Shown in pieces: positions 1 through 64,000 of a DNA stretch of 64,000 nucleotides. The stretch covers positions 3,895-67,894 of the forward strand of contig DAORIB010000002.1 in NCBI GenBank assembly GCA_035438265.1. Reading direction: 5' to 3'. The DNA is from Ferruginibacter sp. Its GTDB lineage: Bacteria > Bacteroidota > Bacteroidia > Chitinophagales > Chitinophagaceae. The position numbers were made by a program, and so were the translations under genes. The notes beneath the pieces are model-generated. The model was given only the letters and a program-made list of their open reading frames with translations, did not search any database and had not been told where the DNA came from. Positions within the stretch are counted from its first letter, which is position 1, and each line of letters begins with the position of its first letter.

Positions 1-1569
1 CGATCGTTTGATGGCTTCGTCCGATGCATTCATGGTTTCAAAATACCCTTCATTGCGCCATAACTGGCGGGCAATGGAAGAACGGAGGCGGTTCACCAGG
101 TCTGCTTTTCCCTTTCCACTTACCTCAATAAGATTTACAGAATCCCGGGCGGCTGCTTCCACGAACCGGTTCCAGTCATCGTCCGAAAAAACAAATCCGG
201 TTGCAAAATCACCGGGGTTTTTAAATGTTTTCAGGGCAGTCTGGTGCTGCAGGTAATAATGATAGGCAAAATTGCTGATGGTATTCTTGCCGTAAATTTT
301 CGCCGCATCGCCGCTGAAACCGGTAGTGTCCAGTGCAATGAAATAATCGGGTGTGATGCCGCCACCACCATATACTTTTTTGCCGTTCTTTGTTTTATAT
401 ACTTTGCTGGTATCATTCTTCACCGAGTCGGCGTACTGCGTTTCGCCATCGTGGTAGCGGTTGGCGATCTCATCATAATACACCCTGGTTCCATTGCTGT
501 AGGAGCGTTGTATACTACGCCCGATAGGAGTATAATAGCGGGCTACAGTAAGCCGTAAAGCGCTTTTATCACTCAGGTCAAACTGTTCCTGCACCAGGCC
601 CTTGCCAAACGACCTGCGGCCCACGATGGTGGCACGGTCCCAGTCCTGCAGGGCGCCGATTAATATTTCACTGGCACTGGCCGTACCCTCATCAGCCAGT
701 ACAACCAGCGGCCCTTTTTCAAACTGGCCTTCACGCCTGCAGCGGTATTCTTTTTTATCGGTGTGTTTTCCTTCGGTATAGGTGATGAGTTTATCACCGT
801 CCAGGAACTCATCGGCAATTTCAACAGCCTCGTCCAGCACACCGCCGCCATTGCCGCGCAGGTCAAGTACCAGTTTCTGCAGCCCGGCTTTTTTCAGATC
901 CTGCAGGGCCAGCATAAACTCCCGGTAAGTTTGTGTGGAGAATTTATTGAGGCGGATATAACCCACACCGGGTGCAATTATGTAACTGGCATCCACACTG
1001 CTGAGTGGAATAGCATCCCGTTTAATGGTGGTTTTCCTCTGTTCGTTGCCGCGTAAATAAGTAATGGTTACTTCTGAACCCCGGTCGCCCCGCAGAAATT
1101 TGCGGAAAGTATCAGCGCCGGTTTTCTTACCCGCAACAATGCTGTCGCCCACCTTCAGGAATTTATCACCGATGAGTAACCCGGCTTTTTCACTGGGACC
1201 GTCCTTGAGTACATTGATTACATTCAGTGTATCGTCGAAAATCGTAAACTCAATGCCAATGCCGAAGAATTTACCGGCCAGGTCCTCATTCACCTGCTGC
1301 AGTTCTTCGGCAGGAATGAAAACGGAGTGGGGGTCCAGTTTGCTGAGCATGGCTTCAATGGCTGTATCGGCGAGGGACTCCATTTTCACGTCATCCACGT
1401 AGCGGTTTTTGATCAGGTCCATGATCTCCTGGATAGGCCGGCGCTTTTCCAGTGAAAAAAAACCACGACCGGGCATATTGTCTCTCATCTTGTATCCCAT
1501 ATACATACCCACGATCATGGTGATACTGAAAAGCAGGGGCAGCCAAACCTGTATCTTTTTATTGTTCAT
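1..1569 (-). CDS. S41 family carboxy-terminal processing protease (CtpA/Prc-like); 3' end lies outside the window
   Basis: Manual translation from ATG at 1569 (MNNKKIQVWLPLLFSITMIVG...) stays open to position 1. It contains a PDZ-like region, GYIRLNKFS, TASASEIL (catalytic Ser motif) and GRRSFGKGLVQ. Absent from the ORF track because there is no stop in the window. Confidence 0.9.
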   Translation of the reverse strand, partial: MNNKKIQVWLPLLFSITMIVGMYMGYKMRDNMPGRGFFSLEKRRPIQEIMDLIKNRYVDDVKMESLADTAIEAMLSKLDPHSVFIPAEELQQVNEDLAGKFFGIGIEFTIFDDTLNVINVLKDGPSEKAGLLIGDKFLKVGDSIVAGKKTGADTFRKFLRGDRGSEVTITYLRGNEQRKTTIKRDAIPLSSVDASYIIAPGVGYIRLNKFSTQTYREFMLALQDLKKAGLQKLVLDLRGNGGGVLDEAVEIADEFLDGDKLITYTEGKHTDKKEYRCRREGQFEKGPLVVLADEGTASASEILIGALQDWDRATIVGRRSFGKGLVQEQFDLSDKSALRLTVARYYTPIGRSIQRSYSNGTRVYYDEIANRYHDGETQYADSVKNDTSKVYKTKNGKKVYGGGGITPDYFIALDTTGFSGDAAKIYGKNTISNFAYHYYLQHQTALKTFKNPGDFATGFVFSDDDWNRFVEAAARDSVNLIEVSGKGKADLVNRLRSSIARQLWRNEGYFETMNASDEAIKRS

Positions 1570-1663
1570 GTTGCGAAGTTAATTTTTTGATACGAACCGC
1601 TGATAAATTCCGGCAAATTCATTCCAATGAATTAACTTCAATGTATAATCTTGTAACGATTCA

Positions 1664-2506
1664 ATGCCGATCAAACTAATTGCCGACAGTGGCTCCACCA
1701 AAACAGAATGGTGTTTGCTGAACGGGAAATCCGTCCGCACTTGGTACACACAGGGGCTTAGTCCTTATTTCCTTTCTGCCGAACAGATCGAATACATCAT
1801 TACCGAAGAACTGAAACCAAAAATGAAAAAGGCCGAACCGGATGAGATCTATTTCTACGGTACCGGCTGCAGCAATGCCGAAAACGTGAAGCTGGTAAAG
1901 AAAGCCATCCAGAAAGTTTTCACAGGGGCAAAAGAAGTTTCTGTTGACCACGACCTGATGGGGGCGGCCAAGGCTTTATGCGGACACGAAAAAGGAGTGG
2001 CCTGTATCCTGGGCACCGGTTCCAATTCCTGTTATTATAACGGCAAGAAGATCATGAAGAACAGTCCTGGCCTGGGCTATGTACTGGGCGATGAAGGCAG
2101 CGGCGCTTACCTGGGCCGTAAAGTGATCCAGTATTTTTTATACAAAACATTCGACGGCGACCTGATGGATCGCTTCCAGGCAAAATTCAATACCAGCAGC
2201 GATGAGATACTCACGGCAGTATATAAAAAACCATTGCCCAACCGCTACCTGGCTTCTTTTGCCATTTTTTTGGCTGAGAACCGCGGGCATTACATGGTGG
2301 AGAACATCATCGAGGACGGGTTCAATGATTTTTTCTTTAACCATATTTATAAATACCGCGAAAGCTGGACATTACCCATTCATTTTACCGGCAGCGTGGC
2401 CTGGGGATTCCGGGACGTGCTGAAAGACCTTTGTCATTCGTATGAACTGGAACTGGGTAAAGTAATCAAAAAGCCCATGGACGGGCTGGTAAAATTTCAC
2501 CGATAA
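1664..2506 (+). CDS. BadF/BadG/BcrA/BcrD-family amino-sugar kinase (GlcNAc/MurNAc kinase, MurK-like)
   Basis: IADSGSTKTEW phosphate-1 motif, ILGTGSNSC, LGDEGSGAYLG; directly upstream of murQ. Confidence 0.85.
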   Translation: MPIKLIADSGSTKTEWCLLNGKSVRTWYTQGLSPYFLSAEQIEYIITEELKPKMKKAEPDEIYFYGTGCSNAENVKLVKKAIQKVFTGAKEVSVDHDLMGAAKALCGHEKGVACILGTGSNSCYYNGKKIMKNSPGLGYVLGDEGSGAYLGRKVIQYFLYKTFDGDLMDRFQAKFNTSSDEILTAVYKKPLPNRYLASFAIFLAENRGHYMVENIIEDGFNDFFFNHIYKYRESWTLPIHFTGSVAWGFRDVLKDLCHSYELELGKVIKKPMDGLVKFHR

Positions 2507-2514
2507 AAGAATTT

Positions 2515-3330
2515 ATGGCCTTTAAACAAATAACCGAATCTTCGTCACCATACCGGCACCTCGAAAAGATGCCCATACAGGATATCCTTACGAATATCAA
2601 CAAAGAAGACAAAATAGTACCGGCAGCCATTGAACAGGTAATTCCCAACGTGGAGCAGCTGGTAAATGCCATTGTGGATAAGATGCTGGTGGGTGGCCGT
2701 TTGTTTTACATCGGCGCAGGAACCAGCGGCAGGCTGGGCATTGTGGATGCCAGTGAATGCCCACCCACCTATGGCGTGCCGCATGGATTGGTGATTGGTA
2801 TTATTGCCGGCGGAAAAAAAGCCATCACCGAAGCCGTGGAGTTTGCCGAAGACGATGTGGAGCAGGGTTGGCTTGATCTGAAAGCATTTGATGTGAATGA
2901 AAAGGACGTGGTGATTGGTATAGCCGCCAGCGGAACCACCCCATACGTGATCAGCGCATTGAACCAATGCCGGGCACATCATATTGTTACCGGCAGCATC
3001 TGCTGCAATCCCGATGCGCCGCTGAGCGCCGCTTCCGATCACCCGATTGAAGTGGTGGTGGGTCCGGAGTTTGTTACCGGCAGTACCCGCATGAAAAGCG
3101 GCACGGCACAAAAACTTATTCTCAACATGATTTCCACCACCGTAATGATACAACTGGGCAGGGTGGAGGATAATAAGATGGTGAACATGCAGCTCACCAA
3201 TGATAAACTGGTTGACCGCGGCGTGAAGATGCTGATGGAAAAAACAGACATTGCAGATTATGAAACCGCCAAAGAACTTCTGCTGAAAACCGGAAGTGTT
3301 AAAAAGGCCGTAGAGAGCCGCCACACATAA
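2515..3330 (+). CDS. murQ: N-acetylmuramic acid 6-phosphate etherase
   Basis: GAGTSGRLG, DASECPPTYG, GPEFVTGSTRMKSGTAQKLILNMIST SIS-domain signatures. Confidence 0.95.
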   Translation: MAFKQITESSSPYRHLEKMPIQDILTNINKEDKIVPAAIEQVIPNVEQLVNAIVDKMLVGGRLFYIGAGTSGRLGIVDASECPPTYGVPHGLVIGIIAGGKKAITEAVEFAEDDVEQGWLDLKAFDVNEKDVVIGIAASGTTPYVISALNQCRAHHIVTGSICCNPDAPLSAASDHPIEVVVGPEFVTGSTRMKSGTAQKLILNMISTTVMIQLGRVEDNKMVNMQLTNDKLVDRGVKMLMEKTDIADYETAKELLLKTGSVKKAVESRHT

Positions 3331-3404
3331 AAAAATCTTGGAAGGATTATGTAATTTGACTAATTTACGTATCATATCGTATTAGTCATACAAAAACTCC
3401 TCTT

Positions 3405-4637
3405 ATGAATCGTAAACTTCTACTCTCCTCAATTTTTATTGCAGCTGGTTTGGTTTCTGCGGCACAGGATGCCAACAGAACTTTTGCCATTACCGGCGAC
3501 GGCAACGGCGATTTTTTGTGGATGAATATCCGCCAGGTGGATATCGGCTCCGGTAAGATCACGCAGGATGTATTCCAGCGAAATAAGTCTACCTATGTGA
3601 TGATGGATGCCGATAACAAACAATCCATTGCAAAATCCGGGTTGGCTTTTCCAACAGCCACCATGGTGGCCGCTGCAGCCTACGATAAAAATCATGATAA
3701 ACTATTCTTTACGCCCATGCGTATCGGCGAACTGCGCTGGTTGGATCTGAATGCAAAAGGCGATGAACGGAAATTTTATACCCTCCAGTCTTCCTTGCTG
3801 AACTCCACCGAAAATGTGCGTGACGAAGCGAAGAATTTCACCCGCATGGTAATCAATGCCGACGGCAATGGCTATGCACTCACCAATGATGGCAACCGGC
3901 TGATCAGCTTCACCACCGGTAAGAAAGTTGTGATTACCGACCTGGGCGGACTGATCGATGATGAATCCAATAAAACCATTTCCATCCACAACCAGTGCAG
4001 CAGCTGGGGTGGCGATATGATTGCTGATGCTTACAATAAGCTCTACGTGATCTCTGCCAACCACTATGTGTTTTCTGTAGATGTGGAAAGCCGGATAGCT
4101 AAGTACATGGGTTACATCAACGGGCTGCCGGCCGGTTATTCAACCAATGGTGCTGCCGTTGATAAAGACGGAGCCGTTGTGGTGTGCAGTGCAAATATGT
4201 TCGCCGGTTATTACAAATTCAAAATGGGTGAATTCAATGCGGTAAAGATCGAAGGATCGGATATGGTATACAATGCATCCGACCTGGCAAATGGCAACCT
4301 GCTTTACCAGAAGGAAGCCGATGCAGCGAAGAATTTCGGTTCGGCTGATTTCAAAGCCGTGGTACCCGTGATTACCAACGAAGCACATATTTATCCCAAC
4401 CCGGTTACAACCGGCGAGTTCAAAATTTCTTTTGACGGCCAGCAGGCAGGCAGGTATAACGTGATCATTACCGACCTGAGCGGCAAAGCCATGATGACCC
4501 GTACCGTGAACATTGCTTCCAAAACGCAGGTGGAAACCATCCAGCTTAACCGAAGCTTTGCCAAAGGTGTTTTCATGGTAAAAGTAACCGACGCAAATAA
4601 TAAATTCATCTTTACTGAACGTATTGTAGTGCAGTAA
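3405..4637 (+). CDS. T9SS-secreted protein, probable beta-propeller with type A C-terminal sorting domain
   Basis: Signal peptide; repeated blade-like segments; C-terminal IYPNP...KGVFMVKV...TERIVVQ. Confidence 0.8.
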   Translation: MNRKLLLSSIFIAAGLVSAAQDANRTFAITGDGNGDFLWMNIRQVDIGSGKITQDVFQRNKSTYVMMDADNKQSIAKSGLAFPTATMVAAAAYDKNHDKLFFTPMRIGELRWLDLNAKGDERKFYTLQSSLLNSTENVRDEAKNFTRMVINADGNGYALTNDGNRLISFTTGKKVVITDLGGLIDDESNKTISIHNQCSSWGGDMIADAYNKLYVISANHYVFSVDVESRIAKYMGYINGLPAGYSTNGAAVDKDGAVVVCSANMFAGYYKFKMGEFNAVKIEGSDMVYNASDLANGNLLYQKEADAAKNFGSADFKAVVPVITNEAHIYPNPVTTGEFKISFDGQQAGRYNVIITDLSGKAMMTRTVNIASKTQVETIQLNRSFAKGVFMVKVTDANNKFIFTERIVVQ

Positions 4638-4659
4638 TACAACCTGATTAAATAAACAG

Positions 4660-4691
4660 GAGGTTGCCCCGAACGGCAACCTCTTTTTTTT
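4660..4691 (+). terminator. Rho-independent terminator
   Basis: GAGGTTGCC-ccgaac-GGCAACCTC followed by a T run. Confidence 0.85.
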
Positions 4692-4759
4692 ATAAAACCG
4701 GTGTATGTCTTTTCCATTTAATTCCCGGAAATTTGCAGCAGGCATCTGCCGCAGAACAT

Positions 4760-5323
4760 TTGCAGGACATAGAACCATATTACAACTGGAGACATCTTTA
4801 TACCGCCGAGGAAGATGAGCGTTCGCCCTTTTACCGGAGAACCTACAGCGAATTTGAATTTTCCCACACGGTATATAATTATTTCATTCACCCGCAGTGG
4901 GATGAATTCGGTTCCCGTACGCTGTACATGAAGATCCTGTTTGCGGACTATGAACAAAGCTATGCCATCATTGAATTACTGGGCGAATGGAACGACGCCA
5001 TTGAAAACGACATTATGACCCTTCGCAGAGACATCACCGACATCATGTTTGCCCAGGGCATCAGCAAATTCATTCTCATAGCCGAAAACGTACTGAACTT
5101 TCACAGCAGCGATGACAGCTATTACGAAGAATGGCGGGAACAACTGGAAGATTCAGGCGGCTGGGTGGTGATCCTGGATATGCCTTCCCAAAGCCAATAT
5201 GATTTTAAACAGGCCCGGCTTACCAATTATATTGAACTTATCGAATTTCCCCAGTGGCGTACACTCAAGCCCGAGCTTATCTTTCAGCAAATCGATAATA
5301 TGATGCTGCGCCGGATTAATTAA
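4760..5323 (+). CDS. Conserved Bacteroidota hypothetical protein
   Basis: ORF 4664..5323. The more likely start is TTG at 4760 (LQDIEPYYNWRHLY), because the upstream extension overlaps the terminator. Confidence 0.65.
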   Translation: MQDIEPYYNWRHLYTAEEDERSPFYRRTYSEFEFSHTVYNYFIHPQWDEFGSRTLYMKILFADYEQSYAIIELLGEWNDAIENDIMTLRRDITDIMFAQGISKFILIAENVLNFHSSDDSYYEEWREQLEDSGGWVVILDMPSQSQYDFKQARLTNYIELIEFPQWRTLKPELIFQQIDNMMLRRIN

Positions 5324-5396
5324 GTCAGGCATAATTACTGTTTTTGCCCGTCCTGCCGTATTTTTGTATCCCAACTAACAACCTAATGCTTTCGCT

Positions 5397-6065
5397 ATGA
5401 CCTGGAAACATTTTTTCACTTCTTCCATCGGTAAGAAACTGGTAATGGGCCTGACGGGGCTTTTTTTAATATCTTTCCTGGTGATCCACTGCACCATCAA
5501 TTCCATGATCTTTTTCAACGACGGGGGAGAGATGTTCAACATCTATGCTCATTTTATGAGCCACAATTACATCGTCCGGGTGATTGAAATCGGTTTATTT
5601 GCCGGGCTGCTGGTTCACATCATCCAGGGGTTGATGCTGATGAAACAGAACAGCGCCGCCCGTCCCGTGAAATACGAGGTAAATGCTGTAAGCGAAAACA
5701 GCAAATGGTACAGCCGCAGCATGGGATTACTGGGAACCCTATTACTGTTTTTCCTCATCCTGCATATTTCCAAATTTTTTGTCAATACCAAGATAGCCCT
5801 GTACAGCGGCGATGAACCGCACAATACCTACGAAGAAATGAAAGAATACTTTCAGCAGTTGTGGGTGGTAGTCGCTTATATAGCCGGTGTTGTTTCTTTG
5901 TTCTGGCATTTGCTGCACGGGTTTCCCAGCGCCTTTCAAACACTGGGCATTAACCACAAACGCTATACCCCCATCATCCAAATGGCCGGCACGGCATTTT
6001 CCGTTATTGTGTGCATCCTGTTTGCGCTGATGCCCCTTGCCTTTTATCTTGGCTGGATCAATTAA
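5397..6065 (+). CDS. sdhC: Succinate dehydrogenase/fumarate reductase cytochrome b subunit
   Basis: [16 protein letters not shown], five hydrophobic helices, haem-ligand His residues (VIHC, LVHI, ILHI, WHLLHGF); first gene of sdh operon. Confidence 0.93.
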
Positions 6066-6094
6066 CATTACCTAATCAACCAATCAACTATACC

Positions 6095-8071
6095 ATGGCT
6101 TTAGATTCTAAGATACCTCACGGCGAAATGGATAAAAAATGGACCGATTACAAAGGTCATGTGAAACTGGTTAATCCTGCCAACAAGCGTAAACTGGAAG
6201 TGATCGTTGTTGGAACCGGGCTTGCCGGCGCTTCGGCTGCCGCCTCCCTCGGCGAACTGGGATATAAAGTAAAAGCATTCTGTTTCCAGGACAGTCCACG
6301 CCGGGCGCACAGCATCGCCGCACAGGGTGGCATCAACGCTGCTAAAAATTACCAGAACGACGGGGATTCTGTTTTCCGCCTGTTTTATGATACGGTGAAG
6401 GGTGGCGACTACCGGGCAAGAGAAGCCAATGTTCACCGCCTGGCCGAAGTTAGTGCTGCCATCATTGATCAATGTGTGGCCCAGGGTGTTCCCTTCGCCA
6501 GGGAATATGGTGGATTATTAAGTAACCGCAGTTTTGGAGGTACACAGGTACAACGCACTTTTTATGCAGCCGGGCAAACCGGTCAGCAGTTACTGCTGGG
6601 TGCATACAGTGCATTGGAACGCCAGGTTGCCCTGGGCAATGTTACTCAGTATAGCCGACATGAAATGCTCGACGTGGTAATGATTGATGGAAAAGCACGG
6701 GGCATCATTGCCCGGGACCTTATCTCCGGTAAACTGGAACGGCATTTTGGACATGCGGTATTATTATGCACCGGCGGATACGGAAACGTTTTCTATTTAA
6801 GTACCAATGCCATGGGCAGCAATGTAACTGCAGCCTGGAAAGCGCATAAAAAGGGTGCCTTCTTCGGCAATCCCTGTTTTACACAGATACACCCCACCTG
6901 TATTCCCGTGAGCGGTGATCACCAGAGTAAGCTGACACTGATGAGTGAGAGTTTGCGTAACGACGGACGTATATGGGTACCCAAACAAAAAGATGATAAA
7001 CGCAAGGCAGTAGACATACCGGAAGAGGAAAGAGATTATTACCTCGAAAGAAGATACCCTGCCTTTGGTAACCTGGTGCCCCGGGACGTGGCATCAAGGG
7101 CCGCCAAAGAAAGATGTGATGAAGGGTATGGCGTGGGCACAACAAAAATGGCTGTGTACCTCGACTTTGCCGATGCCATCAAACGCTATGGAAAAATCGA
7201 AGCCGGTAAACAGGGCAATCACAATCCTGATGATGCCAGCATCCTCAGCCTGGGCAAAGCAGTTGTGGAGGAAAAATACGGTAACCTTTTCGAGATGTAT
7301 GAAAAGATCACCGGTGAAAATCCGTACGAAACGCCGATGCGCATTTACCCGGCGGTGCATTATACCATGGGCGGACTGTGGGTAGATTATGAATTACAAA
7401 CAACCGTTCCGGGATTATATGCACTGGGAGAAGCCAACTTCAGCGACCACGGCGCCAACAGGCTGGGGGCCAGTGCGCTCATGCAGGGATTGGCCGATGG
7501 ATACTTCGTTATTCCGTACACATTGGGCAATTACCTGGCAGATGATATCCGCACGGCATCGATCCCCACGTCTCATCCGGCATTTGCAGAAACAGAGAAA
7601 GCCGTAAGCGACCGCATCCATCAACTGATGAATATTAAAGGAAGCCAGAGCGTGGAAAGTTTTCACAAACGCCTCGGTAAGATCATGTGGGATAAATGCG
7701 GTATGGCACGCAATGCTAAAGGATTACAGGAAGCGATCGGGGAGATCCAGCAACTGAAAAAAGAATTCTGGAGCGATGTACGGATACCCGGCGAAATAAA
7801 TGAAATGAACCCGGAACTGGACAAAGCCGGCCGGGTAGCTGATTTTATTGAACTGGGTGAGCTGATGTGCAAAGATGCCCTGAACCGCAATGAAAGCTGC
7901 GGCGGGCACTTCCGTGAAGAGTCACAAACCGAAGACGGTGAAGCAAAACGCGACGATGCCAATTTCAGTTATGTGGCAGCCTGGGAATACAAGGGTGAAA
8001 GCAACTGGGAGATGAATAAGGAGCCGTTGAATTTTGAAATTGTGAAGCCAACGCAGCGGAGTTACAAGTAA
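6095..8071 (+). CDS. sdhA: Succinate dehydrogenase/fumarate reductase flavoprotein subunit
   Basis: [11 protein letters not shown] motif, [38 protein letters not shown]; true start MALDSK at 6095. Confidence 0.97.
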
Positions 8072-8183
8072 TAATTAATTTAGTAATTAAGGATTAATAG
8101 TTAAGTTTTTTTCGGAACAGGGAGTATGCAAGTCAGTAACGGCATTTTGTATTGAGGGAATTATTCATTATTTATTCTTAATT

Positions 8184-9068
8184 ATGAAAGTAAGTGGATT
8201 CACGTTTGTAAAGAATGCCGTGAAATATGGCTACCCGGTTGTTGAATCCATTACATCGCTTTTGCCGATTGTGGATGAAATGGTGGTTTGCCTGGGGGAT
8301 TCGGAAGACGAAACAAATAAGCTCATTGAATCAATAGGCTCTGACAAAATAAAGATCATTCATTCCGTATGGGACAACAGCCTGCGGGAAGGAGGTAAAG
8401 TGCTGGCGGTGGAAACCAACAAAGCCATGGATGCAACCGCCGCCGGAAGTGACTGGCTCTTTTACATACAGGCCGATGAAGTACTGCACGAACAGTATCA
8501 CCCGGTGATACTGGATGCGATGCGGAAGTATAAAGATGATAAACGGGTGGAAGGGTTGTTATTCCACTACCATCATTTTTACGGCAGTTACAGATTAATC
8601 GGCGATGGCAGAAAATGGTACTCGAAAGAGATCCGGGTGATCCGCAACAATAAAAAGATCCGCAGTTATCTCGATGCGCAGGGATTCAGGCTGGATGACC
8701 GGAAGCTGAATGTAAAACTGATCGATGCCTATATCTATCATTACGGCTGGGTACGCAACCCGGTAGCGATGAAAAAAAAGTATACCGACTTCAGCAAACT
8801 GTGGAATGAAGACCCTGTTCATAATGCCTGGGTGGCTGAAGAGGAGAAAAAGGGGCAGCAGTTCGATTATTCCAGCATCGACTCCGTAACTCTCTTCAAT
8901 GGTACCCACCCGGCAGTAATGAAAGAGCTGGTAAGTAAGGAAGACTGGAACTTTGAGATTGACGTAAAGAAAAAAAACTTCAAAAATACAAAGCACAGGC
9001 TCCTGTATTTTATCTGGAAGAATTTTGGATGGAGGCCATTTGAGTACAGTAATTATAAAAAGATTTAA
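8184..9068 (+). CDS. GT-A fold (GT2-like) glycosyltransferase inserted between sdhA and sdhB
   Basis: MKVSGFTFVKNA, DSEDET, WLFYIQADEVLHE (DXD-like), IYHYGWVR. Confidence 0.8.
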   Translation: MKVSGFTFVKNAVKYGYPVVESITSLLPIVDEMVVCLGDSEDETNKLIESIGSDKIKIIHSVWDNSLREGGKVLAVETNKAMDATAAGSDWLFYIQADEVLHEQYHPVILDAMRKYKDDKRVEGLLFHYHHFYGSYRLIGDGRKWYSKEIRVIRNNKKIRSYLDAQGFRLDDRKLNVKLIDAYIYHYGWVRNPVAMKKKYTDFSKLWNEDPVHNAWVAEEEKKGQQFDYSSIDSVTLFNGTHPAVMKELVSKEDWNFEIDVKKKNFKNTKHRLLYFIWKNFGWRPFEYSNYKKI

Positions 9069-9123
9069 CTGATTAAATCATCAGTAACAACCAAGCAATT
9101 CAGCAGTTAAGCAATTTATCTAT

Positions 9124-9885
9124 ATGGAACACTACACAATGAACCTCACACTGAAAGTGTGGAAACAAAAGAACAGCACAGCAACCGGTAACTTTGAAAC
9201 CTACCAGGTAAAAGACATCTCCTCCGAAATGTCGTTCCTCGAATTATTCGATGTGCTGAATGAACAGCTGATCCGTGAAGGGAAAGACCCGATCGCTTTT
9301 GACCACGACTGCCGCGAAGGAATCTGCGGCGCCTGCAGCATGTACATCAACGGGCGGGCGCATGGTCCCTGGGCTAAGAATACCACCTGCCAGCTGCACA
9401 TGCGTGCATTCAAGGACGGGGATACCATTGTAGTGGAGCCATGGAGAGCCGGGGCCTTCCCCGTGATCAAAGACCTGATGGTTGACCGTACTGCTTTCGA
9501 CCGCATCATCCAGGCCGGTGGCTATATTTCGGTAAATACCGGCAACGCGGTTGACGCCAACGCCATTCCCATTGATAAAAAAGATGCGGATGATGCATTC
9601 ATGGCGGCGGCCTGCATCGGTTGCGGCGCCTGTGTAGCCACCTGTAAGAACAGCAGTGCCATGCTGTTTGTAAGTGCCAAAGTTTCGCAACTGGCTTTAT
9701 TGCCCCAGGGCGAACCGGAAAGGGAATCGAGGGTGCTGAACATGGTGGCGCAAATGGACAAAGAAGGTTTCGGCAACTGCACCAACACCTATGCCTGCGA
9801 AGCGGAATGTCCCAAAGGAATTTCCGTGGCAAATATTGCACGTATGAACAGGGAATACCTGCGGGCCGGACTCAATGCCGACTAA
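9124..9885 (+). CDS. sdhB: Succinate dehydrogenase/fumarate reductase iron-sulfur subunit
   Basis: [34 protein letters not shown]. Confidence 0.97.
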
Positions 9886-9890
9886 GCCGT

Positions 9891-10817
9891 TTATTTCTTT
9901 CTGAACTTTTTATTCTTGATGGTGAACACCCTCGACAGGTTGAAGCCAAAGTGTATATCTCCTTTAAAGAAGTCGCCCGTGGTTTCGGTAATGAAGGTCT
10001 TCTCCGTCATGCCGGTTGAGTTGGTGAAATGAAGCTGGAATACGTGACCACCTGTTTCGATATCAAACCCTACCGCCAGCGAATTTTTGGTGCCGGGTAA
10101 CCGGTAATCCTGTCCCTCTACCAGCGAGATAGGCAATACGTGATAATACTCCACATTGAAGCTTAGCCGTTTCGACAACTTGATTCTTCCTCCGGCGCCC
10201 AGTGCAAAAATATCATTGGGGTCGGTTGCTGCCTGTGCCAGGTTATAATGCACGTACGACGGCATCAGCTGCAGGGAAAGACCTTCGCTGAATTTACGGG
10301 CGATGATCAGCTGGTGTGCATAGGTGATGCGTGAGGTATAATAGTTCTGTCGTTTGGGGTCTTCCCATTTCAGCGTATTGAGCATAACAGAAGAAGTGGC
10401 GCTGATGGAAATGGGTGAAGAACCACGCCCGCCTTTTGACTGGCGCAGGATCTTGAATTTATAATACGCATCGTATTGTTTCTGGTAGGTGCTGCGGCCG
10501 ATACCCACCATCAGCCGGTTGGATATGCCATAATCGAGCCCCATCCGCATGGTGGCCTGGTCGAGCCCGAAGAACTCATACGAGCCACGGTTCACCATGC
10601 CAAAGCGGTGAGAAATCTTAACGTCCATCACACCGGCTGCCACGTTCTCGATCGATTGACCATTGATCAGCCGGGTGGTTTTAAACGTAGCCGTAGCATA
10701 ATCTTTTTTTCGTTCTTTTTTACTTTCATTTTCCAGCATTTTCATCAGGTCGTCCTGTGCACGCAGCAAGGGCGAAAGAAGATTCAGCAGGAGAAACAAT
10801 ACGAGGTATTTTTTCAT
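9891..10817 (-). CDS. DUF5777-like outer-membrane beta-barrel protein
   Basis: Signal peptide, ATFKTTRLINGQS, ISHRFG, alternating beta-strands, DIETGGHVFQLHFTN, GFNLSRVF. Confidence 0.75.
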   Translation of the reverse strand: MKKYLVLFLLLNLLSPLLRAQDDLMKMLENESKKERKKDYATATFKTTRLINGQSIENVAAGVMDVKISHRFGMVNRGSYEFFGLDQATMRMGLDYGISNRLMVGIGRSTYQKQYDAYYKFKILRQSKGGRGSSPISISATSSVMLNTLKWEDPKRQNYYTSRITYAHQLIIARKFSEGLSLQLMPSYVHYNLAQAATDPNDIFALGAGGRIKLSKRLSFNVEYYHVLPISLVEGQDYRLPGTKNSLAVGFDIETGGHVFQLHFTNSTGMTEKTFITETTGDFFKGDIHFGFNLSRVFTIKNKKFRKK

Positions 10818-10835
10818 GATCAGGATTTTAACGGG

Positions 10836-11390
10836 TTAACTTTTGGGTTCGTACTTACAATCTACAGTTACATCAATGTCCTCCGATATCTTGTCAGCCA
10901 CCAGCGAGGGAATGCTCACATTGTAATCTTTCAGCTTGATGGAAAATCTGGACGTGGCATTTACTTTACCCGATTTGATGATAACAGAACCGGTGTAGCT
11001 CACTTGCCGGCTCACGCCATGCAGGTTCAGTTCACCTTCCACGGTAACCGGGTAGGCGCCGTCTTTGGAAAAATTCACCGAACTGATGTTCACGATCTTT
11101 CCCTTGAAAGTGGATTTGGGGTATTTGTTGCTCTCCACGTAGTTTTCATTGAAATGCTCCTCCATGAGTGCTCTTTCAAAATGAAAACTCTTGAGCAGGA
11201 TGGCAAACACCAGGTCGCCGGTTTGTGTGTTGAGCACACTGGATACTTCATTGTTATCCGCTTCCACTTTTTCGGGTGATTTGGCCCGCGAATAAAACGA
11301 TACTTTTCCCGATTTGGTCATCTGGATGTTTTGGGCGGCGGCACCCGTTGCCAGGCCGGCAAGCAGTACGCCGAAGAACAGTTTTTTCAT
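10836..11390 (-). CDS. YceI-family (polyisoprenoid-binding lipocalin-like) protein
   Basis: Start MKKLFF at 11390; FERALMEEHFNENYVES, GELNLHGV, FSIKLKDYNVSIP. Confidence 0.85.
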   Translation of the reverse strand: MKKLFFGVLLAGLATGAAAQNIQMTKSGKVSFYSRAKSPEKVEADNNEVSSVLNTQTGDLVFAILLKSFHFERALMEEHFNENYVESNKYPKSTFKGKIVNISSVNFSKDGAYPVTVEGELNLHGVSRQVSYTGSVIIKSGKVNATSRFSIKLKDYNVSIPSLVADKISEDIDVTVDCKYEPKS

Positions 11391-11400
11391 AGTTGTGTGT

Positions 11401-11775
11401 TTAATTATTTGGAGTTCCTGAATCGATCCATCGCTGAATACCCGCCAGGGTACAGGAGGGTAGTTTGGCTGCCCCTTTCGGCATGCTGCCATTTACTCCG
11501 GTAGAGCCCATCAGCCTGCCGTTAACAGCCTGCGTCTTCACACCGTTGTAGGTATCCAGTATCACCCCCGATGAGGCGGAGGCCGTGTTGTGGCACCCAC
11601 TGCTGTTGCAGTGTGTATTCATCAACGGCAGTACATCCGTTGAAAACTTCATCACCGTGGTGGTATCGCAGGGTACCTTTCCATCGGGATATAATAGTTC
11701 TGCCTTGTCGTAATAACAGCTTTCAAAGCTGAGTAAAACAAGGAAGCTGGCCAGGATTGTTACAATGATTTTCAT
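11401..11775 (-). CDS. Lipoprotein mono-haem c-type cytochrome with CX4CH motif
   Basis: Lipobox-like LSFES-C; CNSSGCH at 11590-11610; distal SMPKG Met; aligns with the C-terminal domain of the neighbouring di-haem protein. Confidence 0.7.
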   Translation of the reverse strand: MKIIVTILASFLVLLSFESCYYDKAELLYPDGKVPCDTTTVMKFSTDVLPLMNTHCNSSGCHNTASASSGVILDTYNGVKTQAVNGRLMGSTGVNGSMPKGAAKLPSCTLAGIQRWIDSGTPNN

Positions 11776-11802
11776 GATCGGTATTTAATGCGTGTTGTTT
11801 GA

Positions 11803-12507
11803 TTAATTATTGGGCGAACCTGCCGAGATCCATTTCTGCACCTGCGTGATGCGGCAGGCGGATAATTTATTTCCTCCCTGCGGCATGGCAATAAAGCCTG
11901 CATCATGCCGGATGCTGCCCAGCAGTTTGCCATTGAGTGCAATGCTCCGTACGCCCGCATACGTACTCAGGTCGATGCCGCCGCCTGCTGATGCAGGGTT
12001 ATGGCATCCCTTGCAGTAACTGTTCATCAATGGTGAAACAGCACCCGAGTAAGTGAACAGGGTGGTGTCGCAATCATTGCATGCATTGTTTTTGGCTCCC
12101 TGCAGGATCCATTTATAAATGAGGTCTTTTTGCGCCTGGGTAAAGGCAGCAGCCGGGGGAGGTGGCATCCGGTCTCCGCCCGTTTGGTTAAGCACTTTAT
12201 AGAGTTTGCTGTTTGCCGGGTCTCCCGGACGAACACCACCCGTAGCCATCACGTTTCCATACGTGGTAAGATTTACACCTTCCTTATGGGTAATGGCATC
12301 ATGACAACCACTCATGGCGCAACTGGAATTAAGCAGCGGCAATACGCTGTTCTGGAAGTAAACAGTATCCGCACTGCAGGTTTGTTCGCCGCCTGTAACA
12401 GGGGTTTCAATCACCTGTATGGGGATGTCGTGTTTACACGACATCATGATCAGCAGGAAAAGAAGAATTCCAATGATCTCCAGTAATCTTGAATTTACTG
12501 TATGCAT
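11803..12507 (-). CDS. Lipoprotein di-haem c-type cytochrome (CX4CH + CXXCH)
   Basis: Start MHTVNS at 12507; LIMMS-C lipobox; CAMSGCH (12301-12321) with RMPP, and CKGCH (12001-12015) with AMPQ. Confidence 0.8.
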   Translation of the reverse strand: MHTVNSRLLEIIGILLFLLIMMSCKHDIPIQVIETPVTGGEQTCSADTVYFQNSVLPLLNSSCAMSGCHDAITHKEGVNLTTYGNVMATGGVRPGDPANSKLYKVLNQTGGDRMPPPPAAAFTQAQKDLIYKWILQGAKNNACNDCDTTLFTYSGAVSPLMNSYCKGCHNPASAGGGIDLSTYAGVRSIALNGKLLGSIRHDAGFIAMPQGGNKLSACRITQVQKWISAGSPNN

Positions 12508-12554
12508 GGTTTGTGCAGGGTTTTTAAAATGGTTCTTCAAAAAGTATTGATATT

Positions 12555-12980
12555 TTATTTTTCCTGGATCATGCATCGTACCAATATCACATCGGTAAGA
12601 TACCCGGTGCAGATTCCCTTTATGGAAACCTGGGTTTTTGGTTTGATCTCATGCTGAACGATACCCTCCATGGTACACCGTACAGTGCCCATCCCGGTGC
12701 CATCCAGGGAAACGACGGTTTTTCCTTCCTGGTTTTTTGATACATCGGTCACGTAGCCCGACACTTCCAGTACCTTGTCCAGGTAATCGCGGTTCGCATT
12801 TGCTTCATTGGCTTCGTAAGCAGCCACCAGGTGCATGGCGGCAATGCGTACCGGCCTGATGTGCTGAACATCCCGGTGGGGTTTGGTATACATGCGGTAT
12901 CCCACAAAACCTGCCGTGATCAATGTCAGCAGCAGCAAGCCCCCGGTGGCAATGAGTATTTTCTTTTTACTCCTGGTCAT
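12555..12980 (-). CDS. Membrane-anchored OB-fold protein (tRNA_anti-like)
   Basis: Start MTRSKKK at 12980, one TM helix, AYEANEANANRDYLDKVLEVSGYV, VSIKGICTGYL. Confidence 0.7.
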   Translation of the reverse strand: MTRSKKKILIATGGLLLLTLITAGFVGYRMYTKPHRDVQHIRPVRIAAMHLVAAYEANEANANRDYLDKVLEVSGYVTDVSKNQEGKTVVSLDGTGMGTVRCTMEGIVQHEIKPKTQVSIKGICTGYLTDVILVRCMIQEK

Positions 12981-13053
12981 ACAAACGGTTTTATTGTTAT
13001 AAAGATGGACCCGGGTTGTATCATGCATTCCTTCTGCCTCTTTCAACCTTTAT

Positions 13054-13104
13054 CTGAACATGCCGGACCTGGATATACTTTCGCAAACCAGGCCAGCATG
13101 TCAG
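13054..13104. other. Imperfect intergenic stem-loop inside the cytochrome operon
   Basis: CTGAACATGCCGGACCTGG-N15-CCAGGCCAGCATGTCAG. Confidence 0.45.
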
Positions 13105-13133
13105 TTTTCCTGATACGCACCCTGCCCGTGTTA

Positions 13134-14708
13134 TTAATCTGAATACCGGTGTCCTGCATTCACCCAGTTGGTGATGATGGCTTTTTCCGCTGCAGTTAAA
13201 AACGGTTGAGGACTCTTAGGCATCTTCACCCATCCCGGGGCATACAATACACTGGTGTTGTTGATCTGGCTCCATTTTGATACGATATTGCAATCTGAAT
13301 CAAAATTGTAACCGGCTGCACTGTTGCCGGATCCGATATGACATCCGCTGCCGTTGCAACGGGTGGATATTAAGTTCCGTACCTGGGCAAACAACGGACC
13401 GCTGGCGATCACACCCACCGTGGTTGTTTGTGTTTTGGTACAGCCATTGGCATCCTTTACACCCATCACATAATTGCCCGCATTAAGGTTGGCAAACACA
13501 TTACTTGCCTGGTAAGCGCCTCCATTGATGTTGTAGGTGAAACCGGTAGAGCCGCTGGCTGTAACGGTAATGCTTCCGTTGTTGGTGGGTGTAACACAAG
13601 GGGTGGTGTTTACTACCGCTGTTGTAATTACAATGTTCACATTGCTGCATGGACTGGTTGCAGTAAGTGTTACCTGTGTACTGCCCAAACAGCCGTTGGA
13701 GTTTTTGGCAGTAACGGTATAGGTGCCGGCTGCCAGGTTACTGAATGTACCGCTGGCCTGGAAAGCACCATTATTCAGGCTATAGGTAAACCCGGTGCCG
13801 CCGGTAGCTGATGCAGTGATGGATCCGTTGCTTTGACCCGTAGTTGGATTAACGGTGGTGGTTGTTACCGTAACAGTTACCCCGGCACAGGGATTGGTGG
13901 ATCCCAGTGCCACCGTTGCAACCCCGGTACATCCGTTGGAGTTCTTGGCTGTGATGGTATAGTTTCCGGCTGCCAGGTTGCTGAATGTACCGCTGGCCTG
14001 GAAAGCTCCGTTGTTCAAACTATATGTGAACCCGGTGCCCCCGGTGGCAGTAGCAGTAATAGAACCATTGCTTTGACCGGTGGTTGGCTGAACCACGGTG
14101 GTGGTGACCACTACGGTCACACCCGCACAGGGGTTATTTGTTCCAACAGTGATCTGGCCGGTACCAATACAACCCGCCGCACTCCTGGCTGCAACGACAT
14201 ATGTACCTGCTGCGAGGTTGTTGAAGGTGCCGCTGGCCTGGAATGGTCCGCCATTCAAGCTGTATGTAAACCCGGTACCGCCGGTAGCGGTGGCGGTAAT
14301 GGTCCCGTTCGATTGATTGGGCGACGCATCGGTTTTTGATAAGTTAACAGTGATGGTAACACCCTGGCAGGGATCATAAGAGTCCACCTGTATCACTACA
14401 GTGTCGGTGCAGCCAACAGAGTTTCGGCCCACTACATTGTACGTGCGGAAGGGTTCAAGCCCGGAGAAGAAACCTGTGTCCTGGTAAGCGCCGCCGTTCA
14501 GGCTGTATTGGAAACCTGACCCTCCTGTTGCTGAAGCGGTGATGGTACCATTGTTCTGGTTCAGCGTGGCGGGGGTTTGGGTTGCCGTAACCGAAAAACC
14601 AATGGCATCGCAGGATGGAGCAGGGATCTCATGCTTACAGGCAAACTGAACCAGGGTGATCAGCACCGCCATCAGCCCAACAATTCTGATTGTAAGATTT
14701 CTTTTCAT
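13134..14708 (-). CDS. Lipoprotein with five SprB-like repeats and C-terminal CX4CH cytochrome c domain
   Basis: VQFA-C lipobox; five ~80 aa repeats (NGxITAxATGGTGFTYSLNxG...NLAAGxY...GC); CNGSGCH at 13338-13358 with distal KMPKSP. Confidence 0.8.
   Translation of the reverse strand: MKRNLTIRIVGLMAVLITLVQFACKHEIPAPSCDAIGFSVTATQTPATLNQNNGTITASATGGSGFQYSLNGGAYQDTGFFSGLEPFRTYNVVGRNSVGCTDTVVIQVDSYDPCQGVTITVNLSKTDASPNQSNGTITATATGGTGFTYSLNGGPFQASGTFNNLAAGTYVVAARSAAGCIGTGQITVGTNNPCAGVTVVVTTTVVQPTTGQSNGSITATATGGTGFTYSLNNGAFQASGTFSNLAAGNYTITAKNSNGCTGVATVALGSTNPCAGVTVTVTTTTVNPTTGQSNGSITASATGGTGFTYSLNNGAFQASGTFSNLAAGTYTVTAKNSNGCLGSTQVTLTATSPCSNVNIVITTAVVNTTPCVTPTNNGSITVTASGSTGFTYNINGGAYQASNVFANLNAGNYVMGVKDANGCTKTQTTTVGVIASGPLFAQVRNLISTRCNGSGCHIGSGNSAAGYNFDSDCNIVSKWSQINNTSVLYAPGWVKMPKSPQPFLTAAEKAIITNWVNAGHRYSD
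13410..14612 (-). repeat. Coding tandem repeat, ~240 bp period, five units
   Basis: CTGAATGTACCGCTGGCCTGGAA at 13741 and 13981, variant at 14221; more diverged units near 13500 and 14480. Confidence 0.85.
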
Positions 14709-14797
14709 AAACGTTATTGGATTTGTGTTTGAAAATTGAATAATCTCATTTTGTTATGCACCGGATTTTTCCCGTTTAAACACGAAAATCAGGCCTG

Positions 14798-14858
14798 TTA
14801 AAGTAAAAATCAGGTAAAATCACGCTGAACCTGCAGGAACGGGTGCTGAACCTGCAGG
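14798..14858 (-). promoter_or_regulatory. Putative LytTR-activated promoter of the cytochrome operon
   Basis: Perfect 14-bp direct repeat GCTGAACCTGCAGG at 14824-14837 and 14845-14858 (21-bp period); -7-like TACTTTAA on the minus strand at 14805-14798. Confidence 0.7.
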
Positions 14859-14880
14859 GCATTCCGGTATGGGAAGGAAG

Positions 14881-15639
14881 CTATTCGGAAAGCCAGTTTT
14901 TGAAGTCGTGTGCCCGGTCAATGGCAACGATGGTATCGAGGGGAGTGGGAGGGGAAAGTTTTACATTGATCCGGGACCGGGTATGTGCTTTCATTTCGTC
15001 AATGGCGTGATGACCGATGATGAACTGGCGGTTAATGCGGAAGAAATTTTTCGGGTTCAGCATCTGCTCCACCTGGTCAAGATTAAAATCCATTGGGAAC
15101 CGTTTGCCTTCATTGGCACACAGAAAATTGGTCTTGTTCTCCGTATAGAAATAGGCAATGTCCGTAACCCGGATAGAACGGATGGTATCGCCAAGCCGGA
15201 TGATGAACCGGTCTTTGTACTGCTTACCCGCCTGCGGGATGTTCTGGAGTATTTGTGCATAGTTCACCGAAAACGAACCCGAACGCTGCAGCAGTTTGAG
15301 TTTTTCCACGGCCCGGCGTACATCATCTTCGTCAATGGGTTTCAGCAGATAATCCACACTGTTTACCTTAAATGCCTGCAGGGCGTAGCTTTCGTAGGCC
15401 GTGGTAAAAATAACCGGGCAGGTGATGGTTACCAGGCTGAACAACTGAAAGCTGTTCCCGTCGGCCAGCTGGATATCCATAAATACCAGGTCGGGCATGG
15501 GGTTCCGGTCGAACCAGGCAACTGCTTCTTCGATGCTTGAAACCGTGCCGGCTGATTCGTACCCGGGTATTACAATGGATACAATCTTCTGCAGCCGCTG
15601 CAATGCCTGTTCTTCATCTTCCAGGATCAGTATTTTCAT
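14881..15639 (-). CDS. LytTR-family response regulator
   Basis: ILEDE, DLVFMDIQL, FTTAY, DYLLKP; C-terminal FFRINRQFII LytTR domain. Confidence 0.95.
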   Translation of the reverse strand: MKILILEDEEQALQRLQKIVSIVIPGYESAGTVSSIEEAVAWFDRNPMPDLVFMDIQLADGNSFQLFSLVTITCPVIFTTAYESYALQAFKVNSVDYLLKPIDEDDVRRAVEKLKLLQRSGSFSVNYAQILQNIPQAGKQYKDRFIIRLGDTIRSIRVTDIAYFYTENKTNFLCANEGKRFPMDFNLDQVEQMLNPKNFFRINRQFIIGHHAIDEMKAHTRSRINVKLSPPTPLDTIVAIDRAHDFKNWLSE

Positions 15640-15640
15640 A

Positions 15641-18550
15641 TTAAGCTGAATAAAGTAAAGGAAGCCGTATCACAAATTCCGTTCTCGTTTCTTCAATCAC
15701 CACTTCCTTCGGTGTTAAAATTTTATAGCGGTTCTTTATGTTTTTCAATCCCACGCCCTCGCTTTCTTCTTTTTCAAATTTGGGATTGATGTTGTTGCTC
15801 ATCACAATCTGCCCGGGTTCGGTGCGGATGTGAATGTACAGCGGTTTTTCCTTGCTGATGATGTTGTGCTTAACGGCGTTTTCGGCCAGCAACTGCAGTA
15901 CCAGCGGCGGAATCAGTCCGGTACGCATCACGTTGTAATCCACATTCACCGTTACCTGCAGGGCACTGCCGTAGCGCTTACTCTGGATGAACAGGTACGA
16001 TTTCAGCAGTTCCAGTTCTTCCGCCAGTGTTATCAGTTCCTTCTGGCTGAAGGCCGTCATCTTCCGGTAAAACTGTGATAAATGTTTGATCAGCACCGAC
16101 GCTTCTTTGGGATTGTCTTCCACAATATTCATAAGCGCATTAAAACTGTTGAAGAGGAAATGAGGGTTTACCTGGTTCTTGAGCGCATCGTATTGCAGCT
16201 GGAATTTTTCCCGTTCTTCCTGTTCGGATCTGCGTACCTTTTTAATACGGCCGAGCAATACCAGGTATACCACAATGGCCGCAGCCAGCAGGCTTGCCAG
16301 GCGGAACCACCAGGTTGTCCAGAACGACCGCCGGATATAAAAAGAATAGGTTGCCACCGGCGATGCCTGGAAATTATTATTGACCGAAGCCCGTACTCTT
16401 ATCTCATAACTACCCGGCCGCAGCTGTGAAAAGTTGATCACCCGGTCGCCGGTTGTTTCCCAGTGCTTGCTGTATCCTTCCAGCCAGTACTGGAACTTTA
16501 TTTTTTCAGGCGCTTTGTAATACGCAGCAGACAGGGTGAAGCTGAAACTGTTCTGGTGGTAGTCAAATTCCTTTTGTGTGGCGGTATCAATTATTTCATT
16601 AAAGAGACGTACTTTTTCAATTACAGCTGCCGGTACAAAACCAAATGAAGATGAAGCGGTGTTCAGGCAAACGATGCCATTATTGGTACCAATCCAGATG
16701 CTGCCATCCCGGTTCCGGGTGATGGAGTTCAGGTTAGGTTGCTGTTCTTTAAATCCCGATTCGGTGCCAAAGTGCTGTACCACATTTTTTTTGGGATTGA
16801 ATACATCAATTCCTTTTTTATTGACAGCAATGATATTATTGAATTCATCGGCGGCGATGGACGTGATGGTGATGTCTGTTAACCCGTTCCGGGTATCATA
16901 GTGGGTGAATTTTACATCATCGTATTCAAAAAGTCCGTCGTTGTAGGTGCTCACCCAGATGTGCCCGTTGTGGTCTTCAGCGAGTGAATACGCCACTTTC
17001 GACGGGAAGAGGCGGTGTGCATAGAAATTCATGAATTGACCTTTATCGAGCATGGTTACACCGGCGCCATCCGTGGCAAACCAAACCCGGTTCTTTTGAT
17101 CGATGAGGATGGAATAGACGTAATCGCTGCCCAGTCCGTCCTTCTTGCTGTAATTTACATAGCGGATCTTTTCCTGCAGGTCGTAGTTGTTTTCTTCCAG
17201 GTAGAACCGGGCAACCCCATTCAGTGTGGAAATCCAAACCTGGTTGTCTTTACCCGCAATGTTCAGGATATTGCCATAGTAAGCAATGGGATTTTCGTCA
17301 ATGCGCCGCCATTTACCGGTATGTATATTCAGGCGGAAAAGTCCTTCACCCATGGTTCCGATCCACAGGCAGCCGAACCGGTCTTTGTATAAACTGGTGA
17401 TGTCGATATGATTTTCCGGAGCTGTGATATCGTATGCACGAAGCAGCCCATCACCCAGTGAATCCTGTGTGCTTCGGTACAGGCGCAGATCCGGGGTAAA
17501 CCATAATTGGTTTTCGTCATCGGCCAGTATGGAATGTACATTCGTAAGTTTGGTATTGCCGGCCGCATACCAGTAACGCAGGTAATCGGCAGTGAAGCTG
17601 AGCAGTTTTCCTTCGCTGGTTGCCCATATATTGCCTTCGTTATCGTACTGGATATCGGTAATGCGTTTTAAATTTCCATCGGGCGACAGTGAATGGGCTG
17701 TGAAGCTGGCCGATGCTTTATTATAAGCAATGATCCCTTTTTCCTCGGTGGCAATGAAGATGGTATTGGCTGCATCGATCATATCGTTCACCTGTCCAAA
17801 CTGCCACTGGCGCCGGAAGCTGGAGTCAATAATCCTGTTACCGGGAATTTCAAATACCAGGAAGCCCTTGGACTGCATGCCGATCAGCAGCCGGTCTTTC
17901 TGCCTGGCTGCCACCAGCGATGTAACGATATTATCCGGTAACCCGTTGCGGGCAGTAAAAAAACTGATGGTTCTTCTCCCGGTTTCAAAACGGATGAAAG
18001 ACAGGCCGCGGTCGGTACCTGCAATTAACTGGATGCCATCGTTGATGTAAAGGCAATTCACATTGTCATCACTCAGGCCATCTTTTTTGCTGATCTGCTG
18101 CAGCCGGTTATTCTCATAACAGAAAATGCCTTCGCCGGCGGTGCCGATCCATAGCCTGCCGCCGGTATCACCGCATAAGGCGCTGATGGCCACCTGCGGC
18201 GCTTTTTCCCGGAATGAAAGCCGGGTGACACGCTGGTCATTCAGCAACAGGAGGCTGCCGTTTTTACAACCCACCCAAATGGCTCCCCGGCTGTCTTCAT
18301 ACAGGGCCGTGATATGCAGGTTGCCATTCACCGGCAATGAAATCTTTTCCGGATCGATGCCATTATACTTGAACAGGCCTTCCGATGTGCCGATCCACAA
18401 AAACCCCAGGTGGTCCCTGAGCAGCACGGTTGATTTAATGGTGAGATTATCTTCCTCGATGTTGACCGTTTTTGAAAAAGGGTATTGTGCAGTTGTGGTA
18501 CCCGCAACCGAAAAGAGGAAAACAAGTAAGATTGCAGCTACCGGTTTCAT
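15641..18550 (-). CDS. LytS-type sensor histidine kinase with beta-propeller and Y_Y_Y periplasmic sensor
   Basis: Repeated LWIGT propeller blades, KFQYWLEGY Y_Y_Y domain, TM helix, ALKNQVNPHFLFNS, ENAVKHN, GVGLKNI. Confidence 0.92.
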   Translation of the reverse strand: MKPVAAILLVFLFSVAGTTTAQYPFSKTVNIEEDNLTIKSTVLLRDHLGFLWIGTSEGLFKYNGIDPEKISLPVNGNLHITALYEDSRGAIWVGCKNGSLLLLNDQRVTRLSFREKAPQVAISALCGDTGGRLWIGTAGEGIFCYENNRLQQISKKDGLSDDNVNCLYINDGIQLIAGTDRGLSFIRFETGRRTISFFTARNGLPDNIVTSLVAARQKDRLLIGMQSKGFLVFEIPGNRIIDSSFRRQWQFGQVNDMIDAANTIFIATEEKGIIAYNKASASFTAHSLSPDGNLKRITDIQYDNEGNIWATSEGKLLSFTADYLRYWYAAGNTKLTNVHSILADDENQLWFTPDLRLYRSTQDSLGDGLLRAYDITAPENHIDITSLYKDRFGCLWIGTMGEGLFRLNIHTGKWRRIDENPIAYYGNILNIAGKDNQVWISTLNGVARFYLEENNYDLQEKIRYVNYSKKDGLGSDYVYSILIDQKNRVWFATDGAGVTMLDKGQFMNFYAHRLFPSKVAYSLAEDHNGHIWVSTYNDGLFEYDDVKFTHYDTRNGLTDITITSIAADEFNNIIAVNKKGIDVFNPKKNVVQHFGTESGFKEQQPNLNSITRNRDGSIWIGTNNGIVCLNTASSSFGFVPAAVIEKVRLFNEIIDTATQKEFDYHQNSFSFTLSAAYYKAPEKIKFQYWLEGYSKHWETTGDRVINFSQLRPGSYEIRVRASVNNNFQASPVATYSFYIRRSFWTTWWFRLASLLAAAIVVYLVLLGRIKKVRRSEQEEREKFQLQYDALKNQVNPHFLFNSFNALMNIVEDNPKEASVLIKHLSQFYRKMTAFSQKELITLAEELELLKSYLFIQSKRYGSALQVTVNVDYNVMRTGLIPPLVLQLLAENAVKHNIISKEKPLYIHIRTEPGQIVMSNNINPKFEKEESEGVGLKNIKNRYKILTPKEVVIEETRTEFVIRLPLLYSA

Positions 18551-19107
18551 TGTTTTGCAAATTCAGCGTTTACGGTAACATTTATTTCGGCCGCCAGTTT
18601 TTCATGAACGATCCGGGGTATTTTAATGTCGTGTTCGGAAAGTAATACGGTGAACATGCAGACCAGTTTGATCACCCCGTTCTTTACCACCAGGTCGCCC
18701 TGCAGCAGGCGTTCCTGCTCCACCCCGTGTATCACCAGTTTACCCTTGGCCCGCAGGTTGTAGCTGCCGTCTTTGGTAAAATCATCTTCTTCAATGATGT
18801 GACCGGTGAAGGTGGCGTTCGGATATTTGTCGCTTTCCATGTAGTTTTCGTTGAAGTGCTCTTTCTGCAACGGACCATTGAATCCATCGAATGATTTGAT
18901 GCTGATGGAAAAGGCAAAGGTTCTTTTCTCTGCATCCATGATGCCTTTGAGCTGGGGAGATACCGCTTTGATCAGTTCAAGCCGGGCGGTGGAATGAAAG
19001 GTAACCGTTCCTTTCTTTATCACATAAATGGCTGTTCCTGTTTTTTGAGCAGGTATAACAGCCGGAAAAAGGAACAACAGGAATAATACGCTATGACATA
19101 GGTTCAT
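18547..19107 (-). CDS. YceI-family protein
   Basis: LQKEHFNENYMES, KGKLVIHGV, DIKIPRIV; overlaps the kinase start by 4 bp. Confidence 0.85.
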   Translation of the reverse strand: MNLCHSVLFLLFLFPAVIPAQKTGTAIYVIKKGTVTFHSTARLELIKAVSPQLKGIMDAEKRTFAFSISIKSFDGFNGPLQKEHFNENYMESDKYPNATFTGHIIEEDDFTKDGSYNLRAKGKLVIHGVEQERLLQGDLVVKNGVIKLVCMFTVLLSEHDIKIPRIVHEKLAAEINVTVNAEFAKQ

Positions 19108-19150
19108 TTCTATATTGTGGTCTGGGTTTAATATTAAACAGCCTGCCCGT

Positions 19151-19180
19151 CAATGAGTGTAACTTTGGTTACATTCATTG
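19151..19180. promoter_or_regulatory. 13-bp-arm palindrome, possible operator or RNA hairpin
   Basis: CAATGAGTGTAAC-TTTG-GTTACATTCATTG (one mismatch). Confidence 0.4.
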
Positions 19181-19233
19181 CGGGCTACAGTAGTATCAGG
19201 AATGCTCTGCAGGAAAATACAGGTGCGCTCACC

Positions 19234-20955
19234 TTACCGGTGAATAATAATTTTCTCTGTTATCACTTCCTCTTTCAGTTTCAGCCTTGCCAGGTAAACG
19301 CCCGTTTGCAGGAAGGGAAGATCAACCGGTAGTCTGCCTGAAAGGTTGTTGAACATTTTTTGAAATACCCGTTTGCCATCGGCGGCGTACAAGGTGATCC
19401 ATTCCACCGGCCTGTCGGAATACACAAAGAGCTGGCTGCCGGTAACCGGCACCGGGTAAAGAAATACACTCCGGGCAAAGGTTTTGCTTACACTTACGGT
19501 ATCGGAGTAAGTAATTCTTCCCGACCGGTCGGTAATCTTCAAGCGGTAATACAGTTTTGTGAAAACGGGTATGTTGTGACGGAAACTGTAGTTGTTGGCA
19601 GGCGGGATATTAATGGCATTCACTCTTCCGGCAGCACTGAAACTGGTTCCGTCGGTGCCGAATTCCACTTCAAAAAATGAAACATTCTGTTCATTCAGCG
19701 TTCGCCATTTAATTTCATTGTAGCCGTTTAATGCCGTAGCGGAAAAATCAAGTACGGTTACCGGCAAAATAGTACTGGTGATCACTTTATATAATACACC
19801 GTTCCTCGACAAGGCATACAGGTCGCCATTTTCTGCTTCGCCAAAACCGGCGATATTGCCCGGCAATCCGGCCTGTATGCTGGCGTCAAAACCACCGGAG
19901 CCATTTTGTTTGATCACCCAGGTATTGCCCGACACATAATCGGAGCAGATATAATACCCATACATCGCGGCAAATTCGGCGCCCCGGTACACATGACCAC
20001 CGGTGATGGAAAAACCACCCGTGGTTCCATTATGGGGATATACAAAAACAGGGGCAATGTAACTGCTTTGCGCCTGGCATCCTGCAGTGTTGTAAGCAGC
20101 ATTGCCTTCGTAACAGCGCCATCCGTAATTAACACCGCCGGATGTGGCATAGGTGCGGAAATCAACTTCCTCCCAGGCGCCTTGTCCCACATCGGCAATC
20201 CACATATCATGGGTAAGCCGGTCGAAGCTCCAGCGCCAGGGATTGCGCAAGCCCATGGCAAAGATCTCGTCACGCACAGATGGATTGCTTACATAGGGGT
20301 TATCGGCAGGAATGGTATAGTATGGAGGGGTATTGAAATTATCCACGTTGATGCGGATCATTTTTCCCAGCAATGAATTTCCGTTTTGAGAATTATTATC
20401 CGGGTCGCCGCCACTGCCGCCATCGCCGGTGCCAAAATACAGGTGGCCATCATGACCAAAGAGTAATTTCCCGCCATTGTGATTAGAATAAGTGGGATGC
20501 GGAATGGTGAGTATCACCCTGCCGGTTGTTTCATCGGCAGCATTGGGGTTGCCGGCCAGGGTTTGAAAACGGGTGATCCGTATGTCGCCGGCGGTATTGG
20601 TATAATAAACAAAGAAGTACCGGTTGCTTGCAAAGCCCGGGTGAAAAGCCATGCTTAATAAGCCACGCTCACCGCCACCGGCAATGCTATCCGGTATGTC
20701 CAGGAAATTGCCGGCCTGCAGTACGCCATTGGATACAATCCGTACCCGGCCATCCTGCTGTACAATGAAAAGCCGGTTGGTTCCGTCGCCGGCATTCACT
20801 ATATCCACCGGCGCCGTTAGTCCCGATGATACTACCGGGTTAAATATCAGAACCGGGGTGGGTTGTGCTGAGGAACGGCCATAAAATAAAAATGGTACTG
20901 CTACAATCAGCAACAGTACCACCGTATTTCTTTTAGCTGTATACAATGTACTCAT
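19234..20955 (-). CDS. PQQ-dependent (GSDH/sGDH-like) sugar dehydrogenase with T9SS C-terminal domain, paralog 1
   Basis: GERGLLSMAFHP, NHNGGKLLFG.DGHLY, GLRNPWR, WIADVGQ; C-terminal LYPVP...TGVYLARL. Confidence 0.88.
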   Translation of the reverse strand: MSTLYTAKRNTVVLLLIVAVPFLFYGRSSAQPTPVLIFNPVVSSGLTAPVDIVNAGDGTNRLFIVQQDGRVRIVSNGVLQAGNFLDIPDSIAGGGERGLLSMAFHPGFASNRYFFVYYTNTAGDIRITRFQTLAGNPNAADETTGRVILTIPHPTYSNHNGGKLLFGHDGHLYFGTGDGGSGGDPDNNSQNGNSLLGKMIRINVDNFNTPPYYTIPADNPYVSNPSVRDEIFAMGLRNPWRWSFDRLTHDMWIADVGQGAWEEVDFRTYATSGGVNYGWRCYEGNAAYNTAGCQAQSSYIAPVFVYPHNGTTGGFSITGGHVYRGAEFAAMYGYYICSDYVSGNTWVIKQNGSGGFDASIQAGLPGNIAGFGEAENGDLYALSRNGVLYKVITSTILPVTVLDFSATALNGYNEIKWRTLNEQNVSFFEVEFGTDGTSFSAAGRVNAINIPPANNYSFRHNIPVFTKLYYRLKITDRSGRITYSDTVSVSKTFARSVFLYPVPVTGSQLFVYSDRPVEWITLYAADGKRVFQKMFNNLSGRLPVDLPFLQTGVYLARLKLKEEVITEKIIIHR

Positions 20956-21042
20956 GATACAGGGTTTATCGGATGATAGACTTAACGCCTCCTTAACACA
21001 AATACAGTGCCAGAGGACCTTTTCGCCAGAATGAATACCAAT

Positions 21043-22770
21043 TTACTGGATCACCACTTTTTCAACCAGGTATTCTTCTTTTGTTTTCAGGCGGAGCAGG
21101 TATACACCTTTGGGCAGGCTGGGCAATGAAATGGCAATGGAGCCAGCACTGTTTTCCAGGTTACGGCGGAAGAGCAACCGTCCATCAGTGGTAAAAAGCT
21201 GAATCATTCCCACCGGTTTTTCAGTAATGAATTTCAGCTGGCCGCCGGTTACCGGGCTTGGAGATACTTTTACAGATGCTGCCTGTTTTCTATTAAGTAC
21301 CAGCACCGTTGAATAGGTAACACGTCCATCTTTGGCCGTTGTTTTCAGCCGGTAAAAGAGTTTTTCAAAACCGGCTACTAAATGGCGGAAGCTGTATTGA
21401 TTCTCTACGGTGCTGTTCAATGCGCTGATTTTCCCCGCATGTGCATACCTGCTGGCATCATCGCTGTATTCAATTTCGTAATGAAGGATATCCCGTTCGT
21501 TGGCGGTTTTCCATTTCAGTTCGTTGTACCCGGTAAATGCACGGGCAGTAAATTCAAGCAGTGATACAGCGAGCGGCCCCCCGCTGTTGGTGGTAACTTT
21601 ATAAAGCGTGCCGGTTAAAGTAACAGCATAAAGGGCTCCGTTCTCATCTTCTCCAAATCCTACAATGGAAAGCGGTAGTCCCGTTTGCATGGAAGTGGTC
21701 CATCCGCCACTGCCATTGGGTTTTATCAGCCAGGCATTGCCGGACACATAATCGGCGCAGATATAATAACCATACAATGCAGCATATTCAATGCCACGGT
21801 ATACGTGTCCGCCAATCACCGAAAATCCACCCGTTGCATTGTTGTGCGGATAAACAAAAATGGGAAAGCTGTAATTGGCAGGTGGTAAGCAACCGGCGGT
21901 TACAAAATCATCGTTGCCTTCGTAGCAACGCCAGCCGTAATTGATACCTCCCGAACCGCTGAGGGGCAGGTGATTGATCTCTTCCCAGGCTGCTTCACCC
22001 ACATCCGCCACCCATACATCATGGTTCAGCCGGTCGAAACTCCAACGCCAGGCATTACGCAGGCCTATGGCATAGACTTCGTCTTTTACATTCGGATCAT
22101 TTACGTATGGATTGTCCGCGGGGATGGTATAATACGGGGCCGTATTGAAATTATCCACGTTGATGCGGATCATTTTGCCCCAGAGTATATTTCCATTCTG
22201 TGCATGATTGTCGGGATCGCCACCCGGGCTTCCATCGCCGGGTGTGAAATACAAGTGACCATCGGGTCCGAAAAGCATTTTACCGCCGTTGTGGAAGCTG
22301 GTGGTAATGGCCGGAATGGTCATGATGACCACCCCCGTGGTTTGATTGATGGCTGTATTGGCGAGCGGGTTCGCTGCTTTAAACCGGGTTACCCTGATGT
22401 CATAATTGGATGTGAGGTAATAAATGAACAGGTATCCGTTGCTGGCATAATTGGGATGAAAGGCCATGCTGAGCAGCCCGTTTTCGTTGCCGGGTGGGAG
22501 GCTGTCGTGTATATCCAGGAAAGCAACTGCCTGCAGCACACCAGCCGAAACGATACGTACTTTGCCGGTTCGTTCCACAATAAATAACCGGTTGGTTCCG
22601 TCATTTGCATTCACAATATCGAGCGGGGAACTGAATCCTGTAGTAATCACCGGGGTGAATGTGAGTACCGGCGGCGATTGGGCGAAGGATGAAGCAATGG
22701 AAAAGAGTAGGGTGGAAGATGCCAACAGCACCGCTGCCAGACTTCGTTTTAAAGTGTACAGTTTGCACAT
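21043..22770 (-). CDS. PQQ-dependent (GSDH/sGDH-like) sugar dehydrogenase with T9SS C-terminal domain, paralog 2
   Basis: ENGLLSMAFHP, FHNGGKMLFGPDGHLY, GLRNAWR, WVADVGE; C-terminal VSPSP...KGVYLLRL. Confidence 0.88.
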   Translation of the reverse strand: MCKLYTLKRSLAAVLLASSTLLFSIASSFAQSPPVLTFTPVITTGFSSPLDIVNANDGTNRLFIVERTGKVRIVSAGVLQAVAFLDIHDSLPPGNENGLLSMAFHPNYASNGYLFIYYLTSNYDIRVTRFKAANPLANTAINQTTGVVIMTIPAITTSFHNGGKMLFGPDGHLYFTPGDGSPGGDPDNHAQNGNILWGKMIRINVDNFNTAPYYTIPADNPYVNDPNVKDEVYAIGLRNAWRWSFDRLNHDVWVADVGEAAWEEINHLPLSGSGGINYGWRCYEGNDDFVTAGCLPPANYSFPIFVYPHNNATGGFSVIGGHVYRGIEYAALYGYYICADYVSGNAWLIKPNGSGGWTTSMQTGLPLSIVGFGEDENGALYAVTLTGTLYKVTTNSGGPLAVSLLEFTARAFTGYNELKWKTANERDILHYEIEYSDDASRYAHAGKISALNSTVENQYSFRHLVAGFEKLFYRLKTTAKDGRVTYSTVLVLNRKQAASVKVSPSPVTGGQLKFITEKPVGMIQLFTTDGRLLFRRNLENSAGSIAISLPSLPKGVYLLRLKTKEEYLVEKVVIQ

Positions 22771-23042
22771 GATGTAAGTTTAACAGGATATCCGGTAATG
22801 GCTTTTTCAAGCAATCATGTGGCTTCTGCAGGCGAAAGTAGCCCATCAATTTAAAAAATTGCTTTATGTTTCGCACAGTTTTCGCACATTCTGTCGTTCT
22901 AGTACCGGATGTTTATGAGAACGGGCAACGGGGTTGTGCAGGGTTTTGCTGTGCTGCATTTGCTTTTGTACAGCGCAACAGCCGATTTAGCCGTCTTGTA
23001 CAATAATCACTAATTTTAGCACTACTAATCCCCAACGAACGT

Positions 23043-26000
23043 TTGAAGCTGATAAGGATATACCTATTCCTGCCTTTGATACTTTGCGTGCACTTTGCCG
23101 GTGCACAGGTAAATCCAGCGCCGCTTTCCAACCTGTATAAAAAGAGTTTTTCCACCCGGGAGAATGTTATCCGGCTAGATTCCATGAGCATTGTGCCCGG
23201 CAGCGTGGTGGTGGAGGGTATTTCTTCTTTCTATTATAAAATTGATGAAGTGAATGCCACGCTTACCTGGCTGCAAAACCCCGGGGTGGATCACGTAACC
23301 ATCACATACCGGCTGTTTCCTTACCGGCTCAACAGCGTGGTGCGGCATTTCAGCTACGACAGCATCAAAAATAATTTCTTAAGCACCACGCCCTTTGTTT
23401 ACCGGCCCGGTGCCAAACAAACCAGCCCGTTTACCGACTTCGGTAATATCCGTTCGGAGGGCAGTTTCGGACGAGGTATTTCCTTTGGCAACAGCCAGGA
23501 TGCGGTAGTAAGTTCGAGCCTGAACCTGCAGCTGAACGGTTTTATCGGCGACAGCCTGGAGCTGACTGCCGCCATCACCGATAATAATATACCGGTACAG
23601 CCCGATGGAAACACGCAGGATCTTCGTGATTTCGACCGCATATACCTGCAGGTGAAGAAAAAAGGCTGGCAAGCCAATTTTGGAGATATTGATATCCGCC
23701 AGAGCAGAAACTATTTCCTCAACTTTTATAAACGCCTGCAGGGTGTTTCCTTCATTACTGATAACCGGCTTGCTAAAAACATAAACAATTCATTGTTGCT
23801 GAGCGGTGCCATCGCCAAAGGAAAATTCACCCGCAATGTTCTTACACCGCTGGAAGGCAACCAGGGACCATACCGGCTAAGCAGCCCCACCGGTGAATTA
23901 TACTTCGTGATCCTGGCCGGCACCGAACGGGTGTTTATGGATGGCGAATTGCTGCAGCGGGGCGAAGACCAGGACTATGTGATCAACTACAATACCGCCG
24001 AACTCACTTTTACCCCAAAGCGGCTGATCACAAAAGACAAAAGGATTCAGGTGGAATTTGAATATGCCGACCGCAACTTCCTCAATTCCCAGATCTATGT
24101 GAATGATGAAGTGAAATTCAGTAACCGCTTTATCCTCAGCGTTGGGTTTTATAATAATGCCGATGCTAAAAATTCTTCCATCAACCAGGTACTGGATACC
24201 AGGCAAAAGCAATTCCTGGCCGATATCGGCGACGGCATTGATACGGCCTACTACCAGAATGCGGTCCGGGATACTTTTTCGGTGAATAAGATTTTATATA
24301 AGAAGATTGATACATTGTATAACGGATCGCTTCACGATTCTATTTTCGTGTATTCCATCAACCCGCTTGATACGCTGTACAGCCTCACTTTTACCTACCT
24401 GGGACCCGGCAAAGGAAATTACGTGGCGCTGCCCAGTGTGGCCAATGGAAAAGTGTTTGGCTGGGTTTCGCCCGATGCCAATAATAAAAAGCAGGGAGAG
24501 TATGCACCGGTGCTGCTGCTTATTTCGCCGAAGAAACTGCAGGTGGTAACCGTGGCAGGGGAGTACCTCTTTTCTCCCAAAACAAAACTCAAGGCCGAAG
24601 TGGCCATGAGTGATTACGATGTAAATACGTTTTCCCGGAAAGACAAAACCAACGACAAAGGTTTTGCTGCCAAATTCCAGTTTCAGAATGATGATGCAAA
24701 GATCCGCCTGTTCAGCAAGCCGATGCAGCTGCAAACACGGGTGGGATACGAGTTTGCTCAGAAGCGATTTAAACCGATTGAGCGGCTGCGGAACATTGAA
24801 TTTCTTCGTGACTGGAGTTTACCGTATGATATAGCACCCGCCGACGAACACATCGGCAATGCCGGATTAAAACTCGGTGATGCAAGGGGCAATTTCTTCC
24901 AATACGACCTCACCAGTTATACCCGCAGTGATAAATACAATGGATTGCGTCAATCACTTACCACTTCCACCACTATGAGCGGATGGAAACTCAGTACGCA
25001 GATCAGTCTCACCACGCTCAACAATCTTTTGCAGAAAGGCAGTTTCTTCCGGCCAACGGTTGACCTCAATAAAGAGCTCACCCGCTATCGTAAAATGCAG
25101 GTGGGTTTCAAATATAACAGCGAACACAACCTTCTCCGCAATAAGCAAACGGATACACTAACCCCGCTAAGCTTTGCCTTCAACATCTGGCAGGTATACC
25201 TGCGGTCGGATCCCGAAAAGCCGAACCGTTGGGGAGTATCATATTTTACCCGTAACGACCTGTTGCCGATGGGATCGAAACTGGAAAAGGCCGACCGCAG
25301 TGATAACTACAATGTGTTTACCGAATTGATGAAGAGCGAACGGCACCAGTTCAAACTCAATCTTACCTACCGGAAACTGTATGTACAGAACCCTGCCGTC
25401 AGTGTGCAGAAAGAAGACAAGAGTTTGCTGGGGCGTGCGGAGTATTATGTTAATGAATGGGGTGGTTTTATAACCGGTAACATGCTGTATGAACTGGGAT
25501 CGGGGCAGGAACAGAAACGCGAATACACTTATGTGGAGGTGCCCGCCGGCCAGGGCGAATATACCTGGATTGATTACAATGCCAACGGCATCCCCGAGCT
25601 GAATGAATTTGAGATTGCCCTTTTCCCCGATCAGAAAAAATACATCCGGGTGTTTACGCCCAGCAATCAATATGTAAAGGCCAATTACCTGCAGTTCAAC
25701 TACAGTTTTGCCCTGAACCCGAAAATGCTGTTCCGGTCAAACAATCTCACGGGGTTTAAAAAACTGCTGTCACGTACCAGCACCAGTTCGGCCCTGCAGA
25801 TCAGCAAGAAGGAAATTTCCACCGGTCATTTCCTGTTGAATCCCTTTGATAAAAAACTGGTGGATACCACGCTGATCACCCTCACGTCATTTTTGTCAAA
25901 CACGTTTTATTTTAACCGCAGCAATATCAAATGGGGCTTTGATGTTACACACAGCGTGAACAACGGGAAGGCATTGCTGTCGTACGGGTTTGAGAGCCGG

Positions 26001-26540
26001 AAACTGCGTTCACTTTCCGGCAAAATACGATGGAACCCGAACCGGAGTATGGTAACAACGTTTGCCTACCGCAACATCAAGAATGTGCTTAATACCGTCG
26101 GGCCGAAATTCAATAACCGCAATTACCTCGTGCTGCAGGATGTGTTTGAACCCTCCGTGACGTATATCCATAAAAGCAATTTCAGGTTAAGCTTTACGTA
26201 TGCCTACGGGCAGAAACGCAATACGATCGATTCGCTGGAACGGGCAAGCAGTCATACGCTTACTGCCGACATGCGGTATAATATACTTAACAATAGTACA
26301 CTCAGTGCCCGTTTTTCACTCAACCAGATCAACTTCACCGCATATTCCGGTGCCGCCAATACCACTGTGGGATACATTCTGCTGGATGGATTGTTGCCCG
26401 GAAAGAATTACCTGTGGAATCTGGAATTCAGCAAAAGGCTGGCAGGCAATATCGAGATCAGCATCCAGTACGACGGAAGAAAGCCGGGCGATACCAGAAC
26501 GGTGCATATTGGCCGGGCTTCTATCCGGGCCATCTTCTAA
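23043..26540 (+). CDS. Large conserved Bacteroidota outer-membrane beta-barrel-like protein of unknown function
   Basis: 1165 aa, TTG start, signal peptide, [14 protein letters not shown], many alternating aromatic strands, C-terminal Phe. Confidence 0.7.
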
Positions 26541-26541
26541 C

Positions 26542-26569
26542 AAAAAAGCACCCGTGGATACCGGATGCT
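26542..26569 (-). terminator. Rho-independent terminator
   Basis: Minus strand AGCATCCG-gtatcca-CGGGTGCT followed by T6. Confidence 0.65.
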
Positions 26570-26597
26570 GCTGTTGTGAAATCAATATCTTTATATG

Positions 26598-27602
26598 TCA
26601 GCTGAAAATGCCGCCTTTTTTCAGGCTGCGGATTCCTTCGCCGATCTTGAAGCCGTTGTTGTACACTTCAATTTTATAATCGCCGGTTGCAAAGCTGCTG
26701 TTCTGCTTCAGGTCGATGCTTAAAGTTTGCCGCTGGCCCTGTGTGTAGTTCACGTCAATTTTCTGTGTAAAGGGTTTCTCTTTTCCATCCCGTGTATTGA
26801 ACTTGCCGGAGCCGAGTGTTTCCATCGATACAGGGTTTCCATCGGGCGCATACACACATACATAAATGAATTTTGTGCCGGAGGTGGCGGTACGGTTTTC
26901 ATCAATGTCGAAACTGATCCGTAATTTATCCACCCGCTTGGCTACCGTGGTGGTTTTTTCTTTGCCACTGCTTTTTTCGTTGATGCCAAGGATGGAAAAA
27001 TTGGAAGCGTGCAGGGTGGAGGCGATGTCGATCACTTCATTTTTTTCGGTGATAATGGTTTTGGCCGAGTCGAGGTCATGCTGCACTTTATCACGCTGCT
27101 GCAGGGCTGTATTTTTTTCCTGGGTGAGTATGATTTTTTCGCCTTCGAGTGTTTCAATTTTTGTTTTGTAGGTGCTGATATCTGTATTCAGCGAAGCGAT
27201 CAGTGTTCGGGCCTCGTTCAGGTCCGATTCGGTGGCGTTTACTTTGGCCAGCAGCTGCTGGATCTTTATTCTCTTCTGGGAAATATCACGATCCTGTTTG
27301 GTGATGATGCTGTCTTTGGTGTGCTCCATTTCGGCGCTGCTGGTCTTTATCATATCATACCGCATGGTGGCTTCTTCCAGTTCTTTCTGCAGCTGGTCAC
27401 GCTGCGAAGAAGTGGTGGCAATCACCGTATCTTTTTGCTGGATGGTTTCCTTGGTCTGGTTCTTATCCCAGATGATATAACCCCAGGTACCCAGCAGGGC
27501 GATCACCAGTCCGGCGGTCAGGTAATTGCGCCAGTTGTTGTTCGCCGGCGGGGGCGTTATTTCACTTGACTTTTCGGTGCCGGGAAAATTTTCAAAAGCC
27601 AT
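26598..27602 (-). CDS. Single-pass membrane protein with long coiled coil and C-terminal beta domain
   Basis: TM at residues ~27-44, heptad-rich QLQKELEE...KIETLEGEK, C-terminal KLRISFDI...YKIEVY. Confidence 0.7.
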   Translation of the reverse strand: MAFENFPGTEKSSEITPPPANNNWRNYLTAGLVIALLGTWGYIIWDKNQTKETIQQKDTVIATTSSQRDQLQKELEEATMRYDMIKTSSAEMEHTKDSIITKQDRDISQKRIKIQQLLAKVNATESDLNEARTLIASLNTDISTYKTKIETLEGEKIILTQEKNTALQQRDKVQHDLDSAKTIITEKNEVIDIASTLHASNFSILGINEKSSGKEKTTTVAKRVDKLRISFDIDENRTATSGTKFIYVCVYAPDGNPVSMETLGSGKFNTRDGKEKPFTQKIDVNYTQGQRQTLSIDLKQNSSFATGDYKIEVYNNGFKIGEGIRSLKKGGIFS

Positions 27603-27790
27603 GGTTAAGGTTTTTCTTGTATTAAAATTAATGAATCTGCCCGTGGATTAAAATAGGGTAACCTCCTGGATATTGACGGCGGGCAGCCTGTTCTAAAACT
27701 GTACCAAAGGTACCAACAGCGGTTAAGAACGGATTCCGGCGGAAAGTTATTGCTGTGTTAAAAACATTTCAGAGGCCCGCAACGAACTTT

Positions 27791-27798
27791 TATCTTTG
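27791..27798 (+). promoter_or_regulatory. Bacteroidota -7 promoter element (holA)
   Basis: TATCTTTG, 4 nt before the ATG at 27803. Confidence 0.65.
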
Positions 27799-27802
27799 GG
27801 CC

Positions 27803-28801
27803 ATGAGTGCCGAAAAGATCATCAGTGAATGGAAGAAAAAGAGCTTCAAACCGGTTTACTGGCTGGAAGGAGAAGAGGATTATTATATCGACCTGGTGGT
27901 CGATCATGCCGAGCATGCCATCATGGATGAATCGGAAGCCGGGTTTAACCTGACGGTTTTTTATGGCAAGGATGCCGACTGGGCGTCGGTGGTAAATGCC
28001 TGCCGGCGGTATCCCATGTTTGCCGAACGGCAGGTGGTGCTGCTGAAAGAAGCCCAGCAAATGAAGGACATTGAAAAGCTGGAAGGCTATTTTGAAAGCC
28101 CGCTGGCCTCCACCATTTTTGTGATTGCCTACAAGGGCAAGACATTTGACAAGCGGACCAAACTCTACAAGGTTCTTAAACAGCATGCCGAGATATTCAG
28201 CTCCGAAAAAGTAAAAGATTACAAACTACAGGAGTGGATCGGTGAGTTCGTGAAAGGAAAAGGATATAAGATCAATGCAAAAGCGATCAGCCTGCTTGAT
28301 GAGCATATCGGGAATGACCTGAACCGCATTGCCAATGAAATAGAAAAACTGGCGCTGAACCTGAAGGGGAAAAAAGAGATCACGGAAGATGATATAGAGA
28401 AGTACATCGGCATCAGTAAAGAGTACAATGTTTTTGAGCTGCAGGCCGCCATTGCCAAAAAAGACCTGGCCAAAGCCATCACCATCATCCAGTATTTTGA
28501 AGGAAATCCCAAGGCTGGTCCCATCCAGATGGTGTTACCGGCGCTGTATGCCAGTTTCAGTAAAGTATATACCGTTTTCGGCATGCCGGATAAAAGCGAA
28601 GCTGCTTTAAAACCGCATTTCTATTTCAACAGCACGGCGGTGAAGAATGCAATGGAAACCATCCAGAATTATGGATACGATGGTATTGAACGGATATTAC
28701 TCCTGCTGCACCATTATAATTTAAAAGGAGTGGGGGTGGACAATGCCGGAACCTCCGATGCATCACTGATGAAGGAGATGGTGGTGAAGATGATCGCTTA
28801 A
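27803..28801 (+). CDS. holA: DNA polymerase III delta subunit
   Basis: KPVYWLEGEEDYY, FNLTVFYGKD, RYPMFAERQVVLLKEAQ, GISKEYNVFEL. Confidence 0.92.
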   Translation: MSAEKIISEWKKKSFKPVYWLEGEEDYYIDLVVDHAEHAIMDESEAGFNLTVFYGKDADWASVVNACRRYPMFAERQVVLLKEAQQMKDIEKLEGYFESPLASTIFVIAYKGKTFDKRTKLYKVLKQHAEIFSSEKVKDYKLQEWIGEFVKGKGYKINAKAISLLDEHIGNDLNRIANEIEKLALNLKGKKEITEDDIEKYIGISKEYNVFELQAAIAKKDLAKAITIIQYFEGNPKAGPIQMVLPALYASFSKVYTVFGMPDKSEAALKPHFYFNSTAVKNAMETIQNYGYDGIERILLLLHHYNLKGVGVDNAGTSDASLMKEMVVKMIA

Positions 28802-28843
28802 TAGAAGCCGGTGCGCTTCAGTGGCCTGGATTCCGGTACCGCT

Positions 28844-29767
28844 TTATAAATATTTCAGGCTTTCCTCTTTATCCTTATGCAATTGTTCTTTCAGTTCTTC
28901 CAGCCCGTTGAACTTTACTTCGCTGCGTAAATATTTCTGCACATGCACCCGGATGGTTTTACCGTAGATGTCTTTATTGAAATCAAAGAGATTAACCTCG
29001 GTTACCCGGGTACGGCCGTTTACTGTGGGGCGAAAGCCGATGCTCATCATCCCCTTGTAGCGTATTCCTTCCACATCAGCATGTACCGCATAAATGCCAT
29101 CACCCATCACAATCTTTTCTTCATCGGTGCTTTTCAGGTTGGCGGTGGGATAGCCGAGTTCACGCCCGATCTTGTCGCCATGAAATACCTCGCCTTCAAA
29201 GAAGAAGGTGTAGCCGAGTAAATGATTGGCTTCCTCCACGTTGCTGTGCAGGATGGCGTTGCGGATATTGGTACTGCTTACCTTGATGGCATCCAGGATG
29301 TGTTCCGATATTTCCTTCAGCTTATAGTTATACACGGCTGCCTTTTCTTCCATCATTTTATAATCACCGGCCCGTTCTTTTCCAAACCGGTGATCATAAC
29401 CGATGATGATGGTATGCGGACGGAATTTCTCCACCAGGAAATCACGGATGTACTCCTCGGCTGTCTGGTTGGCGAAGTAATCGGTAAAGGGAACAATCAC
29501 GAGGTGGTCGATGCCGGTCTTGTCGAGCAGTTCGATGCGTTCGGCAAGGGTGTTGATGAGCCGCACACCGGTAATGACCGACGACACCACTTTACGGGGG
29601 TGGGGATGAAAGGTGATGATCACCGATTCTCCGCCTGCGGTTGCCGCTTCCTGTTTCAGGCTGTCGATAATCTGGTGATGGCCCAGGTGAACGCCGTCGA
29701 ACGTACCGATGGTGATAACGGCGTTCCTGAATGAGGGTAGCTGGCTGATGTCGCGGTGTATCTGCAT
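28844..29767 (-). CDS. ribF: Bifunctional riboflavin kinase/FAD synthetase
   Basis: TIGTFDGVHLGH, TFHPHP, GYDHRFG, VSSTNIR, GYPTAN; start MQIHRD at 29767. Confidence 0.96.
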   Translation of the reverse strand: MQIHRDISQLPSFRNAVITIGTFDGVHLGHHQIIDSLKQEAATAGGESVIITFHPHPRKVVSSVITGVRLINTLAERIELLDKTGIDHLVIVPFTDYFANQTAEEYIRDFLVEKFRPHTIIIGYDHRFGKERAGDYKMMEEKAAVYNYKLKEISEHILDAIKVSSTNIRNAILHSNVEEANHLLGYTFFFEGEVFHGDKIGRELGYPTANLKSTDEEKIVMGDGIYAVHADVEGIRYKGMMSIGFRPTVNGRTRVTEVNLFDFNKDIYGKTIRVHVQKYLRSEVKFNGLEELKEQLHKDKEESLKYL

Positions 29768-29824
29768 AAGTACGAAGTGCAAATGTAGTTGATAATTGAA
29801 AATGGTTTATTGCCGCCCGGCATT

Positions 29825-29832
29825 TAGTTTTG
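29825..29832 (+). promoter_or_regulatory. Bacteroidota -7 promoter element (purM)
   Basis: TAGTTTTG, 4 nt before the ATG at 29837. Confidence 0.6.
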
Positions 29833-29836
29833 CGGT

Positions 29837-31015
29837 ATGAGTTTATACACCAAACGAGGCGTTTCTGCCCAGAAAGAAGAAGTACATACTGCCGTAAAAC
29901 ACCTTGACCAGGGACTTTTCCCCAATGCATTCTGTAAAGTATATCCCGATTTCCTGGGAGGAGATGACCAGTTCGTAAACATCATGCATGCCGATGGCGC
30001 CGGAACCAAAAGTATCCTGGCTTACCTGTACTGGAAAGAAACCGGTGATATTTCTGTATGGAAAGGAATTGCACAGGATGCCATTGTGATGAACCTCGAT
30101 GATCTGCTGTGCGTAGGAGTGTACGACAATATTGTTTTCAATTCCACCATCGACCGCAATAAAAACCTGATACCCGGCAACGTGCTGCAGCAGGTGATCG
30201 GTGGCTCGCAGGAATTGTTTGATACCTTGAGGTCATTTGGTGTACACATTCATTACCTGGGTGGCGAAACCGCCGATGTGGGTGATGTGGTACGTACCGT
30301 GGCAGTAAATGGCACCATGACCTGCCGCTGGCCAAAGAATAAGATCATCAGCAATGAAAAGATAAAAGCGGGTGATGTGATTGTAGGATTTGCCAGCTAT
30401 GGACAGGCAACGTATGAAACAGCGTACAACAGCGGCATCGGCAGCAACGGGCTCACCAGCGCCCGCCACGACGTATTGGATAAGTTCTATGCCGAAAATT
30501 TTAAAGAGAGTTATGATAATGGCTTACAGGAGGAAGTAATATACATCGGTACACATAAATTATCAGACGCTGTTGAACCGCAAACATCAAACCATAAACG
30601 ACAAACCATCGGCGAGCTCATTCTATCCCCAACAAGAACCTATGCACCGGTGATGAAACAATTGCTCGAAAATCAGTTCGATAAGATCCATGGCCTGGTC
30701 CATTGCAGCGGCGGCGGGCAAACCAAGTGTATGAAATACCTGCCTGGTAATTTCAGGGTGATCAAAGATAACCTGTTTGAAGCGCCGGAAATATTCCGCA
30801 TTATTCAGCAGAACAGCGGCAGCAATAACAAAGAGATGTACGAAGTGTTCAACATGGGTTGCCGGCTGGAGATCTATTGCGAAGCTGCTGATGCTGCTGT
30901 CATGATCGATGCAGCCAGCCAGTTCGGGATAGATGCACAGGTGATCGGAAGGGTGGAGGCATCAGACAAGAAAGAACTGTTGATCAGGCTTGGCGGTGAA
31001 GAGATCCGGTATTGA
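29837..31015 (+). CDS. purM: Phosphoribosylformylglycinamidine cyclo-ligase (AIR synthase), Bacteroidota type
   Basis: HADGAGTKS, GGETADVGD, GSNGLTSARH, LSPTRTY, HCSGGGQTK, VFNMG. Confidence 0.9.
   Translation: MSLYTKRGVSAQKEEVHTAVKHLDQGLFPNAFCKVYPDFLGGDDQFVNIMHADGAGTKSILAYLYWKETGDISVWKGIAQDAIVMNLDDLLCVGVYDNIVFNSTIDRNKNLIPGNVLQQVIGGSQELFDTLRSFGVHIHYLGGETADVGDVVRTVAVNGTMTCRWPKNKIISNEKIKAGDVIVGFASYGQATYETAYNSGIGSNGLTSARHDVLDKFYAENFKESYDNGLQEEVIYIGTHKLSDAVEPQTSNHKRQTIGELILSPTRTYAPVMKQLLENQFDKIHGLVHCSGGGQTKCMKYLPGNFRVIKDNLFEAPEIFRIIQQNSGSNNKEMYEVFNMGCRLEIYCEAADAAVMIDAASQFGIDAQVIGRVEASDKKELLIRLGGEEIRY
30581..30608 (+). repeat. Heptanucleotide tandem repeat inside purM
   Basis: CAAACAT CAAACCA TAAACGA CAAACCA, read as QTSNHKRQT. 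Confidence 0.65.
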
Positions 31016-31086
31016 CAGGCAACAACATTTTTTCTCCTCCCGCTGATTTCTTTTGTTAACCAATTTCTTGCCGTATACATGCCGGT

Positions 31087-31115
31087 AAAAAAAGAAGGCC
31101 ACCTTCAGGTGGCCT
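31087..31115 (-). terminator. Rho-independent terminator after M56 gene
   Basis: AGGCCACC-ttca-GGTGGCCT with an A run on the plus-strand left side. Confidence 0.8.
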
Positions 31116-31143
31116 GTTGATGGCTTTACTTTAACTTATCTGT

Positions 31144-33576
31144 TTAATTTTCTGAAATCACAAAATTGATGGGCTGCTTGCGGTAGGCATTCACTTTTTT
31201 TCCGTTCTGTACAGCCGGCAGCCAGTTGGGTCCTTTCTGAATAACCTCGATGCAATGTTTGGCAGTTTTTGAACCTTTATAATTCTCGGTGGTTACATCA
31301 CTGATCTTTCCATCCGTGTGCACAATGAACTTTACAATAACGGTATACTTTCCCGCTTTCCAGCCTTCATCTACCGGAACTGCCGCATTCAGGTTCCTTC
31401 TAAGGTATTCTCTCCAGGCATTGATACCACCCGGGAAGGAAGGTTCCACTTCTACTTTGGTAAATACGGGTGTCGTCTGCTGTATTGCCAGGAGGTCTTT
31501 CTGCTCGGCCAGAAGTGCTTCATTTTCCCCTTTCATAAGCTGCAACTTATACTGTTGTGCTTTTTCCAGTGCCAGTTTCTGGTTCTGAAATTCAGTCTCC
31601 TGTATTTTTCTGCCTGCTACGGTTTTTGCCAGCAAATCCTTATCGGCCCTTAGTTTCTGCTCCTGTATCTGCTGGCCTGCCACCAGTCTTTCCTTTAAAT
31701 CATATGCCACCAGCAGCTGTTTTTCTTTAAGTTGTTTGTAATCCTGCTCCATTTTTAAATAGCTGGTACTGTCCATCTGGTATTTTGCGTCGAAATCGGT
31801 GGGGATCTTTCCGTTGACCGGGTCGGGCATGAATTTTACCCGGAATACCTGCTCAGACAGCATTACTTTCCTGTCATTCTGCACGGTGGCTACCCGGATG
31901 GTGGCAGTACCTGCCTGGGTTACATGAGCAATATACCGGCCGTTGCTGCCGCTGATGCTTCCGTTATCGATCATCACAATCAGCTGATCGCTGGGTATAT
32001 TGGGTACGGCAATGGTGAGTGGGTTATCCACCCCGATGTACAGCACATTCATTTTATCGAGTGCAATGGCAACCGGCACTTCTTTGTATGGTGAAGAGGC
32101 GTGTCCTTCCACCACCACTTCGGCAAGGGCAGATGGTTTTAATGAAACATTAATGATGGCGGTTTTTCCCTTTGCTTCTGCTATATCGTCGAGTTTTTCG
32201 CCTTTCAGAATGTTGATTGCCTCTATATCTGCAGGGGGAATTTTGTTCAGTTCATCGGGTGTGATGAGTTTTCCATCCACATAAATGAGGGTGGATTCCA
32301 GGTCGCCCCGGAGTTTTGTATCCGGACCGGTGAGGTTGATGGACTTTGTTTTTTCATCATAGGTAACCGCGTTGGCGGTAATGAAAACGGCGTCTTTCTG
32401 GGTGAGTTTGATGGCACCAAAACGTCCTTTATCGCCATAGGTCTTTACTGCTTCTGCCGGACCACAGATGCTGATACTGCTGAATTTTTCAGCACTTTTT
32501 TCCACGTAATTATTTCCCAGGTTGCCCACTTCCTTTGAGTCAACAATCACCAGGGCCTTGCTCATAAAATCATTACTTCTCAGGTAAGCGGAGTCTGCAT
32601 TTTTTACATTTACAAACATGCCATTTTTTCTAGCCGGAAAAGTATCCAGTTTGGACAGTCCGGTGGGAGAACCCTGCAGGTTGGCAGGCACAGGCTGTTT
32701 TGTTTTAAATGTGAATGCGGCAAAGACCAGCACGGCCAGCGGCAATACCATCACACGGCCCAGGTAATTTACTTTCGGGTTTTTGTTTTTCGATAGCATG
32801 AGCAAGCGTCTTTTTATGGGTGAATAGAAGAAATTATTCGCCAGTTCAAAACGGTGCTGAGGATAAGCGGCTTGCAGGATCATGGCAGCAAAATCGGCGG
32901 TGTCATTGTCCTCCACGGCCTTTTTATCGGCAATGAACTCATGAATCATATTCAGTTCCCTGCGGTAGATCCAGAAGAATGGATTGCACCAGCAAAAGAC
33001 CAGCACTGTGTTCACAAACAGTTTATCGTAGGTATGTTTTTCCTGGATATGTGCCACTTCATGCTTGAAGATCTGCCTGCCTGTATTGGTGTCTATGTCG
33101 ATGTTGCTGTTCCAGAAAATGAAGCGCAGGAAGGAGAAGGGAGTGCTGTTGTCGTCCGTATTTACAAATGATACATCATCCACCATCTGCACCGGAAACT
33201 TCCGCAGCAGCCGGGTGATGAGGTACAGTGTACGCATCATCACAAACAGAAAACCGGCGCACACCGACCAGTAAAGCGCCAGGTAAAAATCCTGCATTGT
33301 CCAGTTGCTGCTTCGGGCACTAACCACGATGCTGTTCATATAATCATCGCCGGCCGAAACAGCCTGCAGCACCCGTACTACCTGGTTTTGCGATGCATCC
33401 TGCTGCCAGAAGCCGATCTTAAACAGGGGCAGCATCAGGGAAAGTACCATGGCCGACAACAGGTAAAACCGGTTGTAGCCATGAAATATCTTATTGCGCA
33501 GGAACAGCCAGTAGTATCCCAGCAGGATACCGGAACAGATCATCACTTTAAGCATGTACCAGAAAAAGGGTAGCAT
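31144..33576 (-). CDS. BlaR1-like M56 metallopeptidase/anti-repressor with GldM-like and TonB C-terminal domains
   Basis: Four TM helices, FKHEVAH (HEXXH), KRRLLML; KMNVLYIGVDNPLTIAV; VEVEPSFPGG...WLPAVQNGKKVNAY. Confidence 0.85.
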   Translation of the reverse strand: MLPFFWYMLKVMICSGILLGYYWLFLRNKIFHGYNRFYLLSAMVLSLMLPLFKIGFWQQDASQNQVVRVLQAVSAGDDYMNSIVVSARSSNWTMQDFYLALYWSVCAGFLFVMMRTLYLITRLLRKFPVQMVDDVSFVNTDDNSTPFSFLRFIFWNSNIDIDTNTGRQIFKHEVAHIQEKHTYDKLFVNTVLVFCWCNPFFWIYRRELNMIHEFIADKKAVEDNDTADFAAMILQAAYPQHRFELANNFFYSPIKRRLLMLSKNKNPKVNYLGRVMVLPLAVLVFAAFTFKTKQPVPANLQGSPTGLSKLDTFPARKNGMFVNVKNADSAYLRSNDFMSKALVIVDSKEVGNLGNNYVEKSAEKFSSISICGPAEAVKTYGDKGRFGAIKLTQKDAVFITANAVTYDEKTKSINLTGPDTKLRGDLESTLIYVDGKLITPDELNKIPPADIEAINILKGEKLDDIAEAKGKTAIINVSLKPSALAEVVVEGHASSPYKEVPVAIALDKMNVLYIGVDNPLTIAVPNIPSDQLIVMIDNGSISGSNGRYIAHVTQAGTATIRVATVQNDRKVMLSEQVFRVKFMPDPVNGKIPTDFDAKYQMDSTSYLKMEQDYKQLKEKQLLVAYDLKERLVAGQQIQEQKLRADKDLLAKTVAGRKIQETEFQNQKLALEKAQQYKLQLMKGENEALLAEQKDLLAIQQTTPVFTKVEVEPSFPGGINAWREYLRRNLNAAVPVDEGWKAGKYTVIVKFIVHTDGKISDVTTENYKGSKTAKHCIEVIQKGPNWLPAVQNGKKVNAYRKQPINFVISEN

Positions 33577-33599
33577 AAGATCAGTTTTTTGAGTGGGTG

Positions 33600-33959
33600 T
33601 TATTTGTTCTTCCTGAGTTGTTTCAATAAAGTTTCCAGGTCGTCGATGCTGAGGTTATTCTCTTTCACCATAAAGGATACGGCATTGCTGAAAGATCCTT
33701 CAAAATATCCTTTCACCAGGCTCTTCATCGTTGTTTTGCTGTAGGCATCTTTGCTGATGAGCGGGTAGTACTGGTGCATCCTTCCAAACACGGTAATGCC
33801 TACAAATTCTTTTTCCACCAGTATCTTCAGAATGGTGGCAACCGTATTGTTGTGTGGCTTGGGTGAAGGAAGTTCATCAATAATCTCCCGAAGAAATGCT
33901 TTGTCCAGTTTCCAGATGGCCTGCATGATCTGTTCTTCGGCTTTGGTTAATGTCTTCAT
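33600..33959 (-). CDS. BlaI/MecI/CopY-family transcriptional repressor
   Basis: LTKAEEQIMQAIW, NTVATILKILVEKEFV, YYPLISKDAY, YFEGSF. Confidence 0.95.
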   Translation of the reverse strand: MKTLTKAEEQIMQAIWKLDKAFLREIIDELPSPKPHNNTVATILKILVEKEFVGITVFGRMHQYYPLISKDAYSKTTMKSLVKGYFEGSFSNAVSFMVKENNLSIDDLETLLKQLRKNK

Positions 33960-33994
33960 GTTTGAACTGTTTATGTGATTGCTTCCGTAAACAT

Positions 33995-34034
33995 AAAACT
34001 AATATTTTAGTTTTACAACTATTTTTTTAGTTGT
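33995..34034. promoter_or_regulatory. Two tandem palindromic operators (AACTA-N6-TAGTT) upstream of blaI-like gene
   Basis: AAAACTAATATTTTAGTTTT (33995-34014) immediately followed by ACAACTATTTTTTTAGTTGT (34015-34034). Confidence 0.75.
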
Positions 34035-34137
34035 TCACAGTTTTTAACAAATGGTGAAGAAATAATTTATTGGGGCAGAAGGGGTAAAGGTTAAATTTGC
34101 ACGAATTGGTAACGCAAAAAAAAACTCCTAATTATCC

Positions 34138-34827
34138 ATGTCTCAGTCGATCGTTGAATTAAAGCACGTAAATATCTACCAGAGCAACAGCCTTATTTTA
34201 AGTGATGTGAACATTTCGGTGGATAAAGGTGAGTTTGTTTACCTCGTAGGTAAAACAGGTACCGGCAAAAGCAGCCTGTTGAAGACGATGTATGGCGACC
34301 TTCAACTTACCGAGGGCGAGGGCTGGGTGGTGGGGCACGACCTTCGGAAACTGACCTGGAAGACGGTTCCCTTCCTGCGCCGTAACCTGGGCGTTGTTTT
34401 CCAGGATTTTCAATTGCTGACCGACCGTAATGTGAATGAGAACATGAAATTCGTGCTGAAAGCAACCGGCTGGAAGGATGAGAAACTGATGGATGAAAAG
34501 ATTGCCGATGTGCTGGAAAAAGTGGGACTGAAAACAAAAGGGTTTAAAATGCCGTTTGAATTAAGCGGCGGCGAACAGCAGCGCATGGATATTGCCCGGG
34601 CACTGCTTAATTCACCCCGTTTGATCCTGGCCGATGAGCCCACCGGAAACCTGGATCCCGAAACAAGCGACGAGATTATGAACCTGTTGTTCCATATCTG
34701 CCGCGATTACAATACCACCATCATTATGGCCACGCATGATTACCTCGTGATCAAAAAATTTCCGGCCCGGACCATTAAAACGGAAATGGGTAAGGTATGG
34801 GACAATGCTACCATAGAAATGTCATAA
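34138..34827 (+). CDS. ftsE: Cell division ATP-binding protein FtsE-like
   Basis: GKTGTGKS Walker [31 protein letters not shown]; no ftsX adjacent. Confidence 0.8.
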
Positions 34828-35932
34828 GTCTTTCGGCATTCTTCTCACTATTGTATTCAGTAAGCAGTAACTGCTGGCGTTCCTGCGCCAGGTGATCGGT
34901 GAATTCGTTTTCGTATAACGAGATTATTTTTTCCCGGAAATCTTCGGCAGATGCAGCCAGCTCACAATAACGCTCAAGATCAGTACCTGCCACTGAAGCT
35001 TTATTCACCAGGCAGAATCGGCCATTAAACAAGGCATTCAGCAGTTTTAGTTTTATACCGGTATTATTCAGGGAAGGAAGAACGTGTACCTGTGCTTTAC
35101 CGATCATGTCCTGCATTTCCTTATCGGATGGATTTGCCACCAGGCAGGTATGCGGATGATCATGTGCCAGTTTTGCCAATCGTTCCGAAGGGTTCTTCCC
35201 TGCAATTACAAAAGGAATGGATAACCGGCTGAATACTTCCTGTATCAGCCATATGGCGGCTTCTTCGTTTTCGTTTACCGAGAGATTACCGTGGTAAAGA
35301 CAAAAGCATCCCTTTCCCTCTTTGCCGGTTGAAAGGGTGTAGGGAAGGAAAACCGGCAGGTAATGAACATCGCCTGCGGAAAATTCCTTTTGATACAATT
35401 CCACATCCTGTTTACTCACCGCCAGGAATTTTGTTTTATGGGCAATCGCCCGTTCGTGGTTTTTCAGCAGACGGCTTTCATACAGGAAATACAACCGTTT
35501 CCAGAAACCGGCTTCCTGCCTTGCCAGTTGTTTGTAGTATTCAAACTCTGCATTGTGCAGGCATACGATCACTTTGCGTCTGTTCAGCCGTTCCCGGTGC
35601 AGGTAATACGTACAATGAATTCCTTCCAGCAGGATCGGGTGATCATCTTTTTCAAGATTCCTGATCAGTTCATTGTTTTTACGGCTGTTCACAATGAACG
35701 GAACGGTAAATGAAAAACCACTGACACTTTTATTACGCGTATAATAATTCACGCTGGCGCAGTATTTATTAAGTTCCTCCTGCGGAGGACGCCCTTGTGT
35801 AAAACAATGCAGGTGCACCAGCACCCCCCGTTTGTGTAAAGCCTTGAGCTTATAAAAAAGATCCACCACGCCGCCATAATCTGCCGGCCAGGGAACATCG
35901 TGGGTTACTATGTGAAGGTGTTTTTCGCTCAA
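34808..35932 (-). CDS. GT-B fold (GT4-like) glycosyltransferase
   Basis: DVPWPADYGGVVD, YHGNLSVNEN, TGIKLKLLNAL. Confidence 0.8.
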   Translation of the reverse strand: MSEKHLHIVTHDVPWPADYGGVVDLFYKLKALHKRGVLVHLHCFTQGRPPQEELNKYCASVNYYTRNKSVSGFSFTVPFIVNSRKNNELIRNLEKDDHPILLEGIHCTYYLHRERLNRRKVIVCLHNAEFEYYKQLARQEAGFWKRLYFLYESRLLKNHERAIAHKTKFLAVSKQDVELYQKEFSAGDVHYLPVFLPYTLSTGKEGKGCFCLYHGNLSVNENEEAAIWLIQEVFSRLSIPFVIAGKNPSERLAKLAHDHPHTCLVANPSDKEMQDMIGKAQVHVLPSLNNTGIKLKLLNALFNGRFCLVNKASVAGTDLERYCELAASAEDFREKIISLYENEFTDHLAQERQQLLLTEYNSEKNAERLMTFLW

Positions 35933-37068
35933 AACAGTTTTTTATAAAAATCCAGGAGTTTCGGCTCTTCATGCTGCCAGTTAAGCTGCTGCCTGGCGAT
36001 TAAACAATTTTGCTGCAACCGCTCATACTGTTGCCTGTTGTGCAGCAATTCATTCACCGCCCGGCTGATGCTTTCTTCGTGCAGGTCGTTCAGCAGCAAC
36101 GCCACTTCAAATTCATCATTGATCCGTTTGTATTCCGGGAAATTCATGGTTACCTGCGGCACTCCGTGCTGGATATAATCAAAGAATTTGTTGGCGAGCG
36201 AATAATATTGATTCAGGCCCCTGTTCTCCACCAGGTTCAGCCCGATACACGCCTGCTGTGTAATACGGTCCAGCTGATCCGGCAACACGTTTCCTTTCAC
36301 AAACACTTTGCCGGCCAGATTGTTTTCGGCGATCAGCTTTTTTGTCTGTTCCATAAAATTCCCGTCGCCATAAATATCCAGTGGGGCATCAATTGCTTTC
36401 ATTGCCGGAATAAGGTATTCAAATCCCCGGGCTTCATTTACGGCTCCCTGGTACAGGAGTCTTTTTTCCGCAAGTTGCGGCTTAGGCGGCAGTTCTTTCA
36501 AAGCAGGCATATTCCTTACCAGCTCATAATCTACGCCATAAAGTTTCTTAAATTCTTCCGCGATGCTTTGACTTACGGTGTATCCAAACCGGAAGCTGGG
36601 AACAAAGTTCTTCTCGATCCACTTCCATCCGGCATGCACCCGGGGCCGGCTGATCACTTCTTTTTGCTGCGAAAAATACTCATGGGCATCGTACACCCTT
36701 ATTCCGCCCCGGATTTTGCTGGTGAGCCATACCGGTAACATGGTATCCAGGTCGATGCAGCACCGGGCATCTGCCTTACGGAAAAGCAGGTAAAAAAAGA
36801 GGCGGATATTGTATTCCGCATAAAAACCAGGTCCGGTTGTAAAGAAGCACCCCAGTCTTTTTTGCCGGTAAGTACGTTGCATCAGGGGAGAAGACCGGGG
36901 CTTTTCAACGCCCACCAATTCAACCTGGTAGCCGGCTGTAGCCAGGCTACTGCAGATCCGGATCATGCGCTGGTCGTGATTGAGGTCGTTGGTCACCGTA
37001 AATATGATCTTTTTCAAGTCACCCTGTTTTTGGAGATTGGCTGCTAAAGGCTGTTTTTCAGGAGCCAT
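35929..37068 (-). CDS. GT-B fold (GT4-like) glycosyltransferase
   Basis: [45 protein letters not shown]. Confidence 0.85.
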
Positions 37069-37174
37069 TATCCTGGTGAAGACCCGGCGACCCCGGTACC
37101 GGAGACCCGGTCTTTACAGGGGCAATATTCAAAAAAAATCCCCATTCTTCCGCCTGAAAACCAATATTTCTATG

Positions 37175-37182
37175 TACTTTTG
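37175..37182 (+). promoter_or_regulatory. Bacteroidota -7 promoter element (rpsO-pnp)
   Basis: TACTTTTG, about 50 nt upstream of the rpsO start. Confidence 0.65.
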
Positions 37183-37231
37183 CGCCGATAAAAAAAAGAA
37201 ACATAACAAAGACGTTATTAAAAAAACAACG

Positions 37232-37504
37232 ATGCCTTATTTAACAATCGAAAAAAAAGCAGACATTTTCACCAGTTTTGGTGCAAAAGCTACCAACACG
37301 GGGTCGATCGAAGGACAGATCGCCTTACTGACCGAAAGGATCAATCACATTTCTGATCACCTGAAGTCAAACAAAAAAGACTTCTCTTCTCAAAGAGGTC
37401 TGATGAAAATGGTAGGACAGCGCAAGCGTTTACTCACTTATCTCAGCAAGCACGACCTGACCGGGTACAGGGCATTGATCGAGAAATTAGGTCTGCGTAA
37501 ATAA
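37232..37504 (+). CDS. rpsO: 30S ribosomal protein S15
   Basis: [38 protein letters not shown]; start MPYL at 37232. Confidence 0.97.
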
Positions 37505-37529
37505 ACTATTCCAACATGTAATACGAATG

Positions 37530-37572
37530 ATTCCCAACTACGTTTAACCCGGTTGGGAATTCTTCTTTTTAA
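37530..37572 (+). terminator. Terminator/attenuator between rpsO and pnp
   Basis: ATTCCCAAC-N13-GTTGGGAAT then TCTTCTTTTT. Confidence 0.7.
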
Positions 37573-37651
37573 ACAAGATTTGCTTTTGCCTGTTTACGAC
37601 CCGTCAGCGGCCTGCTGCAGCCTGAGTAAAGCATAAACTTCAACATTTACT

Positions 37652-39805
37652 ATGTCATTTTTAAAACCTCAATCAGTAACATTTGATATAGGTGGTGGCC
37701 GCATGGTTACCATCGAAACCGGCAAATTGGCCCGCCAGGCCGATGGCGCCGTAACCGTTCGCCAGGGAAACTGTATCATCCTGGCAACCGTGGTAGCCAA
37801 CAAAGAACCAACAGAAGGACAGAGCTTCTTCCCGTTATCAGTGGACTACCAGGAGAAATTTGCCTCTGCCGGCCGTGTACCGGGGTCTTTCTTTAAAAGA
37901 GAAGCAAGGCTGAACGACTACGAGATCCTCACCAGCCGGTTGATCGACCGTGCCCTGAGGCCGTTATTCCCGGAAGATTATTTCTGCGACGTGCAGGTAT
38001 TGGTTACCCTCATCTCTTCGGATGATGAAGTATTACCGGATTCAATGGCTTGCCTGGCTGCTTCTGCTGCGCTGGCAGTATCTGATATTCCCATCCAGGA
38101 GATCATTTCGGAAGTACGTATCGGTCGGGTGAACGGCGAGATGATCGTTAACCCCACCCGGGCCCAACTGGAAGCTTCCGACCTTGAATTCATCATCGCC
38201 GCCACCAGCAAAAACATCATGATGGTGGAAGGAGAGAGCAAGGAATGCCAGGAAGAAGACCTGGTGAAAGCACTGGAAATTGCACACGATGCCATCCGCA
38301 TACAGGTGAAAGCCCAGGAAGAATTAAGGGCCAAACTGGGTATCACGGCAAAACGTGAATACACCAAGCCTTACCGCAACGAAGAACTCAATCAAAAGAT
38401 AATTGGTTTTGCAAAAGATAAAATGCATGCTATTTCTGCTTCCGCATCTGCCAAGCATGAAAGGAGTGCTGCTTTCGACGCACTGAAGGAAGAAGTGAAA
38501 ACCTTCCTGGGTGAAGAATTGCCCGATGAAGACAAAGCGCTCATCGGTCATTATTTCGGTGAACTGCAATATTACGTAGTACGGGATATGATCCTCGATG
38601 AAAGAAAACGCCTTGACGGCCGTGGTACCGAAGACATCCGCCAACTGGCGATGGAAACAGATATCCTGCCAACTCCGCACGGATCCGCTTTGTTTACACG
38701 CGGTGAAACACAATCGCTTACAACCGTTACTTTAGGAACTCCTTTAGATGAATTACTGGTTGAAAGCGCTTTCAAATCTGATTATTCAAAATTCATCCTG
38801 CACTATAATTTCCCGCCATTTTCAACCGGTGAGGTTAAGATGATGAGGGGCGTTGGCCGACGGGAAGTTGGTCATGGTAACCTCGCCATGCGTTCATTAA
38901 AACAAATGATGCCGGGCAGCGATTACGCTTATACCGTACGGGTGGTAAGTGATATCCTGGAAAGTAATGGTTCATCTTCGATGGCTACTGTTTGTGCCGG
39001 TTCACTGGCATTGATGGATGCCGGTGTACCATTGAAAAAGCACGTAAGCGGTGTGGCCATGGGATTGATCAAGAAAGACGACAAATTTGCGATCCTTACC
39101 GATATCCTGGGCGATGAAGATCACCTGGGTGATATGGATTTTAAAGTAACCGGAACCCGTGACGGTATCTGCGGCGTACAAATGGATATTAAAGTGGATG
39201 GTCTGAGCATGGACATTATGCGCCAGGCTCTGGCACAGGCCAAGAAAGGCCGTATGCACATCCTTGATGCCATGTATGCATGCACCGAAGCGCCACGGCC
39301 GGATGTGAAACCGCATGCACCACGCATGGTGAAAATTTCGATCGATAAGGAATTCATCGGTGCCGTAATCGGACCTGGTGGTAAAGTAATCCAGGAGATC
39401 CAGCGTGAAACCGGAACCACCATCAATATTGAAGAAATTGATAACCGCGGTGAGGTAAGCATCTTCTCCAAAGAGAAAGAAGGCCTGGATAAGGCCCTGG
39501 CCTGGATCAACGGGCTGGTTGCCGTACCGGTTGTAGGCGAAACCTACGAAGGAACGGTGAAGAGCATCAAAGAATTCGGTGCATTTGTTGAATTCCTGCC
39601 GAAGAAAGAAGGCTTACTGCATATCAGCGAAATAAGCTGGAAGCGCTTGGAAACCATGAATGGGGTGTTTAAAGAAGGCGATAAAGTGAAAGTAAAACTG
39701 CTGGATGTTGATCCGAAGACCGGCAAGTTCAAGTTGAGCCGCAAAGTGCTTTTACCAAAACCCGAGCAGCAGCCCAGGCCACAGCAACAGGAAGGTAAGG
39801 CATAA
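37652..39805 (+). CDS. pnp: Polyribonucleotide nucleotidyltransferase
   Basis: ETGKLARQADGAV, RRLDGR, ESNGSSSMA, LGDMDFKV, KH and S1 domains. Confidence 0.98.
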   Translation: MSFLKPQSVTFDIGGGRMVTIETGKLARQADGAVTVRQGNCIILATVVANKEPTEGQSFFPLSVDYQEKFASAGRVPGSFFKREARLNDYEILTSRLIDRALRPLFPEDYFCDVQVLVTLISSDDEVLPDSMACLAASAALAVSDIPIQEIISEVRIGRVNGEMIVNPTRAQLEASDLEFIIAATSKNIMMVEGESKECQEEDLVKALEIAHDAIRIQVKAQEELRAKLGITAKREYTKPYRNEELNQKIIGFAKDKMHAISASASAKHERSAAFDALKEEVKTFLGEELPDEDKALIGHYFGELQYYVVRDMILDERKRLDGRGTEDIRQLAMETDILPTPHGSALFTRGETQSLTTVTLGTPLDELLVESAFKSDYSKFILHYNFPPFSTGEVKMMRGVGRREVGHGNLAMRSLKQMMPGSDYAYTVRVVSDILESNGSSSMATVCAGSLALMDAGVPLKKHVSGVAMGLIKKDDKFAILTDILGDEDHLGDMDFKVTGTRDGICGVQMDIKVDGLSMDIMRQALAQAKKGRMHILDAMYACTEAPRPDVKPHAPRMVKISIDKEFIGAVIGPGGKVIQEIQRETGTTINIEEIDNRGEVSIFSKEKEGLDKALAWINGLVAVPVVGETYEGTVKSIKEFGAFVEFLPKKEGLLHISEISWKRLETMNGVFKEGDKVKVKLLDVDPKTGKFKLSRKVLLPKPEQQPRPQQQEGKA

Positions 39806-39824
39806 TCTTATATGAAAAATGGTG

Positions 39825-39858
39825 TAACCGGCAGCAATAAAACTGCCGGTTATTTTTT
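39825..39858 (+). terminator. Rho-independent terminator after pnp
   Basis: TAACCGGCAG-caataaaa-CTGCCGGTTA followed by T6. Confidence 0.85.
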
Positions 39859-39869
39859 CTGCAAAACTC

Positions 39870-40691
39870 ATGAGTAAAGAATTTATTCAACTGACTTTTT
39901 CAACTGCAGAACCGGTAATGTCTGAAGTGCTCATCGCATTACTCAGTGATATCGGCTATTCGGGTTTTGAAGAATCCGATGTTGCGCTAAAAGCCTTTAT
40001 TGATAAAGATCATTTTAACGAAGCGGAAGTTAAACGGGCACTGGCTGGCCTTGCAGTGGAATATAATTGTGCGGAGATTGAGGAGCAAAACTGGAACGCC
40101 CAGTGGGAGAGTAGTTTTGACCCTATCATCATCGGTAATTTTGCAGCCATCCGTGCAGGTTTTCATTCACCGGTTCAACAGGTAAGTCACGAGATCATCA
40201 TTACCCCCAAGATGAGTTTCGGTACCGGGCATCATGCCACCACGCATATGATGGTGGAACAAATGGCTGATATTGATTTTACCGGAAAGACAGTAATCGA
40301 TTTCGGGACCGGCACCGGTGTGCTCGCTATTCTTGCCGAAAAACTGGGGGCAGGATCTGTTGACGCCATTGATAACGATGACTGGAGCATAGAAAACTCG
40401 GAAGAAAACATGGTTGCCAATGGATGCCGGCAGGTTCATGTATTTAAGGCGGATCAATTACCCGGTAACAAAACCTATCAGGTTATTCTGGCCAATATCA
40501 ACCTGAATGTAATCGTTGATAGCCTTCCTTCCCTTGCCAGGGCATCCGCCAGAGGAACCGTGGTTCTGCTGAGCGGTTTTTTAAAAGAAGATGAGAGCGG
40601 CCTGCTGCAGCTTATAATGAGTTTAAATTTTAAACACCTGGATACCCGGCAAAAAGGAGAGTGGATCTGTATGAAACTGGAGATGAATTGA
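39870..40691 (+). CDS. prmA: Ribosomal protein L11 methyltransferase
   Basis: NWNAQWE, PKMSFGTGHHATT, DFGTGTGVLAI, ILANIN. Confidence 0.93.
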   Translation: MSKEFIQLTFSTAEPVMSEVLIALLSDIGYSGFEESDVALKAFIDKDHFNEAEVKRALAGLAVEYNCAEIEEQNWNAQWESSFDPIIIGNFAAIRAGFHSPVQQVSHEIIITPKMSFGTGHHATTHMMVEQMADIDFTGKTVIDFGTGTGVLAILAEKLGAGSVDAIDNDDWSIENSEENMVANGCRQVHVFKADQLPGNKTYQVILANINLNVIVDSLPSLARASARGTVVLLSGFLKEDESGLLQLIMSLNFKHLDTRQKGEWICMKLEMN

Positions 40692-40832
40692 TTTGATAAG
40701 TCATATCTAATCTACTGGCAGGCAACACGCTAAATCTGCTATTCACATTTTACGGCATAATAGAGTAATTATACTACAAGGCAGAGTTAATTTATTATTA
40801 CTTTTGCTTACTCAACTCAAGCTAAGAAACGG

Positions 40833-41489
40833 ATGAAAGAATTACTTCTTATTGTTCTTGCATATTTGATAGGCTCTATTCCCACCGCATTGATTGTCAG
40901 CAGACGTTTTTTCGGCATTGATATACGTGACTATGGAAGTGGCAACATGGGCGCCACCAATACTTTCCGGGTACTGGGTTCAAAATACGGCACCATGGTG
41001 ATGGCCATCGATATCCTGAAAGGAGCTGTTGCCGCGGGATTATACAGCCTCATTCCGTTTTATATGCACAATGAATGGGAGCGTACCAACTTTATGATCG
41101 GGTTGGGACTGGCAGCCGTTGTGGGGCATATATTCCCAATTTTTGCCGGTTTCAAAGGCGGTAAAGGCGTGGCTACCCTGTTTGGAATGATCCTGGCTGT
41201 TCAGCCGGTGATTGCCATCAGCTGCACCGGTGTATTTCTGCTGGTGCTTTATCTTACCCGCTATGTTTCGCTGAGTTCAATATTAGCTGCCGTGGCGCTT
41301 CCTGTTTGCGTGCTGTGGATATGGAACGAACATGAAGTGCTGTACCGCATATTTGCCCTGTTGGTGGCTGTGCTGGTTATATTCACCCACCAGAAAAACA
41401 TCGGCCGCATTTTGCGTGGTGTGGAAAGCCGGATACCTATTCTGAAGCACCGCGACAAAAGAAAATCACGCCGGCGGCAGGATTCCTAA
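40833..41489 (+). CDS. plsY: Glycerol-3-phosphate acyltransferase
   Basis: AYLIGSIP, GSGNMGATNTFR, FKGGKGVAT, HQKNIGR. Confidence 0.95.
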   Translation: MKELLLIVLAYLIGSIPTALIVSRRFFGIDIRDYGSGNMGATNTFRVLGSKYGTMVMAIDILKGAVAAGLYSLIPFYMHNEWERTNFMIGLGLAAVVGHIFPIFAGFKGGKGVATLFGMILAVQPVIAISCTGVFLLVLYLTRYVSLSSILAAVALPVCVLWIWNEHEVLYRIFALLVAVLVIFTHQKNIGRILRGVESRIPILKHRDKRKSRRRQDS

Positions 41490-41599
41490 ACTCATCTACT
41501 CTTTTCTTCTCACTTCCCCGAATTTTGTACATTTATATTGTACCTGTTTTTAGATTGGTACGGCAATTGATTATTGGCACATCTAAAACCCCTAACAAA

Positions 41600-42406
41600 A
41601 TGAAACGGTTCTTTTTATTCTTTGCCGGTATCGCCGCATTCATCGGATGCAGCACCAACTCGGTTACCGGCCGCAAACAATTGAAATTATTTCCTGAAGA
41701 AACGCTGCAGCAGCAGGCTGTAACTGAATACCGGTCTTTTCTTTCCCAGAACAAAGTACTGAGCGGAAATGTGAATAAAGATGCAGAAATGGTAAGCAGG
41801 GTAGGCAACCGCATTGCCAAAGCCATTACCGATTACTATACGCAAAAGGGACTGGCCAGCGAACTCAATGGCTATAAATGGGAATTTAATCTCGTGGAAT
41901 CAAAAGAAGTAAACGCCTGGTGCATGCCCGGTGGCAAAGTGGTGGTATATACCGGCTTGCTGAACATTACACAAAATGAAGCGGCCCTGGCGGTAGTGAT
42001 GGGACATGAGATCACCCATGCAGTAGCCCACCATGGTAATGAACGCATCAGCCAGGTAGCCCTGGCGCAGGGGCTCGAAATTGCCGGGAATATTTTTACT
42101 TCCGGTAACCAGAAAGCCAATAATATCTTCAATAATGTATTTTCACCCACGGCCCAGGTGGCTGTATTGCTTCCCAATTCCCGGAACCAGGAATACGAGG
42201 CGGATCATTTCGGACTGAATTTTGCGGCCATGGCGGGCTACAATCCAAGGGAAGCCGTTCCTTTCTGGCAACGCATGGCTGCAGCTTCGGGAAGTGGAAA
42301 ACCACCCGAATTCCTGTCGACCCACCCCTCCGATGAAAACCGGATCGCCAAACTACAGAGCTTTATGGATGAGGCACTGAGCTATTACAAGCCTGTAAAC
42401 AAGTAA
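41600..42406 (+). CDS. M48 family lipoprotein metallopeptidase
   Basis: FIG-C lipobox, VNAWCMPGGK, GHEITH, SRNQEYEAD, LSTHPS. Confidence 0.92.
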   Translation: MKRFFLFFAGIAAFIGCSTNSVTGRKQLKLFPEETLQQQAVTEYRSFLSQNKVLSGNVNKDAEMVSRVGNRIAKAITDYYTQKGLASELNGYKWEFNLVESKEVNAWCMPGGKVVVYTGLLNITQNEAALAVVMGHEITHAVAHHGNERISQVALAQGLEIAGNIFTSGNQKANNIFNNVFSPTAQVAVLLPNSRNQEYEADHFGLNFAAMAGYNPREAVPFWQRMAAASGSGKPPEFLSTHPSDENRIAKLQSFMDEALSYYKPVNK

Positions 42407-42425
42407 AAAACATTCGAAATCTTCT

Positions 42426-42454
42426 AAAACTCCCGGAAACAGGGAGTTTTTTTT
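42426..42454 (+). terminator. Rho-independent terminator
   Basis: AAAACTCCC-ggaaaca-GGGAGTTTT followed by a T run. Confidence 0.85.
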
Positions 42455-42593
42455 GCCCAAAACTTTTCTCAGACGGGCAGAATCATTAATTTTGCAGTCC
42501 AACTAACCCTGCTTGTTTGGTCTGTCCTGTAATACGGGCATATTTATTAAGTGAATTTCGTAATGTTTTTTTAACCATTAACGACCACCTTTT

Positions 42594-43043
42594 ATGTCTT
42601 CACAATCACTCTTGGAAAAATTGCAATTAAAGGACGAAAAGAACCTGCTCATACAGGGTTTGCCATCTTCCATCGAGAAGCAATTCATTAAATTGTCGTT
42701 TTCAAAGAACGTAACTCCATTGCTCAAAAAACGCCGGATCGACTTTGCCCTCGTTTTTGCCGTGAGCCAGCGCCAGCTGAGTGATATTTTAAAAGACGTG
42801 GTTCCCTGCCTGCAGGAAGAAGCCAAATTATGGATCGCTTATCCAAAACCCACCTCCAAAATAGCCAGTGATCTTTCCCGCGACAAAAACTGGGACATAG
42901 TATCTGAACACGGATACGAAGCCGTTGACATGGTGGCACTCGACAATGTTTGGAATGCTGCTTCCTTCAACCGCCAGCTTGTGGTAGCAAGCCTTGGTTC
43001 CAAAAAGAGGTCACTTATTGCTGCCGAACTGCACCTGGCTTAA
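42594..43043 (+). CDS. Conserved hypothetical protein (DUF3052-like)
   Basis: LWIAYPK, SDLSRD, VALDNVW motifs. Confidence 0.6.
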   Translation: MSSQSLLEKLQLKDEKNLLIQGLPSSIEKQFIKLSFSKNVTPLLKKRRIDFALVFAVSQRQLSDILKDVVPCLQEEAKLWIAYPKPTSKIASDLSRDKNWDIVSEHGYEAVDMVALDNVWNAASFNRQLVVASLGSKKRSLIAAELHLA

Positions 43044-43089
43044 GTTCACACGCATTTTTTACTTATAACAGGTATCTTCCTTATTTTTA

Positions 43090-43785
43090 ATGATGGGAGA
43101 TAAGAAGCATATTGCCGTACTCACCGGCGCCGGTATCAGTGCCGAAAGCGGCCTCAAAACCTTCCGCGACAGCGATGGCCTCTGGATGGGATATGACGTG
43201 TATGAAGTGGCATCCCCACAGGGCTGGGTTAAAAACCCGCAGCTGGTTCTTGATTTTTACAATGCCCGCCGTAAAGACGTGGCTGCTGCCTTTCCCAATG
43301 CAGCCCACACCGGGCTGGCATCACTGGAAAAAGATTTCAATGTAACCATCATTACCCAGAACATTGATGACCTGCACGAACGGGCAGGATCGACGAACAT
43401 ATTACACCTGCATGGAGAAATATTTAAAATGAGGAGTGTGGCAGATGAAGACACGATCTACGAAATACGGAATGATATCATGCTGGGCGACCTGGCAGAT
43501 GATGGCTGCCAGCTTCGTCCCCATATCGTCTGGTTTGGAGAAGCTGTACCCATGATGGAAGAGGCCGCTGCCATTGTACAGCAATGCGATTATTTTGTGG
43601 TGGTGGGAACTTCCCTACAGGTATACCCGGCGGCATCGCTGCTCTATTATACCCCGCCGCATCTGCCCAAATTTATCATTGATAAAAAAATACCCGCCAC
43701 CGAACGGCAGCATAACCTTCGCTGCATTGAAATGCCTGCTACGGAGGGGGTGGAAGAACTGAAACGGATACTTGGTTCCGCCTGA
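43090..43785 (+). CDS. cobB: Sirtuin (class III, CobB-like) NAD-dependent protein deacylase
   Basis: LTGAGISAESG, FYNARR, ITQNIDDLHERAG, LHLHGE, RPHIVWFGE, GTSLQVYPAA. Confidence 0.9.
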   Translation: MMGDKKHIAVLTGAGISAESGLKTFRDSDGLWMGYDVYEVASPQGWVKNPQLVLDFYNARRKDVAAAFPNAAHTGLASLEKDFNVTIITQNIDDLHERAGSTNILHLHGEIFKMRSVADEDTIYEIRNDIMLGDLADDGCQLRPHIVWFGEAVPMMEEAAAIVQQCDYFVVVGTSLQVYPAASLLYYTPPHLPKFIIDKKIPATERQHNLRCIEMPATEGVEELKRILGSA

Positions 43786-43811
43786 TTAATTCTATACCAA
43801 AATCAACAGCT

Positions 43812-44282
43812 ATGTTTGAAAGTTATGAAAACTACACCGGCTCAGCGGTTATTATTTTTATCCTGATGGCCTTATTCCTGGTGCCCACCATTTTTTATTT
43901 CCTCGGCCTGCAACGGGCACTGGAGGCTGTTTCGGAAGAGAACCGTCAGATGCCTCCCGGGCAGGTATGGCTTTCCCTGATTCCCATTTTTAACCTGGTG
44001 TGGATGTTTTTTGTGGTGAACAAGATTGCTGAATCCTTTGCGCTGGAATGCGCACGCCTCAGCATACCTTCTACCGAAATGAAACCTACCCAGGGTATCG
44101 GCAATACAAAAAATATCCTGCGGCTCTGCTCATTTATTCCCATTGCCGGCGTTATCGCAACACTTGGTTTTGTGGTTTGCTGGATCATGCACTGGATAAG
44201 TGTAAATGAATACCGGAAGCTCATTATTGCCAACCGCGATAATTTTAAACTCGATGCAGAAAAAGGAATCTTTCACCAGTAA
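43812..44282 (+). CDS. Membrane protein (DUF4328-like)
   Basis: Several TM helices, PGQVWLSLIPIFNLVW. Confidence 0.55.
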   Translation: MFESYENYTGSAVIIFILMALFLVPTIFYFLGLQRALEAVSEENRQMPPGQVWLSLIPIFNLVWMFFVVNKIAESFALECARLSIPSTEMKPTQGIGNTKNILRLCSFIPIAGVIATLGFVVCWIMHWISVNEYRKLIIANRDNFKLDAEKGIFHQ

Positions 44283-44284
44283 TA

Positions 44285-45577
44285 TCAATTCCGTGTTTCT
44301 GTAAACCGGATACCGGCCGATTCCAGTTCTTTCAACACCGGTTCATAAATCTCCCGTGAAGTAGGAATGTGCAATCCCTTTAACTGGAGCGTGCCATCCA
44401 GGATGAATTTGGCAGCAATGCCCAGGGGAAGTCCAACCGTTTTGGCCATGGCGGTACGCAAACTGTCTTCGCCTTTGGCTACCAGGCAGCTTTGTATTGA
44501 ATGAGGCTCCCCATCAAGGTTATATACAAATTCGTGCAGCATTACAATCATGTCTTTATCTCCGGAATGCATACCCAGCCTGGTTTCTACCAGGTGCTGC
44601 AGGATATCGGCCGATGATTTGGCGCTGGCCGGAACAGGTGTCTCTTCAAACAGGCCGAGGAACCTCAGCATAGCCTCATTCTCCGCCGTTACGAAATGAT
44701 TCACCGGCTCCGACCATTTTTTAAATGTCAATCCTTTTGTATTTACGGTGTCGGTTTCATTGGTCAAACCGGCATGAACCACCGCATTCCATCCTTTGAA
44801 AAAATCGATATGGCGAAGAGTGGTGCGGATAAATGTGGCTGTATCCGGAAGTTTATAGGTGGAAATATAACTCAATGAATCGCGGTTGGGATAAAAGGCC
44901 AGTGAGTCCAGCCCCGCATAAACGATCCCGTTCGAAACATCGAACAGCTGCTGGTAACTTACATTCTTTATTTCGTTGTTCTCTTTGTACACAGCGCCCG
45001 ACTGACCCGCCATGACAATATTCCTGGGATTCCAGCTGATCTTGTAATGCCAGGGGTTGTCGTCGCTCTCAGGGGCCACCAGTCCGCCGCAATGACTTTT
45101 GAACGAAGTGATCTTACCACCGGTTGCTTTTATTTCGTCGATGATCTTCATGGCGCTCATGTGATCGATGCCCGGATCGAGTCCCATTTCACAAAGAAAG
45201 AATAGTTTCCGGTCATTTATTTCATCCTGCAGGCTTCTGATCTTATCATCCAGGTAGGAAGCCGTAAGCAGGTGTTTCCGGTATTCCACGCAATCTTTGG
45301 CCACCAGAAAGTGCAGGGCAGGAGGCATCATAGAAATCACCACGTGTGCCCGCTGAATGAGTTTACTTCTTTGCTCGTCATTAATAACATCCAGCTGAAC
45401 GGCTTCGGCAAAGGGGGAGTGGTTGGTTTTGGTAAGAATGAGATCCCGGTTCGAATCCGCTATAATGAATTTCCAGTTATTGGCCTCCGATTCTTTGATG
45501 AGGTAGTCTATTAAAACGGTAGCCGATTTACCGGCGCCGATCAGTAAAATCGTTTTCAAGAGATTTTTTTTCGGCAA
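44285..45577 (-). CDS. Saccharopine dehydrogenase-family oxidoreductase
   Basis: LIGAGKSA, EMGLDPGIDHM, SHCGGL, YKISWNPRN, AMAKTVGLPL; alternative start TTG at 45559. Confidence 0.9.
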   Translation of the reverse strand: MPKKNLLKTILLIGAGKSATVLIDYLIKESEANNWKFIIADSNRDLILTKTNHSPFAEAVQLDVINDEQRSKLIQRAHVVISMMPPALHFLVAKDCVEYRKHLLTASYLDDKIRSLQDEINDRKLFFLCEMGLDPGIDHMSAMKIIDEIKATGGKITSFKSHCGGLVAPESDDNPWHYKISWNPRNIVMAGQSGAVYKENNEIKNVSYQQLFDVSNGIVYAGLDSLAFYPNRDSLSYISTYKLPDTATFIRTTLRHIDFFKGWNAVVHAGLTNETDTVNTKGLTFKKWSEPVNHFVTAENEAMLRFLGLFEETPVPASAKSSADILQHLVETRLGMHSGDKDMIVMLHEFVYNLDGEPHSIQSCLVAKGEDSLRTAMAKTVGLPLGIAAKFILDGTLQLKGLHIPTSREIYEPVLKELESAGIRFTETRN

Positions 45578-45790
45578 GTTACCCTATAATTCGATGATAA
45601 AACCATGCGCTGATGATGTAACAGATTTCCGATTGCACGTGCCTTTCAATGAGCAAATAATAAAATCACCAGATCAGCACATTTACTATCCACAAACCCC
45701 AAAAAAATGTGCAAAAACAGGCCTTAAAAACCCCTTTTCTGAGGCGGAAAAACGACCCCTTTTCGGTATCTTCGCAACCTATTATTTTTT

Positions 45791-48343
45791 ATGGAAAATA
45801 CTGAACAATTACACGAACAAAATCCCAATAACAGGGGCAAAATAATCCCGGTGAATATTGAGGAGCAGATGAAAACTTCCTACATCGATTACTCCATGAG
45901 CGTGATCGTGGGAAGGGCGTTGCCGGACGTACGGGATGGATTAAAACCGGTTCACCGCCGTTGCCTGTACGGCATGAATGAGATGGGCAATAACAGCAAC
46001 AAGGCCTATAAAAAGTCGGCCCGTATTGTGGGTGACGTAATGGGGCGTTACCATCCTCATGGCGACTCTGCCATTTACGATACCATCGTACGCATGGCGC
46101 AGGAATGGAACATGCGCTACAAACTGGTGGATGGGCAGGGTAACTTCGGCAGCCAGGGCGGCGATCCGCCGGCGGCCATGCGTTATACCGAGATCCGCAT
46201 GCAGAAACTGGCCGAAGCCATGGTGGAAGACATCGATAAAGACACGGTTGACTTCCAGCTGAACTTCGACGATAGCCTCAAGGAACCCACCGTTCTTCCA
46301 ACACGCATTCCCCAATTACTGGTGAATGGCAGCAGCGGTATTGCCGTAGGTATGGCTACCAACATGATGCCGCATAACCTGTCGGAAGTGATCGATGCAT
46401 GCATTGCTTATATCGACGACAATAATATTTCCATTGAGGATCTCATCAAACATGTAAAAGGACCAGACTTCCCGACCGGGGGAACCATCTATGGTTTTGA
46501 GGGCGTGCGTGCCGCCATGCACATGGGAAGGGGAAGGGTGGTGCTGCGTGGTAAAGTGAATATTGAAACCGGTCCGGGCGGACGCGAAAAACTCGTGATC
46601 TATGAAGTGCCTTACCAGGTGAACATCGATAACCTGGCCGCTAAAATAGGCGAGATTACATCTGAAAAGATCGTGGAAGGCATTGCCAATGTAAACGACG
46701 AAAGTAACAGCAAGGAAGGCACACGTATCGTGGTTGATCTGAAAAGAGATGCCGTGGCACAGGTGGTGATCAACCAGCTGTACAAGCATACCGAACTCCA
46801 GACTTCATACGGCATCAACAATGTAGCCATCGTACGGGGAAGACCCTATACGCTCAACCTGAAAGAGCTGATCAAAGAATTTGTTGACTTCCGGCATGAA
46901 GTGGTAGTGCGTCGTACCAAATATGAATTACGCAAGGCAGAAGAGCGTGCCCATATTTTAGAAGGATACATCATCGCCCTCAACAACCTGGATGCCGTGA
47001 TTGCATTGATCCGCAATTCATCGACCCCGGCCATTGCGCAGGAGGGATTGATGACCGAATTTGGCATGAGTGAGATACAGGCCAAAGCCGTGCTGGAACT
47101 GAGGCTGCAACGCCTTACCGGCATGGAGATTGAAAAGATCCGGGAAGAACATGCCGAAATCATGAAACTGATTGAACGCCTGAAAGAGATCCTGGCCAAT
47201 GAAAGCATCCGCTTCGACATCATTAAAACCGAACTGAAGGAAGTAAAAGAAAAATTCGGCGACGAACGCCGTACCGAGATCACTTACCTCGACGATGAGA
47301 TCAAGATGATTGACCTGATTGAGGAAGAAGACGTGGTGGTTACCATCTCTCACCTCGGATACATCAAACGTACGTCGGCCACCGAATACCGCCAGCAGCG
47401 CCGGGGCGGCAGGGGAGCCAGGGGCAGCAGCACCCGGCAGGAGGACTTCATCGAACACCTGTTTGTGGCGAGTACACACCATACATTGCTATTCTTTACC
47501 GAAAAAGGAAGATGCTTCTGGCTGCCGGTATACCAGATCCCGGAAGGAGATAAGACAAGCAAGGGAAGGGCCATTCAAAACCTGGTTCAGATACCGCCGG
47601 ATGATAAGGTAAGGGCCATCATTGATGTGAAGAATTTTGAAGACAAGGATTTCGTGAACAGTCATTATATCGTTCTCTGCACCAAGAAAGGCATGATCAA
47701 GAAGACCGACCTGGAAGATTTCAGCCGGCCAAGGCAAACAGGTATCAATGCCATCACCATCCTGGAAGGCGACCAGTTGCTGGCAGCGAAATTAACCGAT
47801 GGCAATTGCGAGATTATGATGGCGGTGAAGAGCGGACGTGCCATCCGCTTCCCCGAAGAAAAAGTACGCAGTACCGGCCGCGGCGGCCAGGGTGTGGCAG
47901 GCATCGAAGTGGATGATGAAAAAGATGAAGTGGTTGGCCTGGCCTGCGTAAACCGCGAAGACAATACCCGTACCATATTGGTGGTAAGTGAAAAAGGATT
48001 CGGTAAACGTACCGCCGTGGAAGAATACCGGGTTACCAACCGGGGCGGCAAGGGAGTTAAAACCATCAACGTAACAGACAAGACCGGCTCACTGGTTGGA
48101 CTGCTGGACGTAACGATGAGCGAAGACCTGATGATCACCTGCGAATCGGGTGTTACCATCCGCATGCCGGTGAACCAGATCAGCGAACAGGGAAGGGCTA
48201 CCCAGGGTGTAAAACTGATACGGGTGGATGAAGGCGATGCCATCGCAGCCATCACACAGCTGGAAGAAAAAGAAGACGAAAACGGTCATGCAGAAGATGC
48301 TGAATCAACAACCGGCGAAGCGACCGAAACACCTGAAAGTTAA
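45791..48343 (+). CDS. gyrA: DNA gyrase subunit A
   Basis: [25 protein letters not shown] catalytic Tyr, GyrA-box QRRGGRG, C-terminal pinwheel repeats, acidic tail. Confidence 0.97.
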
Positions 48344-48368
48344 TCGATACTAAAATGTATTCAATATT

Positions 48369-48396
48369 AAAACCCAATAGAGATATTGGGTTTTTT
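48369..48396 (+). terminator. Rho-independent terminator after gyrA
   Basis: AAAACCCAATA-gaga-TATTGGGTTTT followed by TT. Confidence 0.85.
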
Positions 48397-48478
48397 GTTA
48401 ACCACAAATCTGAGCTGGAAATTTTTGTGATACACAACCTGGATAAATTTTGGAGGCAGTAAGATCTGTGGCCATTTT

Positions 48479-48516
48479 TTGTGGTCGATTTTTTCGGCCA
48501 CAAAAATCGACCACAA
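48479..48516. repeat. Perfect 15-bp inverted repeat
   Basis: TTGTGGTCGATTTTT-tcggccac-AAAAATCGACCACAA. Confidence 0.85.
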
Positions 48517-48642
48517 CTTTGTAAAACTCGTCATCTAATACAGCATCGTTCATGATTTTTTTTTTACTATTCACCAATCTACGCCCAAATCCTCGCTCTG
48601 GGGTGGCGTTGGCCTGCATTAAAATATATTTTCGAAGGGCTT

Positions 48643-48670
48643 ACTTAACATAATATTAATTATAAATCTA
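48643..48670 (-). other. dif-like XerC/XerD recombination site (probable chromosome terminus)
   Basis: Minus strand TAGATTTATAA-TTAATA-TTATGTTAAGT. It has 11-6-11 architecture; the XerD arm differs by one base from E. coli TTATGTTAAAT, and the XerC arm keeps the inner ATAA. It sits in a gene-free AT-rich gap. Confidence 0.72.
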
Positions 48671-49054
48671 AATTAGTGTATTTCTTTAAAAGAAGTATCT
48701 GCTTAATGGAAGTATTTTATAATCTGACTCCGAAGAATTTGAGTAAGCAGGCAGGCGAAAGAAATTCAGTACCAGCAAGCTTTTAGGCGGATATTGTTTT
48801 ACAGAACAATTACTTAAGCAGCAGATTTTTAAGCGGTTCCGGATTTCGGCACAGCATTTGTCTGACAGAAATACCCATTTAATTCTCCGATTCGTACCCC
48901 AAGGAAATTCATCATTAGCCGTAAACATTTTTTGTAAGGTCCCGCATTAGAATCCCATACCGGGTTTGTGCTTGGTTATCTTTTAAACAACCCCGGCAAA
49001 GGTTATCTATTCGTGTCTAATACCGGTTTAAATAACCGATTTTCCTTTGAAACC

Positions 49055-49092
49055 AATCCCCCGGATCATTTCTGGTCCGGGGATTTCTTTTT
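49055..49092 (+). terminator. Terminator-like hairpin, possibly bidirectional
   Basis: AATCCCCCGGATCA-tttc-TGGTCCGGGGATT then TCTTTTT on the plus strand. Confidence 0.6.
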
Positions 49093-49161
49093 CCAGGCCT
49101 TTAGTGAACCTGTAGGGTTTAAAAATCTTATTGGTCTATGCACAACCGGTGTTCCGGGAAA

Positions 49162-50382
49162 TTATTTAAACGGATTACTCCATTTGGTATCTGTATATAC
49201 ATTATTACCCGATAATGTACGCAGGAATGCCACCATTGAATTCATGTCGGCTGCCGTTAGATTCAGGTGCTGCCCAAATCCATTGGGCCTGAGTTTGGGA
49301 TCCAGGTTGGTATTGCCCGGGGCCAGGTTGATGACGTTATAATGTGTAATGGCTCCCTGCAAATTGCGGATATCGCCCACATGCATCAGCGGGCCGTTTT
49401 CTATACCGGCTGCATTCACCACATCACGCAGACTGGGAGCTCTTGTTACCGTGATATCAATACCCGTTTGTGGAGGTATTTTCCCTATTACGCCGTTATT
49501 CCCGGAAACAGGTGCTATATCAAACTCGGGTGCATTATGACAACCATTGCAACCGGCACCACCACCAATGCGGTTGCCAGTTGCATCAAATACCGGCGGC
49601 GCAATAAACAATTGCTTGCCCTGGTTTTCCTGTGCGGTGAAATTCGGGAACGGTGCTCCATCATTGGGCGCCTGTGCCCTTCCTGCATCGTATTTAGAAT
49701 CGAAAGACTGAATGCTGCGTACAAAAGACGACAGGCATTCCTGCAGTCTTGCTTCGGTTACATTCACATCGCCGTATACAAATTTGAAAAGTTCATTGTA
49801 ATAACCGATGGCCTGTAGTTTTACCAGCAGATCGGCGATGCCCGGCCTCCCGCTTTGTCCGCTGAATCCCATCTCAGCATGATCCTGTATGGGTTTGGTG
49901 GTTTGTATCTCCAGCGTGGCAGCCCGTTCATCCCAGAAGAATTTTGTTTCCACAGCAAAGCGGGCATTGATCAGCCGCATCGAATGCCTGGCTGTCATAC
50001 CGCCGGCCACTCCTTTACTGGAAACTGCGGTATCGCTGAAGGCGAATTGTTGTTTGTGACAGCTGCCGCAGGCAATGCTGTTGTCGATGCTCAGGTTTTT
50101 ATCGTAAAACAATACCCTGCCCAGGGTGGCTTTGGCATTTGTAATAACGGCTCCTCCGCTGTTGTCTTTTACAATATAATTGGGCCTGCCCTGGTTGGCA
50201 TAATTCAACAGGTTGTTGGGATCAATGTTGGTGCCGAAAGCCACTTTGATGGCGGCAAAGGGGTCCACGGGTGTAGGTGTGGTGGTGGATCCGGTTCCGG
50301 AATCATTGTTCTTGGAACAAAACTGGAACAACACTACCAGTGAACAGATCAATGCAAGCGTGATGGTCTTTTTTTGGTTCAT
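49162..50382 (-). CDS. Di-haem cytochrome c peroxidase/MauG-family lipoprotein
   Basis: LFQF-C lipobox, LGRVLFYD, CGSCH, FFWDERA, CNGCH, APSLRD, PLMHVG...AITHY. Confidence 0.88.
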   Translation of the reverse strand: MNQKKTITLALICSLVVLFQFCSKNNDSGTGSTTTPTPVDPFAAIKVAFGTNIDPNNLLNYANQGRPNYIVKDNSGGAVITNAKATLGRVLFYDKNLSIDNSIACGSCHKQQFAFSDTAVSSKGVAGGMTARHSMRLINARFAVETKFFWDERAATLEIQTTKPIQDHAEMGFSGQSGRPGIADLLVKLQAIGYYNELFKFVYGDVNVTEARLQECLSSFVRSIQSFDSKYDAGRAQAPNDGAPFPNFTAQENQGKQLFIAPPVFDATGNRIGGGAGCNGCHNAPEFDIAPVSGNNGVIGKIPPQTGIDITVTRAPSLRDVVNAAGIENGPLMHVGDIRNLQGAITHYNVINLAPGNTNLDPKLRPNGFGQHLNLTAADMNSMVAFLRTLSGNNVYTDTKWSNPFK

Positions 50383-50416
50383 ATAGTTGGTTTAGGGTTC
50401 TGCTGGGTTATAATAT

Positions 50417-50974
50417 TTATTCTCTTTTACCGGGAGGTGGGGGTGGTGGCCCCTCTCCTTCCGGTGGATGTATACCCGGGGGCGGCGGGCCCTGCCGCCG
50501 GGGCGGGGCCATACGCCGCAATGCATCCTGAATTATTTCGTCAAATCTTTTTTGTTGATCCGGGTTACACAAGGCACGCAGCTTCTGAAAATGATGAAAC
50601 GTAAATTCATCCAGTTGCTGATCGGCCGCAGCGGCCCTGCCGCTGTACACATGCATTTCCGAATCGGAAACACCGGGTTTCTTCAGCAGGTTAAACAGGT
50701 CTTCCTTTGCTTTTTTCTGAACACTGTCCCGTATCGACCGAATGCCCGCCTGGTGTTCATCCCGCAATTTCGTATAGGCTTCCTGTTGTGCTGCATCCAG
50801 TTTCAGTTCGTGTGTAAGGAATTCAAAAACCTGTCCCTGGGGTACAGGCATTTTTACTTCTTCTTTTTCTCCTGGCTTTTTATTCGTCCACAGCAAAGCC
50901 AGTGTAACAATATTGGCCGTAAGCAACAGCAGGGTGATCACAGACAGCCATCGGTTATTGGTAAAGTTGCTCAT
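50417..50974 (-). CDS. Spy/CpxP-like periplasmic protein (heavy-metal sensor type)
   Basis: N-terminal TM, ELKLDAAQQ, LCNPDQQKRFDEII, Pro-rich tail. Confidence 0.7.
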   Translation of the reverse strand: MSNFTNNRWLSVITLLLLTANIVTLALLWTNKKPGEKEEVKMPVPQGQVFEFLTHELKLDAAQQEAYTKLRDEHQAGIRSIRDSVQKKAKEDLFNLLKKPGVSDSEMHVYSGRAAAADQQLDEFTFHHFQKLRALCNPDQQKRFDEIIQDALRRMAPPRRQGPPPPGIHPPEGEGPPPPPPGKRE

Positions 50975-50983
50975 GGTGTTTGT

Positions 50984-51301
50984 TTATTCATATACTGTTA
51001 CTGAATTCATGTCATAGGCTTCAGCAAAACTTTCAATAGTGGCCGGTTTATTGGTTTGGTTGTACTGTCTGTTGCCTGAAGGCCTGTCCAGTTTCACCAG
51101 CGAAAACACATTTATGATCAATACCAGTGAAAGTGCTGCCGTGATAAATGCCGGCCTCAGTAAAAAGATTTTTTCTTTTACCGGTTCTGCTTCCCGCTGC
51201 ATTCTGCCCAGCAGGCGGGTGTAAAAGAAATCCGGTGCCACGGCTTTTTGCAGGCCGCCGAGGCTTTCCAGTATTTGTTCAGTTTTTTGTTCGTTTTGCA
51301 T
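50984..51301 (-). CDS. Small single-TM protein, probable anti-sigma factor
   Basis: APDFFYTRL, one TM helix, directly downstream of the ECF sigma gene. Confidence 0.6.
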   Translation of the reverse strand: MQNEQKTEQILESLGGLQKAVAPDFFYTRLLGRMQREAEPVKEKIFLLRPAFITAALSLVLIINVFSLVKLDRPSGNRQYNQTNKPATIESFAEAYDMNSVTVYE

Positions 51302-51324
51302 GATTAAATATTGCCTGTTACTGA

Positions 51325-51353
51325 TTAGATGCCGTTTTAAATAAAAACCTTCG
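51325..51353 (-). promoter_or_regulatory. Putative ECF sigma promoter, copy 2
   Basis: Minus strand CGAAGGTTTTT-N12-ATCTAA. Confidence 0.65.
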
Positions 51354-51355
51354 GT

Positions 51356-51919
51356 CTATGGCGGTAATTCATTGATTTTTTTCCGGAGAGCCTGTTTTGC
51401 ACGCTGCAGCAGGGAATCCACCGCTGATTCAGAGCTGTTTAGAATTTCAGCAATCTCCCGGTAACTCAGTTCTTCCACTTTATTTAAGATAAAAGCTGTA
51501 CGCTGGCTCTCCGGCAATTGATCGATCAATTTAAAAAGCAGGGCCGCCTCTTCTTTCTTTTCTTTTTGTACGCCTGGATGATTGAAGTCTTCCGGCTCGT
51601 ATACCGGTTTATTGTCATGGCCGAAGAGGCTGCTTAAAAGGCCCGATCTTTTTTTTCTTTTCCGGCTGCGCAGGTGGTCGAGTGATTTGGTTACGGTGAT
51701 GCGGTAGATCCAGGTAGATAGTAATGATTCGCCTTTGAACTGCTGAATGGACCGGTAAACCTGGATAAATACTTCCTGGGCTATGTCTTCTGCTTCGGTA
51801 TGGTGCTGGATAAGGCCGAGCGCTGTATTGAATACACGGTCCTGGAAAAGGGATACCAGTTCCTTAAATGCCAGTTCCTCCCCGTTCCGGAGGCCCGAAA
51901 GCAGCTCCTGCTCAGTCAA
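51356..51919 (-). CDS. ECF RNA polymerase sigma factor
   Basis: AEDIAQEVFI, STWIYRIT, LPESQRTAFIL, LSYREIAEIL, SLLQRAK; TTG start. Confidence 0.95.
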   Translation of the reverse strand: MTEQELLSGLRNGEELAFKELVSLFQDRVFNTALGLIQHHTEAEDIAQEVFIQVYRSIQQFKGESLLSTWIYRITVTKSLDHLRSRKRKKRSGLLSSLFGHDNKPVYEPEDFNHPGVQKEKKEEAALLFKLIDQLPESQRTAFILNKVEELSYREIAEILNSSESAVDSLLQRAKQALRKKINELPP

Positions 51920-51937
51920 AGGTGATGCGGTTTTAAG

Positions 51938-51966
51938 TTAGACGTAACAAAATACAAAAACCTTCG
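51938..51966 (-). promoter_or_regulatory. Putative ECF sigma promoter, copy 1 (autoregulatory)
   Basis: Minus strand CGAAGGTTTTT-N12-GTCTAA, same spacing as copy 2. Confidence 0.7.
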
Positions 51967-52044
51967 TTGGGGGCGGAAATTTATTGGAACGCATTACCAC
52001 ATAGGTACAGCGGAAACAGAGGTTTCAGATAGCTTATGGTAGTT

Positions 52045-53112
52045 TCATTGTTTAACAGAAGTATTGCCAAACGATTCCACGAATTGCCGGATGCGGTTCT
52101 CAAACGCATGGGCTTCATCAAATAAAAAAGCATGTTTAATCGGTATCACATAGACAGGAAAATCATTCAGCTCATTCACAAATTTCTCCAGCCGTACGGC
52201 ATCTTTCTCCGTGGTAAGAACGATTTTTTTATCGGCTTTCAGCCGTTCGAAATGTTGCTTGATGTCCCGCAGGTCGTTGCTGTGAAAGATATGATGATCG
52301 GCATAGCGCAGCATATCATAGGTGTGTACCGAATCGGTGAGGTGTTTTTTCAGTGGGGCCGGGTTGGCAATGCCGCAAACCAACAGTACCGCATGTTCAT
52401 GCGTAAGATCCATTTCCCGGCGGCTGAACAGATGATAGGGCCGGTCGTAAACAATCGTGGTGAAATAAACAGTTTGATTTCTGGTGGGATCAATTTCAAA
52501 CACGATCTCATTTTTTTCTGTTTCGGAAAGGTCAGCGGGGCATTTGGTGACAATGATGATATCGGCTCTTTTGCTGCTGCTGCGTACATCACGGAGATTA
52601 CCGGCCGGCAGCATCAGGTCTCTCGTATACAGATCAGCATATTCAGTGAGCATGATGTTGAGCCCCGCTTTTACCGACCGGTGCTGAAATGCATCATCCA
52701 GGATGATGACCTGCGTATCCGGCCGTTCGTGCAGCAACTGGGGTATGGCCACCAGGCGCTCCTCTCCCACGGCTACCACCAGGTCCGGAAATTTCTGGTG
52801 AAACTGCATGGGCTCATCGCCTATTTCCAGCGCTGTGGTGTTTTCTCCGGCAATGGCAAAGCCCGTTGTCTTTCTTTTATAACCACGGCTCAGTGTAGCT
52901 GTTTTAAAATCCTCCTTAAGAAATTTCACCAGGTACTCTGTCATCGGTGTTTTACCGGTACCTCCTGCTGCCAGGTTGCCTACACATATCAACGGGAAGT
53001 TGAAGGAGGCTGATTTTAAAATATCCTTATCAAACAACTTATTGCGCAGCCATACCACCGCTCCGTAAACAAGCGAAAAGGGAAAGAGAAGGTATCTGAA
53101 ACTGCGGAGCAC
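52045..53112 (-). CDS. lpxK: Tetraacyldisaccharide 4'-kinase
   Basis: VGNLAAGGTGKTP, LSRGYKR, GDEP, LDDAFQH, LPAGNLRD, TTEKD. Confidence 0.96.
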   Translation of the reverse strand: MLRSFRYLLFPFSLVYGAVVWLRNKLFDKDILKSASFNFPLICVGNLAAGGTGKTPMTEYLVKFLKEDFKTATLSRGYKRKTTGFAIAGENTTALEIGDEPMQFHQKFPDLVVAVGEERLVAIPQLLHERPDTQVIILDDAFQHRSVKAGLNIMLTEYADLYTRDLMLPAGNLRDVRSSSKRADIIIVTKCPADLSETEKNEIVFEIDPTRNQTVYFTTIVYDRPYHLFSRREMDLTHEHAVLLVCGIANPAPLKKHLTDSVHTYDMLRYADHHIFHSNDLRDIKQHFERLKADKKIVLTTEKDAVRLEKFVNELNDFPVYVIPIKHAFLFDEAHAFENRIRQFVESFGNTSVKQ

Positions 53113-53192
53113 TGCTGAGGGTTTAAAAAGTTTTAAGGTTCATGACATATGGAGCATGGTTTGCAGTCAGCAATTTTGAATTCGTCCAGCTA

Positions 53193-53227
53193 TCAACCAT
53201 GAACCATTAACTACAAACTATGAACCG
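53193..53227. repeat. Heptanucleotide tandem repeat overlapping the rsmD stop
   Basis: TCAACCA TGAACCA TTAACTA CAAACTA TGAACCG. Confidence 0.7.
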
Positions 53228-53760
53228 TTTATAAAGATAGAAAAGATCGTGGTGCCGTAATTGCGTTCGGTTTTATAATGCGGAAATTTTTTGTACTCAT
53301 TCCGGGGAGTGTGTTCCAGCACAAACCATCCCCCGGGTTTTAATAAATTCTTTTCGAATACTTTTTTGGGAAGCTCATCAATGCTGGTAAGCGCATACGG
53401 CGGACCGGCAAAGATAAAATCGTATTGCTGCCCGGTGGTTTCCATAAACCGGAATACGTCCGACTTCACTACCGTAAAATGTTCAAACCCCAGTTCTGCC
53501 GATGTTTTCTTAATAAAGGCATGCATCTTATCGTCCTTTTCCACGATAGTGATGGCAGGTGCTCCCCGGCTGGCCAGTTCATAACTGATGCAGCCGGTAC
53601 CGCCAAACAGGTCAAGTACTTCGAGGGTATCGATGTCCAGGTTGTTCTGGAGAATATTGAACAATCCTTCTTTGGCAATATCGGTGGTGGGGCGGGTATG
53701 CGGCATGCTTGCCGGCGGGTTGATCCTTCTGCCGCCATGTGTACCACTGATTATACGCAT
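53218..53760 (-). CDS. rsmD: 16S rRNA m2G966 methyltransferase
   Basis: MRIISG, RPTTD, LDLFGGTG, FAGPPY, NYGTT. Confidence 0.92.
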   Translation of the reverse strand: MRIISGTHGGRRINPPASMPHTRPTTDIAKEGLFNILQNNLDIDTLEVLDLFGGTGCISYELASRGAPAITIVEKDDKMHAFIKKTSAELGFEHFTVVKSDVFRFMETTGQQYDFIFAGPPYALTSIDELPKKVFEKNLLKPGGWFVLEHTPRNEYKKFPHYKTERNYGTTIFSIFINGS

Positions 53761-54599
53761 ATGGCCTGGTAAAATAAATGACTGAAAAAATGCGGGGGCT
53801 GGTTCTTTAATTCCTCTGCCACGCTGAAATGAGCGGGAATGGTATCAAATTCGATGTGCACGAAATATTTGTAGATGGTCATATACAGGTTCGATTTCTT
53901 ATCCACCAGCCCGCTCAGGCATAGCCGTACACGGGATGGGTCTGTATCAAAAGCACGACAGGTATCCAGCAAATGATATACGATGTCTTCCGGTGTATTG
54001 AACAGGAAATTCTGGATGGCCTTCAGGTTACCGTCGCTGCAAAGCATGATGGTGAAACTGCCGGTATAAAACAATACGAACAGTTCTTCCCCTTCTTTCA
54101 CCATACGGCCGGGCAGTAAGGAATACTGGTGGCTCTGTGGCACTGATGGCAGGATCGTATCAAAAAGGGACCCGGTATTTTCCGGTACCCGGTACACATT
54201 GTGCAGGTTGTGGCGGTACAAAAAATCGTGGTGAAGTACCGGCCGGCAGGCATCGCCGAATACCAGGTCAAGCATGGCGTCGCTGTTCTCTTTTTCAAAA
54301 AAAGCCGGTGGCACCAGGATGCTCTCGGGGAACGACCAGATGATGTGTGTTTCTTTGTATTTCTTCTTCAGCAATGGTTCGGTATTCAGGATCTCCTCCA
54401 ATTCTTCGTTCACCTCTGCACGGGTAAGTTTGTTGGGAAAAGCATATATCACCACGGCCTGGAAACAATCGCCTGTATTAAGAATGATGAATGAAATACC
54501 CATGGGTCCGGCTTCGATCACCAGTTTGGCCGACTCGGTATAGATCTTCGGCGCCTGTATATTAAAAGATGGATTCACTTTTTGCGTTTGGGGTGGCAA
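53751..54599 (-). CDS. DUF3822-family protein
   Basis: Directly upstream of rsmD (overlapping); DIVYHLL, LSGLVDK, HFFSHL; start may be GTG at 54578. Confidence 0.65.
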   Translation of the reverse strand: MPPQTQKVNPSFNIQAPKIYTESAKLVIEAGPMGISFIILNTGDCFQAVVIYAFPNKLTRAEVNEELEEILNTEPLLKKKYKETHIIWSFPESILVPPAFFEKENSDAMLDLVFGDACRPVLHHDFLYRHNLHNVYRVPENTGSLFDTILPSVPQSHQYSLLPGRMVKEGEELFVLFYTGSFTIMLCSDGNLKAIQNFLFNTPEDIVYHLLDTCRAFDTDPSRVRLCLSGLVDKKSNLYMTIYKYFVHIEFDTIPAHFSVAEELKNQPPHFFSHLFYQAICV

Positions 54600-54622
54600 A
54601 ATAAGATAATTTTGGTGACTTT

Positions 54623-55978
54623 ATGGAAAGTACAGCAACGCCCCGTGACCTGAAAGTAAAGGTTACCAATAAACAGATACTGTCCATTGCTTTACCCATC
54701 ACACTGGCCATACTCATTCCCCAGGTGAACATGCTTACCAACAGCATCTTCCTCGGAAACCTGAGTACCGAAGCATTGGGAAACGCCGGCATCACCGGTG
54801 TGTTTTACCTGATATTTGCCGTAGCAGGCAATGGGCTCAACAATGCCCTGCAGGCCGTGTTTGCCCGCTATGCCGGAAGCGACAACAGCGAGGCATTTAA
54901 AATCATACTGGCACAAGGCATCCGCATCTGCCTGCAGTTTGCACTGGCCGGGATCCTGTTTACCTGGTTCATGGCACCCTTTATTATGCAACAGGTGGCC
55001 GACCCCAAAGCCTACCCGATCGAGATGGAGTTTCTTAAAATCCGTATACTGGGCCTTCCTTTTCTTTTTTTATTCCAGATGGGGAATGCCTTCCTCGTAG
55101 CATCGCTCAACAGCCGTTATCTCATGATCGGTTTCATTTGCGAAGCCGGCATTAATATCCTCCTGGATTTTTTACTCATCAAAGGACGGTTCGGCTTCCC
55201 TGCACTGGGATTCAACGGCGCCGCTGTTGCTTCGGTAATATCCGAAATCATCGGGATGATTGTAGTGCTGATCGTTTTATTCCGCACCGGGCTCAAAGAA
55301 CAATACCAGCTGCTGGTGAACTGGACCTATGATAAAAAAATTACCAAACAGGTATTAACCATCTCGGCGCCGCTGATGCTCCAGTATGTGATCAGCGTTA
55401 CCACCTGGCTGGTTTTTTTCATCCTCATTGAAGGATTGCATGATGAAACGGCCAAGGCCATCAGCAATACCATGCGGAATGTATTCGGACTAACCGGCGT
55501 ATTCGTGTGGGCATTTGCCAGTACCACCAATGTGATGGTGAGCAACCTGATGGGACAAAAACGGGAAGAGAAAGTGCTGGAAGCCATCACCCGTATCATG
55601 ATCCTGAGCATCAGCTTTTGTACAGTCATGTGCCTGATCGTGAATGTATTTCCACAGGCATTCTTCGGGTTATTCGGTCAGAACGATGATTTTGTGCAAC
55701 AGGGAATACCAGTACTGCGGGTGGTAAGCGTTGGCCTGCTGTTCATGAGCATTGCCAACATATGGCTCAACGGGGTAACCGGCACCGCAAAAACAAAAGT
55801 GAACCTGGCGATTGAAATCGTTGCTATTGTGGTTTACCTGGTATATACCTGGTATTTTATTAAGATGAATTATATTTCGCTGGCCATGGCCTGGAGCAAT
55901 GAACTGGTATACTGGTCGGGGATTTTCATTCTCTCATTCCTGTACCTGCGGAGTGGCCGCTGGAAAACAGGCCGGTAA
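54623..55978 (+). CDS. MATE family efflux transporter
   Basis: About 12 TM helices, IALPI, NILLD...LIKGRFGFPALGFNGAAVAS, VSNLMG. Confidence 0.9.
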   Translation: MESTATPRDLKVKVTNKQILSIALPITLAILIPQVNMLTNSIFLGNLSTEALGNAGITGVFYLIFAVAGNGLNNALQAVFARYAGSDNSEAFKIILAQGIRICLQFALAGILFTWFMAPFIMQQVADPKAYPIEMEFLKIRILGLPFLFLFQMGNAFLVASLNSRYLMIGFICEAGINILLDFLLIKGRFGFPALGFNGAAVASVISEIIGMIVVLIVLFRTGLKEQYQLLVNWTYDKKITKQVLTISAPLMLQYVISVTTWLVFFILIEGLHDETAKAISNTMRNVFGLTGVFVWAFASTTNVMVSNLMGQKREEKVLEAITRIMILSISFCTVMCLIVNVFPQAFFGLFGQNDDFVQQGIPVLRVVSVGLLFMSIANIWLNGVTGTAKTKVNLAIEIVAIVVYLVYTWYFIKMNYISLAMAWSNELVYWSGIFILSFLYLRSGRWKTGR

Positions 55979-56000
55979 ACTGCATGGTTAAAGCAGCCTG

Positions 56001-56399
56001 TTACTTTTTCCCTGGTTTAGCCTTTGCCTTCTTCATTTTTTCTTTTTCCAGGTTCTCCTTTACCCTGGCCTTTACGATCCGGGTGATCAGTGATGCCGGC
56101 AATGGGTTTTCTACTGTAAACTGGATGGTACCAGTGGATGTTTTATACCCCTTCAGCTCGTCTTTCAGTGAACGGATCAGTGATGAACTGCCCGGGAAAA
56201 AACTGGCGTGATTTTTAAAAGCCGCAAAATAAACCAGCATCCCATGATACCGGAATGCGGGCATGCCATAACTGATCATTTCTTCTGCCTGCGGCGCCGC
56301 CCTGCGGATGGTTTTACGCATCTTTTCCAGCAAGGGCCTGAGTTTTTGCGGAACAAGCGCCATATAGCTGTCGATGTCGGTGATCCGTATATCCTGCAT
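56001..56399 (-). CDS. DUF1801 (YdhG-like) protein
   Basis: IDSYM, EEMISYGMPAF, YFAAFKNH, GTIQF. Confidence 0.85.
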   Translation of the reverse strand: MQDIRITDIDSYMALVPQKLRPLLEKMRKTIRRAAPQAEEMISYGMPAFRYHGMLVYFAAFKNHASFFPGSSSLIRSLKDELKGYKTSTGTIQFTVENPLPASLITRIVKARVKENLEKEKMKKAKAKPGKK

Positions 56400-56401
56400 G
56401 T

Positions 56402-56815
56402 TTATTTATGTTGATGATAATGTAACAACCAATGTACCCCGTACTTATCGGTAAGCCCACCGAACAATGCACCCCAGAAATTAATTTCCAGCGGATACGT
56501 GGCTTTCCCGCCACGGGATAGTTTTTCATAGGTGGCGTGGATCTCTTTTTTAGTACTGAACCGGAGCATCAGCGAAACGGCATTACCCCGCATCAGCCCA
56601 TCATTGCTCACCAGGTCGGAACCCAGCAGCTGAAACCCTTTTTTAGTGAGTGTGGCATGCAGGATTGATTCTTTCATCCTTTCGGGCATTTTCTCCGACA
56701 TCGCCGATTCACCAACCGTTTGAAATTCGAGTTTACCGCCCAAGCAATCCCGGTAAAAGGTCATGGCCTCCCGGCAGTTTCCATCAAAGCTGAGGTAACT
56801 GGTGATGCCCTTCAT
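56402..56815 (-). CDS. VOC family (PhnB-like) protein
   Basis: YLSFDGNCREAMTFY, ILHATL, FWGALFGGLTDKYGVHW. Confidence 0.9.
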   Translation of the reverse strand: MKGITSYLSFDGNCREAMTFYRDCLGGKLEFQTVGESAMSEKMPERMKESILHATLTKKGFQLLGSDLVSNDGLMRGNAVSLMLRFSTKKEIHATYEKLSRGGKATYPLEINFWGALFGGLTDKYGVHWLLHYHQHK

Positions 56816-57240
56816 CGTTCGGCAATTTCTTTTACTTTATTCATGGCTTTTGGAAAGGTATCATTGAAATACTGCTGAAAGTCTTCGGTACTTTGCAGTT
56901 CGGTATAAAGCAGGGTGCCCCCATCGCGGTCGGAAAGAAAATAACTTTCGGTGGATCCGGCCCAATCGGTGCCGGGGACGTCTTCGCCGTTTTTTATTTC
57001 ACCTGCATGTTTGAATACCATGGTATCATTCAGCACTTTTTTATCGATGCTGGCAAATATGCCATTGCCCGACGGATTCAGGAAATCGATGCGGCTTCCT
57101 TCCTGCCAGTCGCTTTTTGCATAAGAGCCCTTGGTGAAAACCGATGTCCATTCCCGGTACGATTGATCGTCCCATAAAGCGGCCCATACCTTTTCACGGG
57201 GCGCATTGATCTCGATATTAAATTTGAGTGTGACCATCAT
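56812..57240 (-). CDS. SRPBCC-domain protein
   Basis: INAPREKVWAALWD, WQEGSRI, FPKAMNKVKE. Confidence 0.85.
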   Translation of the reverse strand: MMVTLKFNIEINAPREKVWAALWDDQSYREWTSVFTKGSYAKSDWQEGSRIDFLNPSGNGIFASIDKKVLNDTMVFKHAGEIKNGEDVPGTDWAGSTESYFLSDRDGGTLLYTELQSTEDFQQYFNDTFPKAMNKVKEIAER

Positions 57241-57534
57241 TTATGTTTTAAATGTTAAGCCTTGTCTTGCCAGTGCCTCTTTAAGTTTGGGGATCGACGT
57301 CTTTCCCATTCCGTGCAGGGCCATTATTTCTCTTTCGGTGAACCGCGATAATTGTTTTTCTGTTTTTATCCCTTTTCCCTCCAGTGCCCGTCTTGCCGGT
57401 GCCGCCAACCCGGAAAGAAATCCTTCTGTTGGTTTGCGTTGCTGTTCGCAAACCGGGCAGGTTAAACAATCGCTGCTCTTATAATAGTGATGCCCCTGGC
57501 TGCATATCCGTATCGTTGCTTTCTTACCGGGCAT
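57241..57534 (-). CDS. RNA polymerase alpha-CTD-like (HhH) small protein with Cys/His-rich N-terminus
   Basis: CSQGHHYYKSSDCLTCPVC, LAAPARRAL, LHGMGKTSIPKL. Confidence 0.75.
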   Translation of the reverse strand: MPGKKATIRICSQGHHYYKSSDCLTCPVCEQQRKPTEGFLSGLAAPARRALEGKGIKTEKQLSRFTEREIMALHGMGKTSIPKLKEALARQGLTFKT

Positions 57535-57542
57535 GATACTCT

Positions 57543-58382
57543 TTACGCATTTTCCAGGTCGGCGATGATGAACTTTTTCATTTTCATAAATGCCTGCATC
57601 ACCCGCTGCGACCGTGCCGGGTCACTCATCAGTCTGCCCAATACGGCCGGTACAATCTGCCAGGACACACCGAACTTATCTTTCAGCCAGCCGCACTGGC
57701 TTTCGGCGCCTCCTTCGGTGAGTTTGTTCCAGCAATAATCAATTTCATCCTGTGTATCGCATTCCACCACCAGCGACACAGCTTCATTGAACACATAATC
57801 ATGCCCGCCCGGACCATCCATCGCAATAAATTCATAGCCATCCAGTGCAAATTCGGAATACATCAGCATGCCGGCATGTGCTTTATCTTCGGCCGGGTAT
57901 CGTTCCATCCTGGTGACAGTTGAATTTTTAAATACCGACGAATAAAAACGAATCGCCTCTTCTGCCCTTCCAAGCAGTGCATGCGTGAAAAGCATCGAAG
58001 CTGTGATGCTTTGCCTGGTTCCTTCCTGGTAATGCAGCATCACCTGCCAGGTAACGCCGTATTTATCCTTTATCCAGCCATACCGCTCGCTCCAGGGATA
58101 TTTGTCCAATGGCATTAATGCCATTCCTCCTTCAGAAAGCTTATTCCATACTTCGTTGGTTTGTGTGATGGACTCGCATTTAACAAAGAACGAGATGGAA
58201 GGATTTACTTTGAACATGGGCCCGCCGTTAAGTCCCATGATTTTTTTACCGCAAAGATGGAAATTCACCACCATGGGTGTGTTGATGGTAATTTGTGAAT
58301 CCTGGAAAATACCGCAGTAAAAGGCAGCGGCTTCCTGTGCCTGGCCATCAAACCAGATGCAGGGGTGAATTTGTTTGATCAT
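57543..58382 (-). CDS. Tandem-domain VOC (PhnB/3-dmu-9 methyltransferase-like) protein
   Basis: PCIWFDGQAQEAAAFY, LNGGP, KDKYGVTWQ, FNEAVSL, CGWLKDKFGVSWQ. Confidence 0.9.
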   Translation of the reverse strand: MIKQIHPCIWFDGQAQEAAAFYCGIFQDSQITINTPMVVNFHLCGKKIMGLNGGPMFKVNPSISFFVKCESITQTNEVWNKLSEGGMALMPLDKYPWSERYGWIKDKYGVTWQVMLHYQEGTRQSITASMLFTHALLGRAEEAIRFYSSVFKNSTVTRMERYPAEDKAHAGMLMYSEFALDGYEFIAMDGPGGHDYVFNEAVSLVVECDTQDEIDYCWNKLTEGGAESQCGWLKDKFGVSWQIVPAVLGRLMSDPARSQRVMQAFMKMKKFIIADLENA

Positions 58383-58431
58383 ACTGAAAGAGTTTAACTT
58401 ATTCTTGTTGTTGGCAAATATTTATGCAGAA

Positions 58432-58878
58432 CTACGCATCCGGTATCTCGGGTTCTACCAGTTTAATAAGTTTTTCCAGTGATTCCTGCCATCCCAGGTA
58501 GCACATCTCGGGCGGAATAACAGCGGGAATACCCTCCTGGGTAATTTTTAGCTCCGTTCCACATGATACTTTTGTCAGCCAGATTGAAGTAGTCATTTCA
58601 CCGGGTAATCCGGGATCATCAAACTTGTCCGTATGCCTGATAAATTCATTTACCCTGATCTCAAGAAATTCGCCTCCGAAAGAATGGCTGTTACCAGTTG
58701 AAAAATTGGTAAAAGACATTTTATAGCTTCCTCCTGTCCTTGCGTCGAAATGCTGAACAGTACATAAGAATCCATAAGGCGGGATCCAGTAAGAAAGCGC
58801 AGCTGGTTCGGTAAAGGCTCGATAGATTTTTTCGGGATTTGTCTTGATAACCCGGTGAAGTGTTACACTATTTGACAT
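58432..58878 (-). CDS. SRPBCC (AHSA1-like) protein
   Basis: LHRVI, PEKIYRAF, GGSYKMSF, YLGWQESLEKL. Confidence 0.88.
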   Translation of the reverse strand: MSNSVTLHRVIKTNPEKIYRAFTEPAALSYWIPPYGFLCTVQHFDARTGGSYKMSFTNFSTGNSHSFGGEFLEIRVNEFIRHTDKFDDPGLPGEMTTSIWLTKVSCGTELKITQEGIPAVIPPEMCYLGWQESLEKLIKLVEPEIPDA

Positions 58879-58935
58879 ATTTAACTGGTTTTACTTTCAA
58901 AATTCAGATGGACTGTTTACCGGTACGGTCAATAA

Positions 58936-59361
58936 TTATATTGATTCCGTATACTTTTTAAAGTTATCGAGTATGGCCTGCCAACCGGCACGCTGCATTT
59001 CAACAGGGTTTTCTGTTTCGGCCTCAAATGTCTCCACGATGTGCACCTGGTTGCCGGTGGTTTTGAATTCAATGGTTACCTTTCTTCCATCGCCTATGGT
59101 GTATTCAATATATTCATTGGGCCTTACTTCATCATATATACCGCCGAAGTCGAAGCCAAAACTTCCGTCCTTTGCTTCCATGCGGTAAAGAAATTTTCCG
59201 CCGGTACGGATATCGTTTTCTGCACGGGGTGTATGCCAGTCGGGATGCGCCGTACCCCACACAATAATATCTTCGGGCGTATTCCATACCTTCCATACTT
59301 TTTCGGGAGAAGCATTCACGGTTGTTTCAATGGTGATGGTTTTTTTTTCAGTAGTTGTCAT
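58936..59361 (-). CDS. SRPBCC (AHSA1-like) protein
   Basis: Start MTTTEK at 59361; PEKVWKVW, DGSFGFDF, QRAGWQAILDNFKKY. Confidence 0.88.
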   Translation of the reverse strand: MTTTEKKTITIETTVNASPEKVWKVWNTPEDIIVWGTAHPDWHTPRAENDIRTGGKFLYRMEAKDGSFGFDFGGIYDEVRPNEYIEYTIGDGRKVTIEFKTTGNQVHIVETFEAETENPVEMQRAGWQAILDNFKKYTESI

Positions 59362-59399
59362 GTCTATATTTTTTACGTGAGTAGTGTCGTTTACCGATA

Positions 59400-59468
59400 C
59401 AAACATACGGCAGGTATTTGTATCCTGTACTGTACAAAAACGACAAATGAGGGGCCATTTGCGACAAA
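59400..59468 (-). promoter_or_regulatory. Promoter of the SRPBCC/VOC operon with 21-bp-period direct repeat (putative AraC sites)
   Basis: Minus-strand TATGTTTG at 59407-59400; CGACAAA at 59441-59447 and 59462-59468. Confidence 0.6.
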
Positions 59469-59477
59469 CTATTTCCC

Positions 59478-59485
59478 TACCTTTA
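59478..59485 (+). promoter_or_regulatory. -7-like element of the AraC gene
   Basis: TACCTTTA, 4 nt before the ATG at 59490. Confidence 0.5.
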
Positions 59486-59489
59486 GCGC

Positions 59490-60473
59490 ATGAAAAATGT
59501 AGCGATCCTTGTTCCGGAAAGTTCGGTTTTGCAGGCCATTGCCGATCCGCAGTACTGCTTCAGCGCTGTAAATCAATTCATGGCGGCTTCGGGAAGGAAG
59601 CCACTATTCAATGTACAACTCGTTGGGGCAAAAAAAGAGGTCAGGCTCAACGGGGGAACCTATTCCATTCACCCGGATAAACTGTTGAAAGAAGTAAAAA
59701 AAGCGGACCTGGTCTTCATTCCTGCTTTGTTCGGGGATATGGAAGCAGCCGTGAAATCCAACCGTGTACTCAGCCCCTGGATAGTGGACCAGTATAAAAA
59801 AGGAGCTGAAGTGGCGTCGCTTTGTGTGGGCGCTTTTTTGCTGGCGTCTACCGGGCTGCTGAACGGAAAGAAATGTTCAACCCATTGGGGATTTACCAAT
59901 GAGTTCAGGGACATGTTTCCCGAAGTGGAGGTGCAGGATGGCAGCATTGTTACCGAAGAAAACGGAATCTATTCAAGTGGTGGCGCCAATTCATACTGGA
60001 ACCTTTTGCTGCACCTGGTGGAAAAATATACCGACCGGGAAACGGCCATTCTTGCCTCCAAGTATTTTGCCATCGATATTGACCGCAGCAGCCAGTCGGC
60101 CTTTGCCATCTTTAAAGGACAGAAAGAACACAAGGATGATGCGGTAAAAAAGGCACAGGAGTATATTGAACAGCACATCGAAGACAAGATAAACGTGGAT
60201 GAACTGGCAGCATCAGTGTCGGTAGGGCGGCGCAGTTTTGAACGACGGTTCAGGATGGCTACCAGTAATTCGGTACTGGAATACGTACAGCGCATCAAGA
60301 TAGAAGCAGCCAAGCGGAGTTTTGAAACCAGCCGGAAGAATATCAACGAAGTGATGTTCAATGTAGGGTATACCGATACCAAGGGTTTCCGCACTACGTT
60401 CAAAAAAATAACCGGCCTCACACCGGTTGAATACCGGAATAAATACAACAAGATGGCAGCGGTGAATCAATAA
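59490..60473 (+). CDS. GlxA-family transcriptional regulator (DJ-1/PfpI + AraC HTH)
   Basis: SLCVGAFLLA, STHW, SSGG, RSFERRF, VGYTD...FKKITGLTP. Confidence 0.93.
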   Translation: MKNVAILVPESSVLQAIADPQYCFSAVNQFMAASGRKPLFNVQLVGAKKEVRLNGGTYSIHPDKLLKEVKKADLVFIPALFGDMEAAVKSNRVLSPWIVDQYKKGAEVASLCVGAFLLASTGLLNGKKCSTHWGFTNEFRDMFPEVEVQDGSIVTEENGIYSSGGANSYWNLLLHLVEKYTDRETAILASKYFAIDIDRSSQSAFAIFKGQKEHKDDAVKKAQEYIEQHIEDKINVDELAASVSVGRRSFERRFRMATSNSVLEYVQRIKIEAAKRSFETSRKNINEVMFNVGYTDTKGFRTTFKKITGLTPVEYRNKYNKMAAVNQ

Positions 60474-60769
60474 TCCATCGTCACAATTTTTGTATCTTTT
60501 CTGAGCGGTTGTTTCTTCCAATAAGTTAAACTTCGCCATACCCATTCCATCGGACCAAAGCGGAAGTAACGCAGCCAGATATAGCTCCCAATTATTTCCA
60601 CCCGCCACAGGCCGGCCACTACATAATACAACTGGTGGTATTCCAGTCAGCAGAACATGCCTGCCCCGAACAGCATGGAGAAGATTCCACACAGGCAGTC
60701 GATGACCGTGATTCTTTCCTGTTCACCAATGGGCCCCATCAGCACCTGCAGTATTTGTTCATTTGACGT
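60467..60769 (-). pseudogene. Internally deleted DUF418 (YeiB-like) membrane protein remnant
   Basis: One frame reads ...ERITVIDCLCG-IFSMLFGAG-MFC*LEYHQLYY...WLRYFRFGPMEWVWRSLTYWKKQP...*. There is an in-frame TGA at 60649-60647 and no ATG start (ACG at 60769). Confidence 0.75.
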
Positions 60770-60824
60770 TACAGTAGTTTTGTTTACCCGGGTAAGAAAT
60801 GATTTTTTAATGGAAGAACAAAGC

Positions 60825-60855
60825 AAAAAAAAACCGCAGCCTGCTGGCTGCGGTT
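60825..60855 (-). terminator. Rho-independent terminator after M1 peptidase
   Basis: AACCGCAGCC-tgct-GGCTGCGGTT with an A run on the plus-strand left side. Confidence 0.85.
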
Positions 60856-60872
60856 ATCATATGATGAGTGAG

Positions 60873-62837
60873 TTAGTTTGATTGCCAGCTGTTGTTTTTG
60901 AAGTTTACATCCGGGAAAACCTTTTCGGCATCCAGGGTAACGTTCTTCAGTTCTTCGGTGGTGGGCAGTTTTACTTTCCAGTTGTTGGTGTTGTTCCAGA
61001 CTTCTACCGGAAGTTTCACGGTTCCCTTCACGCCGCTTTTTGTTTCATAGCTGATATTGGTGGGCAGGGCCATCTGTTCCATGTTTACAATGTTTACGAT
61101 GGCTCCTTTGGAAGCGTCGTTGCTGTCGTACGTTACCGAAGCAATCGCCTGGTCAAATTTATAGTTTTCGACGAACCAGGCTTTCCAGAACCAGTGCAGG
61201 TCTTCACCCGCCACGTTTTCCATGGTGCGGAAGAAATCCCAGGGGGTTGGGTGCTTAAATGCCCAGCGTTTGATGTATTCGCGGAAAGCATAATCAAAAC
61301 GGTCGGGACCCAGGATTTCCTTGCGCAGTAAAGACAATCCCAAACCGGGCTTGAAATACAGGCACACACCGATGTTCCTTTCCTTCATCGCATCGGGTGT
61401 AAGCATAATGGGTTCGCTGCCGTCGGCAAACAGGAAACGGGCTACCTGTTCCATATTGGATGCATCTTCTTTGTATTCGCCGTTGTTAAAATCATCGTCG
61501 GCCAGGGAGTTGATGAAGGTGTTGAAACCTTCGTCCATCCAGCCGTATTTCCGTTCGTTGCTTCCCACGATCATCGGGAACCAGGTATGACCGAATTCGT
61601 GATCGGTAACTCCAAACAGGTCGGCCTCCTGTGCATTGGATCCGCAGAAAACGATGCCGGGATATTCCATGCCGCCGATGTTGGTGGCCACATTCACTGC
61701 GCAGGGATACGGAAATTCAAACCAGCGTTTGCTGTAATTCTCTATACTTCCCTTGGTATATTCTGTTGCCCTTCCCCATCCTTTTGCCCCATCACTTTCC
61801 ACCGGGTAAACACTCATGGCCAATCCCGTTTTGCCGCTGGGCAGGTTCATTTTCGCCGCATCCCAGATAAAGCTTTTGCTGCTGCTCCAGGCCACGTCTC
61901 TTGAATTGTTTATTTTAAAATGCCAGCTGAGTGTTTTCGTTTTTGATGGCCGCGAGGAGGCCTCGGTAACTTCGGAAGCCGAGCGGATGATCACGGTTTT
62001 ATCACTTTTCTTAGCCTGCGCCATTCGGGTAAGCTGTGCAGGAGTGAGTACTTCTGCTTCGTTCAGCAGTTCGCCGCTGCATACCACGATATGTGTTGAT
62101 GGTGCATTGATGGTTACGTCAAAATCGCCATACTCGCAGTAAAATTCACTGGGTCCCAGGTAGGGTAAGGTATTCCATCCTTCCACGTCATCGAACACAC
62201 ACATGCGGGGAAACCATTGTGCCACGGCAAAGATGTTCCCGTTCTTTGTTTTAAGGATACCACAGCGGTCGGCTCCGTATTCAGGCAGGGTAAAAGAATA
62301 TTCAATCTTTATTTTTGTTATATCCCCGCCCGGCTTCATGGCTTTGGGGAGGCGGATCTGCATGCGGGTATCGGTAATCACGTAGTTGGCATCGGCATTT
62401 TCATTCACCAGTTTTACCGAGCTGATTTTGTAACCCCCATTGAAATTACTCTTGCTGTCGCCATACCGGCTTCGGCTGTTGAGCGGCATGCGTGCCTGTC
62501 CGCGGCTTTCTTTATTGAAAAGATTCTGGTCGAGCTGCAGCCAAAGGAATGGCAAAGCATGGGGACTGTTATTTTTATAAGTGATTGTTACCGTGCCGGT
62601 GATCTGGTTGGTCTCATCGTTCAAGGAAGCGGAAATTACATAATCGGCTTTGTTCTGCCAGTATCCTACATTGGGTTCGCCGGTGGCGGCCCGGCTGATG
62701 GTTCCGGGGAAGCTGTAAAAAGTGGGCCCGAATAACGCATGCGGGTCATACTTTGATTGTTTGATGAGGTCATCCTGCGCCTGCGATGACAGTGCAATGA
62801 TGCCCGAAGCCAGAAAGCTGAAAATCTTTTTTATCAT
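60873..62837 (-). CDS. M1 family zinc aminopeptidase, exported
   Basis: Signal peptide, GGMEYP, HEFGH-18-E (WMDEG), YFKPG. Confidence 0.92.
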
Positions 62838-62918
62838 AAAGGAAGTTTAATGTTCCGAAGGTAAATAAATCGCCGGGGAAATACGTGCCGTTTAACACAG
62901 AATTGCACAGGTAAACAG

Positions 62919-63272
62919 TTAAAAGCCTTTCAGGTACTGAACGGCTACCGATCCCTGCATGCCCGCAACAGGCGGGCCTTTCTTTTCTATGGAAACGGCG
63001 ATGCGCTGGATACGCTTGTCCGATTCAGCAATTTCATCTGCAATCTCTTTTGCTACTGTTTCCAGAAGCGGTGTGGGAATGGCCATCCGTTTCTTCACGA
63101 TATCGTAAACAGAAACATAATTAACGGTTTCCTCTATTTTGTTCACTCCGTCAACATAGGTTTTCAATGAGCAACTCAGGTTTACGATAAAGCTATTTCC
63201 CAATATCCGTTCTTCTTCATGAATGCCATGATGAGCAAAGAATTCAAGGTTATTAAGCTGGATAACGAACAT
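62919..63272 (-). CDS. folB: Dihydroneopterin aldolase
   Basis: FAHHGIHEEE, TVNY, LLETVA, IEKKGPP. Confidence 0.9.
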   Translation of the reverse strand: MFVIQLNNLEFFAHHGIHEEERILGNSFIVNLSCSLKTYVDGVNKIEETVNYVSVYDIVKKRMAIPTPLLETVAKEIADEIAESDKRIQRIAVSIEKKGPPVAGMQGSVAVQYLKGF

Positions 63273-63364
63273 GACAATTGAGAATTAAAAAAATAATTCT
63301 TTAGGGCTAAAGCGTGACAGGCAGTTTGCAACCATCACCAATTAAGTACATTATTAATCATTAA

Positions 63365-64000
63365 TTAGTGAAGCCCCTTTTCTCCCAGGTAACGTTCAGC
63401 ATCCAGGGCGGCCATGCAGCCGCTGCCTGCAGCCGTTACAGCCTGGCGGTAAATTTTATCCTGTACATCGCCGGAAGCGAATACACCTTCTATATTTGTT
63501 TTAGAAGAACCGGGAATGGTTTTGATATAACCGGCTTCATCCATATCGAGCCAGCCTTTGAAGATATCCGAGTTGGGCTGGTGACCGATGGCTACAAAGA
63601 AAGCGCTGACGGGTATCTCCTGCTTCTCTCCCGTTTTATTGTTTTTGATGCGTACGGCACTCACATTTTTATCACCAATCACTTCATCGGTTTCGCTGTT
63701 CCAGTAAATTTTTATGTTGGCCGTATTCTTTACCCGTTCCTGCATTACTTTGCTGGCACGCATTTCATCACGGCGTACAATCATGTGCACCTGTGAACAT
63801 ATTTTGGAAAGATAAAGCGCTTCTTCAGCAGCAGTGTCCCCCGCACCTACAATTGCCACTTCTTTTCCTTTAAAGAAGAATCCATCGCAAACCGCACAGG
63901 CACTTACACCATAGCCATTCAGCCGCTGTTCGCTTTCGATGCCGAGCCATTTGGCTGAAGCGCCGGTGGAGATGATCACCGAATCGGCTTCAATCCATTT
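63365..64000 (-). CDS. trxB: Thioredoxin-disulfide reductase; 5' end lies outside the window
   Basis: GVSACAVCDGFF, VGAGDTAAEE, FASGDVQD, YRQAVTAAGSGC. Confidence 0.96.
   Translation of the reverse strand, partial: KWIEADSVIISTGASAKWLGIESEQRLNGYGVSACAVCDGFFFKGKEVAIVGAGDTAAEEALYLSKICSQVHMIVRRDEMRASKVMQERVKNTANIKIYWNSETDEVIGDKNVSAVRIKNNKTGEKQEIPVSAFFVAIGHQPNSDIFKGWLDMDEAGYIKTIPGSSKTNIEGVFASGDVQDKIYRQAVTAAGSGCMAALDAERYLGEKGLH

Follow-up and report, generated by a model that had tools for sequence, protein, structure and literature searches.

The Ferruginibacter sp. genome GCA_035438265.1 carries a five-gene operon that is co-conserved across the Bacteroidota and is accompanied by a triad of genes for a YceI protein, a sensor kinase, and a LytTR regulator. 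We tentatively interpret operon and triad as a Bacteroidota-wide, self-regulated envelope redox (electron-transfer) module, with two unrelated dehydrogenase genes adjoining it. A literature search found no published description of the module, and comparison with literature and databases turned up no characterised system of such composition, as an earlier reading of the DNA from its letters (the sequence-only reading) had supposed. The window, i.e. the whole stretch of DNA analysed, comprises 64,000 nt of contig DAORIB010000002.1 (positions 3,895–67,894). Between positions 9891 and 22770 it contains eleven ORFs, all on the minus strand and thus sharing one direction. They lie where that reading had placed eleven co-directional genes, and Pfam and NCBIfam annotate them essentially as it stated. 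Also as it described, the locus ends tail to tail with sdhB (9124–9885, plus strand), which converges on the barrel gene across a gap of 5 nt. This arrangement is specific to Ferruginibacter, so the adjacency does not sustain the proposed sdhB/quinone link.

Gene neighbourhoods at 82 DUF5777-anchored loci from across the Bacteroidota, 65 of them with enough flanking sequence, show that the eleven genes fall into three layers. The first is a five-gene core encoding an OB-fold anchor, a di-haem lipoprotein, a mono-haem lipoprotein, a YceI protein, and the DUF5777 barrel, encoded at the end of the core operon and the best conserved of its components. The complete core (YceI, cytochromes, OB, and barrel) is present in 55 of the 65 loci with enough flank, and the core genes share one strand in all loci counted. 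YceI adjoins DUF5777 in 64 of the 65 loci, at least one cytochrome gene is found in 64 and at least two in 59, and the OB gene, whose place inside the operon permutes by lineage, occurs in 59. The second layer is the translationally coupled triad YceI_A–kinase–LytTR, which adjoins the core in 27 of 50 loci. The third consists of lineage-specific neighbours, here including both GSDH genes. No further recurrent gene family was found beside the core at the DUF5777-anchored loci. Clustering is far above chance for nine of the eleven genes, the exceptions being the two GSDH genes. The idea that the locus is one co-conserved unit therefore holds for the cytochromes, both YceI proteins, the OB protein, the barrel, and the propeller-kinase/LytTR pair, and fails for the GSDH pair, which is absent from relatives. 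DUF5777 proteins form 1934 clusters at 50% identity and are carried by at least 597 species genomes. Cultured carriers include Ferruginibacter profundus, Adhaeribacter terreus, and Parasediminibacterium paludis. Metatranscriptome coverage of the module is very thin.

The two YceI proteins, YceI_A of the triad (18547–19107; 186 aa, signal peptide) and its periplasmic paralogue YceI_B of the core operon (10836–11390; PF04264 E 2.4e-15; 184 aa, signal peptide), score 38.8 and 57.6 bits against the PF04264 cut-off of 23.7 and are 35% identical. The YceI_A stop codon overlaps the start of the kinase gene (15641–18550) by 4 nt, and the order YceI_A–kinase–LytTR, with overlaps or gaps of at most 12 nt, recurs in nearly all triad-bearing loci; YceI_A is in every case the gene immediately before that of the kinase. 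The kinase has a signal peptide, Reg_prop beta-propellers (PF07494), a Y_Y_Y domain (PF07495), a transmembrane segment, and a LytS-type His_kinase domain (PF06580). The response regulator (14881–15639) joins a receiver (PF00072) to a LytTR DNA-binding domain (PF04397).

Between the LytTR stop and the start of the SprB-cytochrome gene lies a putative LytTR operator (14823–14859, minus strand), a direct repeat of CCTGCAGGTTCAGC with its two copies 21 bp apart. Direct repeats spaced by about 21 bp are the usual geometry of LytTR sites. A PF06580 kinase, a receiver-LytTR regulator, and a 21-bp direct repeat at the target promoter, the last a predicted operator, are thus all found, as in LytTR two-component systems. 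The putative operator is the second-best repeat pair in the 64 kb, the best having 20-bp spacing and lying elsewhere, and it is kept in loci L004, L005, L006, and L008 within otherwise divergent intergenic DNA. Repeat pairs with the core GTTCAG number 29 in 1.36 Mb, versus 0 in three shuffles. Nearly all are spaced by exactly 21 bp and lie on the operon strand, and 17 of the 29 are directly upstream of the first core gene. Across the phylum, a related repeat with 21-bp spacing was found ahead of the core operon, and the same box stands before YceI_A in L045 and before cupredoxin genes in L062 and L085. Judged from these comparisons, the conserved direct repeat ties the triad to the core, and the presence of a conserved LytTR-type putative operator ahead of the operon supports the earlier suggestion that the propeller-kinase/LytTR pair governs it. 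AgrCA, ComDE, and LytSR likewise combine a PF06580 kinase and a LytTR regulator with direct repeats of about 21 bp upstream of the target operon. In contrast to these, the sensor domain here combines a large periplasmic double propeller and Y_Y_Y and is coupled to a YceI paralogue that is secreted, and the module is not a peptide pheromone system. YceI_A may act as a ligand-presenting co-sensor, handing a hydrophobic ligand, probably isoprenoid or quinone-like, to the kinase, and the LytTR protein would switch on the operon from the direct repeat.

The first gene past the putative operator encodes a SprB-repeat ‘stalk’ lipoprotein (13134–14708) in which five SprB repeats are joined to a C-terminal domain resembling a cytochrome (CNGSGCH ... 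Met-Pro); this domain can be aligned with domain 1 of the di-haem protein (E 3e-5). Among the loci compared, this gene occurs only in L004–L006 and L071, and it is a Ferruginibacter-specific accessory. The core itself follows with an OB-fold protein anchored to the membrane at its N-terminus (12555–12980; tRNA_anti-like PF12869, E 8.5e-21), a di-haem c-type cytochrome lipoprotein (11803–12507; CAMSGCH and CKGCH; PSCyt1 and Cytochrome_CBB3), and a mono-haem c-type cytochrome lipoprotein (11401–11775; CNSSGCH, distal Met-Pro, C-terminal PNN). Public gene calls have later starts for the OB-fold protein (141 aa), the di-haem protein (234 aa), and the second YceI (184 aa).

The proposal of di-haem and mono-haem lipoproteins fits the cytochrome-like domains and the conserved Cys, Cys-His, and Met-Pro residues of the putative haem sites, but three of the four haem motifs in the window are CX4CH (CNGSGCH, CAMSGCH, and CNSSGCH), and only one (CKGCH) is CXXCH. 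Across 26 diverse orthologues of the di-haem protein, Cys, Cys-His, and distal Met-Pro never vary; there are two invariant Met-Pro pairs, and the lipobox Cys is followed by an invariant His at +2. The CX4CH plus CXXCH pattern is found in 58 di-haem orthologues. At the same site, mono-haem orthologues have CXXCH (51), CX4CH (27), or CX3CH (4), and comparison of orthologues indicates that CXXCH and CX4CH are interchangeable at one equivalent haem site. The 124-aa mono-haem lipoprotein has no Pfam match and shares 47% identity with domain 2 of the di-haem protein; fusions of the two occur, as in L060. Homologues of about 350 aa with an extra Cytochrom_C domain (P0346, P0353, and P0360) are similar, judged by domain list. 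The closest PDB sequences to the di-haem protein are c-type cytochromes, the best being FoxE (5MAB, E 5e-5). This match is local (query residues 77–139; E 2e-3 with a profile) and spans the ‘W-I-x-x-G-A’ helix and the RMPP ligand region. The structure model of the di-haem protein is poor (pLDDT 66) and returned no fold match.

The DUF5777 protein (9891–10817; PF19089; 308 aa with a cleavable signal peptide) matches its profile over the full length (positions 1–247 of 247; 325 bits versus a cut-off of 23.1, E 2.8e-97) and is predicted to have an outer-membrane beta-barrel fold. Its AF2 model (pLDDT 87) has 12 strands and 145 PDB matches at E ≤ 1e-3; among the matches listed, all are outer-membrane barrels, and the best Foldseek matches are NanC, FapF, OmpG, KdgM, and COG4313, with TM of about 0.45–0.5. 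The family keeps invariant His, Asp, and Glu residues, and the His residues sit in regions predicted to face outward. As modelled, the barrel is too small and narrow to sheathe a cytochrome domain, and the conduit role raised in the sequence-only reading is unlikely in the form of a cytochrome sheath because the model has only 12 strands. A 12-stranded barrel is without known precedent as an electron conduit, an observation that counts against the electron-transfer interpretation.

MtrCAB, PioAB/MtoAB, and Cyc2 resemble the module in that genes for an outer-membrane barrel and for c-type cytochromes, lipoproteins among them, occur together, with surface redox partners. The likeness to Cyc2 includes one distant relative, P0154, the only one in which a CxxCH domain is fused to the DUF5777 barrel. 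Barrels of these systems have 16–26 strands. Membership in the porin–cytochrome conduit class was rejected, given 12 predicted strands versus the 16–26 required, and given that no protein of the window has more than two haems, where this class has a multi-haem (usually deca-haem) periplasmic partner or a fused haem domain. The module cytochromes are one- to two-haem, class-I-like, His/Met proteins, not deca-haem bis-His proteins, the known systems have no known YceI and OB components, and no sequence homology of the module to porin–cytochrome conduits was found.

In the proteobacterial yceI–yceJ pair, YceI is linked genetically to cytochrome b561, which suggests quinone-linked periplasmic redox chemistry. 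There, as here, YceI is paired with a haem electron-transfer protein, but the partner is an inner-membrane b-type protein, whereas the module has c-type lipoproteins and an outer-membrane barrel. In Cellvibrio japonicus, Cbp2D and Cbp2E contain an X158 YceI-like quinone-binding domain and the c-type cytochrome domains X183/X132, and share with the module a YceI-type isoprenoid/quinone-binding domain together with two mono-haem c-type domains outside the cytoplasm. They have been proposed to be electron carriers to surface or extracellular redox enzymes, and CjX183, a cytochrome with a potential of +193 mV, reduces the copper of LPMO (PMC8981238, PMC12542752). Cbp2D/E are, however, single secreted multidomain proteins with CBM2 and FN3, found in Gammaproteobacteria, whereas the module has separate lipoproteins and periplasmic proteins, plus the barrel, the OB anchor, and a dedicated two-component system. 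The module was not assigned to the Cbp2D/E type, since its domains are on separate proteins and Pfam detected no CBM. PDB sequence searches gave no similarity to the solved X183 domain.

In other lineages, redox proteins of other kinds are encoded beside the module. Giant PKD proteins with 3–6 plastocyanin/azurin-type sites occur there in eight loci of Saprospiraceae/Lewinellaceae; three of these multi-cupredoxin proteins were scanned, and one had a recognisable T9SS tail. CxxCH plus Reeler ‘choice-of-anchor V’ T9SS proteins adjoin the module in five loci, and the domain fused to the barrel in P0154 is of this kind. Redox accessories adjoin the module in only about one-fifth of loci, and in some Flavobacteriales the T9SS neighbour is a non-redox BNR propeller. 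Recruitment of redox proteins beside the module in other lineages makes an electron-transfer role more plausible, and the His/Met haems and cupredoxins suggest a high-potential chain. The three His/Met haems of the two lipoproteins may trade electrons with the periplasmic cytochrome c pool. YceI_B could ferry a lipid-soluble molecule, either carrier or substrate, towards or away from the barrel, which might be the outer-membrane gate or cofactor site by which the chain reaches the surface. Surface partners would be swapped by lineage, the SprB-stalk cytochrome here and multi-cupredoxin or CxxCH proteins elsewhere. The module encodes no quinol dehydrogenase and no terminal reductase or oxidase, which weighs against such a chain.

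A bolder and unlikely form of this interpretation is a new, Bacteroidota-specific trans-outer-membrane electron pathway, induced via the YceI-assisted sensor, in which the 12-stranded barrel would hold or gate a lipid-soluble or loop-bound cofactor supplied by YceI and link high-potential cytochromes to exchangeable surface redox proteins (cupredoxin arrays, choice-of-anchor V haem proteins, and SprB-stalk cytochromes). If true, extracellular electron exchange in Bacteroidota would follow principles unlike those of Mtr, Pio, or Cyc2. Bacteroidota are dominant degraders in soils, waters, wastewater, and guts, both environmental and host-associated, and we know of no dedicated cell-surface electron-exchange route described in them. 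An electron conduit would widen the range of known designs for crossing the outer membrane and give functions to four currently orphan families, DUF5777, the Bacteroidota tRNA_anti-like OB proteins, the CX4CH PSCyt1-like lipoproteins, and choice-of-anchor V. With well-defined parts, a sensor of its own, and an operator that can be recognised, the module is open to direct testing.

Somewhat unlikely, in our estimation, is that the module handles a hydrophobic ligand with no trans-envelope electron path: the barrel and YceI_B would move an isoprenoid lipid in or out, YceI_A and the kinase would sense it, and the cytochromes would oxidise or reduce it or be accessory. Candidate lipids are a quinone, a carotenoid, or another polyprenyl compound. 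There are two YceI paralogues, one translationally coupled to the sensor, and a dedicated YceI co-sensor suits such a system at least as well as an electron system, to the detriment of the envelope redox interpretation. The COG4313 family is thought to take up hydrophobic compounds, and its channel from Pseudomonas putida F1 is among the structural neighbours of the barrel, listed with generic small barrels. YceI-like domains bind polyisoprenoids and ubiquinone-8, according to work cited in PMC8981238, and cofactor or lipid handling was already an alternative in the earlier reading. Against this, the two or three cytochrome domains are as strictly kept as YceI (59–64 of 65 loci), the accessories elsewhere are cupredoxins and CxxCH proteins rather than lipid enzymes, and no lipid-modifying enzyme or inner-membrane transporter is co-conserved at the DUF5777-anchored loci. 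Handling of a hydrophobic redox lipid would give YceI its first defined physiological setting in Bacteroidota.

We consider it decidedly unlikely that the module oxidises metal, chiefly Fe(II), or performs redox-coupled iron handling, with the barrel admitting metal, the cytochromes oxidising it, and electrons passing to the aerobic chain. The models for this are FoxE and the Cyc2–rusticyanin–Cyc1 chain. We know of no Fe(II) oxidation in module carriers, which are, as far as is known, aerobic heterotrophs, and this speaks against it. The top PDB hit by sequence for the di-haem protein is FoxE, described in PMC10654088 as the cytochrome receiving electrons from Fe(II), yet the similarity is local and weak, as the E-values above show. 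FoxE of the FoxEYZ system (Rhodobacter ferrooxidans SW2) is likewise a di-haem c-type protein with His/Met ligation and a disulfide, but both its haem motifs are CXXCH and descriptions do not class it as a lipoprotein; FoxY, a PQQ protein, is echoed by the GSDH neighbours here. The cupredoxin arrays of Saprospiraceae recall rusticyanin, and the invariant His, Asp, and Glu of the barrel would also fit. However, known systems for iron oxidation make no use of YceI or the OB protein, an Rfam search gave no match, metal riboswitches included, and no conserved foxY or foxZ equivalents occur at the DUF5777-anchored loci. Assignment as a FoxE-type iron oxidase was rejected, the match being only local and a conserved PQQ-protein or DMT-transporter partner being absent.

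The two GSDH-family beta-propeller dehydrogenases (19234–20955 and 21043–22770; PF07995 E 3e-36 and 2e-38) are tandem paralogues, 57% identical. Their T9SS tags are confirmed as type A tails (TIGR04183, 35.1 and 36.7 bits versus a cut-off of 23; the Pfam Por_Secre_tail scores, 27.0 and 25.2, are borderline relative to the threshold of 27), whereas the label of sGDH-type enzymes is not borne out, with only 58.9 and 57.2 bits versus 434.55 for TIGR03606 and a match just to the broad PF07995. The sequence-only reading had these T9SS-secreted GSDH/PQQ enzymes oxidise surface sugars and send electrons via the haem lipoproteins to quinone, with the propeller kinase sensing sugar, and this is very improbable: the genes do lie immediately upstream in the same direction, sensors with Reg_prop and Y_Y_Y domains respond to glycans in hybrid two-component systems, electrons from fungal AA12 PQQ dehydrogenases go to a cytochrome fused to the enzyme, and a lineage-specific surface partner is conceivable because other lineages also put T9SS cargo genes beside the module, but the closest relatives lack the GSDH genes at their syntenic loci (L004–L006), as do all 79 other loci, and these genes have no operator repeat near them in the 64-kb window, lie upstream of the regulatory triad and outside the regulated operon, score under the sGDH subfamily cut-off, and are accompanied by no pqq genes within the window. 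The caveat that the dehydrogenases might be incidental is the better reading, and the GSDH pair are lineage-specific neighbours outside the conserved module. Weak ‘GSDH’ matches at other loci are merely shared T9SS tails, and in L004–L006 an RND pump gene occupies the GSDH position.

Profile searches recovered eleven consecutive ORFs on the minus strand, from 22770 down to 9891, with the expected profiles, and the co-directional array from which the sequence-only reading started is therefore real. The array opens with two paralogous beta-propeller proteins of the GSDH family (19234-20955 and 21043-22770, minus strand), which share 57% identity and each carry a T9SS type A tail. These are followed by a triad consisting of YceI_A, whose stop overlaps the start of the next gene by 4 nt, a sensor of 969 aa that joins Reg_prop propellers and a Y_Y_Y domain to a LytS-type kinase core, and a regulator with receiver and LytTR domains. 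A 524-aa lipoprotein (13134-14708, minus strand) combines five SprB repeats with a cytochrome-like domain at its C-terminus. The remaining five genes, hereafter the core, encode a membrane-anchored tRNA_anti-like OB protein, a di-haem lipoprotein whose two cytochrome c domains match PSCyt1 and Cytochrome_CBB3 (11803-12507, minus strand), a 124-aa mono-haem lipoprotein paralogous to the second domain of the di-haem protein (47% identity), YceI_B (35% identity with YceI_A) and a DUF5777 protein (E 2.8e-97), the last gene, which converges with sdhB. Outside the array the window carries ordinary chromosomal genes (sdhCAB, PNPase, gyrA, ribF and others). Activated-sludge contigs carry identical genes, and close homologues bear the name Ferruginibacter. 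Coverage of the module was low and patchy in metatranscriptome contigs from four wastewater/sludge runs. The proposed check for pqq and cytochrome-maturation (ccm) genes returned none within the 64-kb window, an Rfam search of 8000-24000 gave no match, and a generic scan for sigma-70 promoters and terminators gave a result not above shuffles.

The DUF5777 family is sizeable, comprising 1934 clusters at 50% identity. A search with a 9-sequence alignment, in which each species was represented by one genome, yielded at least 597 relatives, and we inspected the loci of the best 80, those most similar to the query, with 10-kb flanks. Their labels include Chitinophagales, Cytophagales, Flavobacteriales, Saprospiraceae/Lewinellaceae and 'Bacteroidales'. 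ORFs in these loci were searched with the window proteins, and all neighbours were also clustered de novo. Among the 65 loci with sufficient flank, a YceI gene adjoins the barrel gene in 64, at least one cytochrome gene is present in 64 and at least two in 59, the OB gene occurs in 59, and the core is complete in 55. The core genes are co-directional in these 65 loci without exception, and within the core the OB gene alone changes position. The triad lies adjacent in 27 of 50 long-flank loci (upstream in 20, downstream in 7), and the kinase gene is always directly preceded by YceI_A, frequently with a 4-nt overlap. De novo clustering revealed no further recurrent families apart from antisense shadow ORFs and a small number of neighbours restricted to particular lineages. 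The neighbourhood analysis thus bears out co-conservation of the core and triad, but not of the GSDH genes, which are limited to the window and contigs identical to it; an RND pump gene occupies their position at the syntenic loci of the closest relatives (L004, L005 and L006). Weak 'GSDH' matches in other loci proved to be shared T9SS tails without dehydrogenase domains. The SprB-repeat cytochrome is confined to Ferruginibacter-like genomes, as is the adjacency to sdh, and a functional link to sdhB by adjacency was rejected on this ground. One complete module, with the gene order of Chitinophagaceae loci, lies on a MAG contig labelled as the betaproteobacterium Methylophilus rhizosphaerae (L022, CALRQJ020000005.1); given that gene order, the label or binning is probably wrong.

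In k-mer counts for the 300 bp that precede the first core gene, a G+C-rich word, TTCCCGTTC, stood out from an A/T-rich background. It takes the form TTTTCCCGTTCAG[C/G], directly repeated at a distance of exactly 21 bp. A weight-matrix scan of both strands of 1.36 Mb of loci, with spacings of 20-22 bp allowed, found 29 repeat pairs versus 0 in three shuffles. All pairs but one are on the operon strand, nearly all have the 21-bp spacing, and 17 immediately precede the core's first gene. Elsewhere, pairs stand before YceI_A (L045) or genes for giant cupredoxin proteins (L062 and L085). Known LytTR sites, such as those of AgrA and ComE, likewise consist of two direct repeats with a periodicity of about 21 bp. 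In the window, the variant CCTGCAGGTTCAGC occurs twice, 21 bp apart, at 14859-14823 on the minus strand, between the LytTR stop and the start of the SprB cytochrome; this pair ranks second among those in the 64 kb, and it is kept in four relatives though the intergenic DNA around it is divergent. We infer that the genes from the SprB cytochrome through DUF5777 would form a single LytTR-activated operon. Where the triad is downstream, a second copy of the repeat pair sits just past the LytTR stop (L013:15268, L016:15162, L017:11400, L020:15386 and L022:15154) and may mark further regulon members. This copy is followed downstream by a gene for an ECF sigma factor in L013 and L017 and by one for a small lipoprotein in L020. 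Further weak matrix matches with 20-bp spacing occur in the window at 56201 (TTTTTCCCGGGCAGTT/ACTGATCCGTTCACTG) and 28368 (CCCTTCAGGTTCAGCG/TTTTTCTATTTCATTG), both on the minus strand; they could serve this LytTR regulator or a different one, or have arisen by chance.

The module in the window has four haem motifs, with the correction that three are CX4CH (CNGSGCH, CAMSGCH and CNSSGCH) and a single one is CXXCH. Across 26 diverse di-haem orthologues, the lipobox Cys, a His two residues on, both Cys-...-Cys-His motifs and both distal Met-Pro pairs are invariant, as are C143, C146 and C218, which may form disulfides. The combination of CX4CH and CXXCH is found in 58 di-haem orthologues, and the mono-haem motif is CXXCH in 51 loci, CX4CH in 27 and CX3CH in 4. 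That spacer length varies while the Cys, Cys-His and Met positions stay conserved argues for genuine haem c sites. The nearest solved sequence to the di-haem protein is the di-haem FoxE (E 5e-5; profile 2e-3), a local similarity, followed by a haem domain of hydrazine synthase and then by cytochromes c6. Structure prediction using database homologues gave a weak model (pLDDT 66), for which no fold match was found. The di-haem and mono-haem proteins are fused in L060, and three homologues of about 350 aa with an extra Cytochrom_C domain (P0346, P0353 and P0360) resemble this fusion by domain list. The mature di-haem lipoprotein begins with Cys-x-His-(Glu/Asp)-Pro, the His being the one invariant in the 26 orthologues, and the SprB-stalk cytochrome shares this N-terminus (CKHEIP). 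This start could serve in sorting or as a ligand; an ATCUN-type metal site would be unlikely with an acylated Cys amine.

The DUF5777 barrel is the best-conserved component, with a bit-score retention of 0.81 in L004 and 0.55 in Adhaeribacter, compared with 0.25-0.48 for the OB and mono-haem proteins. Its AF2 model (pLDDT 87) has 12 strands and a helix within the first loop, and its PDB neighbours are the small 12-14-stranded barrels NanC, KdgM, FapF, OmpG and COG4313 (TM about 0.45-0.5), to which the predicted likeness is generic. A cytochrome domain would not fit inside the barrel as modelled. Invariant residues include H70, H190, N266 and G291-F292, and many lie near strand ends and in loops. 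Outer-membrane barrels usually have a periplasmic N-terminus, and by this rule these residues would face outward. That is not the usual pattern in outer-membrane proteins and suggests that the loops fold to make a functional site. The OB protein has an N-terminal anchor and a conserved Cys pair, and no cofactor motif is obvious in its alignment; the sole solved relative in a PDB sequence search is 3F1Z (E 0.05), an uncharacterised structural-genomics entry. CcmE is also a membrane-anchored periplasmic OB fold, as the OB protein is by prediction. A CcmE-like haem chaperone was considered and rejected, since the alignment lacks an invariant His in the C-terminal tail ('NKPH' is present but non-invariant).

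Lineage-specific accessories adjoin the module in about one-fifth of loci, the SprB-stalk cytochrome being that of Ferruginibacter. In eight Saprospiraceae/Lewinellaceae loci, co-directional upstream genes encode giant proteins (1100-1950 aa), each combining PKD domains with 3-6 copper sites of the plastocyanin/azurin type (genes include L046:2-4840, L051:1-3318, L054:1-3825, L061:1946-7348, L062:181-5001, L076:1730-7582 and L085:3556-7464). The putative operator stands directly before two of these genes (L062 and L085), and of three proteins scanned, one (L085) has a recognisable T9SS tail. Such multi-copper-site arrays on one surface protein seem unusual. Five loci encode a 'choice-of-anchor V' protein (NF041895), in which G-x-T/S-G-x-P ... 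CxxCH is followed by a Reeler-like domain, with a T9SS tail (L049:5381-6298, L082:8577-9425, L039:7390-8178, L014:6512-7702 and L015:3049-4299); in two of the loci its gene lies within the operon. In the DUF5777 cluster representative P0154, this domain is fused to the barrel N-terminus. Judged by their domains, the accessories point to redox chemistry at the cell surface. Some Flavobacteriales have, between the LytTR and di-haem genes, a BNR/YCF48-like propeller with a T9SS-like tail (L058:6145-7392 and L081:638-1906), and the accessory is therefore not always a recognisable redox protein.

The closest characterised analogues are Cellvibrio Cbp2D and Cbp2E, which combine a YceI-like ubiquinone-binding domain with two c-type cytochrome domains, one of which (+193 mV) reduces LPMO copper (PMC8981238; PMC12542752). 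Modelled barrel size, haem number and homology all set the module apart from the Mtr, Pio and Cyc2 porin-cytochrome families, nor does it belong with FoxEYZ or share the Cbp2D/E architecture; it is alike to all of these in logic only. The literature searched contained no mention of DUF5777, PF19089 or choice-of-anchor V and no account of this gene set, in agreement with the earlier statement that no characterised system of this composition is known. We would rank the module as a novel form within an already-known kind, the extracytoplasmic electron-transfer modules. A categorically new way across the outer membrane is a real possibility, albeit a small one.

Taking together the components, their co-conservation, the putative operator and the redox proteins that recur nearby, we tentatively interpret the module as a regulated envelope electron-transfer system. 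The cupredoxins and the predicted His/Met haems point to a high-potential chain, which could feed the aerobic chain with electrons from surface donors or pass them on to high-potential surface acceptors. The coupling of a YceI paralogue to the kinase suggests that the signal would be the same kind of hydrophobic ligand as that carried by YceI_B. Transport of a hydrophobic ligand, with the cytochromes secondary, is a somewhat unlikely alternative. Oxidation of Fe(II) or another metal, by analogy to FoxE or to Cyc2-rusticyanin-Cyc1, seems improbable. Sugar oxidation by the GSDH proteins as the electron source, as first proposed, is very doubtful, since their genes are missing from all relatives inspected and no repeat pair was found near them in the window scan.

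Several other genes in the window deserve mention. A CCP_MauG di-haem cytochrome c peroxidase gene (49162-50382, minus strand), about 27 kb from the module, encodes a further periplasmic c-type haem protein in this genome. A 1165-aa ORF with a signal-peptide-like N-terminus (23043-26540, plus strand) is divergent from the first GSDH gene and has zero Pfam/NCBIfam matches. An 810-aa protein (31144-33576, minus strand) is an odd mix of a BlaR1-type M56 peptidase, a GldM third domain and a TonB C-terminal domain. Between sdhA and sdhB lies a 294-aa ORF (8184-9068, plus strand) with only sub-threshold glycosyltransferase-2 similarity, an insertion also kept in the Ferruginibacter relatives L004-L007.

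Follow-up and report, generated by a model that had tools for sequence, protein, structure and literature searches.

Conserved CX4CH motifs in three predicted lipoprotein cytochromes of Bacteroidota

Among solved structures, only FoxE of Rhodobacter ferrooxidans SW2 (PDB 5MAB/5MVO) shows significant sequence similarity to the proteins described here. FoxE is a di-haem Fe(II) oxidoreductase that is built, like the di-haem protein below, from a tandem pair of small helical cytochrome domains. Its haems have His/Met ligation, the Met of either domain binding the haem in its neighbour, and its C-terminal segment is fastened by an auxiliary disulfide (PMC10654088); such a disulfide is also predicted for the present domains. 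FoxE, from Alphaproteobacteria, is soluble in the periplasm and has two CXXCH motifs, whereas the protein studied here is a lipoprotein with CX4CH in domain 1. The gene context differs as well, since FoxE is encoded in the foxEYZ operon and the present genes lie beside YceI, OB-fold and DUF5777 genes, without FoxY or FoxZ. A second relative is the Pfam domain PSCyt1 (PF07635, 'Planctomycete cytochrome C'), which we found in the literature in genome surveys only. It has the Met-Pro and the WI.xGA C-terminal helix in common with domain 1 of the di-haem protein, but its model opens with CXXCH, in contrast to the CX4CH motifs CAMSGCH, CNSSGCH and CNGSGCH.

The class I cytochromes c6/c553/c551 (PF13442, PF00034) resemble the present domains in having one haem motif near the N-terminus of a helical domain of 80-90 residues, an axial Met in G-x-x-A-M-P and an amphipathic C-terminal helix. 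They differ in that three of the four domains here have CX4CH, and in the extra clamp disulfide predicted for each domain. To our knowledge, the characterised class I members all have CXXCH. Cysteine spacing as found here is known from Desulfovibrio cytochrome c3, in which two of the four haems are bound at CX4CH, with two thioethers and System I maturation. However, cytochrome c3 is a sequence-unrelated class III tetrahaem protein with bis-His ligation, whereas each domain here has one motif; PDB matches to it were weak (E 0.2-0.9) and confined to the motif. The non-canonical haem c motifs of MccA (CX15CH) and NrfA (CXXCK) differ in needing a lyase paralogue of their own. Haem attachment to CX4CH as such is already known, and both CX3CH and CX4CH count among the accepted motifs for haem c (PMC11492766).

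The window, by which we mean the whole stretch of 64,000 nucleotides that was analysed, contains three neighbouring lipoprotein genes (Table 1), whose host is an activated-sludge Chitinophagaceae bacterium. A preliminary description had listed the motifs CNSSGCH, CAMSGCH, CNGSGCH and CKGCH, each followed by a distal Met-Pro. Indeed, all four were found on the minus strand, with Met-Pro 36-45 residues downstream in all four domains. All three proteins have a lipoprotein signal peptide. The lipobox of the mono-haem protein is ...SFESC20, with a conserved mature N-terminus (CYYDKAELLYP), and that of the di-haem protein is ...IMMSC, followed by KHDIP. The start of the latter was placed at M24 (12507) because its homologues begin there.

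Table 1. Features of the locus, in window coordinates; roles in haem binding are predicted.
Feature	Position	Strand	Residues	Remarks
DUF5777 beta-barrel protein	9891..10817	-		Pfam 2.8e-97
YceI-like periplasmic protein	10836..11390	-		Pfam 2.4e-15; likely start MKKLFF..., ORF to 11492
Mono-haem lipoprotein (predicted)	11401..11775	-	124 aa	ORF; 113 homologues; one cytochrome domain
SMPKG, distal Met-Pro	11473-11487	-	aa 98-99	mono-haem protein
CNSSGCH, CX4CH motif	11590..11610	-	aa 56-62	mono-haem protein
Di-haem lipoprotein (predicted)	11803..12507	-	234 aa from M24	ORF to 12576; 1585 homologues
AMPQG, Met-Pro of domain 2	11875-11889	-	aa 208-209	di-haem protein
CKGCH, canonical CXXCH of domain 2	12001..12015	-	aa 165-169	di-haem protein; internal control
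RMPPP, Met-Pro of domain 1	12157-12171	-	aa 114-115	di-haem protein
CAMSGCH, CX4CH motif of domain 1	12301..12321	-	aa 63-69	di-haem protein
OB-fold protein, membrane-anchored	12555..13046	-		tRNA_anti-like PF12869, Pfam 8.5e-21
Lipoprotein with five SprB repeats	13134..14708	-		Pfam: SprB only
C-terminal cytochrome-like domain	13137-13415	-		SprB-repeat protein; conserved in 177 proteins
KMPKS, Met-Pro of C-terminal domain	13212-13226	-	aa 496-497	SprB-repeat protein
CNGSGCH, CX4CH motif	13338..13358	-	aa 451-457	SprB-repeat protein, C-terminal domain

We consider it likely that the products of the three genes are c-type cytochromes, lipid-anchored outside the cytoplasm, that share one PSCyt1/FoxE-like domain type and bind haem covalently. 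In three of the four domains the predicted haem motif has two extra residues past the first Cys (C-x-x-[ST]-G-C-H as against C-x-G-C-H). Both motif Cys would form thioether bonds to haem, with the His after the second Cys as proximal ligand and the Met of Met-Pro, ~35-45 residues downstream, as distal ligand; in the di-haem protein the Met could be supplied by the neighbouring domain, as it is in FoxE.

The relationship of the domains to one another and to known cytochromes was apparent from profile comparisons. The mono-haem protein had been said to align end to end with the C-terminal domain of the di-haem protein, and it does so at 50% identity, with a 2-residue gap at the motif that is among few short gaps in all. 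All four domains are homologous (hhalign 98-99.4%), with a pairwise identity of only 25-50%. Domain 1 of the di-haem protein is of the PSCyt1 type (Pfam 40.5 bits against a cut-off of 22), the match beginning at model position 3, as the first Cys is displaced upstream by two residues. Domain 2 is class-I c6/c553-like (Pfam Cytochrome_CBB3, 30.4 bits against a cut-off of 27). The mono-haem family and the SprB C-terminal domain miss the PSCyt1 threshold and are joined to PSCyt1 by hhalign only (99.4% and 98%, respectively, against the CX4CH PSCyt1-type profile). FoxE (5MAB) matched the domain profiles with E 2.9e-7 and 2.5e-4, the Met-Pro half being aligned and the haem motif lying outside the alignment; FoxE and the family have the half-domain '...PG(D/N)P..SK(L/V)(Y/F)....(D)RMPP.......WI.QGAK' in common. 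An end-to-end alignment was also obtained between the mono-haem profile and cytochrome c6, again with a 2-residue gap at the motif, although it was weak (E 0.064). In this weak alignment (E 0.064) the 'AMP' of cytochrome c6, which presumably holds the axial Met, falls on the Met-Pro of the mono-haem profile. By these sequence criteria, all four domains fall into the PSCyt1/FoxE-like branch of the His/Met cytochromes c.

The residues with a predicted role in haem binding were strongly conserved. Among 113 aligned members of the mono-haem family only C56, C61, H62 and W116 were invariant, M98 and P99 were near-invariant, and no second conserved His was found. In 120 di-haem homologues both Cys-(x)n-Cys-His motifs and M208-P209 were invariant, and so was the Cys-(x)n-Cys-His of the SprB C-terminal domain in 26 aligned homologues. 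In domain 1, CX4CH was present in 108 and CX5CH in 2 of the 120 closest relatives, and a stretched motif of the C-x2-[ST]-G-C-H type, nearly always CX4CH, occurred in all 80 named genomes. For the SprB C-terminal domain, 117 of 120 relatives had CX4CH, two CX3CH and one CX5CH, and none had CXXCH. The Met-Pro was tied to the motif at either spacing. A search of 1.84 billion proteins yielded 13,765 representatives, and spacing was counted in the best 150 of these; all 183 CX4CH domains within them, and 215 of 218 CXXCH domains, had Met-Pro 30-50 residues downstream. The CX4CH variant is, as far as sequences can tell, conserved over much of Bacteroidota.

The equivalence of CX4CH and CXXCH, which had been proposed from the two aligned domains, was borne out by the mono-haem orthologues, in which one aligned site is occupied by CX4CH (90), CX3CH (10) or CXXCH (13) while Cys, Cys-His and Met-Pro are fixed. 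On the mono-haem tree, spacing changed at least 4 times, compared with ~22 changes for shuffled labels. CX5CH and CX6CH forms were also found among homologues. Examples of natural variants are the CXXCH orthologue of Flavihumibacter profundi (P0100) and a CX3CH orthologue (P0052); cultured carriers include, besides F. profundi, Daejeonella rubra DSM 24536 and Ferruginibacter profundus. Hence the proposal of a CXXSGCH-type cytochrome family stands as to conservation of the motif across relatives, but not as to a family defined by it: spacing varies from 2 to 6 within the PSCyt1/FoxE-like family and is a variable feature inside that domain family rather than the mark of a separate one.

Such interchange bears on whether the CX4CH domains bind haem at all. 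They might be degenerate folds without haem, the Cys pair forming a disulfide or metal site and haem being carried by the CXXCH domain only. As this explanation would predict, two of the three proteins escape the Pfam cytochrome models, and structure searches gave no significant cytochrome match. However, a dead site would drift, whereas Cys-x4-Cys-His and Met-Pro are invariant over hundreds of sequences from six labelled orders; nor would it toggle between CX4CH, CX3CH and CXXCH in orthologues. AlphaFold confidence was equally low at the canonical CKGCH loop and hence indicates nothing specific to CX4CH. We therefore regard a haem-less fold as quite unlikely.

Attachment could also differ from the expected one, in that haem is held by the thioether of the second Cys alone and the first Cys is free or otherwise used, for example as a redox switch. 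Two extra residues could put the first Cys beyond reach, and single-Cys attachment occurs naturally in the A/FXXCH cytochromes of Euglenozoa. Nevertheless, the first Cys is invariant in all CX4CH, CX3CH and CXXCH members, the insertion consists of small residues (Ser/Thr-Gly), as expected of a loop wrapping the haem edge, and the CX4CH sites of cytochrome c3 form two thioethers, which makes a single thioether highly unlikely. That the three-motif cluster arose by chance through a recent local duplication, without wider meaning, is barely credible even though the four domains are paralogous, since their identity is so low, every one of the three proteins belongs to a separate large orthologue family that keeps the motif, and gene order is conserved over genera and orders. 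Translation of the 3.7 Mb genome in all six frames (23,439 ORFs, minimum length 60 aa) gave five occurrences of C-x2-[SGAT]-G-C-H, two of them in ORFs without domain features. Three of the five are in homologous domains at this locus, so the motif is clustered more than expected by chance.

Covalent attachment of haem by two thioethers, the reading we prefer, would need a maturation system. The genome has a single CcmF/NrfE-family ORF (824 aa, 1.5e-53), with a CcmE match adjoining. CcmC-like and CcmB-like ORFs lie elsewhere in the genome; both match weakly (29.8 and 21.7 bits), under the curated cut-offs. System II (CcsBA) maturation, first assumed from the phylum, Bacteroidota, was ruled out, as a genome search for ResB found none and the large Cytochrom_C_asm protein proved to be of the CcmF/NrfE family, with CcmE adjoining and the CcmC-like and CcmB-like ORFs elsewhere. 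No dedicated haem lyase was apparent in the genome, with its single CcmF-like gene and no ResB. The single System I (CcmF/CcmE/CcmC/CcmB) may thus be the one that attaches haem, without a dedicated lyase. Allen et al. reportedly showed in 2009 that a CX4CH motif placed in a His/Met class-I scaffold is accepted by E. coli Ccm; for CcsBA or HCCS, nothing on longer Cys spacings was found in the papers checked. Furthermore, two more Cys besides those of the motif are conserved in each domain (predicted to form a clamp disulfide, C36-C108, in the mono-haem protein), which fits an extracytoplasmic oxidising compartment.

It had also been claimed that standard CXXCH screens would miss these proteins. 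This was true of two of them: Pfam searches gave no domain match for the mono-haem protein and no cytochrome match for the SprB C-terminal domain, and the source annotations of these proteins read 'hypothetical' or 'SprB repeat'. It did not apply to the di-haem protein, whose annotation already reads c-type cytochrome, owing to its PSCyt1 match and one CXXCH. When two residues were removed in silico from the motif of the mono-haem protein (CNSSGCH to CSGCH), Pfam still gave no significant match, indicating that the family diverges beyond the haem motif. One CXXCH-type mono-haem orthologue (P0098) reaches the PF00034 cut-off; the others are under the PF13442 and PF00034 cut-offs. Some published screens already use CX2-4CH (PMC10734462). 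Because Pfam and strict CXXCH searches miss two of the three predicted cytochromes, inventories of Bacteroidota cytochromes in soil, freshwater and wastewater are probably undercounted.

If haem binding holds true, this would apparently be the first His/Met class-I-type cytochrome c family with a conserved native CX4CH site. The natural CX3CH, CX5CH and CXXCH forms would then provide a natural experiment on how Cys spacing relates to attachment by Ccm and to redox potential. The link to FoxE, together with the tight YceI/DUF5777 synteny, also offers a predicted entry point to an unstudied envelope redox system, in which the cytochromes would serve as electron carriers alongside YceI, the OB-fold protein and the DUF5777 barrel. 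Far more tentatively, CX4CH domains may be the signature haem carriers of an undescribed Bacteroidota envelope electron-transfer module between the cell surface and the respiratory chain, a suggestion that we consider doubtful. Such a module would comprise FoxE-related lipoprotein cytochromes, a YceI-type isoprenoid/quinone binder, an OB-fold anchor and a small DUF5777 outer-membrane barrel, and in the present lineage also a cytochrome on an SprB-repeat stalk and cell-surface PQQ-type dehydrogenases. Fe(II) or the substrates of surface dehydrogenases could be the electron source at the surface, and the stretched motif might tune haem exposure or potential.

A literature search on DUF5777 found no paper, and no RNA-seq run was found with the locus sequence. 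Related loci were collected with the di-haem family alignment as query, giving 80 named GTDB loci in six labelled orders. A general tie to neighbouring PQQ-type (GSDH) dehydrogenases was rejected, as these lie less than 5 kb from the cytochromes in 1 of the 80 loci. The YceI-like gene was present in 70 and the DUF5777 barrel gene in 69 of the 80, and the OB-fold gene adjoined the cytochrome genes in 52. The order of the module genes is kept between genera and between orders, and the di-haem gene is carried by ~11% of the sampled Bacteroidota genomes (34 of 178 genera).

Six co-directional genes occupy the minus strand at 9891-14708. All four motifs of the preliminary description, three CX4CH and one CXXCH, were found on this strand, each with a Met-Pro, the putative distal-ligand motif, 36-45 residues downstream. 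The end-to-end alignment of the mono-haem protein with domain 2 of the di-haem protein was likewise reproduced, at 50% identity, and the two-residue gap within the motif is one of its few short gaps. The entire 3.7 Mb genome, translated in six frames, contains five instances of C-x2-[SGAT]-G-C-H, and three of the five are the sites in this cluster. The CX4CH motif cluster is not due to chance.

Features of the cytochrome cluster and its surroundings (window positions)
Feature	Position	Strand	Remark
DUF5777 beta-barrel protein	9891-10817	-	Pfam 2.8e-97
YceI-like protein	10836-about 11390	-	
Mono-haem lipoprotein, 124 aa	11401-11775	-	
Di-haem lipoprotein, 234 aa	11803-12507	-	ORF extends to 12576; homologues begin at M24
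Membrane-anchored OB-fold protein (tRNA_anti-like)	12555-13046	-	
SprB-repeat lipoprotein, 524 aa	13134-14708	-	five SprB repeats
CNSSGCH (mono-haem protein)	11590-11610	-	
CAMSGCH (di-haem domain 1)	12301-12321	-	
CKGCH (di-haem domain 2)	12001-12015	-	
CNGSGCH (SprB-repeat protein)	13338-13358	-	
C-terminal domain, SprB-repeat protein	13137-13415		
Post-anchor segment, di-haem protein	12490-12507	-	C-K-H-[ED]-[IL]-P
Post-anchor segment, SprB-repeat protein	14622-14639	-	C-K-H-[ED]-[IL]-P
Post-anchor segment, mono-haem protein	11686-11718	-	C-Y-Y-D-K-A-E-L-L-Y-P
NF047812 match, di-haem domain 1	12085-12381		E 3e-15
Two tandem GSDH-type (PQQ-dependent-like) dehydrogenases	19234-22770	-	T9SS C-terminal sorting domains; upstream of regulator genes

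The di-haem protein has 1585 relatives. Its CX4CH + CXXCH architecture is shared by 108/120 of the closest, two of the 120 have CX5CH + CXXCH, and a CX4CH site is present in five three-domain relatives of this set as well. Across 80 genomes of named species, whose labels cover Chitinophagales, Sphingobacteriales, Cytophagales, Saprospirales, Bacteroidales and Flavobacteriales, the domain 1 motif is stretched, nearly always as CX4CH, and domain 2 is CXXCH wherever detected. For the C-terminal domain of the SprB-repeat protein, 117/120 relatives have CX4CH, two CX3CH, one CX5CH and none CXXCH. The single aligned site of the mono-haem protein is CX4CH in 90/113 relatives, CX3CH in 10 and CXXCH in 13. 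The motif is thus kept in three independent orthologue sets, as expected of the CX4CH family proposed earlier, and these sets indicate that it is a real, selected feature.

The equivalence of CX4CH and CXXCH, also proposed earlier, is supported by the presence of both, plus CX3CH, at one aligned orthologous site with Cys, His and Met-Pro kept. On a mono-haem tree computed without the motif columns, spacing changed at least four times, compared with ~22 with shuffled labels; the CXXCH forms make up a single clade, with two or more origins for CX3CH. Both Cys, the His and Met-Pro are invariant or nearly so in all three orthologue sets. Such constancy through spacing changes would not be expected if CX4CH were a non-functional site or just a disulfide. 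In our judgement, the CX4CH domains are quite likely to bind haem. Searching 1.84 billion representative proteins with a profile gave 13,765 relatives (E ≤ 0.001), and those with names include Bacteroidota and one Ignavibacteria protein. The best 150 are lipoproteins of two to eight domains that mix 183 CX4CH with 218 CXXCH domains, and all 183 CX4CH domains have Met-Pro 30-50 residues downstream. Longer spacings were seen at homologous sites, one Saprospiraceae MAG among the sources: CX5CH as CAMTGGCH, CSGSGGCH and CGTSNSCH, and CX6CH as CHASASACH. The motif loop seems able to lengthen further.

Domain 1 of the di-haem protein scores above the Pfam PSCyt1 threshold (40.5 vs 22 bits), with the match starting at model position 3, directly past the expected first Cys, and domain 2 is above the Cytochrome_CBB3 threshold. 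Pfam gave no cytochrome match in the mono-haem protein or the SprB-repeat C-terminal domain. In profile-profile comparison, both families matched the PSCyt1-type CX4CH domain (99.4%, E 6.8e-22, and 98%, E 2.8e-13, respectively), with motif and Met-Pro in register. The mono-haem profile aligned end-to-end, if weakly (E 0.064), with cytochrome c6, leaving a two-residue gap inside the motif and placing the c6 'AMP', which we take to be the site of the axial Met, on Met-Pro. A search of solved structures matched FoxE (5MAB; E 2.9e-7 with the domain profile, E 2.5e-4 with the whole-family profile) over the half-domain bearing 'RMPP' and the 'WI.QGAK' helix. FoxE, from Rhodobacter ferrooxidans, is a di-haem Fe(II) oxidoreductase with two His/Met haems, each ligated by a Met of the other domain, and an auxiliary disulfide (PMC10654088). 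Because of these matches, we assign the domains by sequence to a branch of small His/Met cytochromes c, with FoxE as closest characterised relative. Domain 1 also matched NCBIfam NF047812, the Leptospira 'LIC11213 family lipoprotein', under its cut-off, so PSCyt1-like lipoprotein domains may also occur in spirochaetes.

Besides its haem motif, the mono-haem protein has one extra conserved Cys pair (C36/C108), and the di-haem protein has one per domain (C44/C143 and C146/C218). Every pair is probably a clamp disulfide joining the N-terminal segment to the C-terminal helix, similar in kind to the Cys80-Cys258 bridge of FoxE. In a CATxGCH-type subclade the second clamp Cys is relocated to a 'CWIDSG' helix. 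The SprB-repeat C-terminal domain has an invariant 'NFD.DC' segment and, ending its last helix, 'W(V/I)NAGH' with an invariant His, neither present in the other cytochrome domains; this His may act as an alternative ligand to haem or as a contact residue. Strong conservation is seen in the residues that directly follow the lipid-anchor Cys, with one motif common to the di-haem and SprB-repeat proteins and a different, near-invariant one in the mono-haem protein. They could be sorting signals for surface export, or peptides on which a partner docks, the DUF5777 barrel for example.

System II maturation, initially assumed, was ruled out: ResB was not found in the genome, which encodes one 824-aa CcmF/NrfE-family protein with CcmE adjoining. 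CcmC-like and CcmB-like genes, both weak matches, lie elsewhere; the control genome, Bacteroides thetaiotaomicron, has ResB. Cytochrome c maturation is thus predicted to use a System I-type set. MccA and NrfA have a dedicated lyase, whereas with a single CcmF-like gene none is apparent here. For E. coli Ccm, maturation of both CX3CH and CX4CH variants is reported (Allen et al., 2009). AlphaFold models were of moderate confidence (pLDDT 83.5 and 77.8), and in the di-haem model confidence dips under 50 at each of the two haem loops, that of the canonical motif as well. Accepted haem c motifs include CX3CH and CX4CH (PMC11492766).

The preliminary description held that standard CXXCH screens would miss this family. 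This applies to the mono-haem protein and SprB-repeat C-terminal domain, which Pfam leaves unmatched, but not to the di-haem protein, already annotated as a c-type cytochrome by NCBI and JGI. CX4CH attachment is known from cytochromes c3 and several multihaem proteins, and some published genome screens use CX2-4CH (PMC10734462). Three points appear new, as literature searches found no paper on them: a His/Met, class-I/PSCyt1-type domain with CX4CH as its native, conserved site, the natural interchange of this site with CX3CH, CX5CH and CXXCH in orthologues, and the lack of any cytochrome annotation in two of the three families with a CX4CH site.

The di-haem gene was detected (E ≤ 1e-20) in 43/401 evenly sampled Bacteroidota genomes (~11%), spanning 34/178 genera. 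At 80 named loci, the di-haem neighbourhoods of the 80 genomes, it stands beside YceI in 70, DUF5777 in 69 and the OB-fold gene in 52. A mono-haem-type match accompanies it, as a separate gene in most, and gene order is identical in Ferruginibacter profundus and Flavihumibacter profundi. Given this conserved neighbourhood, the module looks like an envelope redox system. Upstream in the window lie a LytTR regulator, a Y_Y_Y/propeller histidine kinase and a second YceI. FoxY, the operon partner of FoxE, is a PQQ protein; the parallel with the nearby GSDH-type dehydrogenases is suggestive, though these lie near the cytochromes in just 1/80 named loci. No RNA run containing the locus was found; its DNA turns up frequently in metagenomes from activated sludge and wastewater. 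A ~290-aa gene separates sdhA and sdhB (8184-9885, plus strand). Ferruginibacter profundus likewise has SdhB, a 290-aa protein without Pfam match, and SdhA, which argues that the gene is lineage-conserved and not a recent insertion.

What the first reader, a model, noticed from the sequence alone, without database searches (positions are those of the whole stretch)
13134..14708. Cytochrome on a stalk: lipid anchor, five SprB-like repeats, terminal haem domain
Seen: a lipobox, five ~80-aa Thr/Gly-rich repeats each bracketed by Cys (240-bp period, middle units nearly identical in DNA), then a CX4CH domain. Known: SprB repeats build extended adhesin filaments. Inference: a haem-free arm holds one redox centre far from the membrane, acting as a tethered shuttle or a redox sensor. 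Repeat number may vary by recombination.
Basis: partly seen in the sequence, partly recalled or inferred. Interest (0 to 1): 0.7.

Follow-up and report, generated by a model that had tools for sequence, protein, structure and literature searches.

The report
Lipid-anchored cytochrome c on Ig-like stalk
An activated-sludge Chitinophagaceae bacterium encodes a lipoprotein in which five rigid-looking SprB (Ig-like) repeats carry a single, divergent c-type cytochrome domain at the far end; it belongs to an unstudied family whose stalk runs from 0 to 9 repeats and it probably serves as a reach-out electron-transfer arm of a conserved envelope redox gene set.

Summary
The ORF at 13134..14708 (-) encodes 524 aa in four parts. 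It starts with a signal peptide and a conserved lipidation Cys24. Five 80-aa SprB repeats follow (Pfam 69 bits). Each is a confidently predicted beta-sandwich with a conserved Cys pair. The stalk has no His and no haem motif. The last 91 aa form a three-helix domain with CNGSGCH (CX4CH) and an invariant Met-Pro.

That domain is a distant class-I cytochrome c. hhalign gives 94% to the neighbour's PSCyt1 domain. Orthologues with canonical CXXCH match Cytochrome_CBB3 end to end, but below the cut-off.

One detail is overstated: the two middle repeats are 82% identical in protein and 75-80% in DNA, not nearly identical.

Across homologues the stalk forms a ladder of 0-9 repeats, and the haem motif varies (CX2CH, CX4CH, rarer CX3/5/6CH). 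No repeat-number polymorphism was seen in three independent metagenome assemblies of this species.

The gene is part of a conserved core: stalk cytochrome, OB-fold anchor, small cytochrome lipoprotein, YceI and DUF5777 barrel. This core is often under a LytTR two-component pair.

Haem binding, localisation (surface or periplasm) and function remain inferred. I rate it a new architectural variant of tethered cytochromes, of moderate interest.

The parts
13134..14708 (-). Whole gene: 524-aa lipoprotein with SprB-repeat stalk and C-terminal cytochrome-c-like domain
   Evidence: ORF list. More than 1500 homologues with E<=1e-3, the closest at 88% identity.
14640..14708 (-). Signal peptide (aa 1-23)
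   Evidence: Sequence MKRNLTIRIVGLMAVLITLVQFA. Predicted helix 2-23.
14637..14639 (-). Lipidation Cys24 (+1 of the mature lipoprotein)
   Evidence: Invariant in alignment A2. Preceded by a small residue in 105/105 orthologues scored.
14613..14636 (-). Post-Cys tether KHEIPAPS, with the conserved C-x-H-E-[IL]-P motif
   Evidence: His +3 in 105/105 and Glu +4 in 95/105 orthologues. The same motif (CKHDIP) starts the neighbouring dihaem lipoprotein.
14370..14612 (-). SprB repeat 1 (aa 33-113), divergent first unit
   Evidence: Cys33/Cys100.
14130..14369 (-). SprB repeat 2 (aa 114-193)
   Evidence: Cys114/Cys180.
13890..14129 (-). SprB repeat 3 (aa 194-273)
   Evidence: 82% aa identity to repeat 4. 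Cys194/Cys260.
13650..13889 (-). SprB repeat 4 (aa 274-353)
   Evidence: Cys274/Cys340.
13410..13649 (-). SprB repeat 5 (aa 354-433), distinct last unit with an extra Cys371
   Evidence: Cys354, 371, 423.
13137..13409 (-). C-terminal three-helix cytochrome-c-like domain (aa 434-524)
   Evidence: Helices 438-451, 474-487 and 506-517. BLASTP 2e-5 and hhalign 94% to the neighbour's PSCyt1 domain. CXXCH orthologues hit Cytochrome_CBB3 over positions 4-68/68 at 15-23 bits.
13338..13358 (-). Presumed haem-attachment motif CNGSGCH (CX4CH, aa 451-457)
   Evidence: C451, C456 and H457 are invariant. Spacing varies from CX2CH to CX6CH among orthologues.
13218..13223 (-). Met496-Pro497, presumed distal axial ligand
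   Evidence: Invariant in A1 and A2. Aligns with the MP of the PSCyt1 domain.
14824..14858 (-). Direct repeat CCTGCAGGTTCAGC x2 with a 21-bp period, upstream of the gene; a candidate LytTR regulator site
   Evidence: Read from the sequence. Its function was not tested.
12555..13046 (-). Context: membrane-anchored OB-fold protein (tRNA_anti-like)
   Evidence: Pfam 74.5 bits. Syntenic in 9 loci.
11803..12576 (-). Context: lipoprotein with two cytochrome c domains (CAMSGCH and CKGCH)
   Evidence: PSCyt1 40.5 bits and Cytochrome_CBB3 30.4 bits, both above the cut-offs.
11401..11775 (-). Context: small lipoprotein with CNSSGCH (LIC11213-like)
10836..11390 (-). Context: periplasmic YceI-like protein (likely start MKKLFF)
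   Evidence: Pfam YceI 57.6 bits.
9891..10817 (-). Context: DUF5777 outer-membrane beta-barrel
   Evidence: Pfam 325 bits.
14881..18550 (-). Context: LytTR response regulator (14881-15639) and propeller/Y_Y_Y LytS-type histidine kinase (15641-18550)

Best explanation
The gene encodes a lipid-anchored, single-haem c-type cytochrome. The anchor is probably in the outer membrane, the default for Bacteroidota lipoproteins. The haem domain sits at the tip of a haem-free rod of five disulfide-clamped Ig-like (SprB) domains. From typical Ig-domain dimensions the rod would be about 20 nm long.

The protein is the long-reach member of a conserved envelope redox gene set: an OB-fold inner-membrane anchor, one or two small cytochrome c lipoproteins, a YceI lipid/quinone binder and a DUF5777 outer-membrane barrel.

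Proposed mechanism: the rod pivots on its short lipid tether. The terminal haem can then alternately meet the membrane-proximal small cytochromes and a partner tens of nanometres away. This is tethered diffusion, one electron at a time. I slightly favour the cell-surface side, where the partners would be secreted oxidoreductases such as the two T9SS-tagged PQQ dehydrogenases upstream, or an extracellular acceptor or donor.

Shown: the architecture, the conservation, the gene neighbourhood, remote homology to cytochrome c, and the variable stalk length. Inferred: covalent haem on CX4CH with His/Met ligation, stalk stiffness, topology, and the electron-transfer role. My confidence by step is: architecture 0.9, haem binding 0.75, electron-carrier role 0.6, surface side 0.5.
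For: Architecture.

The stalk resembles extended Ig-like filaments (GhpA, cadherins, S-layers).

The stalk has 0 His and no CXnCH.

C-terminal domain: C451, C456, H457, M496 and P497 are invariant. BLASTP gives 2e-5 and hhalign 94% to a domain that passes the Pfam PSCyt1 threshold. Eight of 21 orthologue domains hit Cytochrome_CBB3, over the full profile length. Relatives with 1-5 repeats mostly carry canonical CXXCH.

The genome encodes a CcsBA-type haem-attachment protein (868-aa frame, PF01578 at 82.6 bits).

Conserved core gene set, in 9 loci from different genera.

A multihaem cytochrome cluster lies next to the module in L005.

Stalk ladder of 0-9 repeats, including 2, 5, 7, 8 and 9 within the same module context. 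This argues against a fixed-gap ruler and for tunable reach.

Short metatranscriptome contigs, 100% identical, lie on the gene and operon.

Precedent for tethered haem domains: PgcA (PMC11520253). Precedent for YceI plus c-type cytochrome domains in extracellular redox proteins: Cbp2D (PMC8981238).
Against: There is no experimental haem evidence.

The query domain itself has no Pfam hit, and its orthologues stay below the curated cut-off (15-23 against 27 bits).

The AF2 model of the domain is weak: pLDDT 69, and residues 453-475 are below 50 in the full model. Foldseek gave only NorC at E=8.

Topology is unknown. The post-Cys sequence KHEIP has one acidic residue, so it lacks the published K-(D/E)2 surface-export signal (PMC5080379). 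No route is known for exporting a folded holo-cytochrome lipoprotein in Bacteroidota.

The T9SS dehydrogenase neighbours are kept only in the closest relative checked (L018, 87%). They are absent from L019, L001, L005, L006, L007 and L016.

A single haem on a 20-nm rod cannot conduct. The model depends on mobility that was not tested.
Confidence: 0.45

Rival explanations
1. Same protein and same chemistry, but it faces the periplasm. It is anchored in the inner leaflet of the outer membrane (or in the inner membrane). The stalk carries the haem across the periplasm to a partner at the opposite membrane, for example one docked by the OB-fold inner-membrane protein. This would link respiratory-chain electrons to the small cytochromes, YceI and the barrel at the outer membrane.
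For: Haem attachment and disulfide formation are periplasmic processes (established knowledge). No canonical lipoprotein export signal is present. The partners include a periplasmic YceI with an ordinary signal peptide and an inner-membrane-anchored OB-fold protein. A five-repeat rod of about 20 nm is comparable to a periplasmic width (inference).
Against: Stalk length in the same module context ranges over 2, 5, 7, 8 and 9 repeats, roughly 8 to 36 nm. That does not fit one fixed gap. SprB/GhpA-type Ig rods are otherwise known from cell-surface proteins. SusD homologues of this genome also lack the published export signal (CKKxLD), so its absence is not informative here.
Confidence: 0.3
2. The C-terminal domain is a haem-free, Cys-rich or metal-binding cap derived from a cytochrome c ancestor. 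The protein would then be simply a surface or envelope filament or adhesin.
For: The Cys-Cys spacing drifts (CX2, X4, X5, X6) within one orthologous group, which might reflect relaxed constraint. There is no Pfam hit and the structure prediction is weak. Extra conserved Cys residues (C473, plus a fourth in most orthologues) could form a disulfide.
Against: The CH dyad and the Met-Pro are invariant despite the drift in spacing. About a third of domain copies family-wide keep CX4CH and most of the rest keep CX2CH, which indicates selection on the motif. CX4CH haem sites are documented elsewhere in the literature (one search list; established for cytochromes c3). The neighbours are cytochromes with the same motif.
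Confidence: 0.12
3. The haem domain is a sensor for redox state, O2, NO or a similar ligand. Its state would be relayed to the adjacent propeller histidine kinase and LytTR regulator.
For: The gene lies directly downstream of the kinase/regulator pair here and in L007, L016 and L018. A LytTR-like direct repeat lies in its promoter region.
Against: The core gene set, including the stalk cytochrome, also occurs with an AraC regulator or with no adjacent regulator (L005, L006), and with only a LytTR fragment (L019). The kinase has its own large sensory propeller. His/Met hexacoordination is typical of electron carriers, not ligand sensors (established knowledge). The promoter repeat suggests the gene is a target of the regulator, not its input.
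Confidence: 0.08

Closest known systems
PgcA of Geobacter sulfurreducens ('hemes on a string'; PMC10570954, PMC11520253)
   Same: It is an extracellular cytochrome whose monohaem c-type domains are separated by nanometres and act by tethered diffusion rather than through a packed haem chain.
   Different: PgcA has three haems joined by flexible (PT)x linkers. Here there is one haem on a folded, disulfide-clamped rod of 5 (0-9 in the family) Ig-like domains. The lineage is different (aerobic Bacteroidota) and the haem motif is CX4CH.
SprB and other SprB-repeat / Ig-like surface filaments of Bacteroidota (e.g. GhpA of Aureispira, PDB 9flw, 9flp)
   Same: The repeat type is the same (Pfam SprB at 69 bits), and the best structural matches are GhpA fragments (E 1e-14 to 1e-10).
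   Different: Those are giant T9SS-secreted proteins with a C-terminal sorting domain. This protein is short, has an N-terminal lipid anchor, has no T9SS CTD, and ends in a cytochrome domain.
Planctomycete-type cytochrome c domain (PSCyt1, PF07635) / Cytochrome_CBB3 (PF13442) class-I cytochromes
   Same: It shares an N-terminal helix followed by C..CH, a distal Met-Pro and a C-terminal amphipathic helix ending W-[IV]-x-x-G. hhalign gives 94% to a bona fide PSCyt1 domain.
   Different: The query is below the curated thresholds. The motif is CX4CH, and CX2 to CX6 among orthologues. There are extra conserved Cys residues.
Cbp2D/Cbp2E of Cellvibrio japonicus (PMC8981238)
   Same: [quoted passage not shown]
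   Different: Cbp2D is a single secreted polypeptide with a CBM2 and is proposed to feed LPMOs. Here the parts are separate genes, there is no CBM, and the genome has no LPMO_10.
BcnA-LcoA (YceI-family lipocalin plus cytochrome b561; PMC9113575)
   Same: It is a characterised partnership of a YceI protein with a cytochrome in envelope redox protection.
   Different: LcoA is an integral-membrane b-type cytochrome. No stalk, barrel or c-type lipoproteins are involved.
Membrane-anchored cytochrome cy of Rhodobacter (own knowledge, not checked here)
   Same: It is a monohaem cytochrome c tethered to a membrane that shuttles electrons between complexes.
   Different: Its anchor is a transmembrane helix with a flexible linker of about 70 aa, not a lipid plus a folded multi-domain rod.

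Membership tests
SprB repeat proteins (PF13573) | Match to the Pfam SprB model above the gathering score, in tandem copies | tested here: met
   69.1 bits against a cut-off of 28, in 5 stretches.
SprB-type T9SS surface adhesins | C-terminal T9SS sorting domain (Por_Secre_tail or type B CTD) | tested here: not met
   No CTD hit in the query. The C-terminus is the cytochrome-like domain. Anchoring is instead by an N-terminal lipobox.
Bacterial lipoproteins | Signal peptide ending in a lipobox with an invariant Cys | tested here: met
   By inspection only. The n-region and h-region are followed by QFAC. Cys24 is invariant, and position -1 is S/A/N/G in 105 orthologues. No SignalP/LipoP run was possible.
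Class-I c-type cytochromes (Cytochrome_CBB3 PF13442 / PSCyt1 PF07635) | Score above the curated Pfam threshold | tested here: not met
   The query domain has no hit. CXXCH orthologues score 15-23 bits against a cut-off of 27, although over the full profile length.
Class-I c-type cytochromes (Cytochrome_CBB3 PF13442 / PSCyt1 PF07635) | Canonical CXXCH haem-attachment motif | tested here: not met
   The query has CNGSGCH (CX4CH). Some orthologues and most shorter relatives have CXXCH.
Class-I c-type cytochromes (Cytochrome_CBB3 PF13442 / PSCyt1 PF07635) | Distal Met ligand and a three-helix core | tested here: met
   M496-P497 is invariant and aligns with the MP of the PSCyt1 domain. AF2 gives three helices.
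Class-I c-type cytochromes (Cytochrome_CBB3 PF13442 / PSCyt1 PF07635) | Structural match to solved cytochromes c | tested here: inconclusive
   The only Foldseek match is NorC (3o0r_C), at E=8 and probability 0.03, on a model with pLDDT 69.
Class-I c-type cytochromes (Cytochrome_CBB3 PF13442 / PSCyt1 PF07635) | Covalently bound haem | not testable with these tools
   This needs protein chemistry. A CcsBA-type maturation gene is present in the genome.
Surface-exposed Bacteroidota lipoproteins | Lipoprotein export signal K-(D/E)2, Q-A-(D/E)2 or S-D-D-type after Cys+1 (PMC5080379) | tested here: inconclusive
   The query has C-K-H-E-I-P with one acidic residue. SusD homologues of the same genome have C-K-K-x-L-D and also lack the published signal.
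Bacteroidota cytochrome-YceI-DUF5777 envelope module | Co-directional neighbourhood of OB-fold anchor, small cytochrome lipoprotein, YceI and DUF5777 barrel | tested here: met
   Seen in the window and in L001, L005, L006, L007, L014-L019.
Cbp2D-like LPMO electron donors | CBM2 plus an LPMO partner in the genome | tested here: not met
   There is no CBM in the protein and no LPMO_10 in the 98%-complete genome.

The most novel reading that the evidence does not exclude
The stalk cytochrome is surface-exposed and acts as a length-tunable electron antenna. With the YceI quinone binder, the small cytochrome lipoproteins and the DUF5777 barrel, it would form a non-multihaem route for exchanging electrons between the respiratory chain of aerobic Bacteroidota and partners up to about 35 nm outside the outer membrane. 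Those partners could be T9SS-secreted oxidoreductases or insoluble substrates. As a corollary, the Bacteroidota CcsBA system would attach haem to CX2CH through CX6CH motifs interchangeably.
Probability: 0.15. Interest if true: 0.85.

Novelty: new variant of a known kind. Interest (0 to 1): 0.55.

Why it matters
Tethered cytochromes are known with flexible linkers (PgcA, cytochrome cy). A single haem on a folded Ig-domain rod whose length changes in 80-aa steps from 0 to 9 units would be a natural series of molecular rulers. It could be used to test how distance and tether mechanics limit inter-protein electron transfer.

The family also offers natural CX2/CX4/CX5/CX6CH variants of one domain. 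These form a ready-made test set for the substrate tolerance of system II haem attachment.

It also adds a distinctive, probably peripheral, component to an unstudied envelope gene set (cytochromes, YceI, DUF5777 barrel) that is widespread in Bacteroidota.

None of the homologues I saw is annotated as a cytochrome. They are named 'hypothetical', 'SprB repeat' or 'large repetitive protein'. No paper in the searchable library combines 'SprB repeat' with 'cytochrome'.

Tried and rejected
1. LPMO electron supply, by analogy with Cbp2D. There is no LPMO_10 in the genome, so I dropped it.

2. Direct sequence search of the C-terminal domain against PDB, both single sequence and profile. It returned only noise: sortases at E about 1, and a bc1 cytochrome c subunit at E 1.6.

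3. Foldseek on the domain model gave NorC at E=8, which is not usable.

4. Within-species repeat-number polymorphism. Contigs of 9.7-9.8 kb from three independent activated-sludge runs span the gene with 1-2 SNPs and no indel or joint. Contigs hide rare variants, so this is absence of evidence only.

5. Localisation from the lipoprotein export signal was inconclusive, because SusD homologues of this genome do not follow the published consensus either.

6. The T9SS PQQ dehydrogenases as obligatory partners. They are conserved only in the closest relative checked (L018) and absent from other loci.

7. The 1062-aa T9SS SprB-like neighbour in L007 as a second haem protein. It has no CXnCH motif.

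8. A dedicated second haem lyase for CX4CH. A 248-aa PF01578 frame exists, but I did not follow it up, so I draw no conclusion.

9. Plus-strand ORFs overlapping the gene (e.g. 13833-14339). I regard them as by-products of the repeat composition. They were not tested further.
Full report
**What is there**

The finding's coordinates match one ORF exactly: 13134..14708 on the minus strand, 524 aa.

- N-terminus. The sequence is MKRNLTIRIVGLMAVLITLVQFAC, a charged n-region and a hydrophobic core ending in Cys24. In a 33-sequence alignment of orthologues Cys24 is invariant. Across 105 orthologues the residue before it is S, A, N or G. I therefore accept the lipoprotein reading. The lipobox (Q-F-A-C) is atypical, however, and no signal-peptide predictor was available.
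- Post-Cys motif. The mature N-terminus carries a strikingly conserved C-x-H-E-[IL]-P motif: His +3 in 105/105 and Glu +4 in 95/105. The neighbouring dihaem lipoprotein has the same motif, CKHDIP.

**The repeats**

- Pfam SprB matches at 69.1 bits against a cut-off of 28, in five stretches. TRF reports a 240-bp period.
- I delimited five units of 80-81 aa: aa 33-113, 114-193, 194-273, 274-353 and 354-433. Each begins with Cys and has a second Cys about 67 residues on. These Cys residues are invariant in orthologues, which points to one disulfide per unit.
- Composition is Thr 19%, Gly 14%, Ala 10.5% and Asn 10%.
- The 401-aa stalk has no His, one Met, only 16 charged residues and no CXnCH motif. 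It is therefore truly haem-free.
Repeats 3 and 4 are 82% identical in protein and 75-80% in DNA. All other pairs are 37-60% identical in protein.

**Fold of the stalk**

- AlphaFold2 with a 33-sequence alignment gives each repeat as a six-strand beta-sandwich at pLDDT of about 90. The whole-chain pTM is only 0.35. That is the pattern expected for well-folded beads with undefined mutual orientation.
- The best Foldseek matches in the PDB are cryo-EM fragments of GhpA, the 'grappling hook' Ig-like filament of the Bacteroidota bacterium Aureispira (E 1.5e-14 to 4e-10). Next come CEA, cadherins, S-layer proteins and invasin, all extended tandem Ig-like arrays.
- Nothing suggests compaction. I could not read coordinates or PAE, so extension is inferred, not measured.

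**The C-terminal domain (aa 434-524)**

- It contains CNGSGCH (CX4CH, aa 451-457), an invariant Met496-Pro497 and three predicted helices.
- On its own it has no Pfam or PDB sequence hit.
- Homology to cytochrome c is nevertheless supported in three ways.
  1. BLASTP at 2e-5 and hhalign at 94% probability align it, motif for motif (C..CH, MP, C-terminal W-I-x-x-G helix), with the first domain of the neighbouring 257-aa protein. That protein passes the Pfam thresholds for PSCyt1 (40.5 against 22 bits) and Cytochrome_CBB3 (30.4 against 27).
  2. Eight of 21 orthologue domains hit Cytochrome_CBB3. The CXXCH-type orthologues match the full profile (positions 4-68 of 68) at 15-23 bits, below the cut-off of 27.
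  3. More distant relatives with 1-5 repeats mostly carry canonical CXXCH: CGPCH, CVSCH, CISCH, CVPCH.
- The domain-only model is weak (pLDDT 69), and its Foldseek search returned only NorC at E=8. The fold test is therefore inconclusive.
- The genome encodes a CcsBA-type maturation protein.
- I rate haem binding at about 0.75.

**Variation of the haem motif**

- Among the 120 best orthologues the Cys-Cys spacing is mostly four residues (CSGSGCH, CNGSGCH and similar). It is two in about ten, five in about a dozen and six in one. The CH dyad and the MP never change.
- Among the top 150 cluster representatives from a library of 1.84 billion proteins, domain copies have CX2CH 110 times, CX4CH 67, CX3CH 4 and CX6CH 4.
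- In this genome seven of nine related motifs have more than two intervening residues.
- CX4CH haem sites are documented in other systems (papers listed). A single domain family switching freely between spacings is unusual and worth a biochemical test.

**The family**

- The whole-protein search found more than 1500 homologues. All named ones are from Chitinophagaceae, Ferruginibacter or Bacteroidota MAGs. They are annotated 'hypothetical', 'SprB repeat' or 'large repetitive protein', never as a cytochrome.
- Repeat counts in the query plus 120 orthologues are 5 (18 proteins), 7 (91), 8 (1) and 9 (11).
- The domain profile finds 757 representatives at E<=1e-3. These fall on a ladder of 0, 1, 2, 3, 4, 5, 6 and 7 repeats, with median lengths 122, 196, 275, 360, 440, 523, 587 and 678 aa.
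- In one genome per genus of the family, 28 of 150 genera have the domain (29 of 151 genomes).
- Repeat number therefore does vary between lineages. Some 7- and 9-repeat proteins contain internal pairs at 90% identity or more, which are recent duplications.
- In this lineage the five-repeat state is old and stable. Each repeat has a closer positional counterpart in orthologues (89-95%) than inside the protein (48-82%). Contigs from three independent activated-sludge metagenomes span the gene with 1-2 substitutions and no indel.

**Context**

- Downstream on the same strand lie:
  - a membrane-anchored OB-fold protein (tRNA_anti-like);
  - a lipoprotein with two cytochrome c domains (CAMSGCH, CKGCH);
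  - a small lipoprotein with CNSSGCH;
  - a YceI protein;
  - a DUF5777 barrel.
- Upstream lie a LytTR regulator, a propeller/Y_Y_Y LytS-type kinase, a second YceI and two GSDH-type PQQ dehydrogenases with T9SS tails.
- The core (stalk cytochrome, OB-fold protein, small cytochrome, YceI, DUF5777) recurs in L001, L005, L006, L007, L014-L019, in varying order. It also occurs with 2-repeat stalks.
- The kinase/regulator pair is frequent but not universal. The dehydrogenases are kept only in the 87% relative L018.
- L005 has a multihaem (MtrC/F-like) cluster next door.
- Other stalk-cytochrome paralogues sit beside DUF1800/DUF1501 (with a T9SS-like tail) or beside ECF sigma/anti-sigma pairs.
- A 14-bp direct repeat with a 21-bp period lies upstream of the gene. 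It would suit a LytTR regulator.
- Earlier notes of this scan describe the same cytochrome-YceI-barrel gene set across Bacteroidota. I used them as leads and verified only the Chitinophagaceae loci listed above.
- Short metatranscriptome contigs, 100% identical, lie on the gene and the operon. This is weak evidence of expression.

**How it probably works**

- I commit to a lipid-anchored monohaem cytochrome c on a stiff Ig-like rod. The rod is about 4 nm per domain from general knowledge of Ig-like arrays, so about 20 nm here and up to about 36 nm in 9-repeat orthologues.
- It would exchange single electrons by tethered diffusion between the membrane-proximal cytochromes of the module and a distal partner.
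- The side of the outer membrane is open.
  - Surface exposure is favoured by the surface pedigree of SprB/GhpA-type rods. It is also favoured by the widely varying stalk length within one module context, and by T9SS-tagged redox neighbours.
  - A periplasmic location is favoured by the biogenesis of haem c and disulfides, and by the lack of a canonical export signal. SusD homologues of this genome lack that signal too.
- A sensor role and a haem-free adhesin role are less likely, for the reasons given under the rival explanations.

**Comparison and novelty**

- The closest functional analogue is PgcA, which has monohaem domains on flexible PT linkers and acts by tethered diffusion (PMC11520253).
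- The closest structural relatives of the arm are SprB/GhpA filaments.
- The haem domain is a sub-threshold relative of PSCyt1/Cytochrome_CBB3.
- Cbp2D (PMC8981238) and BcnA-LcoA (PMC9113575) are the characterised YceI-cytochrome partnerships. The genome has no LPMO.
- The protein fails membership of the T9SS SprB adhesins (no CTD) and of the curated cytochrome families (score and motif), while plausibly working like a class-I cytochrome.
- No paper in the library links 'SprB repeat' and 'cytochrome'.
- I class it as a new architectural variant of a known kind (tethered c-type cytochromes), with interest 0.55.

Noticed in passing
window 14824-14858 (-): CCTGCAGGTTCAGC occurs twice with a 21-bp period, between the LytTR regulator gene and the stalk-cytochrome gene. 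It is a plausible LytTR operator, which would make the cytochrome operon a target of the adjacent two-component system.
   Followed up: partly
window 14622-14639 (-) and 12423-12440 (-): The stalk cytochrome and the dihaem lipoprotein share a conserved C-x-H-[ED]-I-P motif immediately after the lipidation Cys. His +3 is invariant in 105 orthologues. It could be a sorting signal specific to this module or a functional, metal- or haem-proximal motif.
   Followed up: partly
homologues P0001-P0120; representatives P0121-P0269: Stalk length is quantised in 80-aa steps from 0 to 9 repeats. Among close orthologues odd numbers dominate (5: 18, 7: 91, 9: 11, 8: 1), which suggests gain or loss in two-repeat units.
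   Followed up: partly
window 11401-13400 and genome contigs C1:74909-75304, C4:29151-30344: Most PSCyt1-like domains of this genome use CX4CH or CX5CH (CNSSGCH, CAMSGCH, CNGSGCH, CGTSNCH, CGSANCH, CSINSNCH) rather than CXXCH. Among the top 150 cluster representatives, about a third of domain copies are CX4CH.
   Followed up: partly
L005:12147-21310: In a 7-repeat orthologue's genome, the module is followed by a cluster of multihaem cytochromes (MtrC/MtrF-like, Paired_CXXCH, Cytochrome_C554) interleaved with NHL/DUF5128 propeller proteins.
   Followed up: no
L008:5816-9738, L010:6602-10585: One-repeat stalk cytochromes lie next to a DUF1800/DUF1501 pair. The DUF1501 protein carries a T9SS-like tail (25 bits, just below the cut-off). 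This echoes the PSCyt-DUF1501 pairing of Planctomycetes.
   Followed up: partly
window 19234-22770 (-): Two tandem GSDH-type (PQQ) dehydrogenases with T9SS sorting domains lie upstream of the YceI-kinase-regulator genes. They are conserved in the 87% relative (L018) but not in more distant loci.
   Followed up: partly
window 5397-9885 (+); L018, L019: The module sits next to the succinate dehydrogenase genes in three related genomes. In the window and in L019 an extra gene separates sdhA from sdhB. The window's extra gene is GT2-like (Pfam Glyco_tranf_2_4, 24.8 bits, below the cut-off); the 295-aa one in L019 has no Pfam hit.
   Followed up: no
genome contig C65:8070-8528 (L004): A second, short (248-aa frame) PF01578 CcsA-like gene exists besides the 868-aa CcsBA-type gene. 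Whether it is a dedicated lyase for non-canonical motifs was not examined.
   Followed up: no
window 23043-26540 (+): A 1165-aa ORF has no Pfam match. It is conserved next to the dehydrogenases in L018.
   Followed up: no
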